Shown here: positions 1 to 64,000 of the stretch, in pieces | Numbering within the stretch: position 1 is the stretch's first letter | How the letters are laid out: each line of letters begins with the position of its first letter | NCBI GenBank assembly: GCA_046563655.1 | Contig: CM102286.1 | Location: 7,068,001-7,132,000 of the forward strand | Direction of reading: 5' to 3' | Source of the DNA: Yuukianura sp. NJ FZ-2021 | Taxonomy: Eukaryota | Length of the DNA: 64,000 bases | Notes under the pieces: model-generated | Told to the model about the DNA's origin: nothing | Databases searched by the model: none | The model's input: the letters and a program-made list of their open reading frames with translations, nothing else | Position numbers and translations under genes: made by a program

Positions 1-286
1 GTGAACACTTTCTGCAAGTAGCCCAAGACGAAGCGGTGTGACAACAATATGGATCTTTTTTCTTCAGTTGCCTTGTTGTACATTGGTTCCTTTCTAATCT
101 ACGGCCTACTTTTACTTGATTTCAAATACTTTGAAAAATTCGACAGCTCTCTTGTGTCGCCATTCCAAAAAAGTAACGGTCTGCAGCGTCGACTACAGCA
201 AGAGACGCGGATCGTCTTCTAAGAAACGTTGAAGCAGTAAGAGTATGAGGACAGGAGTGATTGTTTTAAGTGTGATTAATTTAGCA

Positions 287-1778
287 ATGACGCTGACCTT
301 CACTGAGGAAGAGGGAAAGGCCTTGACGACGGTAATTAGCATTTGCTACCACAGCAATATTCAAGTTGTAATGAATAAATGATGCTTTGATGGTAACGGT
401 TGTTTTAATGTTGCAGCTACTTACAGAACTAGAGACGCTACATCTAGTGGAGAAACTGGAAAGTTCAGAAGACTATTTTTTGATTAGATGGCTTCGTGGT
501 AAGGCGTAAGGGCAAGCCGCAATCGCAAGGGATTATATGACTAGCTACACTATTTGTTTTGCACCTTTTAATTGAATTTTTAATTCAATGACGCCAAGCT
601 TTTATCCAAACTAAATTATATAAACTTGTTCCGTTACGATAAATCCAAATACAATGCTGGTTCACGGACATGGGTTTTAGCACAACAGAAAATTATCTGC
701 CAAATACAAAAGGTTTACCTTTCATTTTAGCCAGAAACCTTCACATAAAGAATGCAACGGAAATGCTTCAAAACGTGAGTCGTTTTGTTAAATTCATCCA
801 ACTAGTATACCAAAATTTTTTATAATATGAACTAATTAATAACAAGTTTTCTTCTAACCAAAACTAAGATTTCAAATTTCAATTGCAGTATATAACCTGG
901 AAAGAGCAAAACGAAGACTATAAGGTGGCACACAACAACAATTGGATAGCGCCTCCAATTGTAGTTAATGAATTTAAATACAAATTTACCGGGTTCGATG
1001 CCGATGGGAGGCCTGGTAAGTTAATTCACAAATGTTAAACCAAGCAATCGCAATCGTGATTATTAAAGTATAGCACAAGGCACAACACAAAATTCAGCAT
1101 TTTGCAAATTGTTCCAGTGATTTGGATGCCTGTTGCACGGTACGATATTAAAGGACTTCTGGAGCAGGGGCTGAAATCTGACATTTTTCGCTACTGTTAC
1201 CAATTAATGGACGTGATTCTACTGGAAATTGATCAGCAACGCAAGAAATGTGGTGTATTGCAATTTGTTGCAATTATTGATAGTGCTGAACTGACGATTC
1301 GGAAAATCACGCATGTGGAAAGTAAAGCATTTCTCATCTTTATCAATGTTAATGTATTTCGGAAAATTGTATCATTTCTTCCCTAGAGTATTTATTTTTT
1401 CTTGTTTTTTTTTTACGATTAGCAATCCAGTGCATGCTTCGCTTTATGAAGGAATTCGACGCTTACTATCCAGAACTCATGTACTCATGCTACGTCGTCA
1501 ATGGTAAACTGCGATATTCGACACCAAAAAGCAATACTATTTTTTTTAAATATAGGATCCCAACAGGTTTTCTTTTTCAATATGTTGCAGCTCCATGGTT
1601 ATTTAGCACCATATTCAATTTGGTTAAGCCAATCCTGTCCAGCCACACCCTAAGCAAAATTAATATTTTTGGCTCAAACGAAGAAACCTGGAAAGCAGCA
1701 CTTTTAGCTAATTTGCCAGCATCTTCAATACCCGAAGACTATGGAGGCACTGCTCCTCCAGTTCTAGTTGCTAAGTGA
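287..1778 (+). CDS. SEC14-like / CRAL-TRIO lipid-binding protein, paralogue 1 (multi-exon)
   Basis: Spliced exons from ATG 287 (MTLTFTEEEGKALT) give DYFLIRWLR-ARNL, GFDADGRP, EFDAYYPELM, APWLFSTIFNLVKPILS and IPEDYGGT, all typical SEC14-like motifs. GT-AG introns throughout. Confidence 0.9.
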
Positions 1779-2313
1779 ATTCAAAAATCTCAAAATTTTT
1801 AGTATACATGGTGAATGATGAATAAATGTTAAACCGATGGCAATATGAATGCAAAAATAAGGTACGAGATAATGATCTAGGCGTATTTCAGAAAAAAGTA
1901 TTATTCTTGCACCTTTTGAATTATAAAGTTCTCCAAACCTTCGAATTTACAAAGTGTATTGCATTGCCAGCATGGTTTTTTCTTAGAAATAAATATTTAA
2001 TAAGAGTATAGTGAATTTCATAATCAAAAACGATGTTAAATGATCAGCTAACCACCACCTCTTGCGTGACGCCACGGTAACGCTAAGCAAAAAACGTCAA
2101 CTTAAAGACTCTCCATTTCTCAAACCAATTGTAATCTAACTTGCATAAGCAAAAATACACTACCTGCTACGAACAATTCACTCTGACTATTACAAAAACT
2201 TTACTCTTATGAAATTAAGTATGTTGGAAACAAACCTGTTTGGTTTCGTTGAATCAATTTAGTCTTCTTCGAAGACGTTGTGCCTCAACTTATGGTTAGT
2301 TCTATTTGCCAAG

Positions 2314-4269
2314 ATGGCCAAGAATGAGATTGAAACTGGAGCTCTACTACGGGTATAAACTTTTGTTTCGTACAATCTTTAGGTGAAATATTAAATTTAA
2401 CTTATTTTACATTTTACAACAGTTCCGAGATGCAATTGCAACCCTAGACACTAATCATAATGTGGAATTAGAAGACCATTTTTTAATACGGTGGTTACGA
2501 GGTAACTTGAACAAAATTTTCTGATTATCAAAAAAGCTGTCCAATATTTTTGTCTGCCCTTCAGTATGTAGCCAATTACATTGAATTGAATTTTTTTAGT
2601 GTTTCCTTTTCTACAGAGTTTTTTCGGCAATGAATGTATTCATTGCTTACGTTAAAAAAAATCGAGAGAAATTTCTTTCAAGAATTCATAATAATGTAAC
2701 TAAGAACTAAACTTCTCGTAACTAAGTAACTAAGTCTTCTTCTAAGTAACTTCTACGTAACTAAGAACTAAACTAAAGCGAAAGGTTTGGCGACACAAAC
2801 CTGGTGTTAAATTCAATTATCATAAATGCTGCCTAATTTAAGCAAATTGTGTTAACATTTTTCAGCACGCAACCTGGACATCGACAAAGCGAAAGCGATG
2901 CTGCAAAAGGTTGGATATTTTTTTTTTTATAAAAAATTTAAATTTTAGACAACTTTTAATGGGTCCTGATTGTTAATGCTGGAAGTAGAACACAGAGATT
3001 TTCGGACCTCCTATTTAGTATGCGAAGCCAGCCTACACTTCAAATACATTTTCGCGATGATGAACGACTCCTGGATGGCGGAATCCCTAAAAATATTCCA
3101 ATTTCCATTACTTATTCAGCGCAGTGAAATGCTTGCTTGCATGTTTTGAAAAAAGCGTTCATTTGATACTATATGATTTGAATAGTACTTGGAATGGAGA
3201 GCAAACAGTGCAGACCTAAAATTGATCTCGAGCGGAGGTTGGACCCTACCAAAAATGATAACCGACAGAATTAAGGTGAAGATCACAGGACACGACTATG
3301 AGGGGAGACCGAGTGCGTAAATATACTCAAATATCCGTGTCACTATTATCTTTAAAGTGTGATAGTTTGGCATTTTTGTTCGATTCTAGTTGTGTGGACG
3401 GATAGTGGGCGCTGGGAACTTGGACAGATTCATGACGCCGGTTTTCGTGATGACATTTTCAGATTCGCTTACTCAACAATGGACAACTACATCTTGCACG
3501 CAGTAGAACAGCAACGAATTCGAGGAAACCCTGCTCAATTTGTTTTTGTGATGGACACATCAAATGTCACTCTCCGAAAAGCTCTCCATTTGCAAAGTTC
3601 GTTTTATTTAATGCGAAAAATTAACAATCATTATTGTGTTTTTTTAACTCTTATCAAGTTCATAGGCAAACCTGCAAAATTGAAATTCCGTTTCCCATTT
3701 CTTTGTCCAACTCTAACTTCCACGAATTTTACCAACAAACAATAACACATGATACATCGAATCTTGAACATTACGAATATTTGTTGTTATTGTAACGTTT
3801 TCAGGCGCTCAGACAAGAATGAGATTTGTACGAGAATTCGAAGCTTATTTTCCAGAATGCCTCCATTCATGTTACATTTTGAACGGTAAAAATATAAAAT
3901 ATTCCAAAAGCTACAATTATGTAAAACTAGGTTCGCAGGAAACATTGAGTTCGACGTTGTTTACTTACTTCCATTTCTTAAGACGAAAGTCAATTTGACC
4001 ACTTTCAAGGCTACAAACAGTGATTTTTTTTAAAAACCGAAGTTACCATCAATATTGTCTTTGTTTTCATTCCAGCTCATTGGGTAATCACAAATATTTA
4101 CGCCATCCTGAAGCCCTTTATTTCCGTGAATACCCAAAGGAAAGTCAATGTTTTCGGAGCAAATCAAGAAGAATGGAAAGCAGCTCTACAAACCAAATTT
4201 CCTAGAGAAGCCATACCGGAAGACTACGGTGGCACTGGCCCTTCATACTCCAAGCTATTTCATGAATGA
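2314..4269 (+). CDS. SEC14-like / CRAL-TRIO lipid-binding protein, paralogue 2 (multi-exon)
   Basis: ATG 2314; DHFLIRWLR-ARNLD, GHDYEGRP, EFEAYFPECL and IPEDYGGT; stop TGA 4267-4269. Introns fall at positions matching paralogue 1. Confidence 0.88.
2697..2776. repeat. Short degenerate (G)TAACTAAG-type tandem repeat inside a SEC14 intron
   Basis: Several copies of taactaag / aactaaac visible between 2697 and 2776. Confidence 0.5.
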
Positions 4270-4667
4270 AATGACAAACTTACTAAAATTGTTAACCTAT
4301 GAACGATTTTGAGGAGATTTGACACAAACTAAACCTTGCCCAACCAAACATATCTTAGAAAGAATTCTTTTGAATTCGCTCGCTATATTTTTTAAATAAA
4401 AAAAAATAATTTTTTTTATTTCATTCTTTGTCCCCAATGCAATGCCTGAGTGTTATTGAACCAAAAGTTGCGATTTGCGATGTTCATCAGTTTTTATAAC
4501 ACTGCATTTTCAGAGGGGTCTCATTACCTTGGACTGTCTCACCTTCCCCTGCAAAAGTTGACCACAGAATTCGGTCAAATTGGTGTAACTCCGCCATTGT
4601 TTCATATATTTAGCTGGAATTTGAAAATTAGCGTAATTTCATAGTGATCAAATGCTACAAATAGATA

Positions 4668-4759
4668 CCGTAGAAAAGTATCTGGAAGCGTGAAATCTCT
4701 GAATTTCAAATTTTTTGTTTTTCTAGTGTGTTAAATCCGTCCAGGTGAATTTTCTACGG
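4668..4759. mobile_element. Tiny MITE-like element with CCGTA termini (Tc2/pogo-type) and TA flanks
   Basis: ta|CCGTAGAAAAgtatctgga ... tccaggtgaaTTTTCTACGG|ta: 10-bp perfect terminal inverted repeat, imperfect to ~19 bp, TA on both sides, 92 bp long. Confidence 0.5.
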
Positions 4760-5126
4760 TATTTTGGAGGAGTACGGTAACATGTAGTAAATGATGTTAT
4801 GTATAAGCGATAGGTCCCCGCAAAAACAAAAAATAAAAAATATTTGGTCCAAAATTTTCGACATTTTCACATTATGGACGGTGGAATAGGCATACATGTC
4901 AAAAGCGTACACTAGCTTCCCTCCCCTAGTAACTAAATTAATTTAACTTTAAAGTGGTTTAGCTGACCTACTACCACTACTACAAACTATAAATCAATTG
5001 CAGACATAGAGTTGCTCTATTTTACCTATAAATACCTTTGAAATTTTTTTAAGCCATACAATGTATGCATGAATTTGATCTAAGGATATCTAACGTCTGC
5101 GACATTCTTACAATGTACAGGACACT

Positions 5127-6845
5127 CTACGACAGTTTGAATGTGTTGTAATTGTTGGCGGCAATTTCCTGCAGCATGGCGTAAAACTTACCAAATCCCC
5201 CAAGGTAGCAGAGTGGTTCCTTCATTTTTCCTGGAATGTTGGCACCTTGATACCATGATTCGGCCTTCGGCATCAGTGAAGCTTCCCAAACGTCAACAAG
5301 TTCCTTCTGCCATTTCTTTGTGTCCTCCTCCTTTGCTTCTGCAACAGTCAAGCCATTCTCCCGCATCTTCACCATCAACTGCACGAGCCATTGACCTTGC
5401 TGCTCAATAATTGTGACTCCATTGCCCAAAGGCGTTGGACCTTGCGGTCCATACATGAACCACAAATTTGGAAAACCGGGGGCACAGAAGCCCATAAACG
5501 TTTTGGTTCCATTGGCTAGCCATTCCTCTCTAAGGCTTTCTCCCCGTCCATTCTTGATGTCGATAGCCTTGATGCTACCAGTGAGCGAATCAAAGCCAGT
5601 AGCGAGAATAAGAATGTCCACGTCAATAACTCCCTCTTTTTCAGTTTTGACGCCATTTTCAGTTACTTCAATAATCGGAGAACTTTTGACATCAATGAGG
5701 TCTACGTTCGGTTGGTTGAAAATTTCGTAGTAGTTTGTTTCCAAGCATGGGCGTTTTGTGCCAAATGGGTGGACAGGCTTCAGCGGCGCAAGCAAGTCCT
5801 TCTTCACTGGATCGTTTATCCTCTCCCGCGTTTTTTCAGCCCAGAAGGCATATGCAATGTCGTTGGCTTCTTTGTCGTAAAACATGTCTTGGTAGTTTGC
5901 CAACCAGAACGAAAAGCCTCCGTAGTCGTACAGATATTCGTAGAATTTGCGCCGTTCGGCCTCGGTGTCATCCTTGGTGTTTTTTGGAAGAATGTCATAC
6001 ACAAATCCACACAGAGTTTTCATCGCTTGCTCATAGATGGCGGGGTATTCTTCTTTCGGGGGGAACCAAAACTTTTTGCTAGCGTCATCGCCATAGAAGC
6101 CGTTGCGAATGGGCAAAGAGTGATTGGCGGTTCGCTGATATACAGTTAGATGCTTCACGATAGGACCCACCTCTTGGATAATTTGGACTCCGGTGGCACC
6201 GGTACCAATAATAGCAACTTTCTTGTCTTTGAAGTCGATTCCAGATTTTGGCCAGTAGTAAGAATGGTACCACGGCCCTTTGAATCGGTCCAAACCTTGA
6301 AATGGCGGGACATACCTAGAATTCAAATGTTGCAAATGATAGAAAAACCTCAAACATTAAATATCAAGCACCGAAATAAATAAAATGGATTTTAAGGTAA
6401 ATGATGATGGGTACCGTGTAGTTGTTGATCCGGTACAAAGAAACAGTTGCCTGGCCAGAGTAGTTACTCCCTCTTTTGACACAACTTCCCAAAGTTTTCG
6501 GGAATCATCAAACTTGGCAGAAGTGACGAAAGTGTTGTACTGGATATCCTTACTTAAGTTTAACTTGTTGTCCAAGTATCGGAAATATTGACGCAGTTCG
6601 GCATGTCGTGGAAATCGCTCAGTCCACGGAAAATCCCAAAGGTCGCTGTCATGAAGCTGATAAATTGGGACTTCTGAATCTACTCGTGCGCCGGGGTATC
6701 GATTCCAATACCAAGTACCACCCATGTAGCTGCCACATTCGAGTACTTTGACGGTGAACCCACGCTTCCTTAATTGATGCAAAATGTAGATTCCAGAAAA
6801 TCCAGCACCCACAACGAGTGCGTCCAGTACAGTTTCGTTCGTCAT
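5127..6845 (-). CDS. Baeyer-Villiger monooxygenase (cyclohexanone/phenylacetone monooxygenase family, class B flavoprotein); 2 coding exons, intron 6316-6414
   Basis: GAGFSG FAD motif, GGTWYWNRYPGARVD, BVMO fingerprint FxGxxxHxxxWP (FKGPWYHSYYWP), GTGATG NADPH motif, GTKRP, ILATGFD, FPNLWFMYGP, SWYQGANIPGK. The two listed ORFs join through a 99-nt GT-AG intron (CG|G = Arg). Confidence 0.93.
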
Positions 6846-7149
6846 TTTGCCTAAAATAGAAAATGTGGAAAATTAAGCAAAGAAAGCTTTTAAACTAAAA
6901 TTCATTTGAAATGTTAAAAATTTTGAACTACCACAGTAATAAGAATGAGTTTTGGAAGGTAAACTTCAGCAGGCAATGTTACAAAAACAAGTGCCTTCGA
7001 AAGCCCTACGATGCTGAATTTAAGACCAGAAGACTGGAGCAATAGAAGTTGTTGTTGTTAGGTGAGAATGTGGTTGACGGTTAACCATCAAAAAGTTTTA
7101 GTCTTAATTTAGTATGCAGTTAACCTTCAATCACATCCTTAAGTGCTTC

Positions 7150-7695
7150 CATGTATTATGTGCGAAATGATTTGGTCGCAAGTAATAAAGCCGCATGTGA
7201 AAAGGCCGAAAAGTGAATTTATTGGAAGTAAATGGTCGAAACATGAACGGTTGAAAAATGAAAAAGCCATTCTGGAATTTCGAAGTTTTAAAATTTTTAG
7301 AATGCATAACCATTATTGTTATTATATTTAAATAACTTAACGCGGAGACTTATAGAAATTCTTATTGTAAATTACAATCTCAATTAACCAATCTTACGGA
7401 GGTGTGAGCGCCAAAAACGTGGAGTCAGATTGGCAATTTACGCCAAGGCATTGATACAAAAAAAAAATTAATAATAACAAATATTAACTCCCTCTTTCCA
7501 TTTTTTCATATTTGGACCATATTTGGATTTCCTGTTGCTACTATTTTACTTATGATCAATTTACCTTTCGACCTTTTATATTTCGATTTTTTACATTGCG
7601 ACCATTTCACTTGCGATCTTTTTAATTCCAACCTTATTAGCTGCGACCTGTATTTACTTCCGACCAAATTATTTCGACCATATATTACCTGCTAC
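7150..7695. mobile_element. Degenerate foldback/MITE-like element with internally repeated inverted arms
   Basis: Left arm has repeated (t)ggtcg(a/c)aa units (cgaaatgatttggtcgcaagtaa). The right arm has their reverse complement (ttacttccgaccaaattatttcg). Unit spacing about 15 bp; ends not precisely definable. Confidence 0.5.
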
Positions 7696-9272
7696 GCCTT
7701 AGAATAAGACTGAAACTTGTTTTGTGCAGATTTGTAACTATATTTACATTCTCTATTATTATCTTAAGGTTGTTCTTGCGAATAAAAACTCCAGTATAAT
7801 CATGGAGGGTAAAGTCAATTTATTCGAGGATGTTGTGCAAAACTTGTTCGAAATGAAAGAAAACCAAACGTCCGTCCTTCAAAACCCCCAATGAAGTGGG
7901 GCATATAATCCTCATAAATTCTAGCCAGATTACACCACATTACTTCATATAAGTAAAAATTAGTCGTAAAATTTCGACAAAAGTGACGGACTAAGAATAA
8001 TTTAGAGTGCCATATGGGATGTCCAATTATAATGAATGACAATCGGGAAATATAATTATATGTTAATACGGTTTAGTTTTTAGCAAGTATGTCGTATGTT
8101 TAATAGATACCTAGGTTGTATTTTTTACAAATTTAGTACTCATGAAAAAAACACAGTTCCCCACTGAAATCAGTATCCATACGTGAAGTGTTTTTCGAAA
8201 TTTATAGTACCGAGAAAAAATGTGACAGATTACAGCAAGTCTTTCTTTTCAAAGCGTGTCGCTTTTCCTTGTTCATAGTTAAAACGTATTCGTTGAGTTT
8301 GGTGAATAAACAAAGTAAAAACTATGCCTTTTCACAAATTTTTGTTAAGTACGAAAGCTACTTTGTAATCTTTTATCGAGTTCCTGTTCCTGTGTATGTG
8401 TTTATCTTAACCCGAAACCCGAAGCATACTTCTGTAATTCAAATTCCTTGTGAGTGTGACCCCTTTCGAGGAAAATGATTTTTTTTTTTTGGCTTCAAGC
8501 CCTTTCTACGGCCTTCGAGCCCTAATGGAAAGTAACTGTTAATAATAACAACAATAATAATAAATTAACACCGACATGTCACCGACGGACCAAATCTGTT
8601 TTCCTCTTCGGTGTTCTCCCGTCAATGAGGGAAACTTTGTGTTCAAAAATTATTATATTCGCATTCAAAGTAGTAGATATTTTTTGATTTTTTTTTTGCC
8701 AAAATTTCACATTCACAAGTTCTATTACCGCTTACCGAAGCTAACATTGTAATAAATTTATTCATCGTTTCTTGCCTTTTTCACAAAATATGGACGATTC
8801 CTTCGTCAAATGACACTGCTGCCTAGTTTAAGAAACTCATTAACTAATTAATTAAAACGAGTTCAATCAAGCATTAATCTGGTTTTAGCAATGAACTTGA
8901 ACTTGAACAATAAAGTTTTCTCTTTATTGAGCCAAAACTATTCCCTCCCACAAAATTCACTACAAAAGGATCATACAAAAGCCTAAACCGTTTTAATTAC
9001 ACCCAGTTTAGTTCACTCTTCGACCAAATTAAATTAGGCTTTAATTAAATTTTGACCAATTTAAATTTTTTTAATTGGCGATTCAATGAGGTGCACGGGT
9101 TAATACTTTCATTTAAATTCCAAAATTTTGCACTTTTGTTTAATCAGTAGCAGAATAGCCAGCACAAACACACGGTAAGTTTGATTTTAAATCATAACAT
9201 TCGAAAAATAATAAAAATACTTGTTTTTGACATCGAAAACTTATTTTTTTTTAGCAAATTCGTAACGACATT

Positions 9273-9791
9273 ATGGTTCGGCTTTTGATCCTTTGTCTCC
9301 TTGGAGTTGCTTCGATTGAGGCAGCGTTTGACCGTGACTGCGAAGGGAGTCACTGTAAATTTCGACCGAGTGGGCAAGATGGCCAGGCGTGGTTGGCTTG
9401 TACTCCCGACGGTAAGAAGTGCGCATGCGACCGTTACCGCTACATCATGGACGTTCCATCTTGGAGTTTAGAAGTCAACAACGGAGAATGCCAGATTGCC
9501 AACAGTGGACCCTGTGGAGAAGACAGAGGACTTCAGATCGGATGTCAAGGGGGCAGCACTTGTGTCCAAGGGCGATGTCGCCGAAGTAGCGACCTTGGCC
9601 AAGGACAACTCTACAGCTCATGCCACGATGACCTCGACTGTATCTCCACGCTTCGTTGCAAAGTTGTTGGGTTCTACTACCACCAGCTAAAGGGCTGCAT
9701 TGCCCCCGAAACTGCTCCATACGACCCGGCCAAATATGGATTTGGGCACATGCGAAACAACCCGGGAGTGCCACCGCCCCCGAGAAATTAG
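9273..9791 (+). CDS. Secreted cysteine-rich protein (172 aa, 14 Cys in mature part, Pro-rich tail)
   Basis: Signal peptide MVRLLILCLLGVASIEA, even number of Cys, GC-richer codons than flanks, 5'UTR intron (gtaagt ~9175 to ag ~9254). Confidence 0.8.
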   Translation: MVRLLILCLLGVASIEAAFDRDCEGSHCKFRPSGQDGQAWLACTPDGKKCACDRYRYIMDVPSWSLEVNNGECQIANSGPCGEDRGLQIGCQGGSTCVQGRCRRSSDLGQGQLYSSCHDDLDCISTLRCKVVGFYYHQLKGCIAPETAPYDPAKYGFGHMRNNPGVPPPPRN

Positions 9792-10152
9792 GGCAGCAGA
9801 GCCCCACCGTCATCGTCACGGTCTTAATTACGACACATGCTGTTTGTAATCCATGCAGAAATTGTGAAATAAAAAATTCGCGGCGGTGATAATTCCTATT
9901 TGCTTAGTTTTTCCGTTAACAGCAGGTTGAAAAAAATTGTGAGTTGCGGTAAAGTATTTTTTAAAAAAAATCTAACTTTGCTGTGTGTAAACCGTTCAAT
10001 TTTTATTAAGTACAAAAGTTAATTATAATGTAACGCGGTAATTGAAGAACAGGGATAATTGGTTAGTGGCTACGGTTGTAATTTTGGCTAAGAAAAAAAA
10101 AGCTTTGGTTATCTCTGATTGATTAATTTGATTCGTTTTCCTTGTGGTGCGT

Positions 10153-10158
10153 TATAAA
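10153..10158 (+). promoter_or_regulatory. TATA box of the small secreted peptide gene
   Basis: TATAAA about 85 bp upstream of ATG 10239; AATAAA at 10652 downstream of the stop. Confidence 0.5.
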
Positions 10159-10238
10159 GGTGGCTGTGCGTGTGGTGTGCAGAGTTTGTTTCAATTTCTG
10201 AATAATATAGTTTGTGAGGAAGCAATTATTCTTGAAAG

Positions 10239-10531
10239 ATGAAGTCACTTGCTATTATGGCCTTGACGGTATTGGTAGTGCTGTGTGCACAACACTGTAC
10301 CACTTCCGAAATCCCACTGTTCCAACACCACGTTGTAAGAAATGAATATCTACTTATAGTGTTTAATTTTTTAGAATTTGCTTACTTTGTCTAAAATGAC
10401 TTTGTTTGTAGGCTGAACGAGGGATCAGTTACTTTCGATCTAAGCCGGGATGTGAGAGGCACTGCGCAGATCCATGCTCATTCATGAGCAACGCTATGGT
10501 CTTCAGCTGCGCCAACCCCAAGAAATTTTGA
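10239..10531 (+). CDS. Small secreted 4-Cys peptide, 71 aa (exons 10239-10334, 10412-10531); not in ORF track
   Basis: MKSLAIMALTVLVVLCAQHCTTSEIPLFQHHV|AERGISYFRSKPGCERHCADPCSFMSNAMVFSCANPKKF*; phase-0 GT-AG intron, TATA box and polyA signal. Confidence 0.75.
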
Positions 10532-12737
10532 AAACGGAAACATCGAATTCCAAAATATTATGAATAGTTTCTATACACACAGATTATTATCTTTTGCTTT
10601 AAATCATCTTCTTTTGAAACATGAAACATTTATCGTCTGTTTGCTGTTTTCAATAAAAATTGATTCTATTGAGCTAACAATGCGGTAATAATAAAAGGGT
10701 CATGAGAAACATGAAATCGCAAATTACATTTTTACTATACAGGCGTAACTTTTCTACAAAAAAAAGTTGTGGGTAAAAAAAACACTGCTTGTGAAAGTTT
10801 ACCTGGTTCTGATCACAGCGATTGTCCAAATACGATGACGAAAGAAGCGATGCTTAGTCTTTAACTTAAGTTATTAATGATTCGACCTGTAGTATAATAT
10901 TGACCGAAAGTTTCGACTCAATTTGAGACTGAATAAAAGTATGGATGAGCAAATGGCTGATGACATTCCCGGATAAAATTATATTTATGCCGGCTTATTA
11001 TATTACTATAAAATATTTTATATATTTATTTCATTGTATATTCATACTAGTTTTGTCTGTCTTATTTAATTGTCAAGCACAATGTTCAACCTCAATTTTC
11101 AGTAAATTTTCAGTCATCATCGCAACTTTCTACGTCAGTATAAGTTTTATTTTTCTAGGCAATATAAAGCACATGTCATACATAGTTCCGTTTTCGAGGT
11201 TGTGATAGTTATACGGGTTCCCCAAATATCGTAGCTAAATTGCCGTTTCGTTTCGTAAATGTCGAATGGAACAACCACTAATTAAATTACAAACGAAAAG
11301 TTGCGCTGTTACAATTTTTACGAAACGTGGATGCATGCGGAGGTGATGAGAGGTTGTTTGTAGGCTGAAGCGACGCGTTTTTGAGGTTGTTGTTAGTTGC
11401 AAGTTGCAACTAACCTAAGAGGTTATGGTGCGCATGCTCCATACGATATCTGAAAAACCTCCCACATCCGCACCGCACCTCATAAGCTCCAAGCAGTTCT
11501 GACGAAGAGAACGAGCGAGTAGGTTAAAACCAGAAAGAAAAAGAAGGGAATAAGTTGTTCTGAATCTGTTACACACAAAAACCTATAAACTTTCGTTTCG
11601 TCTGAAACCAAAGATTTTGAGTGGAATTCGAGAGTTCGAGGTCATCAAACTTCATCTTTTTCATCGTGCTTTCACCTGTATCATTGTAAGTTACAAGATT
11701 GGATATCAATTTCATACTTGAGTTTACCATTAAATTTAGTCATTGAAATGTGTTAACAGAAGAGATTTCGTAAACTGCAATTCCATTCCACTTCCTATAA
11801 CGGCATACCGCATGTCCGTGCTCCCCTCCTTTTGTAACTGCTTGTTGAGACATAGCGTTTAGGCTACGCTTGAGGTGGTGGTGGTGGTAGATTAGGCCGA
11901 GGAGAGAGTAAAGTTCTGTCCCTATCTTCCGAACTGAAATTCATTTCGAACGAGGACGAGGCACCACAAGGGAACTGATGCAAAAAGCAGCCTGCCCGAA
12001 CCTCTTTTCACAATCCACAACCTTTGGGCCAGAATCAATTCTACACAGAACTTCAGCATGAGGAAGATCTTTAGTAACGCCGTGCCATAAGCATGATGAA
12101 TGAGTAACAGAGACGATGAGTGGGTTTTAAGAGCTGCGGCATTGCTAAATGTAAATTTGGCATCGGCTGACTCATAAGCAGCAAATAGTAATCTTCAGCA
12201 AATAAAGAATACCCTTATTTGTTACAAAAGAAGGGTACCCGGAACATAGAATTGGAAGTTAAATAAAATATAAGTAACTCAAGTACTTCTCAAGAAATAA
12301 ACAAAGTTCCCACTTCCCACTGACAAAAAGAAAACTCCAAAAACTAAAAATAAAAAATTTAATACAGAAAATTAAGATTGTGACTGTGAGTGAAACATTG
12401 GATATTAAACATTAACTTTTTAATTTGTTGTAAATTTTGTGTAATACGTACTCGTTTTATTATCTATTTCTTATTGTACAATCGCGAGGTATAAAGTTTT
12501 CACTTGTAGCCCAACAAAATTCTGGATTAGTATAGTAGTAGGTTTGATGTTAGTTGTTTCTATAACTTTAGCACTGTACAATGTTTTACCGCTAAATTTC
12601 GCTAACTTAACTTAAAAATATACACTATAACTTAAATCAGCCGAACTGTTTAACCTACCTACAACGCCCGAGTAATATCAAGAAAGTGACATACGCCCCC
12701 AAGCCTGAACCACCAAACCATTCTGGCAATTTAAATA

Positions 12738-13524
12738 CCGTATTTCCTTGACTATAAGCCGCACTCGTGTATAAGCCGCACCAAGAAATTCTCAAAAATA
12801 CCTTAATAGCGCGAAAAACCTGTAGTTTAAAGTTAAGAACTGAGATTTCACACCTGGTTTCTTACTCTTGCGGTCAAGTTAATTTCTACATCAGTATAAC
12901 TCATAAGTTTTTAACGATGGATGTGACAGTCTTTCCAAAATGAAAAAAAAGAGACGGTCACTACGTAAGAAAACGCCAAAATGGCCTGAGCTAGAACGGC
13001 AATTGAGCAAATGGATTAGGGACAGGCGTGACATGAAAGCCCGGGTTCATGAAACGAAACAACTTCTCAATCCGGTGCAGAACCTCCGTTGGTCAGCCAC
13101 TGCCAGAAGACTGGTCAGAAAAGTTGGAACTTTTTCGCGCTTATGTGGCTGAAAAGAAGTGTCTGGGGTCAATCTCCACAAAAAACATGTTCAACATGGA
13201 CGAAGTTCCGTGTCAATTTGATTTGCCTGGCACCAGAACCATCGCTGAAACGGGTCAAAAGGATGTCACATTGGTTACCACTGGCTCTGAGAAAAAAAGT
13301 TTCACGGTAATCTTGGCCGTAAGTGCTGAAGGGGAGAAATTGGTGGGATGGATTTGATGAATTAACACTAGATTAGAACAGTTTAACGTAGAGTCTAGTA
13401 CGTTTTCACACAATTCCTACTCTTGATTAAAAAAATCTGTAGTTTTCAGGAAAAGAGAAATTTTTTTTTCAAAATTTTCCGAAATTTCTTAGATATGCCG
13501 CGGCTTGTAGTCAAGGAAATACGG
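12738..13524 (+). mobile_element. Internally deleted pogo/Tc2-type DNA transposon (787 bp) with transposase fragments
   Basis: 25-bp TIRs CCGTATTTCCTTGACTA(T/C)AAGCCGC with one mismatch and TA target duplication. CENP-B-type HTH fragment (KWPELERQLSKWI) and DDE_1 start (MKRNNFSIR...NMDEVP...TTGSEKKSFTVILAVSAEGEKL) lie in different frames; remainder deleted. Confidence 0.9.
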
Positions 13525-14150
13525 TAACTCCACATATATTAGCTCATGTACAAAATCTAAAATATTGGCTGGGAAGTCGTTTGTACGTTTCTCCCCGCAG
13601 TCTATAAACGCCAAGTGTCGGCAACTAAACGCCCAAATTCCGTTGCGGATCTTAAACCAGTTTCTACAAAAACGTTCCTACGACCCCAGTATCTCGTTTA
13701 ATAGGGAGATCTATCTTACCGTACTTATCTATCTTATCTTACCGAGTTAGGAGCATTACCGGTATATTCCGCAATAACATAAATATTTCTACATTGATTG
13801 AGATTGAGATAGACAAGTTCGAATGCGTTAGAAAGCCCTCAACCATTTCGATCACTCACGCGCGTTTATGTAAATTGTTGTTCGTGTTTTATACTAATCG
13901 ATGTTCAACCTGAATGGGTACTTTGAGGGATACCTATCAGTCAGAGGTTTCTAGTTCAGAACAACACCTTGTTTCAATGTCAGCGTGCTATAATCTCAAC
14001 TACAGTTACTTATAGTTACATTTTCGTTGACATACATATTTTGAACATAGTATATTATTTAAAACCAAGTTTATTTTGTTTTATTTTATTTTTTAGGGCA
14101 TAACTTGCGTCAACAAAATCTTGGCGCAGAGTCATACGAATTTTAAAACA

Positions 14151-17100
14151 ATGGAGGGACCTACTTCCTCCTGTCTTGTCTGCAACCAGGCATTTTCCCT
14201 GCCGACGACGCCACAAGATTTCAAAAAATTCTTGTACAAGTTAGAAGACTTAAGTCAAGCTGAACATTGTTTTGCCACCAACTTCGGCCTTAGTCCTGAA
14301 GAAAGAGCTCGGGCGTCGTTTATTAAACCGAATTCGTTTCCATTCTGTCCCGATTGTACACCGTTGGTACAGAACATGGTAATGTTGCAAACGAGCTTAA
14401 CTGAAATGGAAAACAAACTGTCCTGCGCCAGACGCGAAATTGCCGGTAAAATCGTAAACTCTTTCGCGTATACGATGGATGAATGTCCTTTCTTCACGAT
14501 GAAAAACCTTATTTTTGAAAGTAAGTCTCACATGTAAAACTATAACTTGAGTAATTTTTTATAATAGCATTGTCCAAATACTGAGATTCGGGTTGGTTGG
14601 AGACATAAGCATTGTTAAGAATATCTTGAGATATACATAATAATTTAAGAATTAAGGAATTGCATTAATCTATAATCCGAACTCCCGATGTTTCATTAAT
14701 TTGGCTGCTATTATTATGTAACCTATACAATTTTGAATACGAAAAAATTTCTTTGGATGATTTGTACTTATTTTATCTTTTTATCGTCTTCCCAGAATGG
14801 TTCCACCAATTGGAGCAGTTTCATGAAGAAGAGGAGCCGGTTCCCATTCTTGAGCCACAGACTTCTATTGGACAGGAAGTTACTACGCCTTCCTTGTCGC
14901 CGTCATCATTACAGATAAAACCGTAATTAATTTAAACATTATGAACGTTTAACGATTCTGACATTCCCAGAAATAGAAACGGGTAATAGTTTTGTAACTT
15001 ATGAATGTGAAGCGACGGGCATTCACATTGCCATAAACTCGAACCTTTCGAACACATTTAGATTCTAACGATAAGTTACCACATATGACTATGATTAAGG
15101 TTTCTTAGACCACCTTTTACTTTAATCAACTTTAACTTTTGTTTCTGTTTTTTTTTTACTTTTAATAGTCGAGGAGTTTCGCGGGAAGTGACAATTCTGA
15201 AACGGAAAGGCAAGGGAGACAAGATGCCAATTTCCATCGACGAGGAGGAAGTGGAAGAAGTCACTTGCGCAATTTGCAACAAAATTTATCGTTCCAAGGA
15301 GTACCTCAGTTTACACATGAGAACGCACACAGGTAAATGCCAAAAAAAATTCTTTTAGCTTACCCTGAACCAAAATATGTTGTACTTGGCTAAAACGATT
15401 TTTATCAATTTTTAGTTGTTCAATTACAATAGTTTCAATTTTCAATGTTTAATAGGTGGTACTAGGCCTTATGGATGTGATTTTTGCGAGAAATCATTTT
15501 TCGGGCTATCCACACTCAAGAAGCACATAAAAACTAAGCATACATATTCATCACCACCAGACGACAGCCAGTTTCATTTGGAAGAGGAATCGGATTTCAA
15601 TGCAATTCCAATGTCAATTGATACTGAAGTGACAACTGTCACAATGGCGGATGGCCAACAGGCACATTTAATCATTGGACGGCCAATTGAGCCTGATGAG
15701 CCGCCGACCTCTGTTTTGTATGACACAGACACAAGACGCGTGGGATTTGACAAAATAATTGCGACGTATCAGCAAGAGCTTGAATTTAACCAATACCAGA
15801 TCAGTAAACCTATGAAAAGTTGCGAGGTTAGTGATCAAACAAAGTTCAAAAAAAAAAAATTAAGACAACATAATTGATTATTTCTATATTTTTTTTAGCT
15901 CTGCGGCAAGGGATTTGCAAATAAAGTAACACTGACCAAGCACATTCGAACTGTACATTTGAAGACAATCAAAGTTCAATGTCCAATTTGTAAAATGACG
16001 ACCAGGGACCACTACAATTTAGCAAAGCACTTGCTAAGCCATGATACAAAATTGACCAAACTGGTCTACAATTGTCCAGTTTGCGGCGACGGCTTCGTGC
16101 TCAGGAAGGAGTTCCAGTATCATTTTAAGAAGTGTCATAAACTTGACAAAGGCTATCCAAAACCGATAATCCGGGCACTGGAGGAACATGAAGAGCTCAA
16201 CATGCCAATTACACAGGAAGAAACTGCAGAAGAACCACCATCGACTTCTACTTGTACCACCGAAGTACCATTGACTTCTACTAGTTCTACTGCAACCCAT
16301 GCTACACCAGAAATAAGTCCGTCACCAACGGTAGCTAGGAATATTGAAAATATGGAAACACCTATAAAATTGGAATCACTGGAAGTTGATGAGCCATCGG
16401 TACTTCCGGGACCAAACGCAACACAAAATGTCGACCTCGGTGACTCCATTGCTGCATCTAATAAGGAAACAGAAAATATGGACACAAGCGAAACCATTGC
16501 TGCAGCAAATATGGAAAGTGAAACCATTGCTGCAGCAAATATGGAAAGTGAAACCATTGCTGCAGCAGATGTGGAGACTGAAGCCATTGCTGCAGTAACT
16601 TTGGATACGGAAACCATTGCTGCAGCAAATATGGAGACTGAAACCAATGCTGCAGCAAATATGGAGACTGAATCAGTCACAGATGCAACATCAAATGTCA
16701 ATTTGAACAGAAAGAAAAAACGAAAACGTCGAGCCATCATCTCCTACATGCCGAGAAATCGTCTCCTTAAAAATCGAAAGCGTCTAGAGGCAATCAAGCA
16801 GTTCTATGCCAAATCTGCAGCAACTGTTGCAAAAGCTTCAGATAATGTTTCACCCACTGCAAATTCCTCTACACTGCCCGCTAACCAATCAGAGCCCTCC
16901 ACCGAGTCTGTTTCAAATCTTGAGCGAGACCAAGATCAAATCCTAATTCAAAATGTTCAGAAGAGTCAACCAGCCTGGAAAAATTACAATTTCAGTTGCT
17001 TTCTCCAGCTTTCAAGGTTAGAGACTGTCGGGGTCAACCCTGGTGAAGCCAAACAATCAATTTCTACAAACGCGGAGACAAATAATACCGGAAGTCCAGG

Positions 17101-19057
17101 CATAGTTCCTAATGAGATTTCTACTTCAACCAAAGTACAGTCATCAGATCAAACTAAACGTAATTCCAAGACGTATGGCCCCAAGTCTAAAATTCAGTCT
17201 CAAATGAACAAGCCATTAACACCGCAGAGCGTAAAAGCGAGTAGCAAAACCATTGCCCCATCCTCGAACCCTGCATCGGAGTCCAGTATCGAAAATGCCA
17301 CTGACAACATACAAACGTCTTCAATTATTTCTCTTCAACCTAAATTAACTTCGTCTCAAACTGCGCCGGCGGAAAACAATGAAATGACTGGAAATCCTGG
17401 AGCAGCGTCAGTTTTGCAAACTTCCGAGTCTGAAAATCCTGAGATTAACGCAGAGAAACCGTCCAGCGAGCAGATGAAAAAAAGTGTTCCACCACTGTCA
17501 CTAACAAAAGTATGTGCCCTGTCACAGGGAAATCGTCGAGAAATATGGGTGACCACTCGAAAAGACTCGAAAGTCAAGTCATCCCCAAAACTGTTCACTT
17601 TGCTCAGCCGAGATAAGAAATTGAGCATTTTGCAAAACGCGTTCTATAAAAACGGTAAACCAGCCACTATATCGCCTGCTGCTGCTGCACAAATACCAAT
17701 CCCAGCTCCGGTTCGTGTTGCCCCAAAGGTCAATTCCGCACCTTCAAGTAAAACAACAGTACCGGTTTCGATGCCGTATTCCTATGTTGTGGGCACAGGG
17801 GGTGGGGGATTGTACTTACAAGCTCAGCCTAAGAAAAGCTTAAGCCCAGCTAGATATCCGCTTCCAAACAAGCATCTAGCTCAAATTGCGAAATCTTTCA
17901 AGCAACGTAAGCGGTTTTGCACAGGGGCGCGAACTACCGCTTCCAATGACACAAGTTTCACTAATCAGCAGCTAAACCAGCAAACGTCCAAACCAACTTT
18001 TCAAAAAGTAGCGCCAGCTGAAAACTCGTGGTCACCGCCTGGGCCCATTATTCAAAGTACACACTCATTGGCTGGCCAACTTCAACTTAACCAAACGCCT
18101 ACAATCAATGTAGTAACTACGCGATCTACTCCTGTAATTACTCAAGTGTCGGGGTCGCTTGCACAGAATTCTGTGAATGTCGCTTCAGATGTAAGAGCGT
18201 CAAGTACAAGTTCCGTTCTCCAGGCTCAGAATTCTCCACATATTCAAGCTTTATTGCGAAACGCAAACATAGCTGTTTCTGTAGTCGATAAAGACTCGGA
18301 TACCGGAAGTAGTTTCCCGTCGGAAATCAATGCACCTTTGCAACAGCCAAACCTTGACCCCTTACATTCAGGTATTCGGGTGGTTCAAATTGAAGAAGTG
18401 CTGAAAGGCAGCACGCAGACTCAAAATTCTGTTTCATCGCCAGTTCCAAAGAGGAAGTTCGTGTTGACAAACTTGAATATGTCCCGAAGAGTCGAACCCC
18501 GCTTGGAAGTCACTCCTGTTGCAACAACAAATAGCAGTAACGTGGCGGCGGTCAATTCAAACCAAGCCGAACAGCGACTGGACACAGGTTTAATTCGGTT
18601 GAGAAATTTAGACAGTCTTAGAGAAATGGACGTCGAAACGGAAGATGCTGAATTACAACAACCAAACTTGGCGGTAGGTTCAGTTCGGTTTCATTATGGT
18701 TTAACAAATAACAACAACGTACGGAAACCAATCACTGCAATTCGCATCGGGTCGCAGCCCTTCACGAGTTTCAGACCTAATCGACCTTTCTCCAATAAGG
18801 AAAGCACGCCGATTATGAGATACAGTGAGCACATACGCATACGTAACCAACAACAACGCCAAGTTTCACCAGTGGCTGTACGACCAATCGTAGTTCAACC
18901 AGCTCCAGCGAGGAACGCTGGTTGGGTTCCAGTTCAGCGACTTCAGCGAATGCCGTCAGGAAATGCAGCGCAGTCGCCAGGACTTGGTTCCGGCCCACGG
19001 ACTTCCTTTTTGAGCTCCATATTGCAACGCAATTCTACATCCAATCCAAAACAATGA
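14151..19057 (+). CDS. C2H2 zinc-finger protein with N-terminal ZAD-like CxxC...CxxC module and long low-complexity C-terminus (multi-exon)
   Basis: CLVC...CPDC; five C2H2 fingers (CAIC..HMRTH, CDFC..HIKTKH, CELC..HIRTVH, CPIC..HLLSH, CPVC..HFKKCH); NLS-like RKKKRKRR; terminal exon of more than 3 kb. Confidence 0.85.
16472..16672 (+). repeat. Coding 30-bp minisatellite, about 6 copies (10-aa unit ETIAAANMES/T)
   Basis: gaaaccattgctgcagcaaatatgga unit repeated at a 30-bp period. Confidence 0.9.
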
Positions 19058-19273
19058 GAGGTTACAGCCACTCTTTTTACACAAAATATTTATGACATTT
19101 AGATTTAGTATTTGGCATATATTGTTGTAATTGGTTCTTTTATTAATCTGCTCAGTAGGATGCATTATCAAACAACCAATAAAATACCTCTTTGTTAAGT
19201 ATTTGTGACACAGGATTTGTAAGATTTACATTTGGTATTGGTATTTGATTTCAAAATTTCATCTTACGATTGA

Positions 19274-20585
19274 TTAGTCAAATTTCTCAGCACAATGGAG
19301 AATGTAATCGACTGTGTGCGATTTTTTGAGACCAACTGAAATTTGAAACGCTTGTGAGACAGTGTTCTTAATGTCGACGCTGCAACACGGAACATATCCG
19401 TCTCTTCCCAGAGACGCAATCAAATCCCGCATGCACAATTTTGCAAGTCCGCGTCTCCGATATTCCGGTAAAGTGTGCAACATTGCCAGAAATCCTGTAC
19501 CGTTGAAGATGATACCACTAACGATTTCACCATTCACGAAAACTCCTCTGCTTTCATTCCGTTCAAGCATATTGCTAAAGTATTGGTCACAGTTCGGCGC
19601 AGCATGCTTCCATGTCTTCTTTAAAAATTCAACTCCCTGGACTGAATTCATAGATTTTACTTCAATGTCATCCCGATTCGTACTGCTCGAGGACAATGTC
19701 GCCGCAATTTCTGACTCCAGGTAGTAAAAGTAATCCGGGATAACCAAAGTAACATTACCGTTAACATTGCAACTGAGTTCATAAAATGGCCGTGAAATTG
19801 CTCGATCTAGAGTAGTAAAGTGGTAGGGTTTGTCCCAGTCAATAAGATTCGATTCCAGAAAAGCAGTTTTGACATCTTCTACGGAAAACACACTGAAGGG
19901 GTCCATTGGAGCTGAAATGCTTATGTCCTGTCCAAAATCCTTAAAAAATGTCAAAATCATAAAAATACCGCGTGCGGTGTTGAATTTTCAACATTCACGA
20001 ATTTACCTTAAAGCCGAATTAGAACTTTAAAAGATAAGATGGGACTAAAGAAAATTATCTTCTCAGAATTTTTTTTTAGAAAATAGAAATTAACGCTTGA
20101 AAATTCCTTTCAGCAGCATAAAAGTTAAAAATAAGAGAAAGTCGTTTTTCATAACTAATTTGTTAATTTTTGTTGACTGGATACAAAATGTTAGCTTCGG
20201 CTTAATACAACCAAGTTAGCTTACTTCTCGTTGGTAAATGACAAAAATCCAGGCGTCAGAATCCATGGTGTCAGGGTTTTTCCTTCCCATTCTGTAGAAT
20301 TGCATTTCTGCCTTGAATTTTGAATAGAACTTCGCCATGTTGAACACCTTAAATTAATATTCAAATGTGTTATTTAAGTATCCATTAATTACACTTCTCA
20401 CCGCCGCCAATGCCGCCGGCGACAAAGTTGCTAGTGCATTTTTAGTAAAAGCACTACGCGCATCATCCTGATTTTTGCTTTCATGTGAAACTTACGTTTG
20501 CTGATTTGGGAAGTCTGCGGCGCAACTCTTCTTGTAGGGAGCACACATTCTGGACCGGTGACAACGAAATCGAAACGGGACTCAT
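19274..20585 (-). CDS. GNAT-family acyltransferase (glycine N-acyltransferase / FR47-like), 3 exons
   Basis: Acetyl-CoA motif LAMLHTLPEYRRRGLAK and NTVSQAFQISVGL. Upstream exons MSPVSISL...LPKSAN and VFNMAKFY...YQRE splice in phase. Confidence 0.82.
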
Positions 20586-20943
20586 GATGTTAAATTTACA
20601 ATTAATAATTAACTAGGTGACATAGTACAATTATAAAACTGATGACTGACATACGCTGTTAAATTAAGACGATGATGAGGTTCTGATTTTGATAATTCGA
20701 TTTAATTCAGCCGGGCACAGGTTATAATTTTGAGTATCAATTCAGAGATGTCACAGATTTCACAAGTAGCAATTAGTTTAGATAAGGCGTAACAAAAAAA
20801 AGTACTAAATCATTTGAAACTAGTCCAAACTAATCCGTGAATTAGAAATTTTTAAGTAGTAACATCATAACATTTATTTATTTTGTTTGGTATAAGGACT
20901 CAGTTGCGGGTTATTAATTTGAGAACTAAAGATGATTGACCGG

Positions 20944-22461
20944 TTAACCTTTTCTAATACTCTCGGATTGACCGAGACCTTTGGGATGGATAGGACCAAA
21001 TGCAAAGCCGACAGGCACAAGCTGTCCATTTCTAATTTCAGTTTGACCGGTGTACACTCTTGCCACTGCGTTTGCTGCACGACTAAGTTGTCCCTCTCGA
21101 CGTAAGGTTGCCCAGCACTCATACCAGGAAGGATACTTGTGAGCGTACGGATAAGTTCCGATTGCAAGGCCAACATCGTTTACAATCATGTTGTTTGATA
21201 CGACCAGATATTGGTAGGCGACTGCACTAGCAACAAGCTAAGAAGCAAACATAAAGGTTAAAATCTGTTTATCAGTAATCGTTAGACTAATTTGTATGTG
21301 TTATTACCGAACCACCCATGCTTGTCAACTGGACATTGCTCTTTGAAATACGTTTTTTAACGATAAATACAAACGTTCCAACAACCACGACAGTCAATAC
21401 TTCATTAATGATTCGAGGAAGCAGACCTTTGAAAAAACCTGGAGGAACAGTAAATGCGAAATAATTACTTCAGCGTTTAGTCGAGAAACAAATGTAAATA
21501 CCAACAACCAACCATATTCAATTTTAATTTATACCTTACCCCAGATACCTTCATTTGTGAAAATTTCGACGATACTGCCCCAAAGTGATCTGTGTAAAAA
21601 AAAAGGGTTGTAAAAATGTTTACGTATGCAAAAACATGTGCCTCCAGGAAATCCGAATAAATTCTGCTTTCCTTACTCGTATTTTGTTTCTCTTCCCACA
21701 AATTGCGCCATGGAACGCACAGCAATAACATGAAACGGGTAGGATGCAGTAGTAGCGACACTAACTGAAACGCAGTTCCAGCTGAGGGTTTTGACGAATC
21801 CTTGAATATCTGGTGGAAGGAAGTCCAGCAATTTGGAAACTCGCTCGCATGTTGAAGTAAAAGCTGCCGTGCGTTTAACCTTCCCACCTTTTTCGTCAGA
21901 GATATCGTCTTGTGCGGGGCAAAGAGCATACATTTGATCGAGAACAAGCCAATTCACATTGGCACAACACAAGCGTGGAACCAATCCACGGTAACAACCC
22001 GAAAACCCGTCGACCGACTTGATGTACTTCACTGAAAATAAGAAAATAATATAAACAGCTTAACTTTACAATAAAACTGATCGTTTCTCATAAGAACAGG
22101 GATGTTTCCAGTTAATTGCAGATACGACTTCGACTTACGATAGGTAAGAATATTCGGCAGTCCTAAATACTTCTTTCGTAAGAAGAAACTCGTGGATTCG
22201 ATTGGGACAAATGGCTCATAACCTAGCTGTAAATAAAATTCATTAAGTAAATCATTAGTTTGTGTACGTTGCATTCACTCCCGTCTCTAAACGAAGAGTG
22301 AGCTTCGTAATTTTTGAAATTCGTTCGAACCTCTCTCTCTGTTACGTTACCTGAATGAGGACTTTCGCGTAATCAAGCGGCTGAGACACGGCAGCAAGCA
22401 GGTTTTTGAACGCAAGTGTTTTGAGTTCATGTTCTCTATCCATGATCCACTGAAACATCAT
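20944..22461 (-). CDS. MTCH2: Mitochondrial carrier homolog 2 (multi-exon)
   Basis: QPLDYAKVLIQLGYEP, YIKSVDGFSGCYRGLVPRL, SYPFHVIAVRSMAQFVGRETKY, GFFKGLLPR, YPSWYECW...EGQLSR, matching the MTCH family pattern. Confidence 0.9.
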
Positions 22462-23885
22462 CTTTCAGGTCAGGATCAGGTCGTGCCGCCGGTAATATAG
22501 TTACCTAATGCAACCGGAATGGTACTCGAATGTTCATCAAAACGCCAAATTTAATAGCGATTGAAGAAAACAATGATTTACTAACTACACACTAATATAT
22601 TTTGGTATTATTTGTAATTCTTCCCTAATAAATTGGTTAGTAAATAAAACACTATTTCATAATTTGTAATTTCTAATTTATTCCCTGCGCGATGAGGGTT
22701 GGAGTAAGGTGTAACATCTCTTAAATACAATTTGGGCTGGTACAATCACACACGTTTTTTACAGCCATTTTGAATGTTAAGCTAAGCCAACTCAATTGCC
22801 AGTGTATGTTAGGTTAAAATGGCGACACAAGTAAAGTGTAGCCACAAAAGATGGTTCGAGTTGGAACGCAGTGTGGTTACAATGACACTCATTACACCTT
22901 ACGTCTTAGCTTAATCGTTTCGTAGAAGTTTTCTGCTGCTAGCTAATCCTCGGAATTGCCGGAAAACACCGAAATCGCAAAATTGGTCAGATCAAGGTTC
23001 GTAAACAAGAATTAATTAACCTCTTGAGTACAAATTTACTCCGCCCCAGACCCGTTCAACCGTTCTACCGCTGGCGTCCTGCAAACAGTTTTTTCTTCAA
23101 AACTATTTCGTTGTTATAGCAACCTTGGGGCAGATGGTCGAAATTTTAAGTATTTTAAAGAAGCAGACGCGGCTTCGTGCGGTGGTGAGTTATACCGCGT
23201 CGGCCTCCTGCAAGCATTGCGTTTACGCAATAGTATCACTGTTTGTTTCCATACTGTCGCCGAGCGCCGTTTCCATCGGGCACACGGCACGCCTCTACAG
23301 CATAAAACTTACGTAGAATTTTATTACTACAATAAATTTCACTTACACCCTCATCTTTTTTGCAGAAATTGACGTCATTTGAAAAGTATTTGTATGCCAA
23401 CATCGAAGGATACAACAGAGCAGGTACTTTAGGATGCTACCTTCAATTTCAACAATCTAAACTGAATTAAGAAAAATCATAGGATCCGCTCACCCCACCC
23501 AAAATGTTTCGTTGCTTTGTTTGTGAACCAGGTGGGTATGCCTAAACGGCGTCAGCAGTAGCGACAAAGAGGCCTTCATCCTAACGCCCGAAATTCTGTG
23601 GATTAGAAACACCTCTCCTACGGCGATTGATTGTGCGGCCTGCCTTGTAATGTAATGTAAATGCCTTGCCGTGTCTGTCGTGTAGTAAGTACGTGTTCAG
23701 AGGGCTTAAAGTATTTTCATCAACAAAATCCTAAAGCTCGTGTGAGGAATTGACAGGTCAACGCTCAACGGGTCGACGTAAGTTATAGACGTTCATTTCC
23801 ATCGCAGTATTAAATTAGAGTTCAAGATGGCCGGTAAACGGGTTGCATACAGGATTTTTAAGTGTATTTTTATTTCTTCAACTAG

Positions 23886-26166
23886 ATGAACGTCGACGAA
23901 TTTTTGTCCTTGGTGAAGTCCGGTTCGGGATCTCAGCGGGATGGATCTGAGCGGCGTGATACACGTAACGTGGACTTTGGGGCAGGAAACAACCCTAGAA
24001 AACGGACCAGAGAAAGCACTGATCGAGGTCATGCTTCGGTAAAATCAAAATCCGGAATAATGAAGAGGCCAAACATGAACACTAATGTTCCGGACTCAAC
24101 CGATCAGCTAGTGAATACTACAAACAATCACCATCCCAACATATCTCCTGGTAATGTCCACGAATTTGAGGTTTCAGAAGAGGAAAGAGCGCGTATTCTT
24201 CAAATGGTGGAAGACGAACCGGAGGTAATTTTGCACAATGGTTTCAGTTAATGTCGTTTAGCTTCCTTGTTGCTAAACGCTCTATCTTTCACCCTTATTT
24301 TATGTTTGGTATAAGTTAAATAAGTTAATAAGAGTGTCCAATGATTCAATGTACTGTGACCAGAACATTAAAGAGACCTCTCTTTCGCCAAGCACGTAGG
24401 AAAACCCTTACGAATTTGTTAGAATTGAACAAGCAAAGCACATGAATAACTAACTATAAGGTAATTCTTTCCAGGGAGCTCCGTTTGATGACGCTAGTCT
24501 CAAACGCATGGTGTCCGTTTTAGAGAAGAAAATCAGCAAAAATCAAGAAATGCGAATTAAATTCCCAGAGCAGCCAGAGAAGTTCGTACAACCCTAGATT
24601 AAACTACTGCTTTGTAGTTTGCAAACGCGATAAGCTCAGAAGGTAATAATTCTCTTGTTGAATTTAGGTTTATGGACTCCGAAGTTGAACTTCACGAATC
24701 AATTCAGGAACTACACGTATTAGCAACCGATTCTGAACTGTACTCTCTAGCAGCGGAGCTGGCACTTCCCTCTACACTCATAGGGCTACTCGCTCATGAG
24801 AACTCGGATATCTCTTGCGCGATCATAGATTTACTTCAAGAACTTACAGACGTTGACACAATTAACGAGAACGAGGAAGCTACCTCAATATTCTTGGACT
24901 CATTACTGGAAGAACAAGCTGTTTCTCTTTTGACACAAAACCTGGAAAGACTGGACGAGTCCAACGCAGACGAGGTTGACGGCGTGCATAATACGCTTGC
25001 AATTTTTGAAAATTTATTTGAACTTCGTCCTCATCTTTGTTCCACCGCTGGAGAAAGTGTAAGAAGAGTGTAACTAGTATTTACCCTATTGTATTTTATC
25101 AGCGGTCATATTTTTTTCTTTCTTTAAAAGGGACTTTTGCAATGGCTCTTGAAGAGAGTCAAAGTTCGGATGCCGTTTGACTCTAACAAGCAATACGCAG
25201 CGGAAATGTTGGCAATTCTCTTGCAAGATACTCAAGAGAACCGGACGTTGTTGGGAGAGTTGGATGGCATCGACGTACTACTGCAGCAATTGGCAACATA
25301 CAAGCGTCATGATCCAAGTACTAACGAAGAAGGGGAGTTCATGGGTAACCTATTCAACTGTCTTTGCTCAGCACTTCTGTGGGGTCCTAACCGTGAAAAG
25401 TTTCTGAAAGGCGAAGGCCCCCAACTGATGAATTTAATGCTCAGGTAACATGATCGCCGATCGGATTCGGAAGCTTTCTTAATTTTTAAATCATGATGGT
25501 ACATTCTTTACAACAGTATGGTTATATAGGGAAAAGAAGCAGTCGAGAAGCGGCTCTTTGAAAGTTTTGAATCACGCCGTAACGGGCCCTGATGGAGGTA
25601 GCAACGCTTCCAAGTTTGTGGACATCTTGGGACTCAGAACTCTGTTTCCTCTTTTTATGAAAACGCCAAACAAGTCGAAGCGCAAAGGCTTATCAGCAGG
25701 AGAGCACGAGGAACACGTGATTTCAATTCTCGCCGGACTTCTACAACATTTAACAGGACCAAGTCGTTCCCGTATCATATCCAAATTCGAAGAAAATAAT
25801 TTCGAGAAAGCCGAACGGATCTGCGAACTGCACTTCAAGTACTTGGAGAAAATCAATCGCATCGATAAATCAATTGTTGATGAGATGAAGGCATCGGGGG
25901 AAGAATTGGATGAAGACGAAATTTACTTGAGACGTTTGGACGGAGGGCTATTTACTCTTCAGCTCATCGACTACATTATTTTGGACGTATGCGTTTCGAA
26001 CCACGACGTTAAAGAAAAAGTAAGAAGCATGATTCAGTTGCGGAAGGGATCTATGGAAACTGTACGAGAAATAGTGCAGGAATACATGGAGAACATTGGA
26101 AATGAAAATGCAGAATGGAAAACGAAGCAAAACAATTACATCAAGACTCTACTCGACGATTTCTAG
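23886..26166 (+). CDS. CTNNBL1: Beta-catenin-like protein 1 (spliceosome/Prp19-associated), multi-exon
   Basis: KNQEMRIKFPEQPEKFMDSEVELH, LLAHENSDI, GVHNTLAIFEN, FDSNKQYAAE, FLKGEGPQLMNLMLREKK, KFVDILGLRT, YLRRLDGGLFTLQ. Confidence 0.95.
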
Positions 26167-26970
26167 TATGTAGGTATTGTTAATTATAAGTTGGAATATT
26201 ATTTTGCTCATAAGCAATTAGTAGTTATAATTAGTGTACCTTGAAGCAAATGCTTCTTCGCCTTTTTCAGGAAAAGTAGGAAGCATCGTTTTTTGTTATT
26301 GCTGTTTATAACTCTTCGCTGTTTTAGGAAAATAAAAATTTTTATGTCACCAACATCGTTACGGGTACAGTACAATTGATGCAGGGAGAGTCTGGTGCAT
26401 CAGAGAAATTGCCGGCCTCTCATTGGGGAATTCAAATCACGACCGTCAAATATCATTCCCTTTAATAGCTAGAATTTAGAATTTAGAATTTATTTATTTA
26501 TCCTTTTTACGCTGTTTTGTACGATTTTGTTTTCCTGAATCTCAACTAGAACCCACAACAATGGTCTTAATCTAGTTAAGCGATTTAGAAATTAATTAAG
26601 CTTCCAGTCTTCCTCGGTATTTAATTAAGTTTTCAATTGTTTTTCTAGAAGTATTTTTTTCAGTTCATTTTGCTATACGATTGTTTTCAAGAATCCGATG
26701 ATTCTGGCCTTTAGTCATGCCAGTTTTCTGGTTTTTGCTTTTTTGGCTGTCCGACGATGAGTCTGCTCCGAGTCTACTCTATGGAAAGACGACAGAGAGA
26801 GGCCCGCTGAGCCGACCGGAGTCGTCTGTGATTTGCGGTTGCAGTTTTTGGTTTTTGTTTAGTTTGGCTAAATTGGATTACGTATAATTATTATTATTAT
26901 AATAATCCTAGCGTATACGAGCCGTAAAACTAGAGTGACTGTTGACATTTGTACTAGTAACATATTCGAC

Positions 26971-28536
26971 ATGCTTTCCGAATTTGAGTCCAATCTCTAT
27001 GACCGTCAAATTCGCTTATGGGGGGTTGAGGCTCAAAAGCGGTAAGAAAACACAATTGAATTAAGGATGATTTGGATTTTGACGTTGAATCGTTACTTTT
27101 TGCCGTTATAGATTGAACAGGGCGAGAGTATTAATAATCGGAATGAATGGACTAGGCGCTGAAGTTGGCAAGAATATCATCCTGGGAGGTGTCAAATCCG
27201 TCGTGATGATGGATCACCAGGCTGTATCAAAGAACGACCTGGCAAATCAATTTCTGGTGGGAACGAATTCAATTGGGCAAAATGTAATGAACAGACTTGC
27301 TTACTCAATAATTATTAAAGCTCAGCGGAAACTCATAATATTATGAATACGATTTACAGCGTGCAGCTGCTTCTCTTACTCGCGCCCAACGTCTCAATCC
27401 GATGGTGGATGTTGTCGCAAGTTGTTCAAGTCCCGAAGACAAAGCTGATTTGTACTTCGAGCAATTCTCTGTAATTTGCGCAATTGCGTGTACGAAAAGT
27501 CAAATTAATCGACTAAATCGCATCGCTCGACAATGTGATATCAAGTTCTTCGCTGCTGACGTATTTGGATTTTTAAGCTACATATTCATTGATCTTGGAA
27601 AGGCACACAAATTCACCAGGTATATGACAAATGCTTTTATTTAAGTTCGTTGTTTACATTTTGTTTCAAAAGAAAATAGGTTTAATTGTATTTAATCAAT
27701 ATTATAGAGAAGTTGTCACACCAGCTACGAAGGATAAACCTGAATTTGTTAAAGTGGTAAACGAATGCATTGCGTTTTGTCCATTTCAAGAAATTCTGGA
27801 TCTGAAATGGTCAAATGCTCCAGCTGGATTAGTACGGAAGACGAAACCTGCCGTTCATGTCATCATGGGTAAGCCTAAATATAATGTAAACGCATGTTGA
27901 ATTGCAGTTTCATTCTGCAGTTCGAATCCATCTCCCACCCACCAGCCATCACGCTTAAGAGTGATGAGTTAATACTTAGGTTGGGGTGGCGGGAGGTGGA
28001 TTCCAACTGCAGAATGAAACTAACAAATATTCAGTTGTATTTCAATTCTTATTTCATCTCCAACTCTTATGATTCCAGTTTTATTGGAATTTCTGGAAAA
28101 ATTCAAACGCCCACCGATGCCGAACTCTTCTGACGACATCAATGAATTCCAACTTCTCTTGGATTCATATATGTCTTCTAACGGCCTTGCTGAGGATCTC
28201 ATTCCAAGTTTGCTGACCATGTGAGTTTATAAACATTTTTTAATGATCCTGAGTATCGTTTTGAGTTGCAAAGACTCGGCTTCAATAATGGTTGTGGTTG
28301 TACTAGTGACGTTAGGTTTTTAATATTAGTTTTTTGAATTAATCTATAGGAACATTTCGGGTCAGCTTGGACCTGTGTGTGCAATCACTGGGGGAGTACT
28401 TGCTCAAGAAATTGTAAAAGCCATTTCACATAAAGACGAGCCGATTTCGAACCTTTTTGTCTTTGATCCAGTGCTTGGCACAGGAGTTGTCGAGAAATTC
28501 AGCCGAACGGATACCCCCGGTGCGTATGTTAATTAA
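26971..28536 (+). CDS. SAE1: SUMO-activating enzyme subunit 1 (Aos1), multi-exon
   Basis: LYDRQIRLWGVEAQKRL, GLGAEVGKNIILGGVKS, QRLNPMVDV, FFAADVFG, PVCAITGGVLAQEIVKAIS. Confidence 0.93.
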
Positions 28537-28962
28537 CTTCCTTCCAGTAACCGCTTAGGTTCTCCTAATACTGCCAGCGATTAAATTAAGATCCACTGGT
28601 AGAATACAATTCTTCTTTTATACTCATAAACAGTTAGGCCACTTCTGTTCTCTTTTTTTGACATTCAATTTAACGCTTTAATAAATTACTATTGCTCTCC
28701 TCCGGATCTGTATAAAAATTAGCGTACAATGTCATCTTAATATTCAAATTGTGTTTAGCGTCTGAGACTTTAGTATTAGTTGTCTTGCGTTAGTCAGTTG
28801 TGTCCTAAGTCAGTCAATCGTCCATTTTGGAAACGCACAAGGGGTTTGTTGTCTCTGTAATTTCAGTCGTGGAGTTCGTCAATTGTCCACTTACTATGCT
28901 CTATCTTCAGATCGTCTTTCGTTATGTTATCGTCAATAGTGTGATTACGTTGTTGTAATCGA

Positions 28963-30073
28963 TCACATGTCCACAACGTAGTTATCGTTCGTTGACATCT
29001 TCCACCAATCCATGAAATAGTCGCAAAGATCCAGGACATCAAAGAAGCACTTGTACTCATTCCCACAATTCTTTTTAGCCTTCCCATCTTTTGCTGCGGA
29101 CTGGAATATGGATGTTTTGGCTGCAGAAGTTCCGTTTAACGGAGCACTAAAATTCAAAAACAAATTAGACATTCATTTGATTAAATTGGTTTCATAAAAT
29201 TCAGTTTTACGGGAAGAAAACTTGGAATGGAGTGGCCATCATTCCATATTTCTTGGGGAACTTGTGCGCTTCACAAATCGTTTTCTGGAGACATTTTGTT
29301 GTGTCCAAGCCAATGTTGTTTGTAAAATCCGCGCCCATGAAGTTGAACACTTTATTGGAAGTCATGAGGTGGTTGAGAATTCCATTGCGGTCGTTGCTTC
29401 TGCCGGTCAAGTTGTCGGGTCGTGTACCGGTGAACAAAACTGGGACAGCAAAAATTAGAACAACTACGAGTAAGCTGAAGAGCCCAAATATTGCCTGAGG
29501 ACAAAGGGACAAAATCACGTATTAAAATTAATTAATTTACAGTTTACAATTAATTTGTTTAACTTTGTTAAGGTTACCTGGTTAGCCAAATCGACAGTGG
29601 AGCCTTGGGATGCCCGCTGCGGAAGAGTGAAGGAGAACAGAGGCACCGTCAACGCAACGGAAGTATTGAACAAGCGCCGCTGAATGAACGCTGACTCGGG
29701 GGCTGTCGCAAAATCTCGGAGAGTTTCGTAAGCATTCGGCTGTTGCGCTGGGACGCCATAACTTGATGATGGTGGTCCGTACGATGAGGATGGAACTCCA
29801 TAAGTGGGTTTAGCCGTAGGAAGTGTCGCGTAGCCTCCCTTGGGTGCCCCATACAACGTCGAAGGTGCGTTGTAATGAGAATGGGTGGCCGGCGGAAGGT
29901 AACTGGAGTGCTGAGATCCGACGGATAAATCACCATTGACAGCAATTACACAAATTCCGAGCAAAATGACTACGAGTTGCTTAAAAGCTGTCAAAGAAAA
30001 ATATTTCCAACCAAAATCAAAATTTTCAACTAACAAAAATTGAAATCAATCCGGCTTTACCTTGGGCGTCCAT
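28963..30073 (-). CDS. Secreted/membrane protein with YGAP/YGVP/YGPP repeats and C-terminal DM4/DM12-like 4-Cys module
   Basis: Signal peptide, Tyr-Gly-x-Pro repeats, hydrophobic segment AIFGLFSLLVVVLIFAVPVLF, CLQKTICEAH ... FQSAAKDG...CGNEYKCFF. Confidence 0.75.
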
Positions 30074-30575
30074 TTTCTGGGTACGATTTTTTTTTAATTT
30101 TTACGAAGTTTTTACTTAAGCGCGAAAACACTTCTACTGCTAAAGCGAAACTGAATCAAGAGTGAACTAATGCTTCCACAGTTACAAGTCAGTTTGAAGT
30201 TAAAGTGGTCCCGTTGGTCCGAATGAATTAGAATATTTAGTATTTATACCGTAAGACCAGGAATGGATGAACAGTAGGGACGACATTGATTTTTAGCATA
30301 GGAAACCGAATCTCTGCTCCAAATATTGACACTTTGCTTTCTGTGCTATTTTTTGGTCCAACAGTTAGTGAAATGGCGGCGGCGTCTGTGTTTGTGAACT
30401 TTCTCGTCCAGTGGATGTGAATGTCAAAGTAAATTGTCAAATGTAACAAGGCAAAGTGTCAAATGCACTAGTTTAGCCAAGTTTATTGTAAAAAATCAAA
30501 CAATTCAAGGTTTTAACCCAATTTCGTAGTAGCACAATAACAATTATGTGTTAGTGGGTCAGTAAGTTGAGCGTA

Positions 30576-32536
30576 TTAGTAAATCCTATTTATCAGAGCA
30601 ATTGTATGGACGTCTACATTCCTAAGAAGGCTAGAAGTTACTTGCACAGTCATTTTGTATTTGGCAAATTTAAAGTGGTTGTGTGAAATTGGCTGGAACT
30701 GGGAATCGAGCGTGTTCAAACTTGGTGCCATCGGGTGATTAGCACGCATGCCTCGAGCGGCCAATTTGAACTTTACAAATTTTGGTACAAATTCTGTTTC
30801 TTCCTTCATTGTCTGAAAATTCTCGGAACGTATTACCCCGCATACTTCCCATCCAAACTCCGCCGTTTTGTTTCCTGTTTTGCGGAACCCAGTAAATGCA
30901 ACCAGTGCGTACACTCCATTTTCCTCGGTAAATTTTTCTGAACCGGCGAACTGATACTTTAAGGCACAGCAAAGGTGATTGTGACATGCATGTACTGTAG
31001 AAGAGTCATTACGCGGGCGCAGCAACACACTGGAATAATTTTGGAGATCTTCTTTCAAAACATGAAAAGCAGAGGGTGGAAGGTATTCTGACCGAGTTTT
31101 ACGGGCTGACAGTGGTGCTTGAAAAATCGGTTGTATATGTGGCATAACTGGAACTTCGGATACGACCAACCTTGATCCTGAATGGGGGTCAAATGTGTAG
31201 TTAAGTGGTCCTGCTCCCCCGGAAAAAATTCCGCTGCCCAAAGCGCCTCTACTTGGTTCATGATATCCCGCCACAAGCAAATTTGCATTGGCGCTCATAG
31301 CCCACATTGTATTTGCTTGTGGAGCTAGAAATTAACACGAATACTTAGCATCAATTTTAAAACAATTTTGAAGAATTTTTACCAGTTAGGAATGGAATTT
31401 CATCAACCCAGGCTGTTGTGGTCACAAAATTCTTGACGCCCATGCGCACGAGTTCCACAGCAGGATGCTCAAACATGAGATCGAAACAAATGAATGTTCC
31501 GAAGATCACGCCAAAATCAGTAGCAAAGGTCACATACTCAGGTTTCCGCGGAGCGTCGAACTGGTTTTCAAAGTACAAATTGTATTTGTGGTACCTGGGT
31601 TTCATTAATATAATTATTTTCATATATATTTGAATTCTTGATAGTTTGAGTTTATGAAAATTCAATGTTTGTTAATTTTCACCTACTTTGCAATTATTGT
31701 TCCGCTGCGGTCAAAGACAACATTTGTATTGAAGTGACAAATTCTTTTGTTTTGCCCGCATTTGCTCTCTAAATTGCTATTTGAGATTTGGATTTCACCG
31801 AGGTTGACGACAACGTAAATCTTGTTGGTCATTGCTGCGCAAGATAATTGCCGCAAAACCTAGAAAAAATCAAATGAACAATTTTGTTTCATCTTTAGAA
31901 GCAACCTTTTAAAAAAATTTACTTTTTTACAAACCATATTTGAATTTATCATCAGGCAAGGATTTTCTCCAACTTCCGGCACTGGAAGTAAGTACGACCG
32001 GACTCCGATGCGGTCTGCTGGAATATGAAGTGACGTCAACCCATATTCTGGAAACACTACTAAATCTGCATTCTAAAAAAATGATTTTCAGCATTGTGGT
32101 TTCACAGGGTTTTTCCGTTGCTTAACACTTACGTAACTTTTTGCTTTTCTAATGAAGTCCACAAACGCATCGGCGTTTAATTTCAAAACACGCTCGGGTA
32201 ATTGGGGACCCAGATTCCCAGCGACAGGCATGTACTCCACCACTGCTGCTGTATATGTGTCTCTACTCTAGAAAAATTAAAAGTTAGATTTTCTATAAAC
32301 GAGTTCTCCAAATTAGACAAAAAAATCGGAATTACGTTTGTCCTTAGTTCAACTGCGCTTTCCGAAAACTTTAATTCGACACGAACATATTTTGGGAGCC
32401 GGCGACCATAATTTAAGGAAATACAGGAATAACAAATGCATAAACTTACATTTCCTTCCGCAAGGAGATTTGAGGAATGCAATAAACTAATAGTTATTAG
32501 TGTTGTCCATGTTGTAAACTGCAAGGTCAACTCCAT
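30576..32536 (-). CDS. Vanin-like / pantetheinase-biotinidase family amidohydrolase (multi-exon)
   Basis: Nitrilase-fold catalytic motifs FPEYG, YHKYNL, FICFDL; TTAWVDEIPFL; C-terminal vanin domain CHNHLCC; signal peptide. Confidence 0.9.
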
Positions 32537-34034
32537 TTTAATCGTCGAAAAATACAAATAGTAACCTAACGTCACCAAAACCCAAGTATTGCATATAAGA
32601 AAAGTTTAATCCAAAATCACAACTTGGATATAAAGCTGATAGTTGAATTTCGACAAAAGTTTAATAACTATATTCACTGACTAACCTGATGAACAGTTTG
32701 ACGAAATAGTTGTGGAAGATTTCTTGTGGAAATTCAAGAAAGTATCTCATGAGATGAAAAAAGTGGAATTTTTCAAATTCTACTATTGTCATTTATGTGA
32801 AAAATTTTCGAGATGCAGTTGTGAAAAGCAAACAAAAATATCCGCGTATCTAATTTTTAAAATAATTTCAGATTCGGTTCACAGGGTCGCGTTCTGTCTG
32901 GTTTACGGTGATGTCTTTTAGAATTTCATTTCACAGTCATTTCAAGTTCAAAAATAACATAAATTCGAATGCTGATTTGCTACAATAATTCATAATATTC
33001 ATGTAATAAACAAATTCAAAATAAAATACAATTCAAACAGATTTTTTTTCAGTTTCTTTTTTAGGGAAGTGGTTTTTATGACGACCTACTTTTATCATGA
33101 TGTTGAATCTATGTATACAGCACAAACCCCATCTTTCTCGTGGTATGGTGGTTCTTAAAATTCTGCTCAAGACTATCTTTGAAGTTGGTTTGTAATCTGC
33201 ACTACATCATCTCAGATTTGCATGTGTAAAAAGAATCAACTTGCAAAAAAAGAGCCAACCTTAACAAGTTCTAGCCGAGGACGACTGACTTGGCGTGTAT
33301 CAGTAAGTAGTTTAGGAGTAAAGAATCAACAGAAGGAAACGAGAAGGGAAAGTGTGTCGACTTGTGTTTTGAGGATATCCCTAGATTAGACAACAATAGA
33401 AAATGGACTACGCAGGCAAGACTACAATGGGAACTATGTCTGACGTTGGAAATAGGTTCTAGGTCTCAACGGCTCTTCACTTTCATATTCAAAGAGGACG
33501 TCAAGCGTGGTAACGTTCCCTTTCATTTGTCCAGGATCTTAAAGTTATTTGGAGCTCAAGGCTGAATTGCAAAAATTGAAATTAGCAGAGAATTTCAATT
33601 TTTTATCAGAACACGCCCTAAGCCATTTCAATGTGTTACCTGTGCCATATTCTCGACGCAGCCTACGATTTTATTTGCTCAAACTTTTTTCTTTTAGTTC
33701 TCATTGCAATACCGCCGGGGGAACATCGACCTGATTCCAACGTTATTAGCGAGCGTTACGCCTAGTAAACCCACAAAGGTAAGTCAACTTACATGTAACA
33801 CATTTTTATTAAAATGGTTTAGCTCACATTACTCACTTTTTTGTCGTCACTTTTAAATTTGGTCATCGCCTATAATAAATTTTAAGCGTAAGGACGAATC
33901 TGTCAATACAATATATTTTTCACTTTTCGTTTGATTTAAAATAGAATTCAGTTTTGAAGAAAATAACATTTCTGCACAACTTTTCTTAAATAACGGAAAA
34001 GTTTAATACTCAATTTATTGGTTTCAGTGTCAAC

Positions 34035-34826
34035 ATGAGGGAACACCTCCGCATTATCCTAATGGCTATCCTGATATACTTCTTGATTTCGGACATAATT
34101 GAACTCGTTTCGTATATTCCGACGACGCTAACCATTGCTCCACTTCTTCAGCAACTCCTTCCCCTAAAACTAAAATTTCAGCAACGTGCCTCGCTGAACA
34201 AAGATCAACAGAAGACAAAAGGTGAAAGTTCAGTACTCAGTCGCGGCACTGCGATGCCGACGCTACGTCGTTCCACGCGGAAATCTGAAATACCTGGAGA
34301 CATTCAGGCAACGACCAAAAGCGATACGAAGTTGGCAGGTACTAACAAATTAATAGTACTGATGATACTATTTCTGTTTCAAAAAAAAACAGTAGCTCAT
34401 ATATGCTAAAGTGAAGTTTCTTGTTTAGTCCAAGAAAATCAGCAACCAAGTCGCGACAAACAGGATTGGCTGAAAACGATGCAAGACCAGTGTTTGCCAA
34501 AACTAGTTTGCGAGCTCCACGCTTCTCTAACGGGACAAAATAGTCTGACTGACACTGAAATGGGGATTTTAACAGCCATCAAGTGAGTGACGCCAGAGGA
34601 ATGCATAAGGCAGATGACTAGAATGTTTTGATTTAGTGCGTTTTGTCTATTTAGAGACACGAGTCTTGGCACTTCTGCTGAAGTAGTCTCCAAGTATCAC
34701 TTTGCAGCTCATATGGGTCAACTGTTGGCTGGTGTCGAGGGAAATGGGTGTCATAATTTCTATCCCAATTGCCCTATTGCCAAAACTCAAGTTCTTCAAA
34801 TTCTCAAGAAAGTGAGACTCCGCTAG
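34035..34826 (+). CDS. Secreted DM4/DM12-like 4-Cys protein (3 coding exons)
   Basis: Hydrophobic N-terminus; QDQCLPKLVCELH; YHFAAHMGQ...GCHNFYPNCP; stop TAG 34824-34826. Confidence 0.78.
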
Positions 34827-35790
34827 ATGTCAACATTTGAATTTTGAATACCATTGTGTACCTTATGGAAAATTAGGTTAGGCTATTTTTCTGATAACAA
34901 AACTTTCCCATACTCTGTACTGCTGTAAAACCAATGTGCTAATTATTTTCTTAATTGTTCTGGCCTCAGGTAAACTAAATGATAATACTCTAATAGTTAC
35001 TGAAAATACTTCAAGACTGAATACTGTATTACGAAAATAGAGTTTGGGTTTTAGAAATTCATGTGCTAAAACATAAAAGTGTATTTTTGAAACAACATTT
35101 CATATTTTTGTACTGTAGAAACTTGTGAATTTTAAGTATTGTGTCGAAATTAAAAAACAATCGTATCTTTTTTTTTATGAAAGTCGTATTTTCTCTTTTT
35201 TTCCCCAAAAATTCGAAAACATGTAAACTGTCTATGAATGATACGGTCTTTTTTTTTCAATGCAAAAAAAAAACGGTTGAGGAATTACGCTTGGCGTTGA
35301 TCTGCTGATCTGTATTCCAACAGTGAGACGATATGTGGGGTTGATAATTAAATGTTTTGACCTGATCTTACACGAGTTAACAACAGGATGAGGATGTGGA
35401 TCTTTGAAAGTGAGAGTTAAAGTGTAAAAAGGGAGATCAGAGTGCATATAAGAGAGAACAATGATTGCAATTTGCAATTTTCAATTGGGGAAGGAGAAAG
35501 TTCAATCCTATTCATTTGCCCACTTACTTTGGGATATGATATTATCAAATTCCACAGAGATCATTTTCTCTTGGCTTCTTCACTTTGAAAGTTAGCTTGG
35601 TATCTTTTGCCATAAGGATCCTCGAGTCTAACAAAGTCAAACGTCAACCTCCAAGGACTCATCTTCATTGCACTTTTAGGCACGCCATTGGCACAGAGAC
35701 CCACTTCTAACGCCGTGTACTATTTCCTACACAAAACTCACTATTCTAAATGACTCCTACAACGCTACTCCAAATTCACTTTGGCAAAGG

Positions 35791-36497
35791 ATGAGGTTGA
35801 GTTCCATTGTCCTCCTACTCGTGGTCTCGATTCAGTTCAACTCCACATTCTACAGTTCCTCAGTCGCCGACGCTTTTGTAACAATTCCGACGTGGGTGGC
35901 TTTTGGAGCCATTACAGCCGCAGTAAAACTGAAACTGATTTTGGTCAAAATCATGTTCGCATTAAAAACAATGGGAGTCGGTAAGGCTCAATTTTTTTTA
36001 AAACTGAGATGAAAGTTGAATTTTGGAATTGTCAATTGAATTCTTCAATATTTCTTTCCAGGCAGCATTCGGTTCAAACGCTCAGCTCATTCCGATTTCG
36101 GAGTACAGTTGTACAACGTTGCAAATTCAGAGTACGGTGATTTACTTGATGCGTGGACTGAACTAGAGGTCACGGCTGGACGACGAATAAGTTTTATTCT
36201 TGACAGTTGCATTTCTGCGGCAGTCGCGGGAAACACTAAAGAAAATTCCAAACAAAGAAGGCAAGAATTGATTATAACATTTCCAAAAATTGCAAAACAG
36301 CATTCGAGAAAATTCCCGCTGTAATTGTTGGTTTTTGTTTCAGAAGAAGGTCAGCGACCTCCGGTAGCCAATCAAATGTACAGTCCAAATTCGTTAGCTC
36401 CATCATTGGCTCAATAACTGGAAGTATTGCGGCGTGCCAAATTCTTGAAGACGCTTTACAAATACATCACAAGAATCAAGAGTCATTGCATCCGTAA
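35791..36497 (+). CDS. Small secreted precursor: signal peptide, Lys/hydrophobic segment, RFKR and RRRR sites, 2 Cys (4 exons, one GC-AG intron)
   Basis: MRLSSIVLLLVVS...KLKLILVKIMFALKTMGVG|SIRFKRS...ANSD|CISAAVAG...KQRR|RRS...AACQIL...HP*. Introns 35982-36061, 36132-36206 and 36261-36343 (GC donor). Later exons less certain. Confidence 0.6.
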
Positions 36498-36848
36498 CCA
36501 ATGCAAAACGAGGAATAAATGTGTCGCTAAAAATGTCATCCCTATTGGGGTTACAACAATGCTGTAATATCGACACTCATGTTAAACATTACCATATTTA
36601 CACTGTGATACAGTTGTGTTTGCTTTCCTATTACGTATGCGTTTAAAAGTGAACAATAATAATTGTAAGTAAATTTCTAATTAAAATTTGGTGCCAATAC
36701 AGACTGGAATTCCAACTCTAGCATTTCAGAAGTTGCTTTGCAGCTCGCAGATTATGAAGAAGTTATTTGAATAAATTTTTTATACATGTCTCCATTGCAG
36801 TATTTTTTGAGTTTCTTTGGAATTTTTTCTTTAAATAATGGAGACAAC

Positions 36849-37470
36849 GGTTCCATGCCATTAGGCCCTATGAATTAGGCCCTCAGCCAACAGGCCCTAT
36901 GAATTAGGCCCTAAACAATTAGGCCCTCACTGCCTTTAGGCCCTAATGAATTAAGCCCTCAAAATGTTTAGGCCCTAAATCTTTACGCCCTCAGTACATT
37001 AGGCCCTCACAATTTTTAGGCCCTCACAATTTTTTAAGCACAGTGTTGGTAAACTCGACAATAGGCTCCATTTCCGTATATGCCTAACCACAACACATAT
37101 TAGAGACATAATCGAAACATCAATACAAATTCGTAATTTGCATAAGGCCATCGAAGATGCCCTAAAGCTTTGGTATTGAAACGGCTAATCACTACTGCCA
37201 ATTTCATAACCTAACGCCGCGCCTTCGGCGCGGGTAAATCAAAGTAAACGTATAAAAGGCTGCCGGTATGAATATATGAATCAAAATGGTTTTTAGGGCC
37301 TAAAAATTGTGAGGGCCTAATGTACTGAGGGCGTAAAGATTTAGGGCCTAAACATTCTGAGGGCCTAATTCATTAGGGCCTAAAGGCAGTGAGGGCCTAA
37401 TTGTTTAGGGCCTAATTCATAGGGCCTGTTGGCTGAGGGCCTAATTCATAGGGCCTAATGGCGTGCAACG
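36849..37470. mobile_element. Non-autonomous foldback DNA transposon with ~176-bp inverted arms built from TTAGGCCCT repeats, with target duplication
   Basis: Arms 36849-37024 and 37295-37470 are near-perfect reverse complements, each with 11 (T)TAGGCCCT-like units. Direct repeat (G)GAGACAAC on both sides (8 or 9 bp). Confidence 0.92.
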
Positions 37471-38391
37471 GAGACAACTGAGATAGTTTTTTGATATCAA
37501 CGAACTATTTTCATAACTATTTAAAAGAACTTACAGATGCATCACAGCTTAATAAAAACTACGATTATGCACAACTTTATTGGAATATGTAAAATTGACA
37601 GTTACAGGAGTGTCGTTTTTTTTTCATTAATCTCCAACAGCTACAAAGGGCAAATAATTTCACTTTCACAAATTTCGCATACTTAAGAATTTTTTTTCTT
37701 AAAATACGAAAAAATAATAATTTACTGTAACTTTTAGGTGCAAATTTAAGGCCAAGTGTCAAAAGATTCTCATGCAGATCCTACAAGCACGTCTGTAGTA
37801 CCCCCACAATTACTTAAGGAAAATGGTTAAGAAACTTCGAAAGCTGAGATTAATTCTCATGGAATTAAATGTAAAAATGATTTAACGCTTGCGTTATACC
37901 GATAAGTATGGCTTAATTAGTATTGCAATCAACGTAAATCTCCGCCTCCTCTTCACACTCAATAGGTTCTCCTGAAAAATCCATTGTTTTCATTTGCTCT
38001 GGTTCATTCTTCTGTACATGCTCCGGTGTACAAAGATTTATATTAATTATAAGCCTCAAGATTTGTATCAAATAGACACAATATTTTGTGCCTGCTCTTC
38101 CATTAAGTTAAACACACTCCTGCTCCTCAAACACAGTTTTCGACATATAGCAAAAGCTAAGTTTCAAAAAAAAAATATAAATCAAGTCTTGAAATTATGA
38201 AAGCAAGGTTAAGTGACCATGCAAGTCAGACATTCAACCTAAAACCAGTACAACACGGTCCTTGTCCCTCAACGTTGTTGGAAAAAGAAAACTTGGTCAA
38301 TTTTATTCTAGGTTTGAACGGTTTAGGAGCTAGTTTTAGTTTGGTCTTTAACCAGTTCACAACAACCTTGACAGTGTCAACTGCTGACGTC

Positions 38392-40953
38392 ATGAAGATT
38401 CATAGCTTGGTTTGGTCGGCAGGGTCATGTATCCTTTTGTGCTCATTTGTCAACGAAGGTGGAGCAACGCTCATGCTCGGCAGCATGATGCTTGCCGCCA
38501 AAACTGGACTCATGCTGGGCAAAATGGGAGTCGGTGGAATGATGATGATGTTGTTGGCGGGTAAGTTTGAATTACAGAGAGAATTCGTTTTTACTTGAAA
38601 CTAGTTGCGGCACTTGTCATCCTTCTGTCGCTACATCTCAGAATTTTACTAATTGAGAGCCGTTTTGTTTTCAGCTCAGCAAGGTTATGATAGCGGTGGG
38701 TCTAGCGGTTATGGTAGGAAACGATTCATTCGAAGTACTGGAGCAAAGGAAAACGAAACATCGACTCCGAAGTTAGCTTCGGCTGAAGAAATTTTGGTAA
38801 CTGAAAGAATGGTGCGTCAAATTGATTCGACGCTTGATAGTTTGACGTGTATCCCGAAGTTTGTTTGCGGAATGAACGCTGAACCGCCCTCAAAGAAGAC
38901 GAGCATCATCAACGACTACGGACACCTTCTCAAAGTCCTTTTCGAGTAAGTTGCACGTTCAAAATAAACTTTCGGAAAAAAAGTTATGTGAAATCTCAAG
39001 TCCATAATTTCACTTTTGTGTTAAAGAGTACAGAATGCTGAATTTTATTTTCTTACATTATGATATTATTTTGTATTTACTTAATTCAGTGCTTCGGTGC
39101 TTTTTACTTTGATTTGTTTTTAATTTACATTTTTGTTAATTCAGCGATGATGAAGATGATGATTCCGAGGAAGACGGCAAGAAAGGCAAAGGAAAGAAAG
39201 AGAAAGTTGGCACAGACTCGGCCGATGAAGATGCGGTTCTGGAAGATATGGTCAATGACGAGCTAATTGAAGAAGATCCGGCACTTTTGCCGTTCATTTT
39301 GAAAGATGTCGTGAAAAGACACAGGCCTAAACCGGGGAACAATGCGGATTATGATATGCCACCCAACCCCATGCCGTTCTACCCCAGACCACCCCCACGA
39401 CACTCCCCTCTCTCAGGCCTCAGCGCGTACTTACCAAAAGTGAAAGCTGGTTTGGGCACCAAAGTTTCCGATTCTGATTTCGATAGTGACCCGTTCTTCT
39501 CTGGATTTCGGAGCCTCAAGGCTTTGTTGCAAAATGACACCAAAGGTGAACACAGAATGGTCCCAATTTTAGCCACCGATGAACTACCATCGGACGTGAA
39601 GATGACGATGGCTGAGCGAAAAAGTTTCATTCGAAGGAAAGCAAAAGAATTGGAAAGTGTAAGTGTTTTTCAGCAGTGTTTTTTAATGCTTGAATAAACT
39701 AAAAAATGTTATTAAATAATTCTTCTTATCTAAAAAAATATCATAGACCAAGGATGGTCTTGAGAAATACCGAATTGCTGCAGAAGTGGGTCGGCAGCTG
39801 AAAAACAAGAAGGATTGCGGAGAAGTATTCAAGAAATGTCCGTACAAATGGGAAGAAGTGACTGGCGTTGTTTCCAACATCAGAAATGTTATCACCAACC
39901 ATCCAGTTATTACGGGCAAGCAGCCAACCCCAGAGAAAGTCGTGTATATGGTACTCAAAAACAATTGCTACCCAGCGCAAAAATTCTACATTCAATTTGC
40001 TTACAGTTAAAAGATTTCTGAATTTTAATTAACTAATCAACTGTTTTTCAGAAAATGAGTAATGGTGGAAGTATGAATGATAGCCTTTTGAGCATTGCTG
40101 CTGCTGGAGTTGGCGAAGAGGGGACTACAGTTGTGCAAGATTTAGGAAATGGCACACTTATGGAAATCTCCATGAAATTGGTTCCAATGAAAAAGGCAAG
40201 CTGAAATTTTTTTTTTAAATTTTCAAAAATGTCACTGATTTAAAAAAAATTGTGTCACATTTTTAAACTCCTGTATACGCTTCTTTCAATTAGGTCGATA
40301 TATTGCCGTCTCCTCTTGTTGAGAACTTAGGAATGAGTCCCAACGACTTCAAGCGAACTAACAAAACTGCTAAATATCCAACTGATACAAGATTTTCCAC
40401 CCAGAAGCCACCTCAGTTGACGGAAGATGACCTTGACGCTGCTGCGTTAGCTTTGCAAAACAAAAATATGAATAAGGCAGGTCCTAAGCAAGCAAAACGA
40501 CCACCACGTCCGAAACCCGGAAAAGTTCCCGTTTTAAAAGAAGAGCCAGCTACTTTGCCCACTCCGATTTCGGAAGACGATGAATTCGAAGATGCTTTTC
40601 CAATTCTCCTCAAGCAAATCCAGAAACTTGCACCAACTAGCAGCAGCAACAAGCAGCCAGCGAAGGAAAAAGATCAAAATGATGAAACAGATGATGAAGA
40701 TGATGATGATGATGAAGATGACGATGGAGACGATGATGGGGATGATGATGACAATGAGGAATCGGAAGCAGCAAGAGGTCAAGCCTTCCGACGTCGGAAT
40801 AATGCTCCATTTTCATTTCTTCGAAGAACAACGTTTCCTGTAAATCGGAGACACAACCGAAGCGGAAATAAATTGAATCCAGAAACAATCGAAGAACCGA
40901 AAGTTTCTCGGTTTTCTTCAACATTCACAGCAGCCGATACGAAGAGTCTTTAG
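38392..40953 (+). CDS. Secreted DM4/DM12-like 4-Cys precursor with Met/Gly-rich segment, G-RKR site and Asp-rich tracts (multi-exon)
   Basis: MKIHSLVWSAG signal; LMLGSMMLAAKTGLMLGKMGVGGMMMMLLA; GYGRKR; CIPKFVCGM; YRIAAEVG...CGEVFKKCPY; terminal exon with poly-Asp. Confidence 0.75.
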
Positions 40954-41641
40954 GATTCAGTTGATGCGGGGGTTATTGTTTTAAAAACACAAAATTCATT
41001 TAAAATACGTTTTGTTAAAATATCAAAAACACAATCGGTGCAGTTACAGTTTTTGTTACAGTTTAATTTAAGTTTTTATTTTTTAATTAATTGTTTTGTT
41101 AATCTAAACTATTCAAGTTTACACAAAATAAATGTTTTCCAAATCTTGTGAAGATAGAAAGTGAAACTTCCATTTTTTCCTGTCACTTTAGATAACCCTG
41201 TATTCACACGAAAAAAAACAATCACAAAAGAACAGGTTGGGTAACCTGTAAAATTGAAAGTAATTGTGAAAGTTATAGAGAATGAAATAATCATGCAGTA
41301 TTCCCTATACACTTGACCATTTTCATTGCCAAACACAGTTTCTTGGCACTTTTCATGCAAAGGGGCTTGCCTATGTTTTCGATGAAATGTTGAACTTTTA
41401 TGACTTGCTTTTCTATTTGACCTTCATCACCTTCTTGTGCCGATGACCCTAACTTAAGTAATTAGAAGGCTACAATGGAAGAATAAGGGAAGGGGGGCTT
41501 CTCACTGTTTTCTCTTCCTTTTCCCACGTCTTCAAAAACCAATTCTTCCTGCAAGAGCGACACAGTTCTTTGGAAGACCTCGGCCGAAGCGTCTTCTCTT
41601 GAATTTACTTCTGTAGTAACGTGGACACAGCGGAAGTTAGG

Positions 41642-43496
41642 ATGAAGATCGCAGTTTGTGTAGCTGTCCTCGGCGCGTTTGTTGGTAATTTTACGATTGA
41701 ATTAAATTTATGACAATTTTATTGCATAAGTTAGTGTTTTTTAATACAAGTTCATAAGTAGCATTTTGTTCAGTGCAAATTTGTTGTTAAAATTTCAGGA
41801 CCTGCGCTGTGTGGGGTTCTAACGCTGACATCACAGGGAATCCAGTACCTAAACAATGAGCAGTTCGCTGCCATGCAGGATCCTTACGGCGTAGGGGCTA
41901 CGCAACAAGGGCAGCAAGCAGGCGCAGGCGGTTTATGGTAAAATTTAAAAAAAGAAGGTTTTCTTTTTTAATTTCTCATCTTTTAAGCGTAGTGAGGAAA
42001 TTTAAATAGAGAAATTTGCACACGAGTTTGTAAAGGAAACTTTACTTTAACCTCATCTTGTCATCGTGCGTCTGAAACACAGAAACAGGTTTTCATTGGA
42101 TACTTTTCTCTTGAATTCGGTGCCACTAGGCCATCGTTTTGTCAACTTTCTTTGATGTGTGCTAGATCCAATTGAATTAGCATATACAATTAACCGACTA
42201 AACTTATTCAAATAATATTGACTTTACTTGGTTCAAATCAAAGGAAAATCATTTTTCCATTTCAGGGGTGGTGATGGAGGTACTGGTGGTGGAGCGGTTG
42301 CTGGTCATGGTGGGGCAGGACCTCCGCAAGTCCAGTATGATGATGACGAGGAGAACCAATCGGAACCTGATGATACTGATGACGACGTTGACGATGTAGA
42401 GGAAAAAGACGATGACGAGGAAAGTGAGGAAGTAGCTGATGCTGATGCTGATGTTTTGGCTGACGATGTCCCAGAAGTGAAAAGTACCAAGTACTCTGTC
42501 AAAAAAGCCCCGAAGGCTTCCAAAGGAACTAAAGCCACCAAGAAGTCCCAGAAAAAGAAGAAGGTCAAGGAGAGCGAAGAAGCTGATGACGACGTAGAAC
42601 CGGAGGCTGACGATGCTGATGGAGAAGAGAAGCCGCGTCCCCCGCCACCAATGCCCGATGTCCTAAAACAAGAAATGTCCATGAGTCAATACGACTCGTC
42701 TCCAGGTTACGGCGGACCGAGTGCTGGAGGCCAACAGCCAGGCGGAGCTAGTCCACCACTTCTGTCCAGGATGGCCACATTCCTTGGGTCGTTGCTTGGA
42801 GGACGCACTGGAGTAGGAAGTGATCCAATCTACATGAATCGTAATGCCAAATCGATCTCGTCTGAAGTCTCTGAAGCCTCCATGGAGCCACTCGTCAGGA
42901 CAAAGCGACAGATGAGGTTGGGCGGCGTCCAAATGCAGCCATTCTATCATGTAAGGAACAATATTAGAACTATGGTCCGACGCCCGCCCAACACAAAACT
43001 AGCACCCACTCCCGTAGATGACTTTAATACGCTAAGTGAGAAGAATTCTAAACCAATTAAACTTTTTATGGAACCGTATTCAGCTCCAGCCACCTACCAG
43101 TCTCCACCACTAAGTCCAGCTCAAGCAGTCCGTGCTCCTCCAAGTACAGGCGGTGTGAATCCAGGAAATACTGGAGTTGGATCTTCTGGACTTGGACAGG
43201 GGGTACCGAAACAATCAAGCTCTTCTAACAGTGGTGGTGGAAACAAGCAAGGATCTTCGGGCGGGAACAAAAAGAACAATTCAAATAAGCGAGGCGGAAA
43301 CAAAGGCAGTGAGGAGGGCAGCAGTGAAGAAGATGATGATTCAGATGAAAATAGTAGCGACCCATTTCTAAATTATGGCGAAGAAGATGAAGAAAGTAAT
43401 GCAATTGGCGTGGGAGCGGATTACGGTGGTGACGACAGTGCAGCAGAGGATGACGACGATGACGAATACGACGATGAAGATGATGCCCGGAGATAA
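41642..43496 (+). CDS. Secreted low-complexity acidic/Gly/Pro-rich protein (3 exons)
   Basis: MKIAVCVAVLGAFVG|PALCG signal, 1.2-kb open terminal exon, alternating Asp/Glu-rich and Lys-rich blocks, RTKR site. Confidence 0.75.
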
Positions 43497-44537
43497 CGTT
43501 GCGTAGAGATATTGTTACCCTCGAGGTTGGTTTAGCTCATTTACTTCGCCTTGTTTCAGTTGTAGTCACAAGTTATTAATGTTATTCAATTTTCATTGTT
43601 GCCTCGAATTACTTGACACGTTTTATATTGCACTGCACCTAATATTAAACTAAATAGTATTTTATGCACAAACTAGTTCGTTTAATGAAGGCATCATCTT
43701 ACAAAAAGAAACTGCTGATGCTAATATTACTACTGTTGAAGTATTAGAAAAGGTGAACCTGAATTTGTCGAAAAGCGTTGTGGTCAATCGTAAATCGGAA
43801 AATGTGCTAGGGGTATTTTTGGCATCAGGAGAAATACGCTCACTTTTATACACATGCACGTAGGTCAACATATTTTTACTAAAGTTGTTTTCATATTTTC
43901 ATCCCCCACGCTCTGCACCAGAATTTGATTTAAAAAACAATTTGATAGCGCATACGCTTTTGTAACAAAAAAAAAGCTTCCGTTCCAATGACTCGGAAGC
44001 AAATGCTTGAAGCTCGGAAGCTAAAGGAATCTTCTTGTTTGATTCGGTTTTGAAAAGTAATTTTCACATAAAGTAATCAAATGAGTTCAAATTCCTTGAA
44101 AACCATTTTCCTGTTACACCGACATTTGGTCCCAGATCAGTTTTCGATTATGTTTCACTCCGTTGTTTGCAACAAGAAAATTTTAACAAACAACAAGGCT
44201 ACGCCCACATTATAAATATGAGGTGTTTCAAAAATTCAAGCTAAAACCTCAGTAATCACGGAGGAATTGGAAACTTCGTTGAGCTGATTCTACATAGAAT
44301 TTTAAATCTAATACAAAGGAAAAGTCAAATTTCGACGGCTACTTCCTCTCTCTTAACTTTCCTAAGGGCGCATGCCGAAAGTTTTGATTTTTTGTGAATT
44401 TTCAGTGATGAATAGACTGTTTCCGAATATTGCTTTGCAGTAGTAGTACAGTTCAAAGTCCACTTTTTCTTTGCAGCGGTACACAAATACATATAGCTAG
44501 CATGTCTAGAGATTTAATGCCCGTTTTTATCAAAGTA

Positions 44538-46196
44538 CAGTGGCGGCCAAAATTATTGGGACACCCAGTATAAAAATTTTTAAACAACGATAACTTTTTA
44601 ACGAAGTGTCATAATTAATAACTCGATACGTCATTTTATTCAGAAAATAGTTCTTTTCAATCTCCCAAGTTTTTAGAACTTGAAGTCAAGCGGTTTATTT
44701 TATGGAATTTTTTAAACTCAAAACGTCAAAATTCTCGCGGACAAAATTATTGGGACAGCTGGGGTTTTGGAACGAAATCGACAGTTATTGGCATTAGTTT
44801 TCCATCGGTAAGTCACCTAACTTAATTTTTAGTACTTACTAACACTTGTAGTTAATTGTTGATTAGTTTTTCAGAGATGGTTGGCAATATCAAGGAAGTT
44901 CCAGGACCGATACGCGACCTAATCATTCAAGGTTGGGTTGGTGACGAAAATGGTACAAAATCAGTTCGTCAGCTGTCCGAATTGTACCACGTACCCAAGT
45001 CAACAGTACATAACATCATACAAAGGTACCTCAAGACCGGCCATGTCGAAAACCAAGCCGGAAGAGGCCGTAAACCAATTCTTTATGAGAGGGAAGTTCG
45101 CCTGATCACCCAGAAAGTGAAGCTGGACAATCGAGTAAGCGCCGTAGAACTGTCCAAAACACTCAAATGTGACCTTGACACCGAAGTCAGCCCCCGTACT
45201 GTTCAAAGAGTACTTTGCAATCAGAATTTGAGAGCTTTCAAGCCGTTGCGAAAACCGCTTGTGTCAAAGAAGAATGAAGCCAAGAGATTGAAGTTTGCAA
45301 AAGAACACGTTATGAAGCCGGTATCGTTTTGGGAAAGAATTTTATGGTCGGACGAGTCAAAGTTCAACGTGTTGGGGTCAGATGGACGAAAATATGTCCG
45401 AAGAGGTATTGGTGAAGCCTTAAAACCAAAGAACCTCAATGTGACTGTGAAACACGGAGGAGGCAGTGTCATGGTTTGGGGCTGCATGGCTTCAAAAGGG
45501 GCTGGAACCTTGGAATTTATTAACGGAATTATGGATAAATTCGGCTCACTTCGTGTCAAGGTCACTTTTGAGTGTTTTGGACAGTTCTACGGCGCTTACT
45601 CGATTGTCCAGCTTCACTTTCTGGGTGATCAGGCGAACTTCCCTCTCATAAAGAATTGGTTTACGGCCTCTTCCGGCTTGGTTTTCGACATGGCCGGTCT
45701 TGAGGTACCTTTGTATGATGTTATGTACTGTTGACTTGGGTACGTGGTACAATTCGGACAGCTGACGAACTGATTTTGTACCATTTTCGTCACCAACCCA
45801 ACCTTGAATGATTAGGTCGCGTATCGGTCCTGGAACTTCCTTGATATTGCCAACCATCTCTGAAAAACTAATCAACAATTAACTACAAGTGTTAGTAAGT
45901 ACTAAAAATTAAGTTAGGTGACTTACCGATGGAAAACTAATGCCAATAACTGTTGATTTCGCTCCAAAACCCCAGCTGTCCCAATAATTTTGTCCGCGAG
46001 AATTTTGACGTTTTGAGTTTAAAAAATTCCATAAAATAAACCGCTTGACTTCAAGTTCTAAAAACTTGGGAGATTGAAAAGAACTATTTTCTGAATAAAA
46101 TGACGTATCGAGTTATTAATTATGACACTTCGTTAAAAAGTTATCGTTGTTTAAAAATTTTTACACTGGGTGTCCCAATAATTTTGGCCGCCACTG
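44538..46196. mobile_element. Tc1-family transposon rearranged into a palindrome (two 5' ends), 1659 bp, TA flanks
   Basis: ta|CAGTGGCGGCCAAAATTATTGGGACAC ... GTGTCCCAATAATTTTGGCCGCCACTG|ta. 44538-~45192 is repeated inverted at ~45543-46196. Inner direct repeat AAAATTATTGGGACA near 44743. Confidence 0.95.
44877..45734 (+). pseudogene. Truncated chimeric Tc1 transposase ORF
   Basis: Paired-like HTH region, GRGRKP, KPLVS, WSDESKF (first catalytic Asp), KHGGGSVMVWGC. The frame then runs into the inverted arm, so the second Asp and the Glu are absent. Confidence 0.88.
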
Positions 46197-47208
46197 TATG
46201 GACTTGCCAGCTTGCACATTTGACCTCAAAATTTACTTTATTAGATTCAAGCAGCATCTGAGATGACCTTTTGATTATCGTTTTAACATAAATATTGGGA
46301 GTTCATTAAGTGAGTTTCAAATTTTTTCTTCTTCTCCCATGATTGGGAATTGTTTATGTTTATGAGTTCTGTGCAGAGAAAGACGAAACAAACTTTTGTA
46401 GTCGCTAATATCTATTATTTTCAAATATTGTTACATATTGTTTTTATCTTGTGGATTTGAATTTGTTGATGTTTTCAATTCTAATTTGACAGTGCTGTGA
46501 TAACAGAAACTAACAGTTTAAATTGGAGTATTCTAAGAATCCTCGGTTTTGAGATTTACCTGATTACAATTTTTTTATTGTAATCTATTCCAGGGTGTTT
46601 TGCACTTGTTCGCAAAATGTTTCTTTCAACTTCATGGGTATACTAGAAAGCATTGAATTTGGAACAGAATCGAGCACAACCAACCTGCTTTTATGTGCCT
46701 GTTTAAAAACTAAGTAGGGAAATCAGAATTTTTGATTTTTCACACGCACTATACTTCTGTATGTCGGTAAGCACTAATTACCAGTGAAACTTGCGGGTTA
46801 CAAAGAAATTTGTAACTTTTAAGGTTATCTTTCAGGATCGAAGATTGTACAATAATATGTAACTATGTATTAATTTCCTGTTTTCCCTTGCATGAGGGGT
46901 AGAAGAACAGAAAGTGTTGATATTGTTCATTGCGACCTTAGAAAGTGACCACACTTACATTCTTCAACTGTGAGTTTTCAAGTACTCCCACTTAAATTTG
47001 CTTCTTCAATTTCAATTAACTGAATGTCAGTCACAAGTGCTTCGGTAGTCATCTTCATGCATTCGTACAACGCAGTATTTTTTGTTCAACTGGCAACAAA
47101 ATTCCCTTCACCTTGCAACAGTTAAATTCACGTGTGTGGAGCAATTTACGTTTATTTCGCTGACGAAATTTGAAGTGAAAATATTAAAAGAGTGGTCAGA
47201 ATTTGGCA

Positions 47209-48639
47209 ATGGAGTTTGGGCACAAGAGCAGGCATTTTCCAGCGTCACTTTTCTTGCTACTCTACTGCTGTAGCTGGAGTGAAAGTTTATCCTGCAAGAG
47301 CGCTTCTACTGCCGTTGCGTCATTGGTGCTTACGAGTGCGTTTTAAGTTCCTTAAAGTTATTTTTTCAATCAATCAATTTTTGCAGTTTTACTGAGATTG
47401 ATTTTCTAAACAGTGACGCCACCAGCGGCGATGTCGCTTCCCTTTGGAGTTCCGTTTCGCTACCAACCGCCGAGAGGCAGAGATGATATGGAAAGTTCCC
47501 CTGAAGACGAACCCGCGGAGGAACCAAAGCCCCCAAGAACAAAACTTTATTACAAGTTTGCAGCTCAAGTCCTTGAGTAAGTAACTGTAAATAACATAAT
47601 TTCAGCATATTTGGCATGGCAAGTCCGTGATTTTAACATGGGTTGACATATCGTTTTTATTCTACTTTGACCTTGGTGCTCAACCTGTAACAAAAATTTC
47701 GGTTTCCAATTTTGCGAAGAAATATGGTCAGATTACCGTACTCATCATTGACATAGAAAACGAAAGTTCGTACATGTTATGATTATGAATCACTGCACTT
47801 TCGTTAGAGATAGCTTAGGAAAACTTGCAGTACCCTCACCCTTCAACCCTCAAAGTTGCATTTTGAAAAAATGTTTACAACAAAAATGAGAAAAATGAAA
47901 AGCAATGTTGTCTGGCAAGGTTTCCAAAGTTCAATTGCTATTGTGCAGAACCACCCACGTTTCACTTTCGTGACCCATTTCGAAATTGGTTTTATTAAAC
48001 CACTCAAATTATTCTCTACGATGACACTAATTTGACACTTAAATTTCTACTCAACCAAAACAATGAAAATAATTAACAAAAAAATCTTGTTGCAGTTGGG
48101 TTTTCAACGAACTTGATGACAGCGAAGAGGCATTTCCGGTGACACTCGACCCTGTCCATCCCATTTTATCTTCCGAAGAAGAAGAAGTTGAGGATTCTGC
48201 AGAAGCTGAATCGTCTAAACTGGAAAAAGTTGCAAAAGCAACTGAAAAACAGAACTCAAAGAAAAATGCAAAATCCCGATCACGCAGAATAGGCGACACC
48301 AAGAAATCGTCTAAGCGCAAGAATAAAGTTAGTAAGAAAGATGTAGCGATGTACAAGTTGAGACCTCTTGTTGAATATGATGACACGCTTGAAAAAGCTT
48401 CTCTTCCCGAACTAAAGCAAATGTACCATCAGATGAAGAAGGAAGACGAGGGATTTTTCAATTTCAAATTTCTGACGAGTGGACTTTCTTCGTCAGTGCT
48501 CAGATTTGGCAGAAATATGTTCAGGCGAGTGTACTGCGGATGGAGTGGCTATAATTCGTACTGTAATCCGAACAACCATGACGGTCCAGCTTCTATGCTG
48601 TTTGATGAAGTTCAGTACCCTAACCGGATTAAGTATTGA
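47209..48639 (+). CDS. Uncharacterised, probably secreted protein (3 exons)
   Basis: ATG 47209 with hydrophobic N-terminal exon; exon 2 (...YYKFAAQVL) splices in phase (GA|T) to exon 3 (WVFNELDD...YPNRIKY*). Start codon uncertain. Confidence 0.62.
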
Positions 48640-49807
48640 GCGACTATTGAAAAGCAATGTGACCTGAAAGAATTTTGATTGTTTTTTGTGTTAAACACCA
48701 CTACATGTTGATTCCTATTGCGCTACCAGTAATTATTTATTCCTAAGTTAGTCTGCTATGAACTTGATCCTGTCTGTATTTGCAAGTCCCAATGTTTGAA
48801 ATTTATTAACCTGACTTAGCGAGGAGCAGGCTACTCACCTTATTAAATTTAAAACAAAAGAATTTTGACAATAAAATGAAAATGATTGCATGTTTTCAAC
48901 AAATGAAGAAATAACTTTCACTTCGCAGCCAACAAGTGAATTCGGAATCCAAATGATTTTGTCCCAGAACCAGACTTAAATTTGATCAAAATACAGAAAT
49001 TAAATTAGTGACGAATCAATTTCTGTTTCCTTGAAAAACAGTATGTTTTGGTTTTCCATTCGGCTCAAAAAACAACGAAATTACAATAAAAATCCTTCGA
49101 GCCCAGTAATTGAAATTAGGTTTCAATTTGAAATAATTATTTTCAGCCGTGTAAAAAGTTGCGTTTTGCTTCCGGAAATAGATTTGACGATCTAGGGCAT
49201 TTCATGTGTGGTATTGGATATACGAACAACGCTGGAATTTCACTAAAACACAACGATTCATTGGTTCATCACAAGAACAAAAAAGGCATCTTCTTCAATC
49301 TCTCTTTTGTTCTTGATCTTTGCACAACTTTTCACTGTGACCTTAGCAAAGTACTGGTCTTGACCGCCATTGTGTATGCCTGAAAGTGTCTGAATTGCAG
49401 CACTACATGTGAGGGTAGGTTCAGGCAATATTTAAAACTGATTAGCACAACATAATTTGACTTAATTAGCAATTGTTGTTTGAGACAAAGAACTGAAACA
49501 TTTGACACCATCACAATTAATGTCAAATGCATGGGAGGAGGTTTTGGAGCTGTTTCAACCTTCTGGGAATTTTCTTTTATTTGCAATAGCCACACTGTTA
49601 ATAGGAAATGGGCTCAAAATTAGCAGCATGTCGAGTACAGAGCGTCAACCTCCAATTACATAATCTGTTACTTAAGAACGCCTACACTGTTTCAGTTACA
49701 AATAAATTGTGCAGCGTTGCTCAAAATCCGTTTCTGACTTCCTAGTATATAAAGCCATCGAGATCAACTCTGACCCAGTTTATGAGCTCTTGTCCTCCTT
49801 CCTAGTA

Positions 49808-51500
49808 ATGAAGGTGCTTCATATTAGTGTCCTGTTAATTGGTGCTCTACAACCTCTTATATTACTTGTGTTCCTTGGAAATGTTCAGGAGACTGAAGGA
49901 ATTTACGCGTACACGTTAAAGGGCTATGTCCAGGACATACGACATAACCCAAGACTCCTCGTCGGTGGATGGGCGTTGAAGAAAGCATTAAAGTTAAAGA
50001 AACTGAAACTTCTGTTTAAGCTCAAGAAGAAACTGAAACTGAAGTTCATTGCCAAGAAGATCCTTCTCAAGTTTCTTATTGGTAAGTACATTGGAAATGT
50101 AATTCTTGAAAAACTTTTCCTTTGATAACGTAACTGAAGACGAATTCAAGTGGGCCGAGTTAATTATTAATCGAACGTGTGGAACACCTTAAAGTGACTT
50201 TTGGTCCAAAACTTTTTAGGAAGGAAGAAGAGATCGACGGATGAAGATGAAATTGATCTTCCAGAACACGTTCTGCCTGAAATTCATGATAACGACATTA
50301 TGCCATACTTTTCAATGGCCAGTGAGTTTGATACGGATGGCTGTCTTCCGAAAAGTATCTGTGAGGCCATGGCTAGAGCCAATCGGACATACCAAATGAA
50401 CATGTTTGAACGAACAGTCACACAGGATTTGTAAGTTTCGTTTTTAATCCGTAGCATAGCTCGGAATTTCGACGGGGTTTCCCTGCTTTCAGCCAGGCAG
50501 GAAAAATACGATGTGTTACATAGGCGACGAAATGAAAAAATGCGTCGGAGTGAAAAAGCTCTCATGTTTTATTTTTTTCTGAAAAACTACTTGATGAAAA
50601 AAGTCAATTTTGAGCGACAAGGTGAATGAGGTTCACTGGCAGCCAAAACAGGTCGTTAACTCATTGCAAAAGACGCTACGTACATAACCAACTTTTGAAG
50701 CCGATGAACTTCAAAATACAAAGTTTATAATTGGAAATTTAGTTTTTCGTTAATTGGGCTTCATTTGATGCAAACAAAGGAAATTGACATAATTCTATGA
50801 ATAGACGGATCATACGTTTTACAAAGTTTTGTTGAAAAGGAAACGGCCTTTCGGTACTCCTGTGTTTACAATTTAGTCATGGTTTGTTACAAAGTTTTTT
50901 AATTTGCATATGAACGAGAAAATTGGCGTTGGCGTTGAAATAAAAATAAAAATGAATTTCATTTTCAATTTTTTGATAAGAAGTTCTTCGGGGCCTCCCT
51001 TTGAAATTAAGATCTCTGAGAGAAGAAAGCAAAGAAGTTCTAAAAGTTTAAAACTGAAAACACTTCGGAATCCTTTCCCTTGAAGTTGTTTCAAATTGGC
51101 CTTCTGCTTCTCATTCAATTTCCTTAATTGGCTGTTCTGTTTAAATTAAAATTTAATTTTTAATTTTCTGTAACTTCAAAGGGCAGTGGAGAGACCAGAG
51201 GACACTTCATCTCCTTCCTTTGTGTACGAATATGCGGCTTATTATGGCAGAACTACAAGAGATGAAAAGGCATGTGCCAGCCTCTTTTCCAATTGCCACG
51301 AGGCTCCACAAATGCTCAAAAAGTTCATGGACGAAACTTTTGTATCGGATATTTGTGAAGGGCCGGACCAATTGATTCCACAGGGAACAAATTCACTTCC
51401 ACTGTATAACAACGATGGAGACACTGGAAGCATCGCAAGTCAAATTGTTAAAGGTAGAAACGGCGGGAAAAGTGGAGACATTACGTTTCCTTTGTACTAA
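49808..51500 (+). CDS. Secreted precursor: Lys/Leu-rich cationic peptide + G-RKKR + DM4/DM12-like 4-Cys module (3 exons)
   Basis: TATATAAA near 49747; signal peptide; WALKKALKLKKLKLLFKLKKKLKLKFIAKKILLKFLI-G|RKKR; CLPKSICEAM; YEYAAYYG...CASLFSNCH. Confidence 0.8.
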
Positions 51501-52285
51501 ATTTGAGCCAAAATTTACACCGCTTATACACAAGTACAATTCTTTTACCACTGCACTTGCTTTCCACGCTCCTGCAAATTTTGTTTAAAAAAACATGTAA
51601 TCCTGCGTGTGAAATTTTTGATTTTTAAATTGAAACATAAATATTTACGAAGTATTACATTACATAATCTAAGTTTTAAAACTTCAGTCAGGCAGTGTAT
51701 TGAAGTTACCAAATAGTAATACAATCTATATTGTTCGTGGGTTTTTTTTTCTACTTTTCATAAGTGAGTGCCAAAATACACTAAAAAATAATTTCAAAAT
51801 ATGTTATAGTCAACTTGCCAGGCCCACTGCGACGTGTAAGTAAGTGATTCGTTTGCAAAAAAACTTAAAGTGTTAAATTTTTAACACTTTTGATTTATTT
51901 ATAACGTCAAATGAGGTAGAAATTTCATACAGTTGAAATTTCAAGTGAAATTCGCCATATTCAAGATAAAAAATTGCGCAAAAATATGAACCATCATCTT
52001 TTTAATATTGTTTGGTCCTGTGGGAAGAAAGAGAAAGTGGAAATGCAAATTTACCCACGTCACAATGGGATATTCCAAGTGTTTCTTAACGTGTACCCCT
52101 AACTCACCCGTTCATAATGAAGCTCAATTCATGTACGTCCGTGTAGCCTCAATTCCTGAAATAAATAAATGACAGCGGTCGTCTGCATCTCACTTTTCAA
52201 AAGTGTCAACTGCAGTTGAGTCAGTCACAATAATATTCCAACCAGAAGTTCATTTCATAAGTTTTCCAATTCAACAGAAAATAAA

Positions 52286-53334
52286 ATGAAAACAAGTACA
52301 ACTTGTTTCATTTTTATAATAATAATTGTTGTGGTGAGTAGTAGCGGTGAATTTAGCGATCAGAGCCAATTACCTCCCGAGTGGAAATCCAACAGAAATC
52401 CCAAATTTTTACATTTTTTGAAACAATTTTTTGAAAGTTACCCTACTACCACCGCAACTTACCTCAGCAGTAGTGGCTTTAACAAGGGAAAGTATGGTGA
52501 CGAAGCGGGAAATTATGATCAATACTTTGTCAGTGCGGATCCCTACAACCAGAATCAACTTCTGAGTGCCGTGGACACCCAAAAACAGGGCCCGTCCCTT
52601 GACATTGCTGCTAGTGAACATAGCGCACAAGGGGAATCAAGTGAAAGTGGCATTAATTCAATGAACACCCTCTTTACTGCACTAATTGGAGAAGACACCT
52701 CTTCTCCCTCATCCATAATTTCTAACATCTTAAGACTCGGAACAGGATCCATGGAGAAGGTTTTACAGCGCGTCAATTCCTTTGACTCCCTTAAGTGTAT
52801 TCCTAGGCTCCTCTGCCAAACTGTTGCACAGCGGCAGCTAAATTTTGCTAAGGTAGAGGTCACGACCTCGACAGTCAAGCCGAAAATGACTTCTAGATTT
52901 GATGCGCTTCCAATTTATGATTACACACACAGGAATGGAAAAACAATCAAATTCATTGGCGTCGAAACTGCACTTTCACAATTTATGGCGTAAGTTTGCA
53001 CCCTAATTACGCATCATATTGCCTTTTTTGGTGTTGGAATAGGAATATGACTAGATTTTAATTTTTTTTACTGCTTTTCTAAGGATTATGCAATTCTTAA
53101 AATATTTGTGTTAAATTTACTTTTTTGAATTTGTTTTTTAGATTCTTGGACTTGGTCCAACTCAAAAACTGGTCGCTCTACCCTTACTTAAAGGGAGCCT
53201 ATGAAGGGGCCCAAGTGAAGCGTTTGGATGAATGTGCGCAAAGATTTGAAACTTGTCCATTCTCTGACCAGCAATTGGTCTACTATTTCAACAACTACAA
53301 CGGTGGTTTCTTCCAGAACCTTCATTCAAACTAA
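52286..53334 (+). CDS. Secreted DM4/DM12-like 4-Cys protein (2 exons)
   Basis: Signal MKTSTTCFIFIIIIVVVSSSG; CIPRLLCQTV; YLKGAYEG...CAQRFETCPF...YYFNNYNGGFF. Confidence 0.8.
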
Positions 53335-53762
53335 TATTTTCTCTGGGATTTGTTTTTATTATGTTAACATAGTTTTTGTTAGGCAATTAAGGAAAAGTTT
53401 ACTAATTTATTCCTGTTATTTCATGCAAATAGTTTGCAACTCTCCACCGAATTACATTCCCATAGTGATTGTGAAGTGGAATTACATTCGCAGAAATTCT
53501 TTTCGACAAATTGCCTATCTCAGTTTAATTCGCTATTGTAAACACCAAGCCCACATAATATTAATATTTGAATTGTAGCTAGAATTGATAGATTAATTTA
53601 TTTCCACCGGAAACAATTGAGATTTGCCTACGAGAAAGAAGTATCTAATAAAAAAAATAATAAAATAAATATAAATGTTAAGAGAATAAATTATAAATTA
53701 GCAATAGTAGAGTAAGTGAAATCGAAAAAGTGTTCTACACTTCTGAAATCCGTTGAAGGATT

Positions 53763-55074
53763 CTAGAAGCAAGAAATGGGGTTGAAGAAGCACTGCCTGT
53801 AAACTATTTGTCGCTTTCCGTAGGAGATTGGTCTCATTGGAATAGCAAAGGATCGTCCACTTTCCAGCCGATCTCCATTCAATCGACGATTCCTGACTTC
53901 GTCCACTAGGAATCTAATAAGTACATTCATCTGGGACAAGTCAGGTCGACTGGAGTCCGCCGTCGGTGGAGCTGTCAATGCAAATGGCTGATTTTCAAAT
54001 CTTCCACCCCCGTAACTTTGAACTTCCTCATCGTCATCAGCGGAGTTCCTGGTTTCAAACGGCCCGAAATTCCCACCTTCCAACTTCAAAATCAATCAAG
54101 AAATTCAATTTTAGTAACTTCGTTCTTTTGCAAGTAAAATGGTATGCAGGAGGCTAGAGCCGAACATTAAGCTTTAATTTCCCTCCTCCCTCGAAAGCCT
54201 TGGAGAAAGTTTGCTAAAACTTTTTCTTGTTTGAATAAAGTTTTTGAATTACATTTTGCATTGAAATTACTGTTCCCACCCGCATTCGAACTAATCAAAT
54301 CTTTATGGTATCTGGTTCCGTCATTTTGGTTTTCTAATACAACAGCTACCAATTTTGCAAACTTTTTTTCACAAAAGTTATTTACTATTTGCATTACTAA
54401 TCAGCTAGTGGTGACACATTTTAGTTTGTTTCCAATTTAGAAAGTACGGAATATGGGTTTAGTTGTTTTAGCCAGGATCAAATGCAAAACTTGTAAACTT
54501 CCTACATTTTATATTTATAGAAACCGAAACCTCGGAATTTCATTTACTTGTTTAACATCGCCATCAACCGCAACTGCGAGCGACGAACTTGTTTTGGTTT
54601 GAAAACTTGTCATTTTGTTTCAATTTACAAAACATTTTTTTAAACCTTTAGTTTCTCGCTCATGATTATTCAAAAGCTCCAGTTTTGTATTCGGTGGAAC
54701 TATTTAATAATAGTCTTTTCCTTGCTCCTTTGTAACAAGAATGATTCTTAACTACCCTCTGGGCGAATAGTAAACTTTAACGCTAATGTTAAGAAAATAT
54801 TTTTGTGCAGCGGGGGTGGAATTTTTTGAAGTGAAAGCAGATCAAAGACACACGGACTTCCACTCTTGAAGGAAATACTAAGCAAATGACTATTCTTTAT
54901 GTAGCGGGGGTGGAAATTATTTCAGCGTGCGAAACACCGTGTGTACAAGATTTTCGGAAATTTTGAAAACCTTTTACTTACGTTGGTAATAGTTGGTTTT
55001 GCTTCTATGCAGAACGTTGCAATGAACAAAACAGCAGCAGTAGCCAAAAAGAGATTTTGTGTCATTGACTTCAT
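53763..55074 (-). CDS. AstC: Allatostatin C (PISCF-type) neuropeptide precursor, 137 aa (exons 55074-54982, 54083-53763)
   Basis: Signal exon MKSMTQNLFLATAAVLFIATFCIEAKPTITN splices in phase 0 to an exon ending KR-QIVYRQCFFNPISCF*, the AstC family signature. Confidence 0.93.
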
Positions 55075-56194
55075 ACTTATAGGAGAAATCGTCGGTAATG
55101 GAGCGATTTAAAAGATTTGTTTAAACCGAATCAGGTTAGTCAAAACACTTAAGTTTCTGCCAACTACGGATTTTGAATTTGTAAACGAATTGATTTGGGA
55201 GTGTGCTGCTATCAGAGGATTGTTCTGGAACTTGAGGAAATTCGCAAACCGCTCCAGCATTTATACTCGAACCAACCTGTGGGGGATGATAGACTGGAAC
55301 CACTCACGTCATTCCTGCGCCCCAAGGATGCTAATGCCGCCCTACCAACACTGTTTAACTCAATGCTGGAACGCTCCTTCTCCTCATTTCTAATTGACTT
55401 GCATGTGTGTTCTAACTTTTTTAATCAGGATTTTTTTTGTGCTTGGAGAAAGCTGAAAGGTTTTTCTATATCGTTCACTTTTCTTAGACGGAGCGAAACC
55501 TTTTTAATTATTGTAGTGCATTACTTGCTTTCAAGTATTCATTAATAAATCGAGCCAAAATATTAGAAAAATTAATACATCAGGTTACTATCTTTTCGAG
55601 TCCGTTGCAACAATCAGAATTTATTGCACACTACTGTGGATCATTTTCTTGAAAACTGAAGCCCCGTTATATTCGTTTTCACTTGTCTTAATTAGCTTGA
55701 CTAATCTGACGCACTACTGGTAATGGCGTTTCCTGCTATCCCTGGGGCCTAAATGTTTTTTAATAAATAATACTAATAATGAATAATTAAATTCAATAAA
55801 TAAATGTTAATTTGTTAATGGTTGGACAAAAAATTCAAAAAAGTTGGTAGCAATTGTTTTGTTCAATTTTAACAGTACTATATGCAGAATAAAAAGATAT
55901 GCAATTGTAATAAGGTTTCTTAAAAAATTTGACGTCAGAATTTCGAATTCGCCAATCTGTGCAGACACGAATTTATGTTTATTTGACAATACTGAAATAT
56001 TCTGTGTTTAGTAACGAGAAATCTGGTTAGCAGAAAGCTTGAAACTTTAGATGTTCCAAGGAGGGTGATGCGAAGAATATTTAGTTTATAAAGTCCAAAG
56101 AATTTTGTATAGTTGAACAAAAGCATTATATACTTAGCAAGTGTTGAGTAGTCCATTGTAGTACTCTAACGCCAACGTATCCGTAAGATGCCAT

Positions 56195-58080
56195 TTAAGT
56201 CTGGGCTGACTCCGAATTCTCAGCGGGTGCGGGGGCGGGATCCTCAAAGTTAAGGAGAATTTTCCCAATGTTCTTCCTGTCATGCAGTTTGCCCATTCCT
56301 TCTGTCACCTAAAGAATTTGAAAAGAAAAGCAGTCCCTTTCAAATTCTCTCTCGCTGGAAAACTTTCTTTTGAAAATGTTGAACGTCAGTCGGACTTTAT
56401 TTTGTACCTCTCTGAAGTTAAGTGTAGAGTCAATGACTGGGTGTATCTTTCCCTCTGCCATCAACTTCCAGATCTTGCTCAACCTTTGGCCAATGAAGTC
56501 CTTCTTATCGCCATTTTTGAGGAAGTGGCGCAGATGAAGTCCTCCGACGGTTTTGTTTTCTTCAAACAATTTCAATGGAGAGATCTTTTCCACTTGCCAC
56601 CATGACTTGGCCATTGTGAAGAAACTTTTGGTCTCGCCGGAAACAATGTTGGCAGATCCAAAAAGCATGTACCTTCCGCCGGAAGCCAGAATTGAAATAC
56701 CACGAGCACAGTCCTCTCCACCCTGAGAATCCAAGACGAGGTCAATTCCTGACGGATGTGACCTGCGCAGAAAGCAAATTAATTTTACTCCTGTCGAATC
56801 AAATTAGTATTAAAAATTCAACAAATTTGGGTTACAAACTTTCGAATTTCAGCGACATAGTCCGATCCACGCTCAATCAGAGCTGAAAAACCTTCCAGCT
56901 TTTCCACCTTGCCCTTGGAAGTGATTCCAATGACATTGCAATCTTTGGCCAAGTCCTTCACTGCCAATCCAACAGAACCGCCAGCGGAATGAACAAGAAT
57001 TGTGGAATTCGGAGGTAGGGAGGCGTCTCCTAGCAACAAGTCAGCCACAAGGTAGGCAAGCGTACAAGCCAAATTCTCCATGGAAATTTTTTGGTCAACG
57101 AGCCAAACGAGATGTTCTGGAATTGTGACTTGTTCAGCCCAAGCTCCGAGTTCTGGTAGACCATAAACCAAGTCATCGACCTAGATTTCAAACAAAGTTA
57201 TTATTATAAACAGCATATGGTTTGAAAAGATTTTTTGATTTGTTTGTGATTTGTTATTAATCCTGACGTAAGCATGGGATTTGTCTAGGACTGACCTTGA
57301 CAGAGGTCACGCCTTCACCAACTGCTGTGACCTTCCCAACGCACTCTGTGCCCATGACAAACGGAGTTGGAGAAGAGTCCATCACTCCAAGTCGTGCCAT
57401 TACATCTTGGAAGTTTACGCCGCTAAAAATACATTGATTGAATTCATTAGCTTTGCAAATTTGTGCCTAAAACTGTCCTGGAGTTTGCAAAAACTAGAGT
57501 CCCTCTGTCATTTTTGCATTTTACACAAACTGGTATAACCTACTTTGCAAAAACATTGAAATAATTTAGTAGGTTGATTAGTCATAATTTGCAATTTTGT
57601 GTAACAGAAGCCTCCACATACCATCATGTTAGACATTCGAAATAGCAAAGTTGAATTACAGTTTTACATGGCATGCGCATACGAATTGAGCAGCTTTCAC
57701 TCTATTATTTCTTTCCAGATGCTCGCTTTCATACGCTGGCATCCGCCCAATAACAAATGCAAAATACACACAATGGGTAGGCGAACATGAAACACAGGCA
57801 GTAAAAAAAGCTTTTGCAAAGAGTGTGTCACTGACCTCATGATGACCTTGACATTGACAAATTTCTCTGCTGGCTCAGCCGGAACCGGGCGTTTGACCAC
57901 TTTGACGTTCTTGAGTCCTCCGAATGAGTTGCACACGACGGCAGTCATTTGTTCCTGGGCTTCTTCCGCTGGAGTTGCAGCGACGATGGCCGGTGACGGA
58001 GGGCTGTCCGAGTCCTGTGACATGCTGGAACTGTTAGCAGCAGTCGGCTTTGGCGGTTCTTCGTCTTTTGTGTTCACCAT
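56195..58080 (-). CDS. VAT1L: Synaptic vesicle membrane protein VAT-1-like (MDR / quinone oxidoreductase family), multi-exon
   Basis: AVVCNSFGGLKNVKV, GVNFQDVMARLG, PFVMGTECVG, ILVHSAGGSVG, GETKSFFTMAKSWWQVEKISPLKLFEENK, GKIHPVIDS, LHDRKNIGKILL. Confidence 0.88.
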
Positions 58081-60424
58081 GGTTGCTCTGTACACAACTA
58101 CCTTCTGGGCAGCAATTTTCAACTGTGTAAAATCGGTTTTCTAGACTAGAGCGAAAGGCCTGGAGAGACACTCTGTGGGGAAATCCTATGGGAATAGAGG
58201 GAAGAAGAGCTTTGGAGTCTTGTGGTTCGAATGATGACTTCAACAGGTTGTATCGATTTGGTTGCTGGAAGAGCAGCCGGAGCCGTAGCCAAAGTGACTC
58301 TTCCAGGAGATGAATTCAAGTCAGTCTGTTGCTTTCAAAAACAGAATCAACTGGGAGGTGGGGTTCCAGAACAGGGATAGGGATTTACATTAACAGCGCT
58401 CCAAAAACCTCAAAGGGAAGAAATCAATTGCAAACTCAACAACTGCTGAATGCTAAAGTTACGATTGTAGGTGGTGAGGTAGGTTAGTATAGGAGCGAAG
58501 TTGCATGCAATGTTTACTTTGTTGGCCTTAAACGTAATCACAATGATTCCAATTGCCATAAATTAATTTTATGGGAACCTTGTTCGTTCTCATCAAAATG
58601 AAATGTGACTCAAAATGAAAATAAAATTTAGATTATCAATTATGTTTTCTCAATCTTTGAAATAGCCTGTGATGCATATAAAAATGTCCCTTAACGTTGG
58701 CAGCCATTACAATTAAAATCATTTTAAACATCGAGAAAATAGAAAACATCATATAAAAAATTGAACTAAATTACAACTAATGAAAGCGGGAAAGTTCACG
58801 CCCTTTAATGGAAATAATTAAAAGCAATTAGGTTGACTAACCACCACACTCCTAGAAACGCCTTTAATTTGTGGGGTGAATTGAAATATGTTTCAGATCC
58901 AAGTTTCAAACGAACAATTCCAAAAAGTTTGTGGCTTGTCCAAGAATTCACATGTGCAATTTAAAACTTGGACGCATCGCAAATAGTTAATCAGGAGATG
59001 GCCTGGCTGTAGTTATAAAATAACTACAGTTCAAAAAATTTGGCTTTTTCACTTGAGATTCTATATACAAACAACTTATTAAACACTTTTAATAAACAAA
59101 AATTACAATAATGCTAGTTTTCTTCTTTTTTTTTATGAAGTTTTAATGTTAATTTTTTTGATACAAACTAATGAACTTTTTGAAATTGGGATTGAAATAA
59201 ATGGCTGATCCCATGTCAGTTTCTACTTTGCACTTTGGTTAATTAATGATTCAGCCGGTAAGAACAAACGGGTTGAGAACACATTCACAGATACAAACGC
59301 GTCCAATTTAACTAACAAATTTGGCATGTGATGATCTAATTTGGGTGGGATGGCAAAGTTCTCTCTGTTACTGGCTTTTACGATGGCAAATTTTTCTTGT
59401 TATACTTGAAAAATTGGAACACATAAAAAAGCGTCTGTTAAAATATCAAAGTATATCCAGCGATATACTTTGCAAAATACGTTTTTCTGCTTTCTCTTAG
59501 TTCAAAGAGACGTCAGTTCAAATTCATCTTCTGAACATCCAACTTTATTAATTCGGCGAAACAGGTAACGCAAATTCAATTTCTTCAAGTCTTTATGAAT
59601 TTTTAGTGCAATCTTGAAGCCTGCTCAAATTCATTTAATTCCTTCAAGGAAAATACAAACCAGAAAGCTTAAAATTTGAATTTTTTGTTCCTAAAATTGA
59701 GATATTTTCCTAAATATTAGATCATTTTTGGCCAATGATGAATATGAATACTATTCGTATTTGGAGTAAAATTGTAAAGGCTCCATTTTTTCTTTGAAAA
59801 TTTGAATCTTACTATGCCTTGTTGTTAATTGAAACGCAGAAAGAACTACTGACTCCCTTTTTTTTTTTCTAAAAAACGAAAGAAATATCTGTCGTCTGCT
59901 AACCCACATCACAGCTCTTTTGCCAAAAATTGTAAAAACTAAAAATAAAGCAAAATTTTGAGTGGCTAAACTTGCTGTCCAACGAATTCGTTTTACTCAC
60001 AGAAACCAACTTTTGTAATTTTTAGTGCCAGAAGTCAAGTGTCAATAGTGACGATTCCCAGCGTAGAGTTTATCGTTGCACTTAAAAATAAGTTAAAACC
60101 AGGAAAAGTGTTTACAAGTAAAATTGATTTATGGTAGCATGGAAATCTGTTTATTTATTAAGAACCCGTTCTTTCCTTCTTCCGTAGTTTCTTACTCCGG
60201 TTCAAACTTTTGCCAAAAATACTCAAATGGAGCGGATAACCTCCAGCAGTCTTCTGCACAAGTAACGGCGTTACGCTCTGTCTAAAAAGTTGGCTGCAAG
60301 TCGGGGACTTTGACAAGTTAGCAATAAAATCGCTTTTCTTTCTGTAACAGTTTGCGACTAAAAATAATGTTTACTCTGTTAGAATCCTTCTTAAAATCTA
60401 GTCCTCGGGTCAGTTCTGGACGAA

Positions 60425-60913
60425 ATGTGTGACACTAGTGAGATCGTGCGTCGTTTAGAAGACTTTCTAAGGAATTCACTGGACAATTGTGAAAGTGGTA
60501 CTGGAGCAGGCTCCAACTCAAGTTCTTTAGTTCAAGATGTCTTTTCCGCGTTTCTCAGCAATAATTCATTTTTTCGATCTGAAAATCTATATGAGGTAAA
60601 AAATTTAAACAAGGATAAACTTTGGATTGCATCTATGTTTTCAATTAACTCAGCAATTCTAATAACCTTCGCTTTAAAAATACGTATTGTTAACTTTTTT
60701 GTTCAAAAGGAAAATTCCGCCAGCGGAATAAAGGTTTCCACTGGAAATGAAACTACGACATTTGAGCCTTCCCATCCACCAATCAACAAGCTGGAAATGA
60801 TAAAAGTGGTTGTCCTAATTGTAGTCATTCTCATTATACTGCTTTCCACTTGCAAAATGGTCTTCCAACTTTCTACGAGATTTCGGCCTGAAAAACCAAA
60901 TGATCGAGATTGA
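60425..60913 (+). CDS. Small single-pass membrane protein (probable intron 60596-60709)
   Basis: C-terminal transmembrane segment VVVLIVVILIILLSTC followed by a basic tail; N-glycosylation sequons (NSS, NET) upstream; GT-AG intron candidate in frame. Confidence 0.6.
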   Translation: MCDTSEIVRRLEDFLRNSLDNCESGTGAGSNSSSLVQDVFSAFLSNNSFFRSENLYEVKNLNKDKLWIASMFSINSAILITFALKIRIVNFFVQKENSASGIKVSTGNETTTFEPSHPPINKLEMIKVVVLIVVILIILLSTCKMVFQLSTRFRPEKPNDRD

Positions 60914-61568
60914 GCGCAATATTTATTCTTTGTTTCAAATTATTTCAAAGATTTATGATCCAAAATGTAAACTACACCTTTTTTTTTTTTACTATGAGTT
61001 TTTTTTTGTTCAAAAGAATTTATTGTCTTATAACTGTAAACTCCACCGTTAGCCAAAGTAACTTCAAATATAACTTATTCAACTCAATTTTTTTTATCTT
61101 ATTTTTTGCATGCTATTCTTCGACAGTTTGCATTCGCAATTTGTGAATTAAAATAAATTAAGAGCCCTCTTTCATGGGAGCAAAGCCTTATTTATTCGCT
61201 TAGCAAAACTTTCTATATTTCGCTTGATTTCTAAAAGTAAATTAACATCGACTATCAACGCTTCAACTTTTACAAAAATCGCATTCGCTAAGATTAGTTT
61301 CAGATCATTTTAAACTAATAAAAAAAGACATTATTTGATGTATTTTCTTCTTCTTCTTTGTCCAAAATTTCAACTCAAATATTCTCACACTCAATAAAAA
61401 TCGACTAAAAGTTATCAAAACCCAACTTTCTTTTGCAACTTGAAAGCATGAAAGCTGGATACGCCGAGTCAGCCCATCTAAACGTCACTAGAATTGTGGT
61501 CACTGCAAATCAGGACTGTAGTGGGTTAAGGATTTCAGTTATTTATTTGACTTCTTAAAATAATTAAT

Positions 61569-61978
61569 CTAGTTAGGTCTCTTCTGTCCTTTCCGATAGT
61601 CCTCCAGCGCTAAATCTTTGCAACTTCCTTCTTTGACAATTCGTAAACCTTTAAAAAACGCCTCAATTTAAATCTTTTTTTCAAGAAGTACAGCAACACT
61701 GTTTATCTTACGATAATTCCTTCGTTTAGCACATTCGAATCTGCACGTATTCGTATATGTCACACCATTATTGCCACAGATTGTCGTGTCCTCCGTGGTT
61801 CCACACGCTTGACGACATGCAGCCAGGGATTCTGCAGACTAAGAATCAAAACAAGAAATCAACGTAATACAAAGACAATAGCAAGTCAAAAAAGTATTAC
61901 TTGAGCAAATCCTGCGTGGTTCTGAGGTTTGAAAGCCACGAGTATTACAACGCTTGCGACAAATACACTGCTAATCAT
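61569..61978 (-). CDS. Kazal-type serine protease inhibitor, 94 aa, 3 exons; not in ORF track
   Basis: MISSVFVASVVILVAF...FAQ|SAESLAACRQACGTTEDTTICGNNGVTYTNTCRFECAKRRNYR|LRIVKEGSC...: six Cys and the Kazal signature CGxxGxTYxNxC. Confidence 0.9.
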
Positions 61979-62335
61979 GATGTACTAAATCAAAAAACCT
62001 TGTACCTCGTATGCAGAATTGTTTCTATTATAAGTGCAAAGTTTGCGTGCGACGTGTTAAGTGAATAAGATGGTTTCGTTAGTATGATGACCGGAATATC
62101 CTGCTGGGAAGGCCGAATGGGCAATTAAGGATGTCATGCCATTGTGCACTCCCAAACACTTCTGATTCTCGAAAATATCTCCTGCGTCCCCTGAGACAGG
62201 TAAACAAAAGCAGGAATAGGAAGTCGAAAGGAAGTTTTGAATTAGCAGCGTAACGTTTATTACTATCATGTTAATGTTAAAGTAAAGGTAGTGACAATAG
62301 CGTAATTAGTTGAGTAGGCGTGAAAAACGACTACT

Positions 62336-64000
62336 TTATGCTGCCGGATGTTTGGATTTGGTGGCTATTGCCCATACTTCCATGATGAAGTTATCACTGA
62401 ATCCGAAGGAACCCAATTCGGAATTGTCAAGAACCTCAGCAAAAGCCGTTACACTTTCTCTTCCGATTGTCATTTCCCATACTTGAGTGGCTGTGGAAAT
62501 TAAAAATACATGAATCCTCTTTTCGAAGTGAGAAAAAGAGTTTAAAAGTTCAGCATTCAAAATTTACCTAAGTCTCCATCGCTGATTCCTACAAAATTTT
62601 CTAGAAGGTTGTTAATATTGGAAATTGCAGCTTCGGAAGTGTTGTCAACCTGTGAAATACAGACCAGCATGAAAAAACTAATACATTTGAAAATACATTT
62701 TTTGTTTATCTAAATTTCGAAACACGAAAGATTTCATAAAATGAAAATTATGTATTGACATTTCACTTACAATTTCTAATACAGGGGGTCCATTAGCACG
62801 AAATCTAAGCGTTTCCTTTCCATTTCTAACATTTTCTGGAGTTGCAGCTTTTTGTTTTCTCGCTGCAGCTTTTGGCCCAATATTTGCTTTAGTAAAAGAA
62901 AAAAAGACGTTAACAATTTTTGGGAAAAAAATTGAAGGTAAAGAGAAAGCATTACTAAATCCAGCACGTATTGGTTCTATTAGTCTCATCACAAACGTTT
63001 TTCCGATTGGAATATTTCTGAGGTATTTGGCAACTTCAATGTGTCTCCACCCAACCAGACTCTGATCGTCTATCCGCTCAATGTGGTCACCTACCTAACA
63101 AAGGACGACAGTTACAAAGACAAATTGAAAAAAAAAGTCACTCTCAATGGTTCCGGGGTTGACTCCATTTCCGGCTTATTTAAAAAAAAAAGAGAAACCA
63201 TGTCGAATTTGCAGCAACCGCCAAAAGTTCATTTTAGGACAAGTTGTTAAAACTTGTGTGGCTTTTTTTTTTTGTTAAAAAATGCCGTTCAGATGTAAAA
63301 GTAAAAATCATGTCGTTGAACTTGGACTAAAAGTTTGAATTGTTAATTTGTAAATGTTGTTTTGAGGCGAGGGAATGTTTGTGTTACATAGTATTCAAGT
63401 GTTTAAAATTGTCTCGCCTCAATGGCTCCCGCATTTTTGGCAATGCTCCCATCCTTGACCCGCTTAATAAATGAGTAGCCAGTACCATTGTCTGTTATGG
63501 TAAGACCTAACGCATCGCTAGTTTTAGTGATCTCCACTTCCTTTTTTGTTCCTGTAAACAAAGGATGTTAGTGAACCGTCTTAAAACAAAGATTACTGTT
63601 TCTATAATTGTAATCTGTTTAGTTGTTTTCACAAATGTTACAAATTACAAAAAATTTTCTTCGGAGTATTGTGGATGAGCGAACCTTTCATGTGAACAAA
63701 AATAAAGTCTTCTAAAGAAAGCTGGGCGCTAAGGAGCGCTGACATTTCGACGCGATGCGTGTTGAGTGTACAGTAAAGGATCTGAAATGTTCAACACACA
63801 AATATTGCTAAAAATTCTGCGAAACAATGTTTTTGCACAACTGGTTTCATTTTTGAAGTTGACATTCCCATAAAGTTAGGTGATATTTAAATGTTCACTT
63901 GCCTCTTCCACAGGGAACCCATAACATTCAGCAATTTTTCCATAGAGCTCCTTGACATTTGCAAATCCCGAAATTAGGCCGGTGGGACTACCATGGGCTT
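62336..64000 (-). CDS. GIPC: PDZ domain-containing protein GIPC (5' end outside window)
   Basis: [32 protein letters not shown] motif [31 protein letters not shown]2 end [15 protein letters not shown]. Confidence 0.93.

Follow-up and report, generated by a model that had tools for sequence, protein, structure and literature searches.

A palindromic, recently mobile Tc1 family in Yuukianura sp. and the apparent concerted evolution of its arms

Introduction

Derivatives of DNA transposons in which one end is an inverted copy of the other have been described in several families. Seven sublineages of Drosophila mariner MITEs arose by substitution of the element's 5' part for its 3' part (PMC4161770). 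Rpmar49 and Rpmar17 of Rhodnius prolixus (PMC4678618) and Goblin of Aedes aegypti (PMC3814204) also have one end that is the inverted other, for which gap repair or template switching followed by amplification was proposed, and a template switch or fold-back gap repair is the proposed origin of both Goblin (PMC3814204) and Galileo (PMC3573991). The long terminal inverted repeats (TIRs) of Galileo in Drosophila mojavensis were extended by copying of the opposite TIR and are proposed to attract conversion (PMC3573991). Conversion from TIR to TIR was shown at two IS loci, at one mismatch, in work on Wolbachia IS inversions (PMC3004938).

Mu killer (PMC3440606) and the composite Ac insertions (10.1101/2020.01.07.897926) are single loci in which one TIR and the 5' portion of the transposase gene are duplicated in inverse orientation and the promoter region is kept, and for which dsRNA or siRNA and silencing in trans have been demonstrated. 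Read-through from a flanking host gene goes with the Mu killer type and is optional for Ac; the Ac insertions are transcribed from their own promoter (10.1101/2020.01.07.897926). Read-through of Tc1 in C. elegans gives fold-back dsRNA (PMC3878927).

The element described here, a palindromic Tc1 at 44538-46196 (1,659 bp), lies in a stretch of 64,000 nucleotides from the Yuukianura sp. NJ FZ-2021 assembly GCA_046563655.1 (contig CM102286.1, 7,068,001 to 7,132,000), called the window below. Its architecture is already published for mariner MITEs, and the palindromic Tc1 works like those (PMC4161770). As in Dromar7, 11, 28 and 36, the 5' part replaces the 3' part, the TIRs are long and there is one breakpoint per sublineage; amplification in trans, with a partner that is sometimes missing from the genome, is a further likeness to the Dromar sublineages (PMC4161770). 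The inverted 5' portion, the shared breakpoint and at least two independent copies with different flanks, by which 5'-replacement derivatives are recognised, are all present. Unlike the Dromar elements as presented there, it is a DD34E-type Tc1 with 220-bp TIRs, arms of about 655 bp and 1,659 bp in all versus the typical 900-1,000 bp, a length that also exceeds the limit of <1,000 bp for a MITE in the strict sense (PMC4161770).

Rpmar49, Rpmar17 and Goblin duplicate the 3' or subterminal end and are shorter (a 221-bp piece; 54-bp TIRs), whereas the palindromic Tc1 duplicates the promoter region, an intron and a third of the open reading frame (ORF). Galileo and the Wolbachia IS belong to other superfamilies and, in the available portions of PMC3573991 and PMC3004938, conversion is not counted across copies as it is here. 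TIRs built of internal tandem repeats, which define Foldback and Galileo, are not found in the element; it has one 21-nt repeat pair per arm, and its arms, unlike the repeat TIRs of those elements, are transposase-gene sequence. In contrast to the single loci of Mu killer and Ac, the palindromic Tc1 is a dispersed mobile family, known here from DNA alone.

Structure of the element

The 3' half of the element is replaced by an inverted copy of its own first 655 bp. The initial annotation had described two 5' ends placed head to head, and this agrees with the alignment: the arms at 44536-45181 and 45553-46198, TA flanks included, are 99% complementary over 646 nt, and with BLAST the pairing extends to 45192/45543 (657 columns, 99.09%). 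The estimate of about six differences between the arms was also borne out, with four substitutions between left and right arm at this copy (44570, 44772, 44780 and 45168) and, in the last 11 bp of the pairing, a 1-bp gap and one more substitution.

The left arm (44538..45192, plus strand, 655 bp) holds the native TIR, the 5' UTR with an intron candidate, and transposase codons 1-105; the ATG is at 44877 and the arm ends at 45192, which gives the roughly 105 codons per arm of the first description. The native left TIR (44538..44757, plus strand) is 220 bp long, as taken from the parent-type joint reported below, and has 21-nt direct repeats on the plus strand at its outer (44543-44563) and inner (44737-44757) ends, 194 bp apart, which are likely to be transposase binding sites. 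TIRs with such direct repeats go by the label IR/DR. The long TIRs of Bari, about 200-250 bp, also have direct repeats at the outer and inner ends (PMC4877112), with three repeats in Bari and two per end in the palindromic element. A 67-bp intron is predicted from sequence in the 5' UTR (44808..44874, plus strand), with GT-AG ends and a TACTAAC branch motif that are kept in the left arm of all nine copies (9/9).

The spacer (45193..45542, plus strand), which would form the loop of a hairpin, comprises transposase codons 106-222 and includes an AATAAA on the minus strand at 45516-45521. Its length of 350 bp is as first reported; its uniqueness holds only within the element, since the spacer is found in eight full copies. 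The fold-back junction falls at 45542/45543 and, over 45542..45553, differs from the left arm by one substitution and a gap of 1 bp; the junction string quoted in the initial annotation begins at 45531. The right arm (45543..46196, minus strand, 654 bp) is the inverted left-arm copy in place of the 3' half of the parent. It includes a 103-aa ORF with only the N-terminal DNA-binding part (45546..45857, minus strand) and the right TIR (45977..46196, minus strand, 220 bp) with its direct repeats, in which AATAAA occurs on the plus strand at 46035 and 46094. The arm length of about 650 bp stands, but some 220 bp of each arm are the parent's own TIR, so that about 435 bp are newly duplicated. The element is flanked by TA target-site duplications at 44536..44537, of which one TA is retained in the empty allele, and at 46197..46198. 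BLAST agreed with the first description in the intact ends, the TA on both sides and the unrelated outer flanks.

The transposase reading frame

An ORF of 285 aa (44877..45734, plus strand) fuses transposase residues 1-222 to 63 residues read from the antisense arm. It matches Pfam PF01498 (E 1.6e-16), the N-terminal half of a Tc1-type transposase, and Pfam gave no DDE_3 match in this ORF. The best homologs are 52-53% identical and annotated as Tcb1 transposase, the named ones being from Folsomia candida. Homology to transposases stops at residue 222 and only D159 of the catalytic triad is left; D, D and E are present in 6/7 aligned homologs, the seventh ending before the E. The TA duplication, the N-terminal transposase half and the 220-bp TIR with direct repeats are traits of the Tc1 (DD34E) type, while the complete D, D, E triad of an autonomous Tc1 is, by alignment, absent from the palindromic element.

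Codons 1-205 carry 22 replacement and seven silent changes, where the shares of such sites under neutrality are 0.77 and 0.23, and the 285-aa frame with its ATG is intact in 4/8 full copies. One mirrored change destroyed the start codon in both arms of copy L008. With two catalytic residues of the triad missing, the element is unable to cleave DNA by itself, and its ORF is in neutral decay; it therefore moves in trans.

P elements have a truncated-transposase repressor of the KP type. If the palindromic Tc1 were comparable, the 285-aa or 103-aa product would bind the direct repeats, block the transposase and be kept for that reason. The DNA-binding part (PF01498) is indeed complete and the 103-aa frame of the right arm, with its ATG, is open in 6/9 copies. 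A conserved truncated ORF is nevertheless not what is observed: half of the full copies have lost the 285-aa frame, the ratio of replacement to silent changes (22:7) is the neutral one and one copy has lost its ATG in both arms. Protein repression of this kind is thus highly improbable.

Copies in the assembly

A DNA search of the 98.7-Mb assembly gave 24 matches, and all 13 candidates were scored (13/13). Eight full copies, 97.4-100% identical, are distributed over five contigs, C4 being the contig of the element itself. The other matches are a copy with a deleted spacer, a copy without the first 700 bp, two end fragments and a 78% relative of 179 bp, so that, the 78% relative apart, the family amounts to eight full copies, one spacer-deleted copy and three fragments. 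The spacer-deleted copy, L009 (G000:C5:7728671-7730044), has lost element positions 682-968, leaving a spacer of about 63 bp, and its arms are identical over 643 nt. The 78% Tc1 fragment in L023 (G000:C3:3711956-3715133) adjoins an unrelated palindrome of about 1 kb with internal repeats (382-1380 of the locus).

The initial annotation had suggested a search for other copies with the same junction, and every copy that reaches the junction carries it with both of the same scars (10/10), one of them adding a private change. The rearrangement did not take place at 44538-46196 itself; it was inherited from a palindromic ancestor. TA is found on both sides, with different flanks, in 9/9 copies with two ends, and at the intact end of 3/3 fragments. 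The suggestion that the element may be mobilisable in trans is therefore stronger than when it was made, given these nine copies and an exact empty allele. A search for the TIR pattern with at most two mismatches gave 21 ends, all of them in palindromic copies or the three fragments, and none with the reversed control.

A full-length relative that could act as a helper is absent from the assembly as searched with the DNA, the element protein, the TIR pattern and a full-length homolog (48/48 candidates scored), and the C-terminal half of this Tc1 family was not found there. Other Tc1/mariner-like matches in the assembly are at most 30% identical in the C-terminal half, and the TIR motifs of this family occur in 0/9 of the other Tc1/mariner-like loci checked. 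Five Tc1/mariner-like loci (L061, L063, L067, L068 and L069) have short TIRs unlike those of this family, with one TIR shared by L061 and L063.

Contigs from sequencing runs

Four DNA runs (X1-X4) out of five listed were compared as contigs only, and none of the contigs spans the whole element; the five include no RNA run, which is uninformative on expression. The junction is bridged in X3 (45462-45582) and X4 (45152-45582), which are different samples from different studies. These contigs speak against the fold-back assembly artefact of which the initial annotation had warned. It is very unlikely that assembly or polishing produced the palindrome or the likeness of the arms within copies. Sequence support does come from contigs that stop short of the whole element, but the bridged junctions are independent in sample and study, and sites at which the two arms of a copy disagree, which polishing should have erased, persist in 8/9 copies; three of them recur in both L005 and L007, which occupy different loci.

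In X2 a joint from 44534 to 46196 is the exact empty site with one TA, and X1 and X3 have contigs that enter the element from either flank. It follows that the insertion is polymorphic within runs of one sample label, which may be that of the assembly's own source. X1 and X2 also contain, at 44398-44527, a second element-free version with 15 differences and two gaps over about 130 nt, which is either a paralog or a haplotype that has diverged strongly.

Another joint, from 45542 to 45977, was obtained in X2 and X3. The X3 contig of this type, 566 nt long, matches over 81 bases and, after a stretch of about 446 unseen bases, reaches the inner direct repeat. This joint, which is the form in which the parent is seen, would represent a parent-type element with a normal 3' half, with an implied length of about 1,671 bp. 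The depth of the parent-type contig is far below that of the arms in X2 and X3, contig depth being no measure of copy number. Two further low-depth contigs differ from the family by 28 differences in 336 nt (X1 record 6, 45656-45991) and by seven in 115 nt (X3 record 18, 45173-45287); with 6-8% divergence they perhaps come from the parent-type copy or from a sister subfamily that the assembly lacks.

X4 has another organism label. Its contigs leave the left flank at 44300-44515 uncovered, and horizontal transfer was not concluded from this pattern, a hole in contig cover proving nothing. The arm contigs of X4 over 45152-46198 have six plus one differences from the window, which are the seven that separate L009 from this copy, and the X4 spacer carries alleles of the clade L005-L008. 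A contig break with a loose end at 45703, deeper on the outside, hints at a second derivative that has no more than the outer 496 bp in common.

Concerted evolution of the arms

Arms from one copy are more alike than arms of different copies, with a mean distance of 3.2 within copies versus 9.2 between copies (nine copies, 640 nt); only four of the 362,880 possible left-right pairings are as close as the true one. Among the arm variants private to a copy, 8/23 are mirrored in both arms, where 0.014 would be expected from coincident mutation. In the eight full copies 18 of the 38 distinct arm alleles are mirrored in at least one copy. Selection on binding sites cannot explain the 14 of these 18 that lie beyond the 220-bp native TIR.

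The tree of the 19 arms has both arms as sisters in L001 (98/94) and L008 (98/95), with weak support for the pairs of L003 and L006, and in two clades each member is present with both of its arms; the bootstrap had not fully converged. Within the clade L005-L008 the observed pairing sum equals the minimum, which is reached by two of 24 pairings, a comparison of little power. Variants at positions 120, 235, 342/1318 and 1106-1107 are shared by copies that are not sisters, so that exchange between copies at different loci takes place as well, which blurs the picture.

Arm-to-arm gene conversion is the best reading of the mirrored variants, which themselves rest on the assembly. The alternative that several parent copies folded back at the same hot spot, so that the arms of each were born identical, likewise predicts mirrored variants and arms grouped by copy. 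The lower allele density in the arms (38 in 1,284 bases) than in the spacer (21 in 348 bases, p 0.011) does not by itself establish conversion, since repeated origin would produce it too, and the two models fit these densities equally well. Repeated origin would, however, require about six rearrangements that all broke at one point and left one and the same pair of scars, which 10/10 copies have. The match of the parent-type contig stops at 45542, the scars do not look native, and the independently rearranged copies of the Rpmar17 mariner, as far as PMC4678618 was available, have scattered breakpoints. Independent fold-backs are accordingly an improbable source of the family.

For comparison, an unrelated foldback-like element of 620 bp at 36850-37469, with 175-bp arms 97.7% alike and made of short internal repeats, was used as a control; it has 63 matches in the genome, and 40 of 89 candidates were scored. 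Six loci were taken, of which two had no long arm pair and one was mis-delimited. The arms within the four usable copies are 97.6, 92.3, 96.4 and 90.4% alike versus mostly 78-91% between copies. A similar likeness within copies of an unrelated foldback family means that the conversion process is probably general and not special to the palindromic Tc1. The word 'conversion' does not occur in the main text of PMC4161770, and no count across copies of conversion between the two TIRs of one eukaryotic element was found in the literature, of which coverage was incomplete.

Origin and spread

A single fold-back origin, mobilisation in trans and arm-to-arm conversion together form an account that we regard as likely. 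In the ancestor, once, DNA synthesis would have departed from the transposase gene at codon 222 and run in reverse over the initial 655 bp of the same element, through a template switch or fold-back during gap repair, giving an element with two 5' ends and nearly the parent's length. The transposase of the parent, the presumed helper, would then have moved the palindrome by way of its two full TIRs to at least nine TA sites, recently enough that the insertion at 44538-46196 is still polymorphic. Thereafter the arms of each copy would have been homogenised by exchange of sequence, new mutations being copied to both arms or erased, with the stem kept about 99.5% perfect. On this account the palindromic element would be a passenger and any hairpin RNA a by-product.

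Hairpin RNA and silencing

The initial annotation had compared the element to Mu killer; in both, the TIR and 5' transposase sequence are duplicated in inverse. By analogy of architecture a silencer role of the Mu killer kind is plausible, yet a mobile family of many copies depends on the transposase that it would silence. A mobile killer of this sort would use its own promoter to make a transcript over both arms, ending at the AATAAA signals of the far TIR, whose stem would be diced and silence the parent in trans; conversion between arms would keep the trigger perfect, and the idea is compatible with the single-origin account. We hold it as a tentative possibility. The fold predicted for the segment 44770-46060 of the window, its start site assumed, has an energy of -913.5 kcal/mol and an almost continuous stem of about 410 bp, although in silico folding holds for any palindrome. 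No plus-strand AATAAA occurs in the element before 46035. Transcription may, as initially proposed, be convergent from two promoters; the minus-strand AATAAA at 45516 might terminate the transcript from the right within the spacer, and the two directions would then perhaps not be equivalent, such motifs being weak evidence. A promoter scan gave one site versus 1.1 expected, with a bacterial model that is inapplicable to a eukaryote.

Two loci for RdRP and 56 exon matches to the Piwi domain were found in the genome. The RdRP (PF05183) loci, with long open frames, are at G000:C3:3124592-3126190 and C3:3248247-3249859. The absence of a full-length parent from the assembly, and the low depth in X2 and X3 of the parent-type contig (depth again not being copy number), would suit a silenced parent, but the autonomous partner is often lost in ordinary MITE lineages and one third are without a larger relative, according to PMC4161770. 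Mu killer (PMC3440606), the Ac composite insertions (10.1101/2020.01.07.897926) and the Tc1 read-through dsRNA (PMC3878927) are precedents. The family kept spreading and the insertion is still polymorphic, so that silencing would be at best incomplete.

Read-through from a host gene is conjectural at this copy, around which no host exon was found. In the search for a flanking host gene the closest long ORFs stop at 43493 on one side and start near 47410-48073 on the other, and Pfam named 2/11 neighbouring ORFs, neither of which adjoins the element. The two are a vanin C-terminal domain at 30579-31331 and a piece of zinc-binding dehydrogenase at 56312-56803, both on the minus strand. Low-complexity ORFs on the plus strand over 35680-52990 are acidic-, glycine- or lysine/leucine-rich, and the nine tested had no Pfam match. 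Elsewhere in the window a 63-bp direct repeat with 120-bp spacing, 92% alike, lies at 16490-16672.

A more elaborate form of the idea, in which the palindrome hitchhikes on the parent's transposase and, self-repairing, silences the parent with hairpin RNA from its own promoter as copies rise, is rather doubtful. If true, the family would have a built-in brake on copy number, in the manner of a defective interfering particle, and might bring its invasion to a close; conversion from arm to arm would keep the dsRNA trigger perfect with no need for selection.

Conclusions

The palindromic Tc1 family is real and recently mobile. What it adds to the published architecture is that the two arms of each copy evolve together, with a mobile hairpin silencer as a testable possibility. 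The family gives a case in which arm conversion in a dispersed 650-bp palindrome can be counted, roughly one in three of the private arm variants being mirrored. It helps to explain near-perfect derivatives with long TIRs, and arm identity overstates the youth of such copies. The question of how hosts come to recognise a new DNA transposon has one tested answer in maize, inverted duplications made by the transposon. This family, which has several copies of recent date, a site that is polymorphic and a parent that is rare, in a genome with RdRP and Piwi genes, offers a test case in an animal.
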